Origin: an uncultured Thermodesulfobacteriota bacterium
Lineage (GTDB): Bacteria > Desulfobacterota > WTBG01
DNA: 32,650 bases
Reading direction: 5' to 3'
Assembly (NCBI GenBank): GCA_964473235.1
Contig: CAYYOQ010000002.1
Coordinates: 1-32,650 of the forward strand
In this document: in pieces, positions 1-32,650 of the stretch
Layout of the letters: each line of letters starts with the position of its first letter
How positions within the stretch are numbered: position 1 is the stretch's first letter
Made by a program: the position numbers and the translations under genes
The notes under the pieces: generated by a model
Database searches by the model: none
The model's input: only the letters and a program-made list of their open reading frames with translations
What the model was told of the DNA's origin: nothing

Positions 1-49
1 AAAAATTCTATCACATAAGAAAAGATTCCGTCAATCCCGGGAAGTATGA

Positions 50-1045
50 TCAATTGACCTTTAATTCCCAATAAGGAACAAGCTGGTCAAATTGGAATAA
101 TCCTTTCATAGCTATATTCTCAGTAGCGATGCCCGATTCTTCCACTGCTGCTAAGGGGTTTAATCCACCCGATACAATCATACCTGCCCTTCCTTCAGAT
201 ACGGGTATATCGAGGAGCGGACGACCCGGCTTACCGATCATGAGTATACCACCCAAGCCAATTTCATTTAATTTTTTTCTTATTTTTTCAACTTTTGTAA
301 TAGCTATAGAAGGAACTTCTCGAAAACTTGCTCCGATCTTACCATCGCCGGTTATAGTTGCGTGGCGAACACTCGTCATACCACCTTTGATAAAAATTTC
401 GAGAGGATCGATTGAAGAACCATCATAATTAATTATTTCGGTAAAGCGAAAAGGGCGACCTTTTATTAATTCCAAAAGACCTCCAAATCTTGAGGTGGTA
501 TGAATACCTTCTTTCAATAGTATCCCGTTTATAGTAACACTACATACTGTCCCAATGGCCACTCTATCACCTTCAATTGATACATTTCCCATCTTCGTCC
601 CCGGAAATCCTAACACTACAAATCTCCCCATTCCAAGACCTGCTCGAAGCACTAATTGAATTTGCTGAAGAGCCTTCGTAAGGTATTCCCTCTCTATGGC
701 AGATATATTAAGGATGACATCCCCTCTTAATTTTTTCAAAGAAAAACTCATTAGATATGTCAAGGTATCAATTTTAGATGCGACAAACCCTACCTTTTCA
801 ATGACGAATGAGGATTTAAGTTCCTCTTCACCTTTTAAAGTTATCTTTCTTCCTCTTTTTCCAAGATTCTGGGTCAGACCATCCTGATCCATTTTCTGAA
901 GATAATATCTAACAGTTCTTTGACTGAGATCAAATCCAAATTCCTCCAATCTCTTGGAAATTCTGGTACCACCTAAAGTCTTTTCTGCTTTATGTAAAAT
1001 ATTAAGAATAGATACCAAAATCTTTTTTTTAGAAAACTTATCCAC
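50..1045 (-). CDS. nrpR: NrpR-type nitrogen regulatory repressor (winged HTH plus a single NrpR/DUF128 domain)
   Basis: 331 aa ORF with a GTG start at 1045 and GGAGGG 7 nt upstream on the minus strand. The N-terminal HTH-like segment is RISKRLEEFGFDLSQRTVRYYLQKMDQDGL. It is followed by one ~230 aa domain resembling methanogen NrpR (SRFGGLLEL, IDPLEIFIKGGMTS). The gene is divergent from nitrogen-assimilation genes. Confidence 0.8.
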   Translation of the reverse strand: MDKFSKKKILVSILNILHKAEKTLGGTRISKRLEEFGFDLSQRTVRYYLQKMDQDGLTQNLGKRGRKITLKGEEELKSSFVIEKVGFVASKIDTLTYLMSFSLKKLRGDVILNISAIEREYLTKALQQIQLVLRAGLGMGRFVVLGFPGTKMGNVSIEGDRVAIGTVCSVTINGILLKEGIHTTSRFGGLLELIKGRPFRFTEIINYDGSSIDPLEIFIKGGMTSVRHATITGDGKIGASFREVPSIAITKVEKIRKKLNEIGLGGILMIGKPGRPLLDIPVSEGRAGMIVSGGLNPLAAVEESGIATENIAMKGLFQFDQLVPYWELKVN

Positions 1046-1073
1046 AATTTTCCCTCCACAATTCTTGTTCCGT

Positions 1074-1101
1074 ATAATATCAGAAATTTATTATATGTCA
1101 A
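1074..1101 (-). promoter_or_regulatory. Candidate sigma70-type promoter for nrpR
   Basis: The minus strand reads TTGACA (plus 1096-1101), 16 nt spacer, TATTAT (plus 1074-1079). This lies ~25 nt upstream of the GTG start. Confidence 0.35.
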
Positions 1102-1120
1102 TTAAAATTCGGCAATATTG

Positions 1121-1132
1121 CCTTGTTTTTTC
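1121..1132. promoter_or_regulatory. Perfect 12 bp palindrome GGCAATATTGCC between the divergent promoters (candidate operator)
   Basis: Read directly from the sequence. It is the only GC-containing perfect palindrome in the AT-rich 236 bp nrpR/gltB-like intergenic region. Confidence 0.35.
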
Positions 1133-1184
1133 AAATTTGTTAAAAAATATTATATTGAAAATAAAAACACAACTATTTTATATA

Positions 1185-1213
1185 TTGACAAATAATTATT
1201 TTAATGCTAATAA
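1185..1213 (+). promoter_or_regulatory. Candidate sigma70-type promoter with extended -10 for the GltB-like gene
   Basis: TTGACA (1185-1190), 17 nt spacer, TAATAA (1208-1213), preceded by TGc (1205-1207). Confidence 0.4.
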
Positions 1214-1232
1214 TAGCCCGAATTGTTATATA

Positions 1233-1246
1233 GGAAAATACTTGCC
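1233..1246. promoter_or_regulatory. GGAA-N6-TGCC element, one mismatch from the methanogen NrpR operator GGAA-N6-TTCC
   Basis: GGAAAATACTTGCC lies ~20 nt downstream of the predicted -10 and 36 nt upstream of the ATG at 1282. Confidence 0.3.
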
Positions 1247-1281
1247 GTTAATAAAATTAATTTATTACGAGGAGTAACATC

Positions 1282-2913
1282 ATGAGTTTAAGTGTACCCA
1301 ATGCCAGTCCCGCAACATTAACAAAAAATCGAGTGAAGGCTTCACCAATATCAGGAATCTGTGTTACCTGTTTAGATGGGTGTCCTGGTCTTTGCGAAGT
1401 TGGCCGTTCAGCCCTTAGGGGAAGGGAAAATCTCTATCCAGAACCATTTGGAGAAGTAATCGCTGGCTCTGAAAAAGATTACCCAAACGATTTTTCACAT
1501 TTTAATATTCAGGGAACCTGCGTTGGAGCAGTGGGTATCGAAGCCAACTCTGACAAAGCTACCTTCCCAGCCGTTGATATTTCAACTCAGATTGGTGCCA
1601 AAGAAAAAATTAAACTCTGTTTCCCCGGGTTCACCGGTGCGGTAGGATCAACTGAAATCGGAAGAATTCACTGGGAATCAATAGCAATCGGCGCAGCCAT
1701 ATCAGGTATTATGGTAATAGCTGGTGAAAATATATGTGGTATGGATATGGCAGCAGAAATTAAAAAAGGCAAAATTGTCCGTTCTCCTGAGATGGAACGT
1801 CGGGTCAAGACATTTCAAAAATGGTATGAGGGATATGGTGGTATAGTAGTTCAAGCAAATGTGGAAGATACCCGCCTTGGGGTACCAGAATACGTGATTG
1901 AAAAGCTTGGCGTAGAAATCTTTGAGTTAAAATGGGGACAAGGTGCTAAAGACATTGGTGGTGAAGTAAAAATCCCTGATCTTAAAAAGGCGATTGAATT
2001 GAAAAAACGGGGCTACATCGTGCTTCCCGATCCAGAGGATCCAGTCATTCAGAAAGCCTTTGAGGATGAAGACTTTAAAGAGTTTGAGCGCCATTCCCGT
2101 TTAGGTATGGTAGAAGAAGAAAGTTTCTATAAGATGGTGGAATATTTACGAAAGCTCGGTGCCAAGTATGTCACTTTAAAAACAGGAGCCTATAGACCTG
2201 CCGATCTCGCCCGAGCAGTGAAATTCGCCTCGGAAGCTAAAATCGATTTATTGACTGTAGATGGTGCGGGCGGGGGAACTGGGATGAGTCCTTGGCGTAT
2301 GATGAATGAATGGGGCATCCCCACTGTTCAGCTCGAATGTCTCCTTTACAATTACCTCAAGCGACTTGAGGCAAAAGGAAAATTCATCCCCGACTGTGCC
2401 ATGGCAGGTGGTCTTTCCCTAGAAGACCACCTATTCAAAGCATTTGCCCTTGGGGCTCCCTATATTAAGGCGGTGTGTATGGGTCGTTCTCTCATGACTG
2501 CTGCCATGGTGGGCAATACCCAGGCTAATCTATTAAAAAAGAAGATGGAGAAAGATATTGAAAAAAATGGGACGGTCATGCACCACTTTGATGAGGAACT
2601 TAAAAAGAAAATTCCCATTGTTAAAAAAGGTGATTGGGTCAATATCGAGGATATCTTTATCACCACTCCTAAACTAAAAGAAAAATATGGTAAGGATTTT
2701 AAAAACATCCCCTACGGCGCTATCGGCCTCTATACCTACGTCGACCGCCTTACCCAAGGGCTACAACAACTCATGGCAGGTGCCCGTAAATTTGCGCTCA
2801 ACTACATCGACCGCAACGATATATGTGCACTAACCCGAGAGACAGCTGAAATGTCTGGTATTACCTATGTAATGGAGAGCGATCGAGAAGCAGTTGACAA
2901 AATACTAGGATGA
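1282..2913 (+). CDS. Stand-alone glutamate synthase-related FMN-domain protein (GltB domain 2 family) with an N-terminal Cys4 motif
   Basis: 543 aa with GAGGAG SD upstream. Motifs present are KWGQGAKDIGGE (QGAKxG), DGAGGGTGMSP (DGxxGGTG) and an N-terminal CVTCLDGCPGLC. No amidotransferase or GXGXG domain is present. Confidence 0.85.
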   Translation: MSLSVPNASPATLTKNRVKASPISGICVTCLDGCPGLCEVGRSALRGRENLYPEPFGEVIAGSEKDYPNDFSHFNIQGTCVGAVGIEANSDKATFPAVDISTQIGAKEKIKLCFPGFTGAVGSTEIGRIHWESIAIGAAISGIMVIAGENICGMDMAAEIKKGKIVRSPEMERRVKTFQKWYEGYGGIVVQANVEDTRLGVPEYVIEKLGVEIFELKWGQGAKDIGGEVKIPDLKKAIELKKRGYIVLPDPEDPVIQKAFEDEDFKEFERHSRLGMVEEESFYKMVEYLRKLGAKYVTLKTGAYRPADLARAVKFASEAKIDLLTVDGAGGGTGMSPWRMMNEWGIPTVQLECLLYNYLKRLEAKGKFIPDCAMAGGLSLEDHLFKAFALGAPYIKAVCMGRSLMTAAMVGNTQANLLKKKMEKDIEKNGTVMHHFDEELKKKIPIVKKGDWVNIEDIFITTPKLKEKYGKDFKNIPYGAIGLYTYVDRLTQGLQQLMAGARKFALNYIDRNDICALTRETAEMSGITYVMESDREAVDKILG

Positions 2914-3058
2914 TTGCTATACACACAACCCCGGTAGCATGGCATGAGACCATTTCAATTAGGTAGTCCCTTAAAAAAATTAACTACCACATGGTATTCA
3001 AAGAGTCAGCTTACTAATAACACAAAACGTATAGCGTAGTAAGAAGGAGGTATTGTCT

Positions 3059-4306
3059 ATGTCAAAAGTTAATCCATTCGCAATGGCTCAGCAACAATTA
3101 GACATCGCCGCAGAAAAACTAGGTTTAGAACCAGCTATTCATGAATTCCTGCGGTGGCCCATGAAGGAAATAAAAGTAATCCTTCCCTTAAAAATGGATG
3201 ATGGATCGACCAGAATATTTCATGGCTACCGGGTTCAGTATAATACCGCTCGCGGGCCTGCGAAGGGAGGGCTGCGCTGGCATCCAGATGAAACCTTAGA
3301 TACGGTTCGTGCCCTGTCTGCCTGGATGACCTGGAAGACATCGGTAGTCGATCTCCCTTTGGGTGGAGGAAAAGGAGGGGTTACCTGTAATCCCAAAGAG
3401 CTTTCCGACAATGAGAAAGAACGACTTGCGAGAGCATATATGCGTGCGATCTGGCAAAACCTTGGTGTGAACAAGGATGTACCTGCTCCCGATGTATACA
3501 CTACTCCACAAATCATGGCATGGATGATGGATGAATATGAAACCCTGGTAGGGCACCATCATCCTGGCGTTATTACCGGTAAACCTTTAGCCATTGGAGG
3601 TTCTGCTGGGCGCACAGATGCGACGTCCCGTGGAGGTGCCTATGTCATCCGGGAAGCAGCACTTAGATTGAACCTGGATCTTCATGGTAAAACCATGGCT
3701 ATCCAAGGTTTTGGAAACGCAGGTCAATATGCAGCACTTCTCGGCAGCAAAATACTTGGTCTCAAACTGGTCGCTGCCTCTGACTCCAAAGGAGGTGTCT
3801 ATAACGAAAAAGGAATAGATCCGGAAGCGCTCGTAAACTATAAGTTGAAAACCGATACGCTCCAAGGATTCCCTAATACTGAACCCATTAGTAATGATGA
3901 ACTCCTTCAGCTGGAGGTTATGGTACTATTTCCTTCCGCGTTGGAACAGGTCATTACCGAACGAAATGCAGATGAGATTAAATGTAAAATCTTATGTGAG
4001 CTTGCGAATGGTCCCACCACACCTGAAGCAGACAATATCCTTTACCAGAATAATGTCTTTGTTCTTCCCGATTTCCTAGCGAATGCCGGTGGGGTCACGG
4101 TTTCTTACTTTGAGCAGGTGCAAAACACTTATAATTACTACTGGGAACTCGATGAGATTCACCAAAAACTTGATGTGAAAATGACCCATGCCTTTCAAAG
4201 CGTCTATGACATGAGCCAGCGTGAAAAGATTAATATGCGTCAGGCTGCGTACTTAGTGTCTGTAGCAAGGGTGGCTGAAGCGTGCCGACTACGCGGGTGG
4301 GTATAG
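3059..4306 (+). CDS. gdhA: Glutamate dehydrogenase
   Basis: Motifs: PAKGGLRWHP, LPLGGGKGG (catalytic Lys region) and the dinucleotide fold GFGNAG. The ATG at 3059 has AGGAGG 8 nt upstream. The ORF track extends to a TTG at 3053. Confidence 0.95.
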   Translation: MSKVNPFAMAQQQLDIAAEKLGLEPAIHEFLRWPMKEIKVILPLKMDDGSTRIFHGYRVQYNTARGPAKGGLRWHPDETLDTVRALSAWMTWKTSVVDLPLGGGKGGVTCNPKELSDNEKERLARAYMRAIWQNLGVNKDVPAPDVYTTPQIMAWMMDEYETLVGHHHPGVITGKPLAIGGSAGRTDATSRGGAYVIREAALRLNLDLHGKTMAIQGFGNAGQYAALLGSKILGLKLVAASDSKGGVYNEKGIDPEALVNYKLKTDTLQGFPNTEPISNDELLQLEVMVLFPSALEQVITERNADEIKCKILCELANGPTTPEADNILYQNNVFVLPDFLANAGGVTVSYFEQVQNTYNYYWELDEIHQKLDVKMTHAFQSVYDMSQREKINMRQAAYLVSVARVAEACRLRGWV

Positions 4307-4351
4307 TTTAACCCGCTATTTTTGAAGTATCAGAAAACATTCAACGCATAT

Positions 4352-4386
4352 AAAAAGGTCAAGGCTAAAAAACGCTTGACCTTTTT
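4352..4386 (+). terminator. Rho-independent terminator after gdhA (A-tract/T-tract flanked, potentially bidirectional)
   Basis: AAAAAGGTCAAG-loop-CTTGACCTTTTT. The 7 bp GGTCAAG/CTTGACC stem has an 11 nt loop and a T5 tail, 46 nt after the stop codon. Confidence 0.75.
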
Positions 4387-4552
4387 ATATACCTCTCATG
4401 TACCAAACTATTAACACGATGTTTCATCACTGCACCATACTATCCTAGTAACATTGCGAAAATGCATTCTCTCGCTTTTCTACTACCATGCTACTCTGCC
4501 CAATAAGTTTACAAAAATTTTACAATGTGGAAATTATCCTGAAACACTGATA

Positions 4553-4568
4553 TTGTATATTTATACAA
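4553..4568. promoter_or_regulatory. Inverted repeat TTGTATA-TT-TATACAA upstream of glnA (candidate operator)
   Basis: Perfect 7 bp arms centred ~61 nt upstream of the glnA ATG. It is preceded by two TTTACAA direct repeats (4508-4514 and 4519-4525) spaced 11 nt apart. Confidence 0.35.
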
Positions 4569-4621
4569 AATAGTTGAACTAATGAATCACAATTTTAGCT
4601 ACCTTCAAAGGAGGATTAACC

Positions 4622-5953
4622 ATGGAAACGAAAGATAAAGATTATGTACTAAAAATGGTGAAAGAACGAAATGTGAGATTTATCAGATTGTGGTTTACTG
4701 ACATCCTGGGGTTTCTCAAAAGTTTCGCCATAACCCCCGAAGAACTGGAAGGAGCCCTCAACGAAGGTATGGGTTTCGATGGATCTTCCATTCAGGGATT
4801 CGCACGAATTGACGAGAGCGATATGGTTGCGGTGCCTGACCCAAATACGTTTGCGATAATCCCCTGGAGACCAAAGGAAACACCTGTTGCTCGCATGTTT
4901 TGTGACGTCATCGAGCCTGACGGCACACCTTATAAAGGTGACCCTCGATGGGTTTTAAAACGAAACCTCAAGAAGGCATCTGACATGGGCTTTACCTATT
5001 ACGTGGGACCTGAATTAGAATTCTTTTACTTTAAAAGTAGTGATGGGAAGCCAGAAGTCTTGGATAAAGGCGGATACTTTGATCTCACGCCGCTCGATGC
5101 GGCAAGTGATCTTCGCCGAGAAACGGTAGTCACCTTAGAGGAAATGGGGATCGGGGTTGAATATAGCCATCATGAAGTAGCACCCAGCCAACATGAAATC
5201 GATCTCCGCTACACCGATGCCCTCACTATGGCTGATAATGCGATGACCTATCGACTGGTAGTCAAAGAGATTGCCTTAAAACATGGTGTGTATGCGACCT
5301 TTATGCCCAAACCCATCTATGGTGAAAACGGCAGTGGCATGCACACCCACCAGTCGCTCTTCAAGGGCAACAAGAATGCCTTCTTTGATCCTAAAGATAA
5401 GTACCACCTCTCCAAAGTAGGTAAGGCATACCTTGCTGGATTACTCTCCCATGCCCGTGAAATCACCCTTATCACCAGTCAGTGGGTTAACTCTTATAAG
5501 CGACTGGTACCCGGCTATGAAGCACCTGTGTACATCTCTTGGGCACAGAGAAACCGCTCGGACCTCATTCGCATACCGCTCTATAAACCAGGTAAAGAAA
5601 AGGCAATGAGGCTTGAGTATCGTTCTCCTGACCCAGCGTGTAATCCCTACTTAGCATTTGCTGCCATGCTCGCCGCGGGCCTAGATGGTATCAAAAAGAA
5701 ATTAACACCACCCTCTCCTGTAGAGGAGAATGTCTATAAAATGACTCCAGAGAAAAGGAAGAAATTAAATATTGATCAACTCCCTGAAGACCTGTGGGAG
5801 GCAATATCAATTGCAGAAAGCAGTACGCTGGTAAAAGAGTGCCTGGGTGACCATGTATTTGAAAATTTTATCACTAATAAGAAAATAGAATGGGAAAAGT
5901 ATCGAGCCCAGGTCACTGATTATGAGCTCGATCGATACTTATCAATTCTATAG
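4622..5953 (+). CDS. glnA: Glutamine synthetase type I (short, alpha-like form; no obvious adenylylation motif)
   Basis: 443 aa with AAGGAGG SD upstream. Motifs: FDGSSI, GPELEFF, NGSGMHTHQS, SYKRLVPGYEAP. Confidence 0.97.
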   Translation: METKDKDYVLKMVKERNVRFIRLWFTDILGFLKSFAITPEELEGALNEGMGFDGSSIQGFARIDESDMVAVPDPNTFAIIPWRPKETPVARMFCDVIEPDGTPYKGDPRWVLKRNLKKASDMGFTYYVGPELEFFYFKSSDGKPEVLDKGGYFDLTPLDAASDLRRETVVTLEEMGIGVEYSHHEVAPSQHEIDLRYTDALTMADNAMTYRLVVKEIALKHGVYATFMPKPIYGENGSGMHTHQSLFKGNKNAFFDPKDKYHLSKVGKAYLAGLLSHAREITLITSQWVNSYKRLVPGYEAPVYISWAQRNRSDLIRIPLYKPGKEKAMRLEYRSPDPACNPYLAFAAMLAAGLDGIKKKLTPPSPVEENVYKMTPEKRKKLNIDQLPEDLWEAISIAESSTLVKECLGDHVFENFITNKKIEWEKYRAQVTDYELDRYLSIL

Positions 5954-6026
5954 CGTATTAATAGGTTCACCAATAGTTCATCCGGGACGTCATGAGAACA
6001 AGGGGTAAGTAGAGGGTGACCACAAA

Positions 6027-6485
6027 GTGACTGCATACCACTATCAACCACGTATCGTATCTTTCTGCTGCCATAATTGTATTGCTTACGCAGAAGATAC
6101 GCTCAGTGTTGCCAGAGAAAATGACGCACTCTCCCTACACCTTGTCAAAATGCCCTGCACTGGAAAGGTAGAAATACTCCACCTTCTCAAAGCTGTTGAG
6201 GAGGGGGCTGATGGGGTGATGGTAGTAGGATGTCTGGAAGGTGAATGTCACTACTTAGAAGGTAATATTCGTACTAAAAGAAGAGTGGCATTTGCCGGTC
6301 AAATGTTACAAGAGATTGGATTCGAAGGTAAAAGAGTCCAGATGTATACTATTGATCCTCTAAAGACTGATCAGTTGCGGGAGATAATTAAAGAGATGAT
6401 GATGATAGTCAATAAATTAGGACCTTCTCCTTTTAACAAAACTAAAGGCTCACCATCTCAAGAAGAGAACGCATACGAGACATGA
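6027..6485 (+). CDS. MvhD/FlpD-like iron-sulfur protein (methyl-viologen-reducing hydrogenase delta subunit family)
   Basis: 152 aa with a GTG start. IVSFCCHNC...VKMPCTGKV...EGADGVMVVGCLEGECHY resembles the MvhD cysteine pattern and spacing. The stop lies 3 nt before the next gene. Confidence 0.8.
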   Translation: MTAYHYQPRIVSFCCHNCIAYAEDTLSVARENDALSLHLVKMPCTGKVEILHLLKAVEEGADGVMVVGCLEGECHYLEGNIRTKRRVAFAGQMLQEIGFEGKRVQMYTIDPLKTDQLREIIKEMMMIVNKLGPSPFNKTKGSPSQEENAYET

Positions 6486-6488
6486 ATA

Positions 6489-7889
6489 ATGCCCAAGAAA
6501 TACACCATTAAAACCAAAACAACTCCTCCCCGGTTTACTCCCATGGGTAAGTCTGGCATTGTAGATTTCAGCGAAGACTGTGCACGTTGTCAGACATGTG
6601 CTAAGGATGCCTGTATCTTCAATGTCTATACCAACAGAAATTTCGATTCAACCCAGCTCGCCGATTCCATTGACTATCTCTGTAAAAATTGCTTTCGCTG
6701 CATCCAGAGCTGCAAAAAGGGACTTATTTCCAAATCCATAAACCCTGAATACCTGAGGATGGGAGATCACTACTGGACCCCCGACATCATTTCTTGTAAC
6801 TGGTATCAGGCCGAAACAGGGAAAATACCCGTATCAGGTGCCGGCTATCGAGGTAAGTTTGCCGGTAAGGGGTTTGATGATATGTGGACCGATATGTCTG
6901 AGATTGTACGGCCTACTCGAGATGGAATTCACGGAAGAGAATACATCAGCACCACAATCGACTTAGGCAAGAAACCACCTCTGCTTAAATTTGATGAAAA
7001 AGGTGCACTCATTTCAGAGACCCTTCCGCTTATTGAAATCCCTCTCCCCATGATCTTTAATGTGTCACCGTTTGGAGAAGTAAGTGAAAAGGTAGTGATC
7101 GCAATGGCAAAAGCAGCACAAGCACTCACTACTTTGATGTTCATCCCCGAAGAAAACCTGATACCATCACTGACACCGTATCTGAACTGGCTCGTTCCTC
7201 AGATTGCAGCAAAGGGTGAAAGACTTCCTGGGGAAATCATCAAAGGCTGCAGGATGGTTGAACTACTCTATACAAGCGAATGGGAAAAGACCTGGCTCTC
7301 CATCAAAGAAATAAATCCCCAGGTGCTCATTTCGCTCAAAATACCTTTTAATTACCATGCAACAGAACTTACTGCAGCACTTGCGTTACAAGGAGTTGAA
7401 ATCATTCACCTCTATGCTGACCTGCAAGGCAATTCCATTGACGATGTCCATCCCCGGTTTATAAAAGACTTGACCAGAGATATCCACCTGCGTCTGGTGG
7501 ATGAATCACTACGAGATAAGGTAACCCTTCTGGTGAGCGGTGGCATTGCCATGGCTGAGCATGTGGCGAAGGCGATTATCTGTGGGGCAGATGGAGTCAT
7601 ACTCGATCTCCCTCTTTTGATTGCGCTTGAGTGCCGACTGTGTAAAAAGTGCCTAAGGGGTCTTCCTTGTCCAGTTAAAATAGGAAACATCAATATTGGT
7701 TGGGCAACACAACGCATTATGAACTTAATGGCTGCCTGGCGCAGTCAACTGCTTGAAGTACTTGGAGCAATGGGTTTGCGTGAGGTGAGAAGGTTGCGAG
7801 GTGAAATGGGGAGAGCCATGCTTTTTAAAGACCTCGAGCAAGAAATCTTTGCCCCGCTGTTTGGTCAAAGGATACAAGAGTTACACTAG
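6489..7889 (+). CDS. Ferredoxin-domain plus degenerate GltB FMN-domain paralog (putative non-catalytic glutamate synthase subunit)
   Basis: 466 aa and clearly paralogous to the next gene (GDHYWTPDIISCNWYQAETGKIP vs GDYRWTADLIISTWQQAETGKLP). It keeps two N-terminal CxxCxxCxxx(x)C motifs and the C-terminal ECRLCKKCLRGLPC cluster. It lacks the GGMSFGS, QGAKPG and DGxxGGTG motifs. Confidence 0.8.
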   Translation: MPKKYTIKTKTTPPRFTPMGKSGIVDFSEDCARCQTCAKDACIFNVYTNRNFDSTQLADSIDYLCKNCFRCIQSCKKGLISKSINPEYLRMGDHYWTPDIISCNWYQAETGKIPVSGAGYRGKFAGKGFDDMWTDMSEIVRPTRDGIHGREYISTTIDLGKKPPLLKFDEKGALISETLPLIEIPLPMIFNVSPFGEVSEKVVIAMAKAAQALTTLMFIPEENLIPSLTPYLNWLVPQIAAKGERLPGEIIKGCRMVELLYTSEWEKTWLSIKEINPQVLISLKIPFNYHATELTAALALQGVEIIHLYADLQGNSIDDVHPRFIKDLTRDIHLRLVDESLRDKVTLLVSGGIAMAEHVAKAIICGADGVILDLPLLIALECRLCKKCLRGLPCPVKIGNINIGWATQRIMNLMAAWRSQLLEVLGAMGLREVRRLRGEMGRAMLFKDLEQEIFAPLFGQRIQELH

Positions 7890-7898
7890 CACTATTCT

Positions 7899-9407
7899 AT
7901 GGATGAGAGAGCATTAGCACAACCCATCGAGACTATACCCGCACCTTCCCGATTCAGAAATCCGATTGGGAAATATAAAATCAGGAGAAGCCCTGCCTGT
8001 AATGGCTGTGGGAGGTGTATCGAGTGTTGTCCCTATGGTGTGCATCAAAGAATAGGGAAAAAACTTGCCCGCCCTCAAGATTATAGATGTAGGGGCTTTT
8101 CCTGCAAGCAAAACCCATTTTACTGCATTGACCAGTGTCCTCGCAAGGCACTGAAGCTTGCCCTCAATCCTCTTGCTGAGGCGATGGGAGATTACCGCTG
8201 GACCGCTGATTTGATTATCAGTACCTGGCAGCAGGCGGAGACAGGGAAATTACCGGCAGGGGATATTGAATACGAAGTAGGTGATGCGGGCGGTGGATTT
8301 GATCAGATGAGATTTATCTTTCATGCGGCAGGAGCCAAGATTCCTCCAGAGAAAATCTCAACCAGCATCGAGCTGAATAAAAGAGATGATGGTCGTCCTT
8401 CGGTGCGCATTGAAGTACCTTTTTATGGAGGGGGAATGTCCTTTGGCTCAGTAAGTCTGCCCACCATCGTTGCCAGGGCAAAGGCGGCAAAAATCTGGAA
8501 CACCTTCACCTGTACTGGTGAAGGAGGATATCCTGAAGTACTGGTACCCTATGCGGACCATGTCATCACCCAGGTTGCCACTGGTCTCTTCGGAGTGCGA
8601 GAGCACACCATTCAGCGAGCAAAAATAGTAGAGTTTAAATATGCCCAGGGAGCCAAGCCTGGGCTGGGAGGGCATTTACTCGGTGATAAGGTCACCCCCG
8701 CAGTAGCCCAGATGAGGGAATCAATAGTAGGCAATGCGCTCTTCTCACCATTTCCCTTTCACAGTGTGTATTCTGTTGAAGATCACAAGAAACACGTGGA
8801 TTGGATTAAACACATTAATCCTCGGGCACTGGTGTCGGTAAAGGTTTCAACCCCTACGGATGTGGATATGGTCGCGGTGGGAAGTTACTATGCGGGCGCC
8901 CATATTATCCACCTCGATGGAAGTTATGGCGGGACCGGCGCTGCGCCCGATATTGCCAAAAAGAATATTGCCATGCCCATCGAATATGCAATCCCCAAAG
9001 TACATAAGTTTTTGATCAATGAAGGCATTCGCGATAACATAACTTTAATCGCCAGTGGTGGAATCAGAACCGCCTATGATATCGCCAAGGCAATTGCCCT
9101 TGGCGCCGATGGCGCGGTAACGGGAACTGCTGAGCTGGTTGCACTGGAATGCTTGCGCTGTGGCAACTGTGAAAGTGGTCGTGGCTGTGCACGAGGAATA
9201 GCCACTACCGATATGAAACTCAGCAATCTGATTGAAGTAGAATGGGGGACACAGCGCATTGTAAATCTCTTTACTTCCTGGAGAACTCAGCTGGTTGAGA
9301 TTCTATCCCGCTTGGGGATGCGTAGTATTAAAGAGCTCGTCGGAAGAACTGATTGTTTAAAGCACCTTGATTATACTAACGATGTAGTGATGAAAGCAGC
9401 CCCTTAG
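7899..9407 (+). CDS. gltB: Archaeal-type glutamate synthase FMN subunit (N-terminal ferredoxin domain plus GltB domain 2)
   Basis: 502 aa. Motifs: CNGCGRCIECCP, GGGMSFGS, YAQGAKPGLGGHL, LDGSYGGTGAAP, ASGGIRT, ECLRCGNCESGRGC. Confidence 0.9.
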   Translation: MDERALAQPIETIPAPSRFRNPIGKYKIRRSPACNGCGRCIECCPYGVHQRIGKKLARPQDYRCRGFSCKQNPFYCIDQCPRKALKLALNPLAEAMGDYRWTADLIISTWQQAETGKLPAGDIEYEVGDAGGGFDQMRFIFHAAGAKIPPEKISTSIELNKRDDGRPSVRIEVPFYGGGMSFGSVSLPTIVARAKAAKIWNTFTCTGEGGYPEVLVPYADHVITQVATGLFGVREHTIQRAKIVEFKYAQGAKPGLGGHLLGDKVTPAVAQMRESIVGNALFSPFPFHSVYSVEDHKKHVDWIKHINPRALVSVKVSTPTDVDMVAVGSYYAGAHIIHLDGSYGGTGAAPDIAKKNIAMPIEYAIPKVHKFLINEGIRDNITLIASGGIRTAYDIAKAIALGADGAVTGTAELVALECLRCGNCESGRGCARGIATTDMKLSNLIEVEWGTQRIVNLFTSWRTQLVEILSRLGMRSIKELVGRTDCLKHLDYTNDVVMKAAP

Positions 9408-9410
9408 ACA

Positions 9411-12044
9411 ATGAAAGACTATCTCTCCCCCTCAGCGATTCAACATATTCTTTTGTCTCGATCTAAGCTTGCCAAAGCTTATAAACCTCCTACTGCATAC
9501 AAAGCAGAAGAAGAAGGCGGTTGTGGCGTAACCGGTTTTGCCTGCAGCATCCCGGTGAGCGGTCGCCACATCTTTACACCCTCCATTCAAATGCATAATA
9601 GAGGAAATGGGAAAGGAGGAGGGATTGCAGCGGTAGGTCTTTCACCTGAAGGGTTAAGGGTTTCCCCCTCTCTTCTAGAAGAAGCGTATCTAATCCAGAT
9701 CGCCTATATTGATTCTCATATCCGAAAGGCTGTTGAAACAGAATGCATTAGTCCATTCCTTGAGGTGGCAAAAGCCGAAAAGATTCCCACCATTGATGAC
9801 TATAAGATGATTGAAGGTCTGGAGTCCAAACCTCCGGATGTGTGGCGATACTTTGCCAGAGTGAAAGAAAAGGTACTACAACAGTTCATAGAAGAACACC
9901 ACCTTGAAGAGCTACCCACTCCCAGGGCAGAAGATGAATTCATTCATCAAAACAGTTTCAAACTCAACCTAAAATTCTATGCCTCCCTTGGCGAAAAGAA
10001 GGCCTTTGTCTTATCCCATGGGCGCAATATGATGATTCTTAAGATCGTAGGGTATGCGGAACAAGTGGTACGTTATTACCAGCTTGATGATTTTCAAGCC
10101 CACATCTGGATAGCTCATCAACGCTACCCGACCAAGGGAAGAGTGTGGCATCCGGGCGGTGCGCATCCTTTCTGCGGAATGCATGAAGCCTTAGTCCATA
10201 ACGGCGATTTTGCCAATTACTACTCGGTTTCAGAGTATCTCAAGCAGAGAAATATCTACCCTCTTTTTCTCACTGATACAGAAGTTTCAATTCTCCTTTT
10301 TGATCTTTTGCACAGAGTGTATGGCTATCCCCTTGAATATGTTATCGAGGCACTTGCTCCCACCACCGAGATGGATTTTGATCTTCTCCCTTCTGATAAG
10401 CAGGAAATATACCGTGCCATCCAGGCAAGCCATATCCACGGTTCCCCCGATGGTCCCTGGTTTTTTATCATCGCAAGAAATGATTCCTATGAAAAGAAAC
10501 TACAGCTTATCGGGATCACCGATACCGCCATGTTACGACCTCAAGTATTCGCCCTCCAGGAAGGGAAAGTACAGATAGGGCTCATCTGCTCCGAAAAACA
10601 AGCCATCGATGCCACACTCCACAGCCTCTCCTCTGAGGATACAAGGTTCTGCCCCATTGCAGATAAATACTGGAATGCCCGGGGTGGAAGCTATACCGAT
10701 GGGGGTGCATTTCTTTTTACTCTCAAGCACAATGGTGATAAAGGGAATCAGATGTGCCTAACCTGTACTGATAAATTCGGCCGTACCATTTCCACTCTGC
10801 AAGGAAAAACACACTGGGATAGGAGCATTACGCTCACCGCACCTGCTAGTGCATCCTCGATTATGACCATGGTTGATGAAGGGCTTTACCAGAAAGATTC
10901 CACACTACTTTCACGTACCCTCAGTGACCACCTTAGCACCTGGGACTACCATACTATACTATGGTGCTGTGAGAGCCTGGTAGAAAAAGCGCACGCAGGT
11001 AACAACCATAAGGCAAAGATCATTGAACTCTTGACCTTGCTCATCGATCACCGCTATGACACTGGGACTAAAAAGAGAAGCTCTATACTGCAGATTGTAC
11101 ATGAACATCTCTATAAAGTGTTCCACTCAACACCCCCTTGTGGAACTGAGGGAACAGACCTTTACCGTTTCATTGATTACCATACCAGCACTACATTAGC
11201 TCCCCCTCAAAATTCTGGGCAGATCTTAATTATTCACGCCAAAGATTTTCCACCTGAAGGTGATCACAGTGATGCCCGGCTCATGGTCGATGCCTACCAG
11301 ATGGGATGGAAACAATTCATTGCCTTCGACTACCGGGGGCAGCGATTCTGTGGCTGTGGCTTAGGTCCTGATACTAAAGGAGTGCGCATTGATGCCTATG
11401 GGAGTTCGGGCGATTATCTGGGCTCAGCGATTGATGGAATGGAACTCTATGTCCACGGTACTGCCCAAGATCAACTAGGTCAAATTATGAAATCAGGGAA
11501 AATGGTGGTATATGGCGATGTGGGTCAAACCCTCATGTATGGTGCCAAAGGTGGTGAAGTGTATATCATGGGAAATGCGGCGGGAAGACCGCTGATTAAT
11601 GCAGTAGGACGTCCGAGAGTAGTTATCAACGGCACTTGCTTAGACTACCTAGCTGAATCTTTTATGGCAGGTGATCCCCTCCAGGGCGGTGGTTTTGTAG
11701 TTTTAAACGGAATTGAGTTTGATGAAAAAGGAACACTAAGAGAACAACCAACCCCTTACCCGGGTTCTAATCTTTTTTCGCTTGCCTCAGGCGGTGCAAT
11801 TTATGTGAGAGATCCCTATCAAAAACTGATGGCTGAACAGCTCAATGGTGGTGAGTTTGTCTCCCTCACCCCCGATGACTGGAACCTTATTCTTCCCTAT
11901 CTTAAAGAAAATGAACGGCTCTTTGATATATCCATTGAACGAGATCTCCTCACTACCAGGGGGAAATTAAAAGAGCCTCAGGAAATCTACCGCAAGGTGA
12001 GGGCAGTGAAGCTTGACGTATTAACTGAAGGAGAAGGAGAATAA
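9411..12044 (+). CDS. Fusion of the class II (Ntn) glutamine amidotransferase domain and the GXGXG (GltB C-terminal) domain of glutamate synthase
   Basis: 877 aa. The CGVTGF nucleophile Cys is at residue 38, implying a 37 aa propeptide as occurs in some bacterial GltB proteins. Other motifs: HQRYPTKG...HNGDFANY and a C-terminal VVYGDVGQTLMYGAKGGEVYIMGNAAGRP. A ~170 aa linker is unassigned. Confidence 0.88.
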   Translation: MKDYLSPSAIQHILLSRSKLAKAYKPPTAYKAEEEGGCGVTGFACSIPVSGRHIFTPSIQMHNRGNGKGGGIAAVGLSPEGLRVSPSLLEEAYLIQIAYIDSHIRKAVETECISPFLEVAKAEKIPTIDDYKMIEGLESKPPDVWRYFARVKEKVLQQFIEEHHLEELPTPRAEDEFIHQNSFKLNLKFYASLGEKKAFVLSHGRNMMILKIVGYAEQVVRYYQLDDFQAHIWIAHQRYPTKGRVWHPGGAHPFCGMHEALVHNGDFANYYSVSEYLKQRNIYPLFLTDTEVSILLFDLLHRVYGYPLEYVIEALAPTTEMDFDLLPSDKQEIYRAIQASHIHGSPDGPWFFIIARNDSYEKKLQLIGITDTAMLRPQVFALQEGKVQIGLICSEKQAIDATLHSLSSEDTRFCPIADKYWNARGGSYTDGGAFLFTLKHNGDKGNQMCLTCTDKFGRTISTLQGKTHWDRSITLTAPASASSIMTMVDEGLYQKDSTLLSRTLSDHLSTWDYHTILWCCESLVEKAHAGNNHKAKIIELLTLLIDHRYDTGTKKRSSILQIVHEHLYKVFHSTPPCGTEGTDLYRFIDYHTSTTLAPPQNSGQILIIHAKDFPPEGDHSDARLMVDAYQMGWKQFIAFDYRGQRFCGCGLGPDTKGVRIDAYGSSGDYLGSAIDGMELYVHGTAQDQLGQIMKSGKMVVYGDVGQTLMYGAKGGEVYIMGNAAGRPLINAVGRPRVVINGTCLDYLAESFMAGDPLQGGGFVVLNGIEFDEKGTLREQPTPYPGSNLFSLASGGAIYVRDPYQKLMAEQLNGGEFVSLTPDDWNLILPYLKENERLFDISIERDLLTTRGKLKEPQEIYRKVRAVKLDVLTEGEGE

Positions 12045-12064
12045 CCTACAGGTAAGGAGTAACC

Positions 12065-12787
12065 ATGGAACTCATTGATGCCATTACTGCCTGGATAAAA
12101 GAACAAGTAACGCTCGCTGGGGCAGAAGGGGTAGTAGTAGGGTTAAGCGGTGGGATTGATTCATCAGTAGTGGCAGCACTGGCAAAACAGTCCCTGGGTA
12201 ATCGGGTAGTAGGGTTGATTCTTCCATGCCGCAGTCCACAAGAAGATAGAGACGATGCGCAACTGATCGTTTCTCATCTCCAACTGGAAACATATACCTT
12301 TGAGTTAAGCCCAGTATATGATGCATTTATTACCGTGCTTCCTCCTGGTGATATAAAAATCAAGGCTAATATAAAACCCCGTCTTCGCATGATCATTCTT
12401 TACTATTTTGCCGGCATTAGAAATTATCTGGTAGCCGGCACTGGTAACAAAAGCGAAATTTCAGTAGGCTACTTCACTAAATATGGTGATGGTGGTGCAG
12501 ATATCCTTCCTCTCGGCGATCTGCTCAAATCAGAGGTAAGGTCAATCGCACGTGCACTGGCACTGCCTGAGAAAATCATTAATAAACCTCCCACTGCCGG
12601 CCTCTGGCCTGGACAAACCGACGAAAGTGAGCTTCAACTTACCTATGAGCAACTCGATCAGGCCATTATAAAAATTACCTCTCACCAGGTACAAGGGATA
12701 CCGCCTGAAATTCGATCACGTGTTGAAGCGCTTATGAAGCAATCCTTACACAAAAGGCTTCCTATTCCGGTATGTAAAGTTCACTAA
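12065..12787 (+). CDS. nadE: NH3-dependent NAD+ synthetase (short form, no glutaminase domain)
   Basis: 240 aa with AAGGAG SD upstream. Contains the SGGIDSS PP-loop and GTGNKSE...YFTKYGDG. Confidence 0.92.
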   Translation: MELIDAITAWIKEQVTLAGAEGVVVGLSGGIDSSVVAALAKQSLGNRVVGLILPCRSPQEDRDDAQLIVSHLQLETYTFELSPVYDAFITVLPPGDIKIKANIKPRLRMIILYYFAGIRNYLVAGTGNKSEISVGYFTKYGDGGADILPLGDLLKSEVRSIARALALPEKIINKPPTAGLWPGQTDESELQLTYEQLDQAIIKITSHQVQGIPPEIRSRVEALMKQSLHKRLPIPVCKVH

Positions 12788-12923
12788 AGGTAGGGTGATC
12801 TTTTCTTGAAAAGTAACTGAAAAGGGCTTCTATCGGTACCCCCTATGAATAATTCTGTTGATTCACCGTCTAAAAAATGGTAGTTATCTTTGGCTTGTTC
12901 AGATTACCTTGGCGGGATCTACC

Positions 12924-14195
12924 ATGGATACACAATCTACTAACTATAAGATAATGTACGAGAGAAACGTTAAATGGATTGAGGAAATCGTTACCCAGCA
13001 GAATGAGTGGAGGCACAATACCATCAATCTCATTGCCAGTGAAAATGTAATGAGCGAGCGTGCCCGCCGGGTGATGGGTTCTGATTTTGCCCACCGCTAT
13101 GCAGAAGGACACCCAGGAGAAAGGTACTATCAGGGTACCGATAAAATCGATGAGATAGAGAGTTGGGTGAAGCAGCAACTAAGAACACTGTTTAATTGCC
13201 AACACATAGAGGTGCGACCCATCAGTGGGACAGTCGCCAATGACGCGGTTTTTAGCAGATATATAATCCCCGGTGATGTAGTAATGGTAAACTCTACTCC
13301 CGGCGGAGGCCATATCAGCCATCATAAGTCAGGTTCTGTCGGAAAGTACACTAAGAATATAGTTGACTTCCCTCTCGCCCCCGATGGATACCATATCGAT
13401 GTTGAACAAACCCAACATCTCATTAAGAAGCTTCACCCCAAAGTGCTCATTTTGGGAAAAAGTCTCTTTCTCTTTCCAGAACCTATTACAGATTTGGTTG
13501 AAATTTGCAGGGATAATGAGGCAACTATTATCTATGATGCCGCCCACGTACTGGGCTTGATTGCCGGCAAGCAATTTCAAGACCCACTCACTGAAGGAGC
13601 AGATATTGTTACCGCAAGCACCCACAAGACTTTCTTTGGATCTCAAAGAGGTCTTATTATGAGCAATGTGGATACTAAAGAGTGGTGGAAAATTGATAAA
13701 GGTGCTTTTCCTGGCTCTTCCTCGAACCACCACCTTGACACGCTCGTGTCCCTGGCTATCACCATCTGTGAGATGCTCGTCTTCGCTGAAGAGTATGCAC
13801 AACAAACCATAGCTAATGCCAAGGCACTCGCCAGGAGTCTCTGTGAGCGTGGTTTTGAGGTGCAAGCCAAAGCGTTTGACTTTACCGAAACTCATCAGAT
13901 TGCAGTTGATGTGTCTGAGCTAGGGGGAGGAAATGAGGTTGCCCGCATCCTTAAAGAAAACGACATCATCCTCAACATGAATCTCCTTCCCTTTGAGCCT
14001 CTCGAGAAGGTTACCAATCCCTCAGGCATCCGTCTCGGAGTGCAGGAGATGACCCGATTTAGTATGAAAGAAAAAGAGATGGAGAACATTGCTGAGCTAT
14101 TCAAAAAGTGTCTCAAAGATGGTGTCTCAGTAAAAAATGAAGTGAGAGCATTAAGAAAAGCATTTCAGAAGGTACACTACTCATTTGATAGATGA
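12924..14195 (+). CDS. glyA: Serine hydroxymethyltransferase, archaeal-like subtype
   Basis: LIASEN, HRYAEGHPGERYYQG and the PLP-Lys motif THKTFFGSQRG (bacterial enzymes typically have THKTLRGPRG). The ATG at 12924 aligns with known N-termini. The ORF track begins at a TTG at 12858. Confidence 0.9.
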   Translation: MDTQSTNYKIMYERNVKWIEEIVTQQNEWRHNTINLIASENVMSERARRVMGSDFAHRYAEGHPGERYYQGTDKIDEIESWVKQQLRTLFNCQHIEVRPISGTVANDAVFSRYIIPGDVVMVNSTPGGGHISHHKSGSVGKYTKNIVDFPLAPDGYHIDVEQTQHLIKKLHPKVLILGKSLFLFPEPITDLVEICRDNEATIIYDAAHVLGLIAGKQFQDPLTEGADIVTASTHKTFFGSQRGLIMSNVDTKEWWKIDKGAFPGSSSNHHLDTLVSLAITICEMLVFAEEYAQQTIANAKALARSLCERGFEVQAKAFDFTETHQIAVDVSELGGGNEVARILKENDIILNMNLLPFEPLEKVTNPSGIRLGVQEMTRFSMKEKEMENIAELFKKCLKDGVSVKNEVRALRKAFQKVHYSFDR

Positions 14196-14230
14196 TCGCC
14201 AACCCAATCAATTGGCCTAGAGCACTTAGC

Positions 14231-14285
14231 TGTCTCTATCCCTCCGATCTCTTTCTCTTTCTTGGTATTTTCTTCTCTCTCCTAC
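14231..14285 (+). promoter_or_regulatory. Polypyrimidine (CT-rich) tract in the carA leader
   Basis: 55 nt, tgtctctatccctccgatctctttctctttcttggtattttcttctctctcctac, with about 8 purines. It is followed by mutually exclusive hairpins that share GGTAG at 14300-14304. Confidence 0.3.
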
Positions 14286-14355
14286 GAATTCTGGATTTCG
14301 GTAGTCATAGTGTATCACCCTACCTTTCACTGATAGTATTTTTACAGAGGCTCTG

Positions 14356-15522
14356 ATGGATGCGCTACTTGCGTTAGAAGATGGAAAAGTTTTTAGAGGA
14401 AGGTCCTTTGGTGCACCTGGTGAAAGAACAGGCGAGATCGTATTCAACACCAGCATGACCGGATACCAAGAGATCTTAACAGACCCTTCCTATAAAGGCC
14501 AGATTGTCGCCATGACCTATCCCCTGATTGGCAACTGCGGTGTTAATAGTGAAGACATTGAATCATCCACCCCCAAGGTAGAGGGGTTTGTAGTGAAAGA
14601 AGCAAGTAAAATTACCAGTAACTGGCGTGCGCTCCAAGGATTAGCAGAATACTTACGAGAGCATACCATACTAGGAATGGAGGGCGTTGATACGAGAACC
14701 CTCACCATGCACATTAGAACTTGTGGCGCCATGAAGGCGGTACTTTCTACCGAGTGTCTTGATGAAGCAACATTGGTAAAGAAAGCCCAGGATGCCCCAG
14801 GGCTCATAGGACGTGACCTGGTAAAAGAAGTTACCTGTCAGACGAGTTACCAATGGGGTGAGCAGAGAGGGGAAGCAAACGTTGGGAGGTGGGACGATAG
14901 CTCTCCTGCCAAAAAGAAAGTTGTGTATAAGGTAGTTGCACTTGACTGCGGCATCAAAACTAATATTCTACGAATGCTTGCCCGCTCAGGCTGTGAGATA
15001 ACAGTAGTACCTGCTCACATCCGCGCCGAAGAGATTTTCGCGCTCAATCCCGACGGTCTTATAGTGTCAAATGGTCCGGGTGATCCTGAAGGGATACCCT
15101 ATGTCGTAGAAACCGTTCGACAGTTGATAGGCAAGTTTCCCATCTTTGGCATTTGTCTAGGGCATCAGATTTTAGGGCTTGCCTTGGGGGGAAAAACCTA
15201 TAAGTTAAAGTTTGGTCACCGAGGCGCTAATCAGCCGGTTAAGGACCTTACTACCGAGAAGGTAAGTATTACCTCCCAGAACCATGGATTTTGCCTGGAT
15301 GGTAGTAGTCTTAATAAAGATGAGATTGAGTTCACCCATATTAATCTGAATGATCATACGCTCGAGGGAATGAGGCATAAGCGCTACCCGATCTTTTCTG
15401 TGCAGTACCACCCTGAAGCCTCACCAGGCCCTCACGATGCGAACTATCTCTTTGATGAATTTATTCGCTTAATGGAACAAGGGAAGATTCAATCTCATCT
15501 TCACACTGCCCAGGTGACTTGA
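14356..15522 (+). CDS. carA: Carbamoyl-phosphate synthase small (glutaminase) subunit
   Basis: 388 aa. Motifs: FNTSMTGYQEILTDPSY, GICLGHQ, QYHPEASPGPHD. Confidence 0.97.
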   Translation: MDALLALEDGKVFRGRSFGAPGERTGEIVFNTSMTGYQEILTDPSYKGQIVAMTYPLIGNCGVNSEDIESSTPKVEGFVVKEASKITSNWRALQGLAEYLREHTILGMEGVDTRTLTMHIRTCGAMKAVLSTECLDEATLVKKAQDAPGLIGRDLVKEVTCQTSYQWGEQRGEANVGRWDDSSPAKKKVVYKVVALDCGIKTNILRMLARSGCEITVVPAHIRAEEIFALNPDGLIVSNGPGDPEGIPYVVETVRQLIGKFPIFGICLGHQILGLALGGKTYKLKFGHRGANQPVKDLTTEKVSITSQNHGFCLDGSSLNKDEIEFTHINLNDHTLEGMRHKRYPIFSVQYHPEASPGPHDANYLFDEFIRLMEQGKIQSHLHTAQVT

Positions 15523-15534
15523 TAGAACACATCT

Positions 15535-18500
15535 ATGCCTCGACGCTCCGACATCCATAAGATCTTAATTATTGGCTCCGGACCTATTATTATCAGTCAA
15601 GCTTGCGAGTTCGACTACTCAGGAACCCAGGCCTGTAAGGCCTTGAAGGAAGACGGCTTTGAAGTAATCCTGATCAACAGTAACCCTGCCACCATCATGA
15701 CCGATCCGGAGATGGCAGACCGAACCTATATTGAGCCTATCACTGCTGAGATAGTGGAAAAGGTAATTAAAAAAGAGCGCCCTGATGTCTTACTCCCTAC
15801 GTTGGGTGGTCAAACTGCCTTAAACGTTGCGTCCCAGGTTGCAGAGAAAGGTGTGTTGGAGCGCTATGGTGTTCAGATGATTGGGGCAAATTATGAAGCG
15901 ATTAGAAAGGCAGAAGACAGGGAGCTCTTTAAAGAAGCCATGAAACGTATCGGCCAAGATTTACCCCGAAGTGGGTTAGCCCACGATAAGGAACAGGCCC
16001 GCAGGATAGCGAGAGACATTGACTTCCCCTTAATCATCCGGCCTAGCTTTACTTTGGGTGGAACGGGGGGAGGGATTGTCTTCAACCTTGAAGAGTTTGA
16101 AGAGCTTGCTTCTCGAGGTCTTGAAAGCAGTATGATCCATGAGATACTCATTGAAGAGTCAGTACTAGGGTGGAAAGAATATGAACTTGAGGTGATGCGA
16201 GATTTAAGGGACAATGTAGTGATCATCTGTTCCATAGAGAATCTTGATCCCATGGGGATTCACACCGGGGACAGTATCACCGTCGCACCTGCCCAGACAC
16301 TCACCGATAAGGAGTATCAGGAAATGAGGTGCGCAGCGATCGCGATCATACGAGAAATTGGGGTTGCCACAGGTGGCGCTAACATCCAGTTTGCGGTAAA
16401 CCCTCACCATGGACGCAGGGTAGTGATAGAAATGAACCCCAGGGTTTCCAGAAGCTCTGCACTCGCTTCTAAAGCTACCGGTTTTCCTATTGCAAAAATT
16501 GCCGCAAAACTGGCAGTTGGTTACACCTTAGACGAGATCCAAAATGATATTACCAGAAAGACACCTGCCTCCTTTGAACCCACCATTGACTACTGTGTGG
16601 TCAAGATACCCCGTTTCACCTTTGAGAAGTTTCCCAAGGCAGACCCCACGCTTGGCATCTCCATGAAATCGGTGGGAGAGACCATGGCGATTGGCCGCAC
16701 CTTTAAAGAGGCACTCCAAAAGGGCTTACGGTCTCTTGAGACCGGGAGATACGGGTTAGGTTCAGATGGAAAAGATGGTCTCCTCGATACCAGAAACAGG
16801 TGGGGAAAAGAAGGTGTGCCGGATGATGAATTAAAATTAAAAATTAAAGAAAATTTGGTAATACCACGGGCAGAGAGGCTTTTCTATATTAAATACGCAT
16901 TGCAGAGAGGGATGAGTGTTGATGAAGTACATCAGCTCACCCACATTGATCCCTGGTTTCTCTATAACATCAAAGAAATTATTGAGGTGGAAAAGGAAAT
17001 CACCTCGTGTCTGCAATCGAAAAAGTTTCATGATCTTAAAGCGAGAGGACCACTTGTTTCCTCCTCTCTGCCCGAACCCTTTCTCACTCGAGATCTACTG
17101 CGCAAGGCAAAACAGTATGGATTTTCAGATGTGCAACTAGCCTATCTCTCAGGTGTCGATGAAGGCGCTGTCCGAAAACTACGCGAGGACCTCAATATCA
17201 AAGCGGTATTCAAATCAGTGGATACCTGTGCTGCAGAATTTGAAGCCTATACCCCCTACCACTACTCAACCTATGAAGAGGAAGGTGAAAGCCAGAGAAC
17301 AGCGCACAAGAAGATTATGATCTTAGGGGGAGGGCCTAATCGCATCGGCCAGGGTATTGAGTTTGACTACTGTTGTGTCCATGCCTCTTTTGCATTGAAG
17401 GAACTTGGCTATGAAACGATTATGGTCAATAGCAACCCTGAAACGGTAAGCACTGACTATGATATCTCAAGCAAGCTCTATTTCGAACCGTTAACCTTGG
17501 AAGATGTGCTCGCCATCGCGGAGGCAGAAAAACCGGATGGGGTAATCGTGCAGTTGGGAGGTCAGACCCCCCTCAACCTTGCAGTTCCTCTAGAGAAGGC
17601 AGGAGTACCTATCATTGGAACTTCGCCTGACAATATAGATCGGGCAGAAGATAGAAAAAGGTTTAAAGAGTTACTCAAGAAGCTTCACCTCAACCAACCA
17701 CCTAATGAGGTTGCTACTACCCTTGAAGAAGCGATTGAGAAAGCCCACGCCATCGGATTTCCCGTCATCGTCAGACCCTCCTATGTGCTGGGAGGAAGGG
17801 CTATGCGGATTGTATATAATCAAGAGTCCTTACAAGATTTTTTCTCCCATGCCATTCAGGCTTCCCCTCAACATCCCATTCTAATAGATAAGTTTCTCGA
17901 AGACGCCATCGAGATTGACGTCGATGCATTAGCAGATGGGGACGAGTGTGCTATTGCAGGGATCATGGAGCACATTGAGGAAGCAGGCATACACTCTGGT
18001 GATAGTGCCTGCGTTATTCCACCCTATACCTTAGGGGATGAAATTATTGACGCCATTAAAGCGAGCACCACCCTCCTCGCCCAGGAACTACAGGTCGTAG
18101 GGTTAATGAACATCCAATATGCCATTAAGAGTGAGCTGCTCTACGTACTAGAGGTAAACCCCAGGGCTTCACGCACCATACCTTTTGTGAGTAAAGCAAC
18201 TGGTATCCCTTGGGCAAAAGTAGCAGCGAAGTTGATGGCAGGTAAAAAATTAAAAGAGCTAGGGATTACTGGCGAGGTAGTGGTGAACCACGTAGCGGTT
18301 AAGGAATCGGTATTCCCCTTTAAGCGCTTCCCCGGCGTTGACCCGGTGTTGGGACCCGAGATGAAATCAACGGGAGAAGTCATGGGTATCGACGATGACT
18401 TTGGCAAGGCATACGCTAAATCTCAGATCGCCGCAGGTCAAATGATTCCCAAGAAGGGTAATGTAATCATCAGCGTGAGGAATAAAGACAAGCGCGCAGT

Positions 18501-18909
18501 TATCTTCATTGCCAAAAAGCTTGCTGATCTAGGATTTAACCTCTTCGCGACCACAGGAACTGCAAAAGTTCTCGCCACCAATGGACTTCAGGTAACGCGC
18601 GTATTAAAGATTGGAGAAGGTCGACCGAATATCGCTGATCTGATTAAAAATGGTGAGATTGACCTCATTATCAATACCCCCTCAGGTAGGGAAGCCCACT
18701 CCGACCAATTGAACTTAAGAAGTCTCGCGGTACTCTATAATGTTCCCTATATCACCACCATCTCCGGTGCATCCGCTGCCGTCAATGGCATTGAGTTTCT
18801 CCAGAGGGGAGAAATTGAGGTGAAAGCACTTCAAGACTATCACCCCTGGTATAAAAAACAGAACACCCATGAACAGGTGAGTTCCCACCTCCTGACAGAC
18901 GAGAGCTAA
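15535..18909 (+). CDS. carB: Carbamoyl-phosphate synthase large subunit
   Basis: 1124 aa with duplicated ATP-grasp halves ([17 protein letters not shown] / [15 protein letters not shown]) and a C-terminal MGS-like domain. Confidence 0.98.
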
Positions 18910-19019
18910 AAAAGGTAGAGGTGACCTACTATAGCAACTCCTTAGGTTAAGATCGGGAGTGCTTCAACAACCAATAACCATAGTTACAAACGATACACTT
19001 CCATAAAGAGAACTATTCC

Positions 19020-20399
19020 GTGAATGCGCTGCATCCATCTCGCAGTAATAGTAGACTCAAAGAAGCCTGTGGGGTATTTGGGATTTTTAGACATGAAGAC
19101 GTTGCCAGCCTCACCTATCTAGGCCTCTACGCGTTACAACATCGCGGTCAGGAGAGTGCTGGCATCGTAGTGTCTGATGGAAAACAGTTAGTGGGACATC
19201 GCGGGATGGGACTAGTATCTGAGGTGTTCAATGAAGACAATTTGAAACAGTTAAAGGGCACGAGCGCCATTGGCCATGTGCGATATTCAACCACCGGGGG
19301 GTCCTCTTTAAAAAATGCACAGCCATTTCAGGTAGACTATGCTCGTGGCTCACTCGCTATCGCCCACAATGGGAATCTGGTCAATACCAAAGAATTACGC
19401 TGCCGATTAGAGAAGTCAGGATCCATTTTCCAATCCACCATGGACAGCGAGATTATTGTACACCTTCTGGCCAAATCACAGAGTGCATCCTTCTTAGACG
19501 CCCTGGTTGAATCTCTGCTTCAACTGAAAGGGGCGTATTCCCTGCTTCTGCTTACCCCAGACTACCTCATCGGCGTGAGAGATCCTCATGGATTTAGACC
19601 TCTCTGTATAGGGAGGCTCGACGGCGCCTATGTGCTCTGCTCCGAAACCTGTGCCTTGGACCTCATTCAGGCTGACTACCTCAGAGAAGTTGAGCCAGGT
19701 GAAATTATCATCATAGATACCAAGGGGATACACTCAGTGAAACCATTTCCCCCCACCAAGCCTTCGCTGTGCATCTTTGAATTTATCTATTTTGCCCGTC
19801 CTGATAGCCGGGTGTTTGGTGAAAGTGTCTATCTCGTCCGCAAACGACTGGGCAAGGAACTTGCCTTAGAAACACCACTGGATTGTGATCTGGTGATTCC
19901 CATGCCCGACTCTGGTAATTGTGCAGCCCTTGGTTTTGCTCAGGCCTCCGGGATCCCCTTTGAAATGGGCATTATCAGGAATCACTACGTAGGACGTACC
20001 TTCATTCAGCCCGCTCAATCAAGCCGTGATCTGGGTGTTAAGGTCAAGCTCAATCCCGTGCGCGAAATCATTCACCATCAACGGATTGTGGTGATTGAGG
20101 ATTCCATCGTGCGTGGCACCACGAGTAAAATCAGGATGAAAAGCTTAAGAGACGCAGGTGCTAAAGAGGTTCATATGAAAGTGAGTTGCCCTCCCCATCG
20201 ATTTCCTTGCTACTATGGTATCGACTTTCCCACCCGGGAGGAATTGATTGCTTCTTCCCACAGCCTAGAGGAAATTGGTAAATTTATCGGAGTGGATACC
20301 TTAGACTACTTAAGCCTTGAGGGAATGATTAAAGCGATGCCTTTCCCTCACGATAGGTTTTGTTTATCCTGTTTTGATGGACGCTACCCTGTCACATAA
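19020..20399 (+). CDS. purF: Amidophosphoribosyltransferase ([4Fe-4S]-type with propeptide)
   Basis: GTG start. The CGVFGI nucleophile Cys is at residue 17, giving a 16 aa propeptide. Also present: the PRPP loop VVIEDSIVRGTT and C-terminal cysteines CPPHRFPCYYGID and CLSCFDG. Confidence 0.96.
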   Translation: MNALHPSRSNSRLKEACGVFGIFRHEDVASLTYLGLYALQHRGQESAGIVVSDGKQLVGHRGMGLVSEVFNEDNLKQLKGTSAIGHVRYSTTGGSSLKNAQPFQVDYARGSLAIAHNGNLVNTKELRCRLEKSGSIFQSTMDSEIIVHLLAKSQSASFLDALVESLLQLKGAYSLLLLTPDYLIGVRDPHGFRPLCIGRLDGAYVLCSETCALDLIQADYLREVEPGEIIIIDTKGIHSVKPFPPTKPSLCIFEFIYFARPDSRVFGESVYLVRKRLGKELALETPLDCDLVIPMPDSGNCAALGFAQASGIPFEMGIIRNHYVGRTFIQPAQSSRDLGVKVKLNPVREIIHHQRIVVIEDSIVRGTTSKIRMKSLRDAGAKEVHMKVSCPPHRFPCYYGIDFPTREELIASSHSLEEIGKFIGVDTLDYLSLEGMIKAMPFPHDRFCLSCFDGRYPVT

Positions 20400-20418
20400 C
20401 ACCTCTAAGGAGTGCGCC

Positions 20419-20916
20419 ATGACCAGAGGAGATTTAGTAGGCATCATCGCTGACACCCATGACAACAGGAGAGCTATCGCCAAAGCGGTAGAGCTATTTT
20501 CTCAGCGCGGAGTAGGAATGGTGTTCCACGCAGGTGATTTAATCTCTCCCTTCACTGCCGATGACTTCTCGAGGCTCAAATGTGAAATGACGGTAGTCTT
20601 CGGCAACAACGATGGTGAAAAGGTAGGCCTACACCACATCTATAGCAAGCGGGGTACCATTGGCAAAGGACCTAAGAAAATTGAGTATCACGGAAAACGC
20701 TTTGTACTCATGCATGAACCTACCTGCATAGAAGAACTGAGTACGAGCAAGCAGGCTGATGTAATTATTTACGGGCATACCCATGAAATCGATATCCGTA
20801 AAGGTGAAACCTTAATCATCAATCCAGGTGAGGCAGGAGGGTGGCTGACCGGGAGATCAACCATCGCCTTCCTCGACCTGACCACTATGAACGTGGAAAC
20901 AGAAGAGCTAAGATAA
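20419..20916 (+). CDS. MJ0936/YfcE-family metallophosphoesterase
   Basis: Motifs: IADTHDN, HAGDL, GNNDG, GHTH. The ATG at 20419 has AAGGAG 6 nt upstream. The ORF track starts earlier, at 20374, overlapping purF. Confidence 0.85.
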   Translation: MTRGDLVGIIADTHDNRRAIAKAVELFSQRGVGMVFHAGDLISPFTADDFSRLKCEMTVVFGNNDGEKVGLHHIYSKRGTIGKGPKKIEYHGKRFVLMHEPTCIEELSTSKQADVIIYGHTHEIDIRKGETLIINPGEAGGWLTGRSTIAFLDLTTMNVETEELR

Positions 20917-21073
20917 CCCACTCGAGAAGGTCTAAAACACCTAAGCTGGGTTAAGATAAAAAGATAACCCCCGAAATGGTAGGTCATCTTCACCTCCCCA
21001 GACCGATATTTGTTTCCTCACCACCATTAACTATTTTAACTCTTTTAAAATTAGGCTTTCCCCCTTTTTATTC

Positions 21074-21102
21074 TTGACATCCTTTATAATATTCTTTATG
21101 TT
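21074..21102 (+). promoter_or_regulatory. Candidate sigma70-type promoter for the ABC-2/rSAM operon
   Basis: TTGACA (21074-21079), 17 nt spacer, TATGTT (21097-21102). This predicts a ~150 nt AT-rich leader. Confidence 0.4.
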
Positions 21103-21257
21103 TTAATGATTTATTGCCGATACTTGCATGACAAGCCATACTATCTTTTCAGTAAAATATAAAAAATAGTTTATTAAGAACTACTGCTGCCTCTTTTCTG
21201 AAATAGAAATTTCATGTTTTTAATATAAAATCAATTTTTTAAGCACCCTATCAGTTT

Positions 21258-22112
21258 ATGCCCAATTTTATTGAGGTTAAAAACCTGAAAAAATCATTTG
21301 GCCACCTCTGGGCCCTCAATGGGGTTAACCTCGAAATTTCCCAGGGAGAGATTTTTGGCATTCTGGGACCGAATGGGGCGGGTAAAACAACTTTAGTAAG
21401 AGTTCTTAGCACCTTGCTCAAACCCACCTCTGGGGAAGTTACGGTTGCCGGGTTAACATTGCCCAGCGAAGACTATCAACTTAAAAAACTGATTGGTTAT
21501 ATGCCCCAAAGGTCATCCCTCTACGAAGATCTCTCCGCAAAGAAAAATTTGGAATTCTTCTTGAGCCTTCACTCCCACAATGGGTTTAAGGGTAGTGTTC
21601 ACCATAAAATTGAAGAGATTCTTGAATTTGTGGAACTTAAAGATCGTCAAAATGATCTCCTCGCAACCTTTTCGAGCGGGATGAAGCAGCGACTATCCTT
21701 GGCCTGTGCCCTCGTCCACCAACCAAAAATCGTTTTCTTGGATGAACCTACCTCAGGTGTTGATCCTAAACTTAAGCGGGTCTTCTGGGACTATTTTAGA
21801 AAATTAAAAGAAGAGAGAACCACCATTATCATTACTACCCATCAGTTAACTGATGCCGAAAACTGTGATCGACTCGCCTTAATGAAGCATGGTAAAGTTT
21901 TTCTGGTAGATACCCCTGGCCACCTGAAAGATTCTGGAATCTCAAAGATCCGCATCACCCTGCGTGATGGGGTAAGAGAGTTTGAGGTGATCAACTTTTC
22001 CGAGGAATTTCCAAAATACCTGCGAGAGTTCAATGGAGATATACTAAGGGTGGACATCTCTTCGGAAACGCTGGAAGATATTTTCCTTAAATTAACTCAC
22101 AATAAAGATTGA
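21258..22112 (+). CDS. ABC transporter ATP-binding protein (ABC-2 exporter type)
   Basis: Walker A GPNGAGKTT, signature SSGMKQRL, Walker B IVFLDEPTSGVD, H-loop TTHQ. No SD is visible upstream. Confidence 0.93.
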   Translation: MPNFIEVKNLKKSFGHLWALNGVNLEISQGEIFGILGPNGAGKTTLVRVLSTLLKPTSGEVTVAGLTLPSEDYQLKKLIGYMPQRSSLYEDLSAKKNLEFFLSLHSHNGFKGSVHHKIEEILEFVELKDRQNDLLATFSSGMKQRLSLACALVHQPKIVFLDEPTSGVDPKLKRVFWDYFRKLKEERTTIIITTHQLTDAENCDRLALMKHGKVFLVDTPGHLKDSGISKIRITLRDGVREFEVINFSEEFPKYLREFNGDILRVDISSETLEDIFLKLTHNKD

Positions 22113-22113
22113 A

Positions 22114-22869
22114 ATGATAAAGAAGATATACTATATTGCTTTGCGTAATCTATGGCAGGCACGCAAAGACTATGGATTGATACTAGAATCCATCTTTTTC
22201 CCTGTGGGGACGCTCGTCATTGTGAAGTGTTCTTTTTCCCACATGCAGGAAAGCTCCTATGTCTTAGAAACCAAAGAGATGATCTTGGGTTTAATTGCGC
22301 TCCAAATCTATTTTCAAACCTATCTCACAGGAGCACTGGTACTGGTGAGGGAACGGGTACGGGGAACGCTGGAAAGAATGTTTACCTACCCAGTGCGGAA
22401 GATTGAAATCCTAGGAGGATATTTAGTGGGTTTTTCATTGCTGGGGATCATTCAGGCACTCTACGTGCTTATCTTTTCTTACTTTCTATTTGATGAAATC
22501 ACTATCGTTTTTAACTCGCACCTTTTGCTTCTCATTCCCATTGTCATTTTACTCGTATTTACCTCCATCGGTGTGAGTGCGCTCATCTCAAGCGTTGCCA
22601 CCTCAGAAGCACAGGCACTCCAATTTATCCCCCTCGTAGTGATCCCCGCCCTCCTGCTCTCAGGAATCTTTTATCCTATCGAACTTCTTTCCCCCTGGCT
22701 GCAAAAGTGCTCGTACCTTATTCCTCTCACCTATGCTATCACCTCTATGAAAGAGCTGATTTTTGAACAGGGGGATCTTTACGATATCATACCAAGTCTT
22801 GTGGGAATGGCACTGTTAGGAACCACTATGTTTATTGCAGGGAGTTTTACCTTGAGGAAAACCAGTTGA
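22114..22869 (+). CDS. ABC-2 type transporter permease
   Basis: 251 aa with ~6 hydrophobic segments. It starts 1 nt after the ATPase stop. Confidence 0.85.
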   Translation: MIKKIYYIALRNLWQARKDYGLILESIFFPVGTLVIVKCSFSHMQESSYVLETKEMILGLIALQIYFQTYLTGALVLVRERVRGTLERMFTYPVRKIEILGGYLVGFSLLGIIQALYVLIFSYFLFDEITIVFNSHLLLLIPIVILLVFTSIGVSALISSVATSEAQALQFIPLVVIPALLLSGIFYPIELLSPWLQKCSYLIPLTYAITSMKELIFEQGDLYDIIPSLVGMALLGTTMFIAGSFTLRKTS

Positions 22870-22891
22870 TACATTCAGGAAGGAGCCAGAT

Positions 22892-24352
22892 ATGAAGGTT
22901 TTCTTTGTCGAGCCCCCCCACAAAATATGGGAGTTTTTTAGAGGTCATACCCCCGCACCAGGAATGACCTATGTTGCCACCTATGTGCAGAATGATTTTG
23001 ATATACGCTACATCGATGCGACCAGTGGTTTAGAACGTCCCTGGGCAGACCTAGAGAAGATAATTCGTGAAGGAAAACCTGACGTAGTGGGGTTAACCAG
23101 TGTCGCGACCTGTTTCTGTTACGATGCACTCAATGCCGCTCACCTGATAAAGCTGATTAATCCTTCCACTATAGTGATCTCAGGGGGATCCATGATGTCT
23201 TTCACCGCCGAGCAGAATCTTCGATCAGGGTATATTGACTTTGTCATCATGGGCGAGGGTGAATTGACCGTTATGGAATTGCTCAAGGCAATTGAAAAGA
23301 GTAAACGAGGAGAAAAGGTTGACTACTCTTCCATCAAAGGTATTGCCTATCTCTCCGATGGAAAGGTCGTATATACCGAACCCCGTCCCTTCATAGAGGA
23401 CTTAGATAGTATCCCCATGCCCAACTATGACCTCCTCCCCATGGATAAATTTTCCCTTCCAGTTATTGGTCAAAATGCCTTTGTCATCAGCACCTCACGT
23501 GGGTGCGGAGGAAATTGTAGCTTCTGCTCTGAGGCCAAATTCTGGAAAAATAAGTGGAGAGGTAACAGCGCCAAGTACATCGTCGACCATATGGAACTTG
23601 TCTCCAAAAAATACGGGAAAACCACCATTATGTTTGGCGATAACGATTTTCTCTGGGACCCACAAAGGAATGTTGAGTTCTGTGAAGAGCTCGAGCGGCG
23701 GAAGCTCAAAGATGTCCATTTCTGGATTCAGGCTAATCCCAATAAGGTGGTTGAGAACAAAACGCTCCTTCCCTGGCTAAAAAAACTGGGTCTTTTTCAG
23801 GTGATGATGGGAACAGAATCGATGAGTAAGGAAAAGCTGAAGCACTTACGAAAGGCAGCTGGGATAAAAACCCAGATCGAGGCGATGAAGAGCATCAAGG
23901 ACAGTGATGTGATACTGATGACCATGATGATGTGGGGAGATTGGGATGATGATAGAAGCTCATTAATTGATACCTGGAAGTTTTATAATAAATATGCTGA
24001 TACCTACCCCTTAACTGCCATGACCCCTTTCCCCGGCACGGACTACTACAGGGAAGCCGAAAAAAAAGGAATCATTGCCGATAGAGACTTTTCAAACTTC
24101 ACTATGGTCAATATAGTTATGCCCACTAAACACTTAAGTTATGAAGAGGCAAAAAAAGCTTATACATGGGGATTAGCAAGATACTTTATCCATTGGAAGG
24201 TGCTATGGTCTGCATTCTTTTCCGCAAACCCCTTTCTGCGCTATCAGCAAAAGACCTATGTCAAATTAGGACTCTCTAATCTATTGGGCAGAAAGTGGAA
24301 ACAGAAAAACTATATGCCTTTTGAAGACTACATGGCTACAAGAGAAACATAG
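22892..24352 (+). CDS. B12-binding-domain radical SAM protein (class B rSAM)
   Basis: 486 aa with GAAGGAG SD upstream. The N-terminal Rossmann-like cobalamin-domain pattern is DVVGLTSV...ISGG...VIMGEGE. The CxxxCxxC motif is RGCGGNCSFCSE. Confidence 0.85.
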   Translation: MKVFFVEPPHKIWEFFRGHTPAPGMTYVATYVQNDFDIRYIDATSGLERPWADLEKIIREGKPDVVGLTSVATCFCYDALNAAHLIKLINPSTIVISGGSMMSFTAEQNLRSGYIDFVIMGEGELTVMELLKAIEKSKRGEKVDYSSIKGIAYLSDGKVVYTEPRPFIEDLDSIPMPNYDLLPMDKFSLPVIGQNAFVISTSRGCGGNCSFCSEAKFWKNKWRGNSAKYIVDHMELVSKKYGKTTIMFGDNDFLWDPQRNVEFCEELERRKLKDVHFWIQANPNKVVENKTLLPWLKKLGLFQVMMGTESMSKEKLKHLRKAAGIKTQIEAMKSIKDSDVILMTMMMWGDWDDDRSSLIDTWKFYNKYADTYPLTAMTPFPGTDYYREAEKKGIIADRDFSNFTMVNIVMPTKHLSYEEAKKAYTWGLARYFIHWKVLWSAFFSANPFLRYQQKTYVKLGLSNLLGRKWKQKNYMPFEDYMATRET

Positions 24353-24369
24353 AGATACCCCATCCATTA

Positions 24370-25215
24370 TTAATCCTCTCCTTGCTGTTTTTTACCCGAA
24401 CCTTTCGCTCCCTCAAACTCCTTGTACTCAGGGACTTGCACATCGGGAGTGAGACCCTGCTTATAGAAATAATCATCAGGTGATAGCTTAAGTGCCTTGA
24501 GAAGGCAGTTTTGTGCCTTCACCTCATCTCTCCCCTTAAAGGAATTCTGCACGTACGCCCTCGCCAGCCAATAGTACCCTTCGTGAAACTGAGGCTCAAG
24601 CTCTACAGATTTTTGCAGCAAGCGAATCGCTTCATCAACACTTCCTCCATGACGTACCGGTTTATACATGGCCTGGATTCCTTGAATGAGGTACACCCGC
24701 GGGTTAGTAGGATCTTTCGCTAAAGCCTTCTCAATATTCTCCTCCACGCGCTTCACATACCGTAGCAGCGTGGGGTAACCTACATGCCTGATCTTTTGGG
24801 CGTAGGCCATCGCCAAATAGAGGTACCCTTGAGAGAAATCACCATTTGCCCTCACCACCTCTTTAAACTGATCCCGCGCCTGGTTGACCAGGTACTCACT
24901 GGTTTCTAAAAGGGCTTTTCCTCCTTGTGATTTACTCTCATAGTAGAGAGCCGTTCTTAGGTAAATTTCCCCAAGGTAGAAATGGTAGAGATAATGAGAT
25001 GGGGAAGAGGAGGAACTGAGTAGGTTTTTTAAAACAGTCTCAAAACGATTGAGCTCAAAAAGGTCAACAGTGGTGAGAGCCTTATCCAGTTGCCCATGAT
25101 TAAATGCTGGGGGCATTTCCTGAGTGTACACCACTTTAAGAGAAAGTACACTAATGACGAAGGTTATCAGGCCACCTACTAAATAGCTTTTAAAGATTTT
25201 CTTCCGTGAGCGCAT
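24370..25215 (-). CDS. Membrane-anchored TPR-like repeat protein
   Basis: 281 aa with an N-terminal basic segment plus a hydrophobic anchor (KSYLVGGLITFVISVLSL). It has repeated ~34 aa helical units rich in Y/A/L (GYLYLAMAYAQ, GYYWLARAYVQ) and is convergent with the rSAM gene. Confidence 0.7.
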   Translation of the reverse strand: MRSRKKIFKSYLVGGLITFVISVLSLKVVYTQEMPPAFNHGQLDKALTTVDLFELNRFETVLKNLLSSSSSPSHYLYHFYLGEIYLRTALYYESKSQGGKALLETSEYLVNQARDQFKEVVRANGDFSQGYLYLAMAYAQKIRHVGYPTLLRYVKRVEENIEKALAKDPTNPRVYLIQGIQAMYKPVRHGGSVDEAIRLLQKSVELEPQFHEGYYWLARAYVQNSFKGRDEVKAQNCLLKALKLSPDDYFYKQGLTPDVQVPEYKEFEGAKGSGKKQQGED

Positions 25216-25298
25216 CTACTTTAATCACGTTTGATAATTAAAATCGTTTTGGATTACAACCCACAATAGATTTCCTTCCTTGTATCTTTATGAGCTAT

Positions 25299-25327
25299 CT
25301 TGTACAATCTCTAGCAACGGGTGTCAA
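25299..25327 (-). promoter_or_regulatory. Candidate sigma70-type promoter for the TPR gene
   Basis: The minus strand reads TTGACA (plus 25322-25327), 17 nt spacer, TACAAG (plus 25299-25304). Confidence 0.3.
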
Positions 25328-25373
25328 TTAAAATTAGCCCTCATCATGTAATCTATAAAAAATATCCCCTCTT

Positions 25374-25405
25374 AAAAAATAAAAAACCCATTTCTCTGAA
25401 ATGGG
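25374..25405 (-). terminator. Rho-independent terminator downstream of the Cys-rich ORF
   Basis: The minus strand reads CCCATTT-cagag-AAATGGG followed by TTTTTTATTTTTT, 38 nt after the stop codon at 25444. Confidence 0.8.
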
Positions 25406-25443
25406 ATAGAAACCTTATTAATAGTGAAAATAATGCTGTTGTA

Positions 25444-25734
25444 TTACATTAAGCCTTTGCTTTCTAAAAAACTAAAAAACTCATTGAGATTTTGCCTGCA
25501 CGGGGCAGCCTCTGAACACGGGCAGGATAACCTCTCTTTCGTCTCTAACCAGATACAATCATCACAGCTTTCAGGAATACAGGAACCAACAAGCCCTTGA
25601 AGTTCTGTTATACTCAACCCTCTTCTTTGTTCAGATCCCATAACTAACGCCTCGGCACTATGAGCGCTACAATAATTTTTGCTATCATTTATATTTCTTC
25701 TTTGCAATACAGAAGCCAAACCAGGCATAATCAT
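25444..25734 (-). CDS. Hypothetical cysteine-rich small protein (7 Cys, 6 of them in the C-terminal half)
   Basis: 96 aa ORF with its own terminator. The Cys pattern is C22, C52-x4-C57-x2-C60, C71-x-C73-x5-C79. I recognise no family, and the SD is weak. Confidence 0.55.
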   Translation of the reverse strand: MIMPGLASVLQRRNINDSKNYCSAHSAEALVMGSEQRRGLSITELQGLVGSCIPESCDDCIWLETKERLSCPCSEAAPCRQNLNEFFSFLESKGLM

Positions 25735-25913
25735 TCTTAATCATTATCTATCTAAATTTTATGCATTTTTCACCTTACTCCCGCACTGCTTAAACTACCG
25801 CTCGTTCCAAACAGTGAAATAACATCCTTAGAATCAAAAAGTTATAATAAATAATCTATTATTGTTAACTAATTATACAATGTGCACGAAAGCACAAAAT
25901 TGGTTCAGTAGCG

Positions 25914-27692
25914 CTATCTCCTCTTAAAGTGCTTCTCAAGTTCGTCAATAGTAAATTTAATAAAAGTAGGCCGTCCGTGTGGACAGGTGAACGGCTGATG
26001 GCTCGCTGCAAGACCACTTATCAGGCACCTCATCTCTTCAACGCTCAGCTCTTCATTGGCTTTAATACTCTGGCTCTTACAAGCTAATAATTTAGCCATG
26101 TGCTCTTTTCTACCATGAAGAGGCACCTTCCCTTTTCCCTCCACCAGCTCATCAAGAACACACTGAAGGATACCTCGTGGATCGATATTCCCCAGCAGGG
26201 CAGGTGTGGCATCGATACAGAAGGTATTGTTTCCTAAGTGACTAATACTAAAACCGGCGTGGGTAAGGATGTCGAGATTCTCTTCCAATAGCTGAGCTTC
26301 TTTAAAATTACATTCAACCGTAACCGGGATAAGCAATGACTGAGATACGGCGTTCTCTTTTTCTATGGAATTCAAAATGTGCTCGTACACAATCCGTTCA
26401 TGTGCGGCGTGTTGATCAATTATCATTAGCCCCTCCTCGGTCTCTGCCAGGATATAGCTCCCCTTGATTTGTCCGAGTGGGGCAATCACCTTGAATGTAT
26501 TTTTCTCGTTACACCACCTTGTCTCCTCCGGCTCCCTCAGCTCATGAGGAGAAGCCATGGCCTGCTGCAGTGGTCCCTGATAGTCGACCGCTCTCGCAAC
26601 TTTCTCTTTGATCTCTTTGAAATCAAAGGTAGGTGACACTGCTTCTTTCACATAGCTCTTTTTCCGATCTAGTGTGTAGGAGGGGAATACCTTCGGTGAA
26701 TGGTCATACCTACCCAATGTCTCTTTTATGATCTGAGTCAGAAGTCCCTGAATCACCTTTTCCTGCTCTAATCTTACTTCTCGCTTGGTGGGATGCACAT
26801 TGACATCAACGGCAGTAGGTGCAATTTCTAAAAAGATGAGGGCAACGGGAAATCGACCCTGGGAAAGCAACCCTTGATAGGCACTCTGGAGGGCGTAGCT
26901 TAACGATAAACTTTTTATAGGCCGCTTGTTAACAAAGAAAAACTGGGCAGTGCGATTACTCCTAGAAAGTTCAGCCTTACCAACATACCCTGTAACACTA
27001 ACCCCTTGATCCTCATTTTCAAGGGGGATAAGGTACTCAACCCACTCTCGATAGTGCGTGCTGAGGAGGCGCTCTTTCACCTGAGCACAAGGGGGATAAT
27101 CGAAGACCAAGGTGTCATCTCTGTAAAGTTTAAAGGCAACCTGCGGGTAGGCGAGGCTCACGGTGGTTAAGAGCTCTGCAATGCTCGCATACTCAACCCT
27201 CTCTCCTCTTAAAAATTTCTTCCTCGCAGGGGTGTTGAAAAAGAGGTCAGATACCTCTATGGATGTTCCTACGGGCATCCCTTCTTCCCGAACAGATTGT
27301 ATCTCTCCACCGATAGCCTCAACTTTTGTACCCACCTGTTGTGAGCTGTTTCTGGTCCGTAACGTCATCCGAGAAACCGACGTAATAGAAGAGAGCGCCT
27401 CGCCCCTAAAGCCTAGACTATGTATAGTAAAAATATCTTCGAACTCTTTAATTTTGCTTGTGGCGTGGCTCTTTAAACAAAGTACCGCATCTTCTCGGTC
27501 CATCCCTGCCCCATTGTCCACTACTTTGATGAGATTCTTCCCCCCATGCCTTACGGTGGTTGCAATCATCGTGGCCTGAGCATCGAGTGCATTCTCTACG
27601 AGCTCTTTTGCCACTGAGCTGGGACGTTCAATCACCTCACCAGCGGCAATCTTGTTTACGATCTGTTCTGGCAAAATCCTTATCGATCCCAT
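25914..27692 (-). CDS. mutL: DNA mismatch repair protein MutL (endonuclease-type)
   Basis: GHKL ATPase N-terminus IAAGEVIERPSSVAKELVENALDA. The endonuclease motif DQHAAHERIVYE (DQHAxxExxxxE) and C-terminal CPHGRP are both present. Confidence 0.96.
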   Translation of the reverse strand: MGSIRILPEQIVNKIAAGEVIERPSSVAKELVENALDAQATMIATTVRHGGKNLIKVVDNGAGMDREDAVLCLKSHATSKIKEFEDIFTIHSLGFRGEALSSITSVSRMTLRTRNSSQQVGTKVEAIGGEIQSVREEGMPVGTSIEVSDLFFNTPARKKFLRGERVEYASIAELLTTVSLAYPQVAFKLYRDDTLVFDYPPCAQVKERLLSTHYREWVEYLIPLENEDQGVSVTGYVGKAELSRSNRTAQFFFVNKRPIKSLSLSYALQSAYQGLLSQGRFPVALIFLEIAPTAVDVNVHPTKREVRLEQEKVIQGLLTQIIKETLGRYDHSPKVFPSYTLDRKKSYVKEAVSPTFDFKEIKEKVARAVDYQGPLQQAMASPHELREPEETRWCNEKNTFKVIAPLGQIKGSYILAETEEGLMIIDQHAAHERIVYEHILNSIEKENAVSQSLLIPVTVECNFKEAQLLEENLDILTHAGFSISHLGNNTFCIDATPALLGNIDPRGILQCVLDELVEGKGKVPLHGRKEHMAKLLACKSQSIKANEELSVEEMRCLISGLAASHQPFTCPHGRPTFIKFTIDELEKHFKRR

Positions 27693-27729
27693 GGTATCTC
27701 ACATCTCTCTCTCGCAAGGCTTCAGTTCA

Positions 27730-30441
27730 CTATAAACCCTGCGGTGAGCCAGAAGAGGAGGAAGAGGTAATTTTTTCCTTTAACTGTTGAAGCCTGTTGA
27801 GTGCCTCGAGAGGGGTCATCTCATCAATAGCAAGCTCCCCAAGCTCTTTGACCACAGGGTGGGTGATCATCCGCACCGACTGCTCAGAAACTGCTCGCGA
27901 AACCCTTTTGTGGGAAATGTTTTGGGCAACATCCTCACCCTCCAAATCTTTAAAGAGGGGAAGAGCTTTTAAGGAAGCTGTCTTCCCCTTCTTTCTCAAT
28001 TTTTTAGCGAGCGCCTCCTCTGAAATCTTTTCTTCTTCAAGATAGGCGAGTATCTCTTGTGCCCTCTCCACCACCTCCTTAGGTAATCCCGCCAATTTAC
28101 CCACGTGAATGCCATAGCTTCTGTCTGCGCCCCCTGGCACGATTTTTCTAATAAACACGATCTCCTCACCCACTTCACGGGCGGTAATATGGTAGTTCTT
28201 TACGCCTTTGAGAGAATGTTCCAGTTCGGTGAGTTCATGAAAGTGGGTCGCAAAGAGGGTTTTGGGTCTCGGACCTTCACTTCGATTGAGGAACTCACCA
28301 ACCGCCCAGGCGATACTCACCCCATCATAGGTAGAGGTGCCTCTCCCTATTTCATCCAGGATGACCAAGCTTTTAGGACTGGCATTATTTAAAATGTTAG
28401 CAGTCTCAATCATCTCTACCATGAAGGTACTCTCACCCCTGGCGAGGTTATCAGAAGCACCAATGCGGGTAAAAATTTTATCTATCAAGCCAATGTGGGC
28501 ATACCCTGCCGGTACAAAAGAACCCATCTGTGCCATAAGCACGGTAAGCGCCACTTGGCGGATGTAGGTTGATTTGCCCGCCATATTAGGTCCGGTAATG
28601 ATAAGCAGCTGATTATCCTCCTGATCGAGCAGGGCATCGTTTTCTATAAACTGGCCCTCTCCCAAAACCCTTTCCACCACCGGGTGACGCCCCGCTTTGA
28701 TAACAATGGTCGAATCCTCACTGATCTCTGGCTTGAGGTAGTTATTCTTCATTGCTACCGTAGCCAACGAAATGAGCACGTCCAGAAGTGCGACTGCATC
28801 AGCGCTTCGCTGTATCTCACGAACATAGGTAAGGAGACGCTGTCTAATCTCCTCAAAAAGTTCATACTCAAGGGCATGGGCCTTCTCTTCTGCACCTAAA
28901 ATTTTATTCTCCATCTCTTTCAAATCCGGGGTGATGAATCGCTCCGTATTCACCAACGTCTGTTTGCGAATGTAGTTGTCGGGTACCAAGGAAAGGTTAG
29001 GTTTGGTCACTTCAATATAGTAACCGAACACCTGGTTGAAGCTCACCTTAAGTGACTTAATCCCGGTTCTCTCTCTTTCCTGGTTTTGTAAATGTGCCAC
29101 CCACTGTTTCCCATGCCTAGATACATCGCGAAGCTCATCAAGTCCCGCATGGTATCCTCTTTTAATTAATCCCCCCTCTTTGGTAGAAAAGGGCGGTTGC
29201 TCTACTATGGCATTTTCAATCAATACCACGAGATCCTTTAATTCAAAAAGCTCCTGCTTTTGTCTCATAATGAGTGACGAGGTAAACGGTGAGATGGCTC
29301 CTCGTATCTCAGGAACTACTTTGAGTGACTCTTTCATCGCAATCAGATCCCTCGCAGAGCATACCCCACAGGTAATTCTCCCCAGTAAGCGCTCCATATC
29401 GCGAATCGATTTAAGCTGAACCCTCAGCATCCGGAGGCAGTCCTGATTGCTTATAAGACCTTCAATAGCTTCATACCGTTCCCTGATCTGGGGAAGAGAA
29501 AGCAGTGGCTGCTTTATCCACTGAGAGAGCAACCGAGCTCCCATGGGGGTTAAGGTTTCATTAAGTATGGTAAAGAGCGTCAGCCCCCTCTTTTCACCTG
29601 AGAGCAGTTCTACTAACTCCAGATTCCTTTGTGTCTTTCGATCTACCATCATGTATTCCGAGGAGCGATAGGGGGTGGGTCTCTTGAGGTGTGCGAGAGA
29701 GTTATGGAGGTTATCTTTGAGGTAGTAGAGGAGCGCCCCGGCGGCGGATATCCCCACACTGTAGAGAGCAAGCCCCAATCCCTCGAGCGAAATAAGCTGA
29801 AACTGTTTTTGCAACTGTCTCTGCGACTCCTCTAGATCAAATACCCAATCCTCGTAGTGATTGACCACTATTGCATGCTCCTTTTTGATGAACTGGAGCA
29901 GGGTAGTACGTTCTCTCAATGATTCAGGGATGACTAACTCTTTGGGGGCAATTCGACCCAGTTCATTGAGTAGATCCTCATCATTACTCACCTCGGTAAG
30001 TTTAAAAACACCGGTTGAGAGGTCAAGGTAGCTAACCCCCCACAACCCCTCACGGTAAGTGCAGGAAACAATATAGTTGTTTTGAAGAGATAACAGTTCC
30101 TCATCATCTAAATTGGTACCAGGTGTAATAATCCTCACCACTTCCCTTTTCACAATACCTTTTGCGGTGAGAGGGTCTTCAACCTGCTCGCAGATAGCTA
30201 CCTTTAAACCTTCTCTGGTGAGCCGGTTAATATAACCTTTCGCCGCGTGGTAAGGCACACCACACATGGGTACCTTTCCCGAACTTCCTCCGTCGCGTGA
30301 GGTAAGGGTGATATCTAAAAGTGATGATGCCTTCTCAGCATCATCAAAAAACATCTCATAGAAATCACCCAGGCGGAAAAATAAGATAGCTCCTGGTACC
30401 TTTTCCTTGATAGCTCGATACTGTTTCAACATAGGAGTCAT
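27730..30441 (-). CDS. mutS: DNA mismatch repair protein MutS
   Basis: TPMLKQY...GDFYEMF mismatch-binding N-terminus and Walker A GPNMAGKST. The ATG at 30441 is the probable start. The ORF track extends to a TTG at 30453. Neither start has a good SD. Confidence 0.96.
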   Translation of the reverse strand: MTPMLKQYRAIKEKVPGAILFFRLGDFYEMFFDDAEKASSLLDITLTSRDGGSSGKVPMCGVPYHAAKGYINRLTREGLKVAICEQVEDPLTAKGIVKREVVRIITPGTNLDDEELLSLQNNYIVSCTYREGLWGVSYLDLSTGVFKLTEVSNDEDLLNELGRIAPKELVIPESLRERTTLLQFIKKEHAIVVNHYEDWVFDLEESQRQLQKQFQLISLEGLGLALYSVGISAAGALLYYLKDNLHNSLAHLKRPTPYRSSEYMMVDRKTQRNLELVELLSGEKRGLTLFTILNETLTPMGARLLSQWIKQPLLSLPQIRERYEAIEGLISNQDCLRMLRVQLKSIRDMERLLGRITCGVCSARDLIAMKESLKVVPEIRGAISPFTSSLIMRQKQELFELKDLVVLIENAIVEQPPFSTKEGGLIKRGYHAGLDELRDVSRHGKQWVAHLQNQERERTGIKSLKVSFNQVFGYYIEVTKPNLSLVPDNYIRKQTLVNTERFITPDLKEMENKILGAEEKAHALEYELFEEIRQRLLTYVREIQRSADAVALLDVLISLATVAMKNNYLKPEISEDSTIVIKAGRHPVVERVLGEGQFIENDALLDQEDNQLLIITGPNMAGKSTYIRQVALTVLMAQMGSFVPAGYAHIGLIDKIFTRIGASDNLARGESTFMVEMIETANILNNASPKSLVILDEIGRGTSTYDGVSIAWAVGEFLNRSEGPRPKTLFATHFHELTELEHSLKGVKNYHITAREVGEEIVFIRKIVPGGADRSYGIHVGKLAGLPKEVVERAQEILAYLEEEKISEEALAKKLRKKGKTASLKALPLFKDLEGEDVAQNISHKRVSRAVSEQSVRMITHPVVKELGELAIDEMTPLEALNRLQQLKEKITSSSSSGSPQGL

Positions 30442-30581
30442 GAACTGATCCAAGAACTTAATTTAGGGATTTGAAAATTGAGGAATTTTTAAATAGCAAC
30501 AGTCAAACCTGTCTAATTCATCAATCCCTCAATTCCTTAATACCTCAATGCTACATATTGTGCTGAAGGAAAGCATATAAT

Positions 30582-30610
30582 ACAATATATTGTATGTCAA
30601 GATAAAAAAT
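30582..30610 (-). promoter_or_regulatory. Candidate mutS promoter with a 16 bp perfect palindrome in its spacer
   Basis: The minus strand reads TTGACA (plus 30605-30610), 17 nt spacer, TATGCT (plus 30582-30587). The palindrome ATACAATATATTGTAT (30590-30605) fills the spacer. Confidence 0.4.
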
Positions 30611-30885
30611 AAATAACATATTTCTTGACCGGGCAAGAGCAATATAATAAAGGAAATATAAAGAGTTTTAAATAATAAATTTAAAATATGAAGCACGAAA
30701 ATAAGTAAGCTGGCAAGCTTTCTGATTTCAATATTAGGATTCGGAATTTATACCGTGGACTATTGACCATGAACTATGGATTCGAAGTTTCATCCTGCAT
30801 CGAGGGATCATGTACCCTGCATCATAGTTTAACTATCACTCATTAATAGTATATTTTAAGTGAAAATAAACCTGAGTATACTAAT

Positions 30886-31893
30886 ATGATATGGGGATTA
30901 GTTTTTTTTATAAGTGTGATACTGGTGCTCTATGGTGGCACCCAGCTGACACGCTCGGGTGATATGATCGCTGACAAAACGGGGATTGGCAGGGCTTGGA
31001 TTGGTTTGGTCATTATTTCCTTTGCCACCACCCTTCCTGAACTCACCACCAGTTTAAGCGCCCTCTTCCTGGTAGGTGAACCGGATCTCGCCGCGGGTAA
31101 TTGTTTTGGCAGTATGGCATTTAATCTGCTCATTGTCATCTTCTTTAACCTTTTTGGACGTGAAAAATCATTCAGGAGAGAAATTAACCGTGGGTTGTTA
31201 CTCTCTGGAGGACTCAGCATAGTTCTCCTCTCAGCCATTCAATGTTCTATGCTCATAAGGCGTTTCTTCCCCACGGCGATCTTGAGCGTTTGGAATACAG
31301 ATTTCACCAGCTTACTCATCGTTATCACCTACCTTTTCACCACCCGCTTGATTTTTAACTTCGAAAAGAAATCAGTTTCTTCAAAAGAAATGGGTGTCAT
31401 ATCAAGGTATAAAGAGGATACCTTAGGGAAAAGCTTTCTCCTCTACGGGGTATCCTCTCTTTTCGTATTAGCGGGAGGAATGTTGCTCGCAGAGTCATCC
31501 AATCACATTGCTATTATAACCGGCATTGGTCAAACCTTTGTGGGAAGTACCCTAGTGGGGATTGTAACCTCTCTCCCAGAGGTGGTGGTAGGCTTCTCCG
31601 CAGTTCGACTGGGAGTGCCAGAGATGGTCTTAGGAAACGTTTTAGGCGCTAACCTCTTTAACCTCATTATCCTAGCACTCTGTGATTTCGTCTACCGTCG
31701 TGGAGTTCTTCTCGCCTCGCTTGATTTCACCCACTCTATCACCATCCTCACAGCTATTATGATGACTATTACCCTCTTGGTGAGCCAGCGTTACTACCCT
31801 GAGAAAAGGATTGGGCGCCTTAACTGGGGATCAATTAGTCTTATTACCTTCTATGCCATCGGTATAACCTCTCTCTACCTCTTGCAGAGGTAA
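30886..31893 (+). CDS. CaCA-family cation/Ca2+ antiporter (YrbG-like)
   Basis: 335 aa and polytopic, with two alpha-repeat motifs: TTLPEL...GNCFGSMAFNLL and TSLPEV...GNVLGANLFNL. Confidence 0.88.
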   Translation: MIWGLVFFISVILVLYGGTQLTRSGDMIADKTGIGRAWIGLVIISFATTLPELTTSLSALFLVGEPDLAAGNCFGSMAFNLLIVIFFNLFGREKSFRREINRGLLLSGGLSIVLLSAIQCSMLIRRFFPTAILSVWNTDFTSLLIVITYLFTTRLIFNFEKKSVSSKEMGVISRYKEDTLGKSFLLYGVSSLFVLAGGMLLAESSNHIAIITGIGQTFVGSTLVGIVTSLPEVVVGFSAVRLGVPEMVLGNVLGANLFNLIILALCDFVYRRGVLLASLDFTHSITILTAIMMTITLLVSQRYYPEKRIGRLNWGSISLITFYAIGITSLYLLQR

Positions 31894-31925
31894 TAAGGTA
31901 TACTCAGCAGAGGAAATAAAAAAGC

Positions 31926-32650
31926 ATGAGTTGTGAAGAGGAACGCGCGCTTATTGAACCACGAAGAGGGAAAAACGATCCCTCTGTGCACCCACTTGCT
32001 ATTCTCGTCTTCTCTGAAAGAGAGCTGGAGATGTTCTGTAATTCAGCAGATAACTTCCAACCTCTTAGAAAAAAATTATTTAACAACACCTGTTATGAGC
32101 TGAACTACAAAAATAAAATTTTTACCTTGATTGGCCCTGCCCTGGGTGCACCTCTGGCGGTGCTTATTTTGGAAAAGTTAATCGCGCTGGGTGCAAGACA
32201 AATCATCGCCTTCGGGAGTGGAGGTTCTCTCCAGAGCAACCTCTCGATCGGAGAATTTGTAATTCCCACGAGCGCGGTGAGTGAAGAGGGCACTTCAGCG
32301 CACTATCCCCTTAGCCATCCTCCGGAGGCACACCCCAGGATGGTAGATGCACTCAAGACTCAATGCACACTCGCTAATAAAAGATTTTCTTTAGGAAAGG
32401 TGTGGACCACTGACGCCCCCTATCGTGAGATGGTGGAGAAGGTCAAAAAGTATCAGGCTGAAGGTATCCTCGCAGTAGAAATGGAGATGTCCGCACTTTT
32501 CACGGTTGCCTGTTTTAGGAAAGTTGAGCTTGGTGGGTTACTCGTAATCTCTGATGAGCTTTGCGACCTTACGTGGAAGTCGGGATTTGAGAGCAAGGCA
32601 TTTCTCTCAGGACTCCGCGAGGGCTGTGAAATCATCCTCAACACCGCCGC
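31926..32650 (+). CDS. Nucleoside phosphorylase family protein (PNP/UDP family 1), 3'-truncated by the window end
   Basis: This ORF is absent from the supplied track because it has no stop codon; I translated it by hand. It runs MSCEEERALIEPRRGKNDP...IAFGSGGSL...VWTTDAPYRE...AVEMEMSALF, which matches the typical (V)EME(S/A)A motif. It is open to the last base. Confidence 0.75.
   Translation, partial: MSCEEERALIEPRRGKNDPSVHPLAILVFSERELEMFCNSADNFQPLRKKLFNNTCYELNYKNKIFTLIGPALGAPLAVLILEKLIALGARQIIAFGSGGSLQSNLSIGEFVIPTSAVSEEGTSAHYPLSHPPEAHPRMVDALKTQCTLANKRFSLGKVWTTDAPYREMVEKVKKYQAEGILAVEMEMSALFTVACFRKVELGGLLVISDELCDLTWKSGFESKAFLSGLREGCEIILNTA

Follow-up and report, generated by a model that had tools for sequence, protein, structure and literature searches.

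NrpR of Methanococcus maripaludis represses the nif, glnA, glnK-amtB, and mod operons through the operator GGAA-N6-TTCC (PMC2723118). The affinity of archaeal NrpR for GGAAN6TTCC is lowered by 2-oxoglutarate (PMC2723118; bioRxiv 10.1101/2020.05.06.080432), and expression of the M. maripaludis repressor is reportedly unresponsive to nitrogen (PMC9765008). [quoted passage not shown] The protein has also been noted in "certain Bacteria" (PMC2723118). The literature that we searched on bacterial NrpR or DUF128 and on RegPrecise yielded no study of a bacterial NrpR, in agreement with the original prediction for this DNA, which held that the bacterial homologues lack functional study.

Here, we analyzed a stretch of 32,650 nucleotides (hereafter, the window) from the genome of an uncultured Thermodesulfobacteriota bacterium, a sulfate-reducer-type organism that encodes a genuine relative of the nitrogen repressor of methanogens. 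We consider it likely that this NrpR serves as a local repressor, probably released by 2-oxoglutarate, of an operon encoding a GltB-like protein and glutamate dehydrogenase, and of its own gene.

The nrpR Gene Encodes a One-Domain Member of the NrpR Family

The nrpR gene occupies positions 50–1045 on the reverse strand and begins with a GTG codon, 6 nt downstream of a putative ribosome-binding site read from the sequence (GGAGGG, 1052–1057, reverse strand). The N-terminus of the product (MDK..RK) is kept among relatives. In the Pfam search, the 331-aa protein comprised a winged helix-turn-helix (HTH) domain (HTH_12, residues 11–76, E = 1.4e-17) and a single NrpR regulatory domain (NRD; NRD1_2/PF01995, residues 85–322, E = 1.7e-77), the latter covering model positions 1–236 of 238. 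The PF01995 score of 260.3 bits, far over the curated cut-off of 25, and the fold match described below bear out the HTH plus one NrpR/DUF128 domain that had been proposed from the open reading frame.

The AF2 model of the protein had a pLDDT of 88.9, with the linker at residues 80–85 as the sole low-confidence stretch. A Foldseek search with this model matched the crystal structure of MJ0159 from M. jannaschii (PDB 3NEK) with E = 5.8e-22, a target-normalized TM score of 0.90, an rmsd of 2.3 Å, and 32% identity over 237 columns. The relationship was also detected by sequence (E = 2e-30), and the two proteins have the motifs RF..II.YDGSS.DP.E.F, FRE, and GG.NP in common. The MJ0159 chain shares the NRD fold but consists of the NRD only, without an HTH. 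In the model, the N-terminal domain (H-H-H-strand-strand) resembles the winged HTH domains of DtxR, PadR, and CggR. The 331-aa protein is a genuine NrpR-family member of the one-NRD form.

Like the M. maripaludis repressor, the protein joins a winged HTH to the NRD fold; the archaeal chain, however, contains two NRDs and reads GGAA/TTCC, whereas here one NRD is accompanied by GGCA/TGCC half-sites. The combination of an HTH with a single NRD is that of NrpRI of Methanosarcina mazei and M. acetivorans, which works with NrpRII. A second, HTH-less NRD protein was not found here, as PF01995 matched nrpR and no other gene in this genome, which is 91% complete, and the targets and promoter type are also unlike those of the Methanosarcina NrpRI. 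In the JGI annotation, close homologues bear the name "global nitrogen regulator NrpRI." Close homologues were detected in no fewer than 573 species genomes, bacterial in nearly all cases. The presence of nrpR in a bacterium is no oddity.

Two Candidate Operators at Divergent Predicted Promoters

The spacer between nrpR and the GltB-like gene (1046–1281) spans 236 bp, as had been stated, and has a GC content of 22%. The two TTGACA promoters claimed for it are both present, but they are arranged divergently, back to back, rather than facing each other. The predicted σ70 promoter of the target operon (1185–1214, forward strand) consists of TTGACA (1185–1190), an 18-nt spacer, and AATAAT (1209–1214), and that of nrpR (1074–1101, reverse strand) consists of TTGACA (1101–1096), a 16-nt spacer, and a TG-extended TATTAT (1079–1074). 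Each matches the consensus at 11 of 12 positions; the promoters and the transcription starts derived from them, near 1221 (forward strand) and 1067 (reverse strand), are consensus predictions. The nrpR promoter recurs as TTGACA-16-TATTAT/TAGTAT/TATTGT in L004, L005, L010, L011, and L013, and the TTGACA −35 element of the target promoter is likewise kept in relatives.

The first candidate operator, a perfect palindrome of the N4 type, is GGCAATATTGCC, located at 1111–1122 and not at 1121–1132 as originally given, within the 14-mer CGGCAATATTGCCT (1110–1123). Relative to the predicted start of nrpR, it is centered at about −49.5, which is no classic repressor position. The second, GGAAAATACTTGCC, was found at 1233–1246 as predicted. 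This N6-type site starts 19 nt after the −10 element of the GltB-like gene, consistent with the claim that it sits just past that element, and is centered at about +18/+19. It departs from GGCA-N6-TGCC by one mismatch, a GGAA left half that recurs in L004, L007, and L010. The half-site spacings of the two elements differ by 2 bp, which is unusual for one dimer.

Since short palindromes are common, the elements could represent chance or structural (hairpin or terminator) features of an AT-rich spacer; one genome-wide match in a relative (L178) indeed lies within a terminator stem. In shuffled versions of the spacer, however, GGCA-N4-TGCC arose in only 3 of 20,000 cases and GGCA-N6-TGCC with ≤1 mismatch in 71 of 20,000, and both sites are without a loop or a T-run. 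Furthermore, the palindromes keep their sequence and position across relatives, while the rest of the spacer is not alignable. These conservation data effectively refute a chance or structural origin, which we regard as extremely improbable.

All palindromes with 4-mer halves and spacers of 0–10 were enumerated without bias over 12 orthologous spacers, and 73 nrpR loci were compared that represent some ten phyla, including Spirochaetota, Verrucomicrobiota, Nitrospirota, Planctomycetota, Hydrogenedentota, Omnitrophota, and others. In the orthologous spacers, GGCA-N4-TGCC (10/12) and GGCA-N6-TGCC (9/12) ranked ahead of all other 4-mer palindromes; the best unrelated pattern scored 5, as did the shuffle maximum. 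The same two patterns were the top ones across the 73 loci (47 and 28 loci, respectively; shuffle maximum, 6). The family consensus reads cGGCAAT-TA-ATTGCCg for the N6 site and cGGCAA-TA-TTGCCg for the N4 site, and distant class members carry tandem N6 sites 22 bp apart. The GGCA/TGCC-type half-sites that had been suggested are therefore conserved beside nrpR both within the class and across phyla.

These patterns might instead be bound by another transcription factor, with NrpR a mere neighbor of different recognition, and the genome-wide pattern counts, which do not exceed their control, would fit such an arrangement. Three observations argue against it. Across about ten phyla, nrpR is the sole constant gene beside the sites, while the flanking genes vary and the target alternates between the GltB-like gene and gdh. 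The 4-N6-4 geometry is that of the archaeal NrpR operator. The half-site type also covaries with the NrpR wing subtype: NrpRs with the wing insertion RGR[DH]GGR have GGAA/TTCC half-sites in 3–4 of 4 cases, compared with 3 of 76 for the other NrpRs (Fisher p = 9e-4 to 2e-5). We consider a different factor very unlikely, and the two conserved palindromes are very probably NrpR binding sites.

The placement of both sites relative to the predicted promoters is fixed. The N6 site starts 18–21 nt past the target −10 element in the six spacers in which both could be called, and the N4 site lies 9–10 nt upstream of the nrpR −35 element in the four spacers where an N4 site is present and an nrpR promoter could be called. 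A location just downstream of the −10 element is a repressor position. Lie et al. (2005) reportedly located NrpR operators at the transcription start or beyond it, with two of them in the nif promoter. The N6 site resembles the M. maripaludis operator in this placement, as well as in its dyad-symmetric 4-N6-4 form with a 14 bp span. In M. maripaludis, the operators accompany archaeal TATA/BRE promoters and a global regulon, whereas here they accompany predicted σ70 promoters and a predicted regulon limited to the GltB-like/gdh unit and nrpR. The extra N4-spaced site at the nrpR promoter is a feature of the bacterial locus, unlike M. maripaludis.

A GGCA...TGCC element could also be taken for a σ54 (−24/−12) promoter of nitrogen genes: TGGCA...TTGC is near the σ54 consensus, the genome encodes many σ54 activators, and a true σ54 promoter, TGGCACAACGATTGC, precedes amtB-glnK in ORM2a, a relative from a benzene-degrading culture. 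The spacing speaks against this identity, because the sites have GG-N9-GC (N6) and GG-N7-GC (N4) instead of the required GG-N10-GC. In addition, their conservation is dyad-symmetric, a conserved TTGACA/−10 pair lies just upstream, and the spacer 1046–1281 contains no consensus match at ≤2 mismatches. A σ54 origin of the sites is hardly credible.

Predicted Targets and Their Limits

The first predicted target (1282–2913, forward strand) encodes a 543-aa FMN-binding glutamate-synthase-family protein that is GltB domain-2-like (Pfam Glu_synthase, 4.7e-13); its orthologue in ORM2a is named "FMN-binding glutamate synthase family protein" by NCBI, and in most relatives this gene and nrpR are likewise arranged divergently. 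The second predicted target is the glutamate dehydrogenase gene gdh (3053–4306, forward strand; Pfam ELFV_dehydrog, 1.6e-75; NCBIfam GdhA_Arch, 597 bits), the true start of which is probably the ATG at 3059. The 139-nt spacer preceding gdh showed no terminator and no significant fold (z = 0.23). In L001, L002, L012, L039, and L040, gdh is itself directly divergent from nrpR. The GltB-like/gdh unit appears to end at two intrinsic-terminator hairpins (4296–4390, forward strand), the first at 4296–4317 followed by a T-run and the second, AAAAAGGTCAAG...CTTGACCTTTTT, at 4352–4386 and kept in L001.

The original prediction placed a nitrogen cluster under NrpR. Within the window, however, sites were confined to the GltB-like–gdh unit and nrpR itself. 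No NrpR box with ≤1 mismatch was present before glnA, gdh, the genes of the split GOGAT, carA, or purF, and scanning of the other spacers of the window gave none; the glnA upstream region, in particular, is without a site. An Rfam search across the window returned no match. Global operators at nif, glnA, and glnK-amtB, as in M. maripaludis, were not what we found here. The sole NifH-like genes in the genome (C42, beside a 799-aa ORF) have no NrpR site, and classical nif was rejected as a target.

For further operators, the genome was searched with PWM scans. The top match (C7) falls inside an apparent triose-phosphate isomerase (tpiA) gene, and another (C14) in coding sequence. All 14 nt of the N6 site recur unchanged upstream of rpmB (C82); because relatives keep only its TTGCCA −35 element and an A-rich tract and not the left half, we read it as a promoter and not an operator. 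In 30 relatives, the counts of exact GGCAA-N4-TTGCC equaled those of the reversed-pattern control, and the 17 matches inspected lay in coding sequence or, in L178, the terminator stem. Neither the genome nor the relatives provided a convincing case of a further intergenic site. As the genome-wide counts are not above the control, the case for operators is carried by the nrpR-adjacent sites. These results suggest that NrpR is not the controller of the whole cluster but a local switch for two glutamate-forming genes and nrpR.

Proposed Mode of Control

The analysis shows that the protein belongs to the NrpR family and has its fold, and that both sites are conserved and fixed in position; that this NrpR binds DNA and represses, which effector it senses, and what the N4 site does are inferred. 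NrpR, with its winged HTH, flexible linker, and one NRD, would act as a local repressor: an oligomer on GGAAAATACTTGCC, which spans 14 bp about 18 bp past the predicted start, would block RNA polymerase at the operon for the FMN-binding GltB-like protein and glutamate dehydrogenase. The N4 site, 9 nt upstream of the nrpR −35 element, may allow autoregulation, may anchor a second dimer, or may do both. In M. maripaludis, 2-oxoglutarate releases the repressor; by homology with archaeal NrpR, rising 2-oxoglutarate would release the bacterial protein from DNA as well. If so, the two 2-oxoglutarate-consuming, glutamate-forming enzymes would be induced by their own substrate. Were the glutamate dehydrogenase to work catabolically, there would be little point in its being induced by 2-oxoglutarate.

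NrpR could bind these sites and yet respond to a different signal, such as glutamine, glutamate, or another keto-acid, or act with a different sign, activating nrpR from the N4 site as a dual regulator. The N4 site does lie upstream of the −35 element, where activators or α-CTD-directed repressors act; the NRD is just 32% identical to MJ0159; and the predicted regulon comprises gdh and the GltB-like gene as opposed to the archaeal nif/glnA/amtB. Conversely, the most strongly conserved NRD motifs are common to the archaeal domain, both target enzymes use 2-oxoglutarate, consistent with a 2-oxoglutarate effector, and from its position at about +18 the N6 site can bring about only repression. We thus regard a different signal or sign as unlikely and retain 2-oxoglutarate-released local repression.

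In a more extended form of this repression, NrpR would be a conserved direct 2-oxoglutarate sensor, of which one multimer on the N4 and N6 sites shuts both divergent σ70 promoters, in a widespread module. The winged HTH domains on flexible linkers would then span the 14-bp N4-type and 16-bp N6-type operators. GalR and LacI are bacterial repressors that employ two operators, and although these protein families are unrelated to NrpR, the arrangement is analogous: one operator lies past the start and another upstream of the −35 element, about 120 bp apart, which a multimer could bridge. A strict N4–N6 loop is unsupported because the center-to-center distances in relatives, taken by hand from the site positions, vary from 91 to 246 bp with no helical phasing. 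We offer the multimer scheme as a possible but tentative proposal.

Nitrogen Control Elsewhere in the Genome and the Class

PII/NtrBC, NtcA, and GlnR/TnrA perform the same task of sensing the carbon/nitrogen balance with folds unrelated to NrpR; among these, NtcA likewise combines the role of transcription factor with direct binding of 2-oxoglutarate. It had been suggested that NrpR may replace NtrBC/GlnR-type control here. Such a replacement is unsupported, because the genome holds at least 15 σ54 activators. In ORM2a, moreover, a GAF–σ54 activator and the σ54 promoter drive amtB-glnK, which adjoins the nrpR locus and has no NrpR box upstream. Searches of the present assembly detected no PII and no AmtB. 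Throughout the class, Amt is almost entirely absent and PII is often absent, while NrpR is universal; the lineage appears to handle nitrogen in the absence of AmtB and, in many cases, of PII as well.

Implications

The NrpR family is already known. Its occurrence in a bacterium, with a GGCA half-site and a pair of 14-bp and 16-bp sites, constitutes a variant for which the literature searched offered no experimental study. In that literature, NrpR has been studied in methanogens only, and the present analysis places the protein together with the probable operators and targets to the base pair in a bacterium. It also corrects the tempting view of NrpR as governor of an entire 19-kb nitrogen cluster. 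The same nrpR architecture occurs in hundreds of bacterial species, and the locus may indicate the way in which many anaerobes tie glutamate synthesis to 2-oxoglutarate. If the multimer scheme holds true, it would represent a widespread bacterial carbon/nitrogen control of glutamate synthesis, extending over hundreds of species in about ten phyla.

NrpR Protein

The nrpR ORF lies on the minus strand (50–1045) and encodes 331 aa from a GTG start, with GGAGGG 6 nt upstream. In Pfam, residues 11–76 matched the winged-helix HTH_12 family (E = 1.4e-17) and residues 85–322 a single NrpR regulatory domain (NRD; PF01995, E = 1.7e-77) scoring 260 bits where the cut-off is 25 bits, in agreement with the HTH plus one NrpR/DUF128 domain of the original prediction. 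Only one relative has a solved structure, namely the MJ0159 NRD from M. jannaschii (3NEK, E = 2e-30). An AlphaFold2 model, built on an alignment of 44 diverse homologues, showed a mean pLDDT of 88.9, with low confidence only in the linker (residues 80–85). Superposition of the modelled NRD onto 3NEK gave an rmsd of 2.3 Å and a target-normalised TM-score of 0.90, and a structure match showed the N-terminal domain to resemble wHTH regulators. The product is an NrpR protein in both family membership and fold. The family is already known, databases already name such proteins, and bacterial homologues were mentioned in 2009 (PMC2723118). Our literature search, covering few subscription journals, found no functional work on bacterial NrpR, as had been anticipated.

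Conserved Palindromes in the nrpR Spacer

The spacer between nrpR and the GltB-like gene (1046–1281; 236 bp, GC 22%) contains a perfect palindrome, GGCAATATTGCC, at 1111–1122 (GGCA-N4-TGCC; N4 site) and an imperfect one, GGAAAATACTTGCC, at 1233–1246 (one mismatch to GGCA-N6-TGCC; N6 site), both read from the sequence. The original prediction had placed the latter correctly and the former ten positions off, at 1121–1132. The predicted GltB-like/gdh promoter is on the plus strand (TTGACA at 1185–1190, 18 nt, AATAAT up to 1214), and the predicted nrpR promoter is on the minus strand (TTGACA at 1101–1096, 16 nt, TG-TATTAT up to 1074). Two TTGACA promoters are thus present as first described, in a divergent rather than facing orientation. 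Among 20,000 spacer shuffles, the N4 pattern arose 3 times and the N6 pattern, with up to one mismatch, 71 times.

Conservation is a stronger test than shuffling of whether the palindromes are non-random. Close NrpR relatives (68–77% identical) occur in Thermodesulfobacteriota MAGs, including the closed genome ORM2a (CP113000), where nrpR is again divergent from a GltB-like gene or gdh. Their spacers are not alignable; nevertheless, the two motifs are visible by eye. When each of the 256 possible four-base half-sites was counted, at every spacer length from 0 to 10, in 12 non-redundant orthologous spacers, GGCA-N4-TGCC was present in 10/12 and GGCA-N6-TGCC in 9/12. GCAA-N4-TTGC (8/12) and GCAA-N2-TTGC (6/12) are the identical sites shifted one base inward. 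The next unrelated pattern reached 5/12, and the top of any pattern across 30 shuffles was also 5.

In twenty-odd more genomes of the same class, with NrpR only 41–51% identical, the layout is kept and the N6 sites are often paired 22 bp apart. Five loci from other families of the class (L031, L032, L034, L042, and L146) carry tandem N6 sites before a GltB-like gene or gdh, at a start-to-start distance of exactly 22 bp. This arrangement recalls the M. maripaludis nif promoter, which reportedly has two operators, going by the title of a 2005 paper by Lie et al.

According to an alignment-based search, at least 573 species genomes, nearly all bacterial, encode a close NrpR homologue of the one-NRD form; one record is labelled Bathyarchaeia. 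The groups represented include Spirochaetota, Verrucomicrobiota, Nitrospirota, Planctomycetota, Hydrogenedentota, Omnitrophota, Rokubacteria, Actinomycetes, and Chloroflexi. Within 400 nt upstream of nrpR at 73 loci from this broad set, GGCA-N4-TGCC was present at 47 and GGCA-N6-TGCC at 28 (shuffle maximum, 6). The symmetrised consensus sequences were cGGCAA-TA-TTGCCg for N4 (64 distinct sites) and cGGCAAT-TA-ATTGCCg for N6 (47 distinct sites). The palindromes are conserved near nrpR orthologues, and the GGCA/TGCC half-site type proposed originally is the top pattern in both data sets.

NrpR as the Candidate Binder

Three observations make NrpR the candidate binder of these sites. The nrpR gene is their sole constant neighbour, while the other flanking gene varies. 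The 4-N6-4 geometry of the N6 site is that of the archaeal NrpR operator, GGAAN6TTCC (PMC2723118). Furthermore, the half-site type covaries with the protein: in an NrpR subgroup (L128, L141, L162, and L171) with a wing insertion, RGR[DH]GGR, and LV replacing LT after the recognition helix, GGAA/TTCC halves accompany 3–4 of the 4 proteins, versus 3/76 of the others (Fisher p = 9e-4 to 2e-5). We also considered the sites as sigma-54 promoters, and rejected this reading on the basis of their spacing (GG-N9-GC and GG-N7-GC, versus the needed GG-N10-GC) and their dyad symmetry.

The N6 site starts 18–21 nt past the target −10 hexamer in the six spacers with both callable (19 nt in the window), and its centre therefore falls near +18, inside the region RNA polymerase has to cover. 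In the four spacers having both the N4 site and the nrpR promoter, the site is 9–10 nt upstream of the −35; this promoter is conserved as TTGACA-16-TG-TATTAT, and the N4 centre is near −49.5. Calculated by hand from the site positions, the N4–N6 distance is anywhere between 91 and 246 bp and follows no helical phase.

Predicted Regulon

A window-wide scan returned just two intergenic NrpR-type sites. The first unit comprises the GltB-like gene (1282–2913, plus strand), encoding a 543-aa FMN-binding glutamate-synthase-family protein, and the glutamate dehydrogenase gene gdh (3053–4306, plus strand). The 139-nt spacer between them has no terminator and no significant fold. Two consecutive terminator hairpins (4296–4390) close the unit after gdh, the second of which (AAAAAGGTCAAG...CTTGACCTTTTT) is kept in the relative locus L001. 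The upstream region of glnA itself contains no NrpR box, and scans of the window's own genome and its relatives yielded no further convincing intergenic site. Together, these results point to a local regulon, limited to GltB-like/gdh and nrpR, and narrower than the nitrogen cluster originally assigned to NrpR. The archaeal regulon, in contrast, includes nif, glnA, glnK-amtB, and mod (PMC2723118).

Upstream of glnA, a block at 4505–4545 shared with L001, AGTTTACAAAnAnTTTACAnTGnnGAAATnATCCnGAAA, has a TTTACA direct repeat; it is not NrpR-type, and could combine the promoter with a site for a different regulator. Elsewhere in the window's own genome (contig C82, 8143–8156), all 14 nt of GGAAAATACTTGCC recur exactly, 73 nt upstream of rpmB. 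We rejected this copy as an operator, as relatives keep only CTTGCCAAAA and an A-rich tract, corresponding to the −35 and A-tract of the rpmB promoter. Contig C42 of this genome (7549–11668, minus strand) encodes two tandem NifH-like proteins (281 and 278 aa) followed by a 799-aa ORF, with small flanking ORFs. No separate nifD/nifK-sized genes were seen beside the pair, and the locus has no NrpR site.

Nitrogen Control in the Lineage

We infer the following mechanism. At low 2-oxoglutarate, NrpR would occupy the N6 site and block the GltB-like/gdh promoter, while the N4 site might serve to repress nrpR via its upstream promoter region or provide a hold for another dimer within a multimer. When 2-oxoglutarate is high, NrpR would leave the DNA, allowing production of both enzymes converting 2-oxoglutarate to glutamate.

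The proposal that NrpR replaces NtrBC is not supported, because sigma-54 activators are abundant (at least 15 in the window's own genome) and, in ORM2a, a sigma-54 amtB-glnK block adjoins nrpR/GltB-like/gdh. This block (L091, G019:C1:1900000-1918000, 6884–10549) consists of a GAF-sigma54 activator, a consensus sigma-54 promoter, TGGCACAACGATTGC, and amtB-glnK. It lacks an NrpR box, suggesting two nitrogen control systems side by side.

Across the 31 class genomes (the window's own and 30 relatives), PII (PF00543) is absent from 18 and the Amt ammonium transporter (PF00909; AmtB) from 28; neither was found in the window's own assembly, which is 91% complete. All 17 high-quality class genomes encode NrpR, 9 of them PII, and 2 of them Amt. 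NrpR can be said to be the most conserved candidate 2-oxoglutarate sensor in the lineage.

What the first reader, a model, noticed from the sequence alone, without database searches (positions are those of the whole stretch)
6027..12044. MvhD-like Fe-S protein embedded in a four-gene split glutamate synthase that has no GltD/NAD(P)H subunit
Seen in sequence: four genes separated by only 3-9 nt. They are an MvhD/FlpD-like protein, a ferredoxin-FMN-like paralog, an intact ferredoxin-FMN GltB-domain-2 subunit, and an amidotransferase-GXGXG fusion. They sit directly downstream of glnA with no terminator between. No pyridine-nucleotide oxidoreductase (GltD-like) gene is present in the window. Established knowledge: MvhD is the [2Fe-2S] electron conduit between Mvh hydrogenase and heterodisulfide reductase in methanogens. 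Archaeal glutamate synthases are built from separate domain proteins whose physiological reductant is poorly defined. Inference: this locus may encode a glutamate synthase that receives low-potential electrons through an MvhD wire plus polyferredoxin-like domains. The source could be ferredoxin, a hydrogenase or an Hdr-like module. I am not aware of this architecture having been characterised.
Basis: partly seen in the sequence, partly recalled or inferred. Interest (0 to 1): 0.72.

Follow-up and report, generated by a model that had tools for sequence, protein, structure and literature searches.

The report
Glutamate synthase with MvhD electron adaptor
Next to glnA, this window encodes a four-protein, iron-sulfur-rich glutamate synthase with no NADPH-binding GltD subunit but with a small MvhD-type [2Fe-2S] protein, an arrangement that is conserved across many anaerobic bacteria, is often interleaved with folate-reductase (MetVF) or Hdr genes, and has no biochemical description that I could find.

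Summary
Four co-directional genes, 3-9 nt apart, lie 73 nt downstream of glnA: an MvhD/FlpD homologue (152 aa), a degenerate GltB paralogue that I call GltB' (466 aa), an intact ferredoxin-FMN GltB (502 aa), and an amidotransferase-GXGXG fusion (877 aa). No GltD gene lies in the 32.6 kb window.

The fusion protein's family occurs in at least 594 GTDB species. Among the 80 most similar loci, 51 carry enough upstream DNA to judge, and 43 of those have an MvhD gene upstream of GltB'. Their record titles name at least six phyla.

- In 27 of the 51 loci, MTHFR genes (MetV and/or MetF) sit between mvhD and gltB'. In six more, MetV-MetF follow the cluster directly.
- In five loci (four titled ANME-1 or related archaea, or resembling them, plus one Dehalococcoidia), a FAD-oxidase/Fe-S protein occupies the MvhD slot.
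- In the closest relatives, translationally coupled hdrC-hdrB-hdrL follow the cluster. HdrL is an HdrA-GltD fusion.

Best reading: this is a real GOGAT in which MvhD is a plug-in electron adaptor, GltB' is a catalytically dead Fe-S scaffold, and the donor module is encoded elsewhere. The donor is probably Hdr-type, possibly ferredoxin. I rate it a new variant of a known kind. The donor is untested.

The parts
6027..6485 (+). mvhD-like gene: a 152-aa MvhD/FlpD-family protein, predicted to bind [2Fe-2S] and to act as the electron adaptor
   Evidence: Pfam FlpD E 5e-35. NCBIfam VhuD E 4e-33, below the equivalog cut-off. PDB MvhD 5odc_D E 8e-25 over residues 5-136. Cys15, Cys44, Cys69 and Cys74 are the Cys columns shared across the readable sequences of a 54-sequence alignment. 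The extra canonical CCxxC motif (Cys14, Cys18) is also present. A GAGGG ribosome-binding site lies 9 nt before the GTG start.
6489..7889 (+). gltB' gene: a 466-aa degenerate paralogue of the FMN subunit, predicted to be a catalytically inactive Fe-S scaffold or wire
   Evidence: 29% identical to ORF3 over its full length, with a 44-residue deletion. Across 55 family members it lacks KYAQGAKPGLGGHL...FSPFPFHSVYSVED, GGMSFGS, TGEGGYP and DGSYGGTGAAP, but keeps SGGIAMAEHVAKAIICGAD. Cys31/34/37/42 and Cys65/68/71/75 are 100% conserved; Cys382/385/388/394 are 93-98% conserved. It has a family-specific invariant block, G111-T155. It is fused to GltB in L086 and L067.
7899..9407 (+). gltB gene: a 502-aa subunit with an N-terminal 2x[4Fe-4S] ferredoxin domain and the FMN synthase domain, the catalytic 2-oxoglutarate site
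   Evidence: Pfam Glu_synthase E 3.7e-93. PDB GltS alpha subunits 1ea0/2vdc E 5e-52, residues 220-489 aligning to 904-1170. All synthase motifs are conserved in 61 homologues. Cys34/37/40/44, Cys64/69/76/80 and Cys418/421/424/430 are 100% conserved.
9411..12044 (+). Fused glutaminase (class-II Ntn amidotransferase) and GXGXG beta-helix subunit, 877 aa, with a 37-residue N-terminal extension before the catalytic Cys38
   Evidence: GXGXG at 56.9 bits. NCBIfam glmS 1e-8 and purF 5e-7 on residues 203-298. The alignment to the GlmS glutaminase domain places R238, N264, G265 and D289 opposite the GlmS HTRWAT, HNG and TDTE motifs. These residues, and C38 in the GGCGV motif, are invariant in 23 homologues. 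More than 7,600 database relatives were found, many at 64-78% identity.
4622..5953 (+). glnA (type I glutamine synthetase), probably the first gene of the same transcription unit
   Evidence: TIGR00653 E 3e-168. The spacer to mvhD is 73 nt with no terminator-like site. glnA lies within about 3.6 kb upstream of gltB' in 13 of the surveyed GTDB loci and in L001.
12065..12787 (+). nadE (NH3-dependent NAD synthetase), 20 nt downstream and possibly co-transcribed
   Evidence: Pfam NAD_synthase E 3e-73. No terminator-like site after ORF4. The same neighbour occurs in L042, L087 and L089.
50..1045 (-). nrpR-like nitrogen regulator (context)
   Evidence: Pfam NRD1_2 E 2e-77 plus a winged helix. The same synteny occurs in L004 and L042.
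3053..4306 (+). gdhA glutamate dehydrogenase (context), followed by a hairpin at 4337-4401
   Evidence: Pfam ELFV_dehydrog E 2e-75. Terminator-like site at 4296-4317 and a 27-nt inverted repeat at 4337-4401.

Best explanation
The four genes encode one enzyme: a GltD-less, iron-sulfur-rich glutamate synthase (GOGAT) of the split, 'archaeal' type. It works together with the glnA gene upstream.

Steps shown by sequence:
- The 877-aa subunit carries a class-II glutaminase with a conserved catalytic set. The catalytic Cys38 would be exposed by removing a 37-residue propeptide. It also carries the GXGXG beta-helix.
- The 502-aa GltB carries the complete FMN/2-oxoglutarate synthase site and three four-Cys cluster sites.
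- The 466-aa GltB' has lost the synthase motifs but keeps three four-Cys sites.
- The MvhD homologue keeps the four Cys positions that are conserved across its relatives, which I take to be the [2Fe-2S] ligands.

Inferred mechanism: electrons enter at the MvhD [2Fe-2S] cluster from a partner encoded elsewhere. They run through the clusters of GltB' and GltB to FMN. FMN reduces the 2-iminoglutarate formed from 2-oxoglutarate and ammonia channelled from glutamine.

The slot upstream of gltB' is an exchangeable electron-input position. Relatives fill it with MvhD alone, MvhD-MetV, MvhD-MetV-MetF, or a FAD-oxidase/Fe-S fusion.

For the window's type, the most likely partner is an HdrA/HdrL-type flavoprotein, with NAD(P)H entering through HdrL's GltD-like module. 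Direct reduction by ferredoxin is the main alternative.
For: Domain and motif evidence.

Nitrogen-assimilation context:
- The window carries glnA, gdh, nrpR, nadE, carAB and purF.
- amtB-glnK sit between glnA and mvhD in L045 and L069, and directly upstream of mvhD in L075 and L079.
- L089 reads guaA-pyrG-nadE-mvhD-gltB'-gltB-gltAC-hisF.

MvhD belongs to the cassette:
- 43 of 51 informative loci have it.
- Where it directly precedes gltB', 12 of 21 gaps are at most 21 nt (3 nt in the window).
- MvhD distances correlate with GltB' distances (Mantel r 0.82, p <= 0.0005, 42 loci). The GltB'-GltB correlation is 0.92.
- L042 shares 76-89% identity with the window in NrpR, GDH and GlnA, but only 35-67% in the cassette, and its cassette includes MetVF. 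The cassette therefore moves as a unit.
- Four loci carry two distinct MvhD genes, one before gltB' and one after HdrA/HdrL (L037, L061, L072, L076). L064 also has two, one ahead of MetV-MetF downstream of hdr genes and one directly before gltB'.

The slot is exchangeable: the FAD_binding_4/FAD-oxidase_C/Fer4_8 protein occupies it in L039, L044, L053, L071 and L077.

The Hdr link:
- L001-L003 have gltAC-hdrC-hdrB with 4-nt overlaps, then a 1480-aa HdrL.
- L061, L072, L076, L078 and L037 also have Hdr genes downstream.
- The window's MvhD groups in an NJ tree with Hdr-linked MvhDs and keeps their CCxxC motif.
- The MvhD chains matched in the PDB come from Hdr-containing complexes. This is my own reading of entries 5odc, 7bkb, 9sw2, 9sfi and 8rvu listed; for 8rvu see PMC12350162.

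GltB'-GltB fusions in L086 and L067 indicate that the two proteins form a complex.
Against: - No HdrA, hydrogenase or ferredoxin gene lies in the 32.6 kb window.
- Only 6 of the 51 informative loci (plus L078 and the L001-L003 contigs) have Hdr genes within 10 kb.
- Eight of 51 loci keep the core without MvhD, so the core can work with other inputs or none.
- The N-terminal 2x[4Fe-4S] domains of GltB and GltB' could accept electrons from ferredoxin directly.
- The amidotransferase domain matches Pfam only below threshold. The AlphaFold model of it was poor: overall mean pLDDT 57, below 50 across most of the N-terminal domain. The fold search was inconclusive.
- The cluster site in the barrel has four Cys (C-x2-C-x2-C-x5-C). 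The alignment to solved GltS shows only part of this motif, and the classical site binds [3Fe-4S] with three Cys (Cys count from my own knowledge).
- There are no biochemical or expression data.
- The census covers only the 80 loci most similar to the window, out of at least 594. They are mostly MAG contigs, annotated by my own six-frame phmmer search.
Confidence: 0.55

Rival explanations
1. This is a plain ferredoxin-dependent GOGAT. Reduced ferredoxin docks on the N-terminal 2x[4Fe-4S] domains of GltB or GltB', or on MvhD. MvhD is an internal or accessory wire, and no Hdr-type partner is involved.
For: No Hdr gene lies in the window or in most type-A loci, for example L007, L020, L063, L075, L079 and L089. 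Both GltB and GltB' have fully conserved ferredoxin-like dicluster domains. Three loci (L017, L056, L067) have the core with no upstream redox gene. MetVF-type MTHFRs are reported to use reduced ferredoxin (titles and abstracts of PMC8515935 and PMC8760232).
Against: It does not explain why a dedicated MvhD, or a flavoprotein module (MetF, FAD-oxidase), is so regularly encoded in the input slot. It does not explain the translationally coupled hdrCB-hdrL in the closest relatives. From my own knowledge of the entries listed, MvhD is not known as a ferredoxin-docking protein in any solved complex.
Confidence: 0.27
2. The MvhD gene belongs functionally to the MetVF/Hdr methylene-THF reductase system. 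In the window it is a relic left when metVF was lost, with no role in glutamate synthesis.
For: In 27 of 51 loci, MetV and/or MetF lie directly after mvhD. mvhD-metV-metF is the known gene order of the Hdr-MvhD-MetVF reductase. The MetF proteins upstream of gltB' intermix in the tree with Hdr-linked MetFs.
Against: MvhD is kept intact in at least 17 species-level loci that have no MetVF between it and gltB', usually with a short gap to gltB'. The four shared Cys positions are conserved. Loci with two MvhD genes keep one directly before gltB' (L061, L064, L037). MvhD co-varies with GltB'. In the window lineage MvhD homologues are 87-91% identical between contigs, with full length preserved.
Confidence: 0.06
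3. The cluster is not a net glutamate synthase but another GltS-like amidotransferase/flavoenzyme. Candidates are an N-methylglutamate-synthase-like enzyme or a C1/folate-linked enzyme. The folate link seen in relatives would then reflect its true substrate.
For: GltS-domain proteins encoded as separate subunits exist with other activities, for example N-methylglutamate synthase (my own knowledge, not tested here). MetVF genes are embedded in many relatives. No NCBIfam equivalog reaches its cut-off for any of the four proteins.
Against: The synthase motifs shared with bona fide GltS are almost invariant. Seven predicted Fe-S clusters imply net electron transfer. The neighbours are glnA, amtB, glnK, gdh and nrpR, not methylamine or NMG-dehydrogenase genes.
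Confidence: 0.07

Closest known systems
Split 'archaeal-type' glutamate synthase: separate ORFs for the GltS domains, noted in Archaea (Vanoni 2021 review, PMC8097209). The M. jannaschii MJ1349-1351 layout is from my own knowledge.
   Same: The FMN synthase subunit has an N-terminal 2x[4Fe-4S] ferredoxin domain. The glutaminase and GXGXG domains are not part of the same polypeptide as the FMN domain. There is no GltD next to them.
   Different: Here the glutaminase and GXGXG domains are fused into one 877-aa protein. A second, catalytically degenerate FMN-domain paralogue (GltB') is always present. An MvhD-type protein is part of the cassette. Going by record titles, the carriers are mostly bacteria: Desulfobacterota-like, Chloroflexota, Acidobacteriota, Poribacteria and Actinomycetota.
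Bacterial NADPH-GltS (GltB-GltD; PDB 1ea0, 2vdc, 6s6s) and Fd-GltS (PDB 1llw, 1ofd)
   Same: The FMN domain is homologous (E 5e-52). The beta-helix is homologous, though the match is weak (E about 1e-3). Class-II glutaminase motifs are present. There is an N-terminal propeptide before the catalytic Cys; the 36-residue length difference between 6s6s and 1ea0 fits the known A. brasilense propeptide (my own knowledge).
   Different: There is no GltD subunit and no recognisable central domain; GltB' shows only weak, sub-threshold Glu_syn_central similarity. The barrel has a four-Cys site instead of the three-Cys [3Fe-4S] site (three-Cys count from my own knowledge). Four extra ferredoxin-type clusters and a [2Fe-2S] protein are predicted.
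[quoted passage not shown] 2014, as cited in PMC5736913 and PMC6085437) and HdrL-MvhD-MetVF of Desulfobacterales (PMC2702500; L005, L006)
   Same: It uses an MvhD-family protein as a connector next to a flavoenzyme that reduces a high-potential substrate. The window's MvhD is 43-47% identical to such MvhDs. In many relatives the two systems are physically interleaved.
   Different: The window has no HdrA, HdrBC, MetV or MetF. The flavoenzyme attached here is a glutamate synthase.
Putative F420-dependent glutamate synthases of methanogens and ANME (FrhB-GltS fusions or clusters; PMC9012536)
   Same: They follow the same idea: a GltD-less GltS core that receives electrons from a swapped-in donor module.
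   Different: The donor module there is FrhB-like (F420). Here it is MvhD, and in the related ANME-1 loci surveyed here it is a FAD-oxidase/Fer4_8 protein.

Membership tests
MvhD/FlpD family (PF02662) | Profile match above the curated threshold over the whole domain | tested here: met
   120.6 bits against a 22.3 cut-off, profile positions 1-123 of 123.
MvhD/FlpD family (PF02662) | Four conserved cysteines that ligate the [2Fe-2S] cluster | tested here: met
   Cys15, Cys44, Cys69 and Cys74 are the Cys columns shared across the readable sequences of 54 aligned MvhD homologues from the loci. Cluster binding itself was not tested.
MvhD/FlpD family (PF02662) | Sequence homology to structurally solved MvhD subunits | tested here: met
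   5odc_D E 8e-25; 9sw2_D, 9sfi_K, 7bkb_F and 8rvu_F at E about 1e-23.
Mvh hydrogenase / Hdr complex subunit (functional MvhD or VhuD) | Encoded with, or bound to, MvhAG hydrogenase and/or HdrA | tested here: not met
   No hydrogenase or HdrA gene lies in the window. The NCBIfam VhuD score is 114.5, below the 215 cut-off. Physical binding to an HdrA encoded elsewhere cannot be tested here.
Glutamate synthase (GltS/GOGAT) | FMN synthase domain (PF01645) with conserved catalytic motifs | tested here: met
   ORF3 at 313 bits, aligning to PDB GltS residues 904-1170. The motifs QGAKPGxGG and GGTGA(A/S)P are conserved in 61 homologues.
Glutamate synthase (GltS/GOGAT) | Class-II (Ntn) glutamine amidotransferase domain with an N-terminal catalytic Cys | tested here: inconclusive
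   The Pfam GATase_6 score of 23.9 is below the 27 cut-off. On the other hand, C38 (GGCGV), R238, N264-G265 and D289 are invariant and align to the GlmS glutaminase motifs. The structure model was too poor to confirm the fold. Propeptide cleavage was not tested.
Glutamate synthase (GltS/GOGAT) | C-terminal GXGXG beta-helix domain | tested here: met
   PF01493 at 56.9 bits against a 32.5 cut-off. PDB FwdC and GltS beta-helices are hit.
Glutamate synthase (GltS/GOGAT) | Three-Cys [3Fe-4S] site in the FMN domain | tested here: not met
   ORF3 has C418-x2-C421-x2-C424-x5-C430, four Cys that are 100% conserved. The alignment to 1ea0 shows the different spacing. A [4Fe-4S] cluster is predicted instead.
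Glutamate synthase (GltS/GOGAT) | Dedicated electron donor: a GltD subunit (NAD(P)H) or a ferredoxin-binding alpha subunit | tested here: not met
   There is no GltD-like ORF in the window. A GltD-like module is found only inside HdrL in relatives. Ferredoxin use cannot be tested here.
Glutamate synthase (GltS/GOGAT) | Catalyses glutamine + 2-oxoglutarate + 2 e- -> 2 glutamate | not testable with these tools
   This needs an enzyme assay.
Split archaeal-type GltS | GltS domains on separate polypeptides, with a ferredoxin domain on the FMN subunit | tested here: met
   ORF3 is Fer4 plus Glu_synthase. The glutaminase and GXGXG domains are on another protein, though here they are fused to each other.
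Hdr-MvhD-MetVF methylene-THF reductase | MetF and MetV together with HdrABC | tested here: not met
   phmmer with MetV, MetF, HdrB, HdrC and HdrL queries found nothing in the window at E < 1e-5. These genes are present only in relatives.
N-methylglutamate synthase (MgsABC) | GltS-like subunits next to gmaS and NMG-dehydrogenase genes, with no net redox chain | not tested
   No reference sequences or model were available. The context (glnA type I, gdh, nrpR) and the seven predicted Fe-S sites argue against membership.

The most novel reading that the evidence does not exclude
The MvhD-GOGAT cassette could be one arm of an Hdr/MetVF-type flavin-based electron-bifurcating (or confurcating) assembly. 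The strongly exergonic reduction of 2-oxoglutarate plus glutamine would serve as the high-potential branch. NAD(P)H oxidation by HdrL, or methyl-THF oxidation by MetVF in the many relatives with mvhD-metV-metF-gltB'-gltB-gltAC, would then be coupled to glutamate synthesis and possibly to ferredoxin reduction. That would be energy-conserving nitrogen assimilation in energy-starved anaerobes, and a candidate for the long-sought redox partner of MetVF/Hdr-MvhD-MetVF reductases.
Probability: 0.2. Interest if true: 0.9.

Novelty: new variant of a known kind. Interest (0 to 1): 0.68.

Why it matters
GOGAT is the main route of ammonium into biomass. Only two donor types, NAD(P)H through GltD and ferredoxin, are characterised biochemically. 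The split 'archaeal' enzymes have only been inferred from ORFs (PMC8097209).

This window is a clean example of a third architecture. That architecture occurs in at least 594 species-level genomes of sulfate reducers, syntrophs, Dehalococcoidia, ANME-1 and others. It has a defined, exchangeable electron-input slot.

The recurrent interleaving with MetVF and Hdr genes is unexpected. It ties nitrogen assimilation physically to the Wood-Ljungdahl methyl branch and to electron-bifurcation machinery.

It yields experiments that can be run directly. Which donor drives the enzyme? Does CH3-THF or NAD(P)H plus HdrL support glutamate synthesis? Is ferredoxin reduced at the same time? A positive answer would change energy budgets assumed for these organisms and could identify a missing partner of Hdr-MvhD-MetVF.

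Tried and rejected
- An exact look-up of the window's MvhD protein found nothing on record.
- The Rfam scan of the window found no riboswitch or leader.
- The methanogen NrpR operator GGAA-N6-TTCC has 3 matches, none near glnA or gltB. Eleven of 100 shuffles do as well, so this is not significant. Inverted-repeat searches in the intergenic regions showed only a gdh terminator hairpin and AT-rich palindromes.
- AlphaFold2 of the 877-aa subunit with a 23-sequence alignment gave pLDDT 57, with the glutaminase domain below 50. The Foldseek search had GltS as its best hit (7mfm_G, E 4e-3), followed by insignificant proteasome (Ntn-fold) hits. I treat this as inconclusive.
- A profile search of the ORF4 family against the PDB recovered only the beta-helix.
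- I tested the idea that GltB' is the counterpart of the GltS 'central domain'. Only weak Glu_syn_central hits appeared (9 of 11 members, best E 1.4e-4, below threshold). The idea is kept only as a hint.
- Ten full-text searches (MvhD/FlpD/MetVF/Hdr/bifurcation x glutamate synthase/GltB/GXGXG) found no paper describing this association. The candidate papers I read mention the terms separately.
- I did not attempt a multimer prediction. The tool returns no coordinates or PAE and accepts only window sequences.

Full report
**1. What is in the window**

ORF listing gives four co-directional genes: 6027-6485 (152 aa), 6489-7889 (466 aa), 7899-9407 (502 aa) and 9411-12044 (877 aa). The gaps between them are 3, 9 and 3 nt.

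glnA (4622-5953) ends 73 nt upstream and nadE (12065-12787) starts 20 nt downstream. No terminator-like site lies in either spacer. A terminator-like site and a 27-nt hairpin follow gdh, upstream of glnA.

Profile searches identify the four proteins as follows:
- ORF1 is a full-length FlpD/MvhD domain (E 5e-35).
- ORF2 has a ferredoxin-like N-terminus plus only the C-terminal half of the Glu_synthase domain.
- ORF3 has a Fer4 dicluster plus a complete Glu_synthase domain (E 3.7e-93).
- ORF4 has a weak class-II amidotransferase signal plus a GXGXG domain.

The rest of the window holds a divergent nrpR, a third Glu_synthase-like gene, gdh, glyA, carA, carB, purF, a phosphoesterase, an ABC-2 transporter, a B12-radical-SAM gene, a TPR gene, mutL, mutS and a Na/Ca exchanger gene. 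There is no GltD-like, HdrA, hydrogenase or stand-alone ferredoxin gene.

**2. Anatomy of the four proteins**

*MvhD homologue.* It aligns end to end with crystallised MvhD subunits (5odc_D, E 8e-25). In an alignment of 54 MvhD homologues taken from related loci, the shared Cys columns correspond to window Cys15, Cys44, Cys69 and Cys74. The window protein also has the canonical CCxxC motif.

*GltB (ORF3).* It aligns to residues 904-1170 of the A. brasilense GltS alpha subunit (E 5e-52). In 61 homologues every synthase motif is nearly invariant: GGMSFGS, CTGEGGYP, KYAQGAKPGLGGHLLGDKVT, FSPFPFHSVYSVEDHKKH, DGSYGGTGAAP and SGGIR. Twelve Cys in three four-Cys groups are 100% conserved. The group inside the barrel is C-x2-C-x2-C-x5-C, which differs from the motif of solved GltS.

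*GltB' (ORF2).* It is a full-length paralogue of GltB, 29% identical. Throughout a 55-member family it has a 44-residue deletion and substitutions that remove those synthase motifs. It keeps three four-Cys groups at 93-100% conservation and the FMN-phosphate-like SGGIAMAEHVAKAIICGAD segment. It also has its own invariant block, GKIPVSGAGY..GFD..WTDMSEIVRPTRDGIHGREYIST. I read it as a catalytically dead Fe-S (possibly flavin) scaffold.

GltB' and GltB are fused into one protein in two Chloroflexi loci (L086, 1021 aa; L067, 867 aa). This indicates that the two proteins act as a complex.

*ORF4.* It belongs to a very large, highly conserved family, with more than 7,600 hits, many at 64-78% identity. 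Cys38 in the GGCGV motif, Arg238, Asn264-Gly265 and Asp289 are invariant. They align with the glutaminase motifs of GlmS.

The 37-residue extension before Cys38 resembles the propeptide of bacterial GltS. The 36-residue length difference between 6s6s and 1ea0 can be seen; that this difference is a propeptide is my own knowledge.

The structure model of this protein was poor and the fold search inconclusive. Membership of the glutaminase fold therefore rests on motifs alone.

**3. Is the MvhD adjacency conserved?**

A scan of one genome per GTDB species with the ORF4 family alignment found at least 594 loci. The 80 most similar were fetched with 10-kb flanks. I searched their six-frame ORFs with the window proteins and with reference HdrB, HdrC, HdrL, MetV, MetF, FAD-oxidase, AmtB and GlnK sequences.

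The core gltB'-gltB-gltAC is constant. Fifty-one loci have enough upstream DNA to judge. What lies directly upstream of gltB' is:

| Upstream of gltB' | Loci |
|---|---|
| MvhD alone | 16 |
| MvhD-MetV-MetF | 19 |
| MvhD-MetV-MetF-MvhD (L064) | 1 |
| MvhD-MetV | 5 |
| MvhD-MetF | 2 |
| 613-636-aa FAD_binding_4/FAD-oxidase_C/Fer4_8 protein | 5 |
| No redox gene | 3 |

So 43 of 51 loci have MvhD. The FAD-oxidase/Fer4_8 type occurs in four loci titled ANME-1 or related archaea, or resembling them, and one Dehalococcoidia locus (Pfam).

In six loci with MvhD alone, MetV-MetF follow gltAC directly. Hdr genes (hdrC-hdrB-hdrA/L, often followed by a second mvhD-metV-metF) follow gltAC in L061, L072, L076, L078 and L037. 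They also follow it in the metagenome contigs L001-L003.

L001-L003 are the window's closest relatives with downstream context. Their identities to the window are ORF4 77%, GltB 80%, GltB' 71%, MvhD 57% and GlnA 89%. There hdrC overlaps gltAC by 4 nt, hdrB overlaps hdrC by 4 nt, and a 1480-aa HdrL follows. HdrL is the HdrA-GltD fusion first named in Desulfobacterium autotrophicum (PMC2702500).

Record titles of the MvhD-carrying loci name Desulfobacterales, Syntrophobacterales, Desulfobaccales, Desulfofervidaceae, Dehalococcoidia/Chloroflexi, Poribacteria, Actinomycetota, Thermoanaerobaculia and a Marinifilum MAG.

**4. Does MvhD belong to the GOGAT cassette or to its neighbours?**

Several results point to the cassette.
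- Where mvhD directly precedes gltB', the gap is short in most loci. Twelve of 21 gaps are at most 21 nt, and the longest is 225 nt.
- MvhD distances co-vary with GltB' and GltB distances (Mantel r 0.82 and 0.83, 42 loci, p <= 0.0005). GltB' against GltB gives 0.92. Shared phylogeny contributes to these values.
- L042 has the same flanking synteny as the window: nrpR, gdh, glnA, cassette, nadE. Its flanking proteins are close to the window's (NrpR 76%, GDH 89%, GlnA 86%). Its cassette is divergent (MvhD 35%, GltB' 52%, GltB 67%, ORF4 64%) and of the MetVF-containing type. The cassette, MvhD included, therefore behaves as a replaceable unit in a conserved nitrogen-assimilation slot.
- Loci with two MvhD genes keep one directly before gltB' and a different one after HdrA/HdrL or ahead of MetVF.

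The context is that of nitrogen assimilation. glnA lies upstream in many loci. amtB-glnK sit between glnA and mvhD in L045 and L069, and directly upstream of mvhD in L075 and L079. L089 reads guaA-pyrG-nadE-mvhD-gltB'-gltB-gltAC-hisF.

More distant MvhD homologues (43-47% identical) sit in classical HdrA/HdrL-MvhD-MetV-MetF clusters. The window's MvhD groups with these in an NJ tree, rather than with the CCxxC-less MvhDs of most MetVF-type cassettes.

**5. How it most likely works**

*Shown by sequence.* The cluster has a complete glutaminase motif set, a complete synthase site, a beta-helix domain, six four-Cys sites in GltB plus GltB', and a [2Fe-2S]-type protein. All are encoded with glnA.

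*Inferred.* The four proteins form one GOGAT. Electrons enter at MvhD and pass through GltB' and GltB to FMN.

The position upstream of gltB' looks like an exchangeable electron-input slot, because relatives fill it with four different gene sets. MetF and the FAD-oxidase are flavoprotein dehydrogenases that bring their own Fe-S partner (MetV, or the fused Fer4_8 domain). MvhD alone brings no flavoprotein, so the window-type enzyme needs a donor encoded elsewhere.

I favour an HdrA/HdrL-type partner, for three reasons:
- the closest relatives have translationally coupled hdrCB-hdrL downstream;
- the window's MvhD is of the canonical, Hdr-linked type;
- the solved MvhD chains matched come from Hdr complexes (my own knowledge of those entries).

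Direct reduction by ferredoxin is a serious alternative. The window and most loci with MvhD alone lack hdr genes nearby.

Using approximate potentials from my own knowledge (about -200 mV for CH2-THF/CH3-THF, and a clearly more positive effective potential for 2-oxoglutarate plus glutamine to glutamate), both methyl-THF and NAD(P)H could drive the reaction with energy to spare. This is why a bifurcating or MetVF-coupled version is conceivable. It is speculation (probability about 0.2).

**6. Comparison with what is known**

The system works like a glutamate synthase, and it passes the FMN-domain and GXGXG tests. It fails two classical features: there is no GltD, and the barrel has a four-Cys rather than a three-Cys cluster site. 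The glutaminase fold is supported only by motifs.

It is closest to the split 'archaeal' GltS ORFs mentioned in reviews (PMC8097209). Conceptually it is also close to the putative F420-dependent GltS and FrhB-GltS clusters of methanogens and ANME (PMC9012536).

The MvhD protein is a bona fide family member. It is not shown to be a hydrogenase or Hdr subunit here.

Ten full-text searches and ten papers read gave no description of an MvhD- or MetVF-associated glutamate synthase. That corpus is incomplete, so prior description cannot be excluded.

**7. Verdict**

The feature is real, conserved and widespread. I classify it as a new variant of a known enzyme kind, with an unresolved electron donor and an unexpected link to MetVF and Hdr.

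Caveats:
- The census covers only the 80 loci most similar to the window.
- Most loci are MAG contigs.
- Gene content was inferred from my own phmmer searches at E < 1e-5.
- No step of the electron path has experimental support.

Noticed in passing
window 1282-2913 (+), with window 50-1045 (-): A third Glu_synthase-like gene (543 aa) lies divergent from an nrpR-like regulator. It keeps GQGAK and DGAGGGTG motifs but has no NCBIfam match and only a weak Pfam Glu_synthase hit (E 5e-13). Homologues lie near glnA in L007, L041, L056, L062 and L063, and one lies after the cassette in L032. Its function is unknown.
   Followed up: partly
window 50-1045 (-) and intergenic regions 1046-1281 and 4307-4621: An NrpR homologue (Pfam NRD1_2 E 2e-77) sits in what looks like a bacterial genome. 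The same occurs in L042, L057 and L072. The methanogen operator GGAA-N6-TTCC is absent from the glnA and gltB-like promoters (3 matches elsewhere in the window, not significant).
   Followed up: partly
window 3053-20399: The region is a long co-directional run of nitrogen and glutamine-using genes: gdh, glnA, the GOGAT cassette, nadE, glyA, carA, carB and purF. The same order downstream of the cassette (nadE, glyA, carA, carB) is seen in L087 and L088.
   Followed up: partly
L039:5105-6946, L044:71-1981, L053:5288-7132, L071:5252-7123, L077:5174-7081: In four loci titled ANME-1 or related archaea (or resembling them) and one Dehalococcoidia locus, the MvhD slot is taken by a 613-636-aa FAD_binding_4 + FAD-oxidase_C + Fer4_8 protein resembling D-lactate or glycolate dehydrogenase. 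Where gene coordinates were listed (L039, L044, L071, L077), it overlaps or abuts gltB'.
   Followed up: partly
L012, L013, L028, L033, L034, L042, L046, L051, L054, L055, L058-L060, L070, L081 and L083-L086 (upstream of gltB'); L027, L030, L035, L036 and L038 (downstream of gltAC): Methylene-THF reductase genes metV-metF are embedded in or attached to the GOGAT cassette. The gap from the MetF stop to the gltB' start is 5-291 nt, mostly under 100 nt. The downstream MetFs form a separate tight clade. No paper describing this was found.
   Followed up: partly
L086:6855-9917 and L067:7336-9936: GltB' and GltB are fused into single proteins of 1021 and 867 aa in two Chloroflexi MAGs.
   Followed up: no
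L002 11432-14226, compared with L001: In one metagenome variant of the closest relative, the 875-aa glutaminase-GXGXG gene is broken into two reading frames (746-aa and 254-aa stop-to-stop ORFs). It is intact in L001 and L003. This may be an assembly error or a pseudogene.
   Followed up: no
L087 1496-3368: In a 77%-identical relative, a 23S_rRNA_IVP-family gene sits between gltB' and gltB. The gltB gene is called there as two pieces, of 373 and 109 aa.
   Followed up: no
window 4337-4401: A 27-nt inverted repeat (81% complementary, AAAAAGGTCAAG...CTTGACCTTTTT) lies after gdh. It looks like a bidirectional intrinsic terminator, so glnA probably starts its own transcript.
   Followed up: no
window 22892-24352 (+): A B12-binding radical-SAM protein with BchE-like similarity (TIGR02026 at 217 bits, below its cut-off) lies downstream of an ABC-2 transporter pair. 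It is unrelated to the finding.
   Followed up: no
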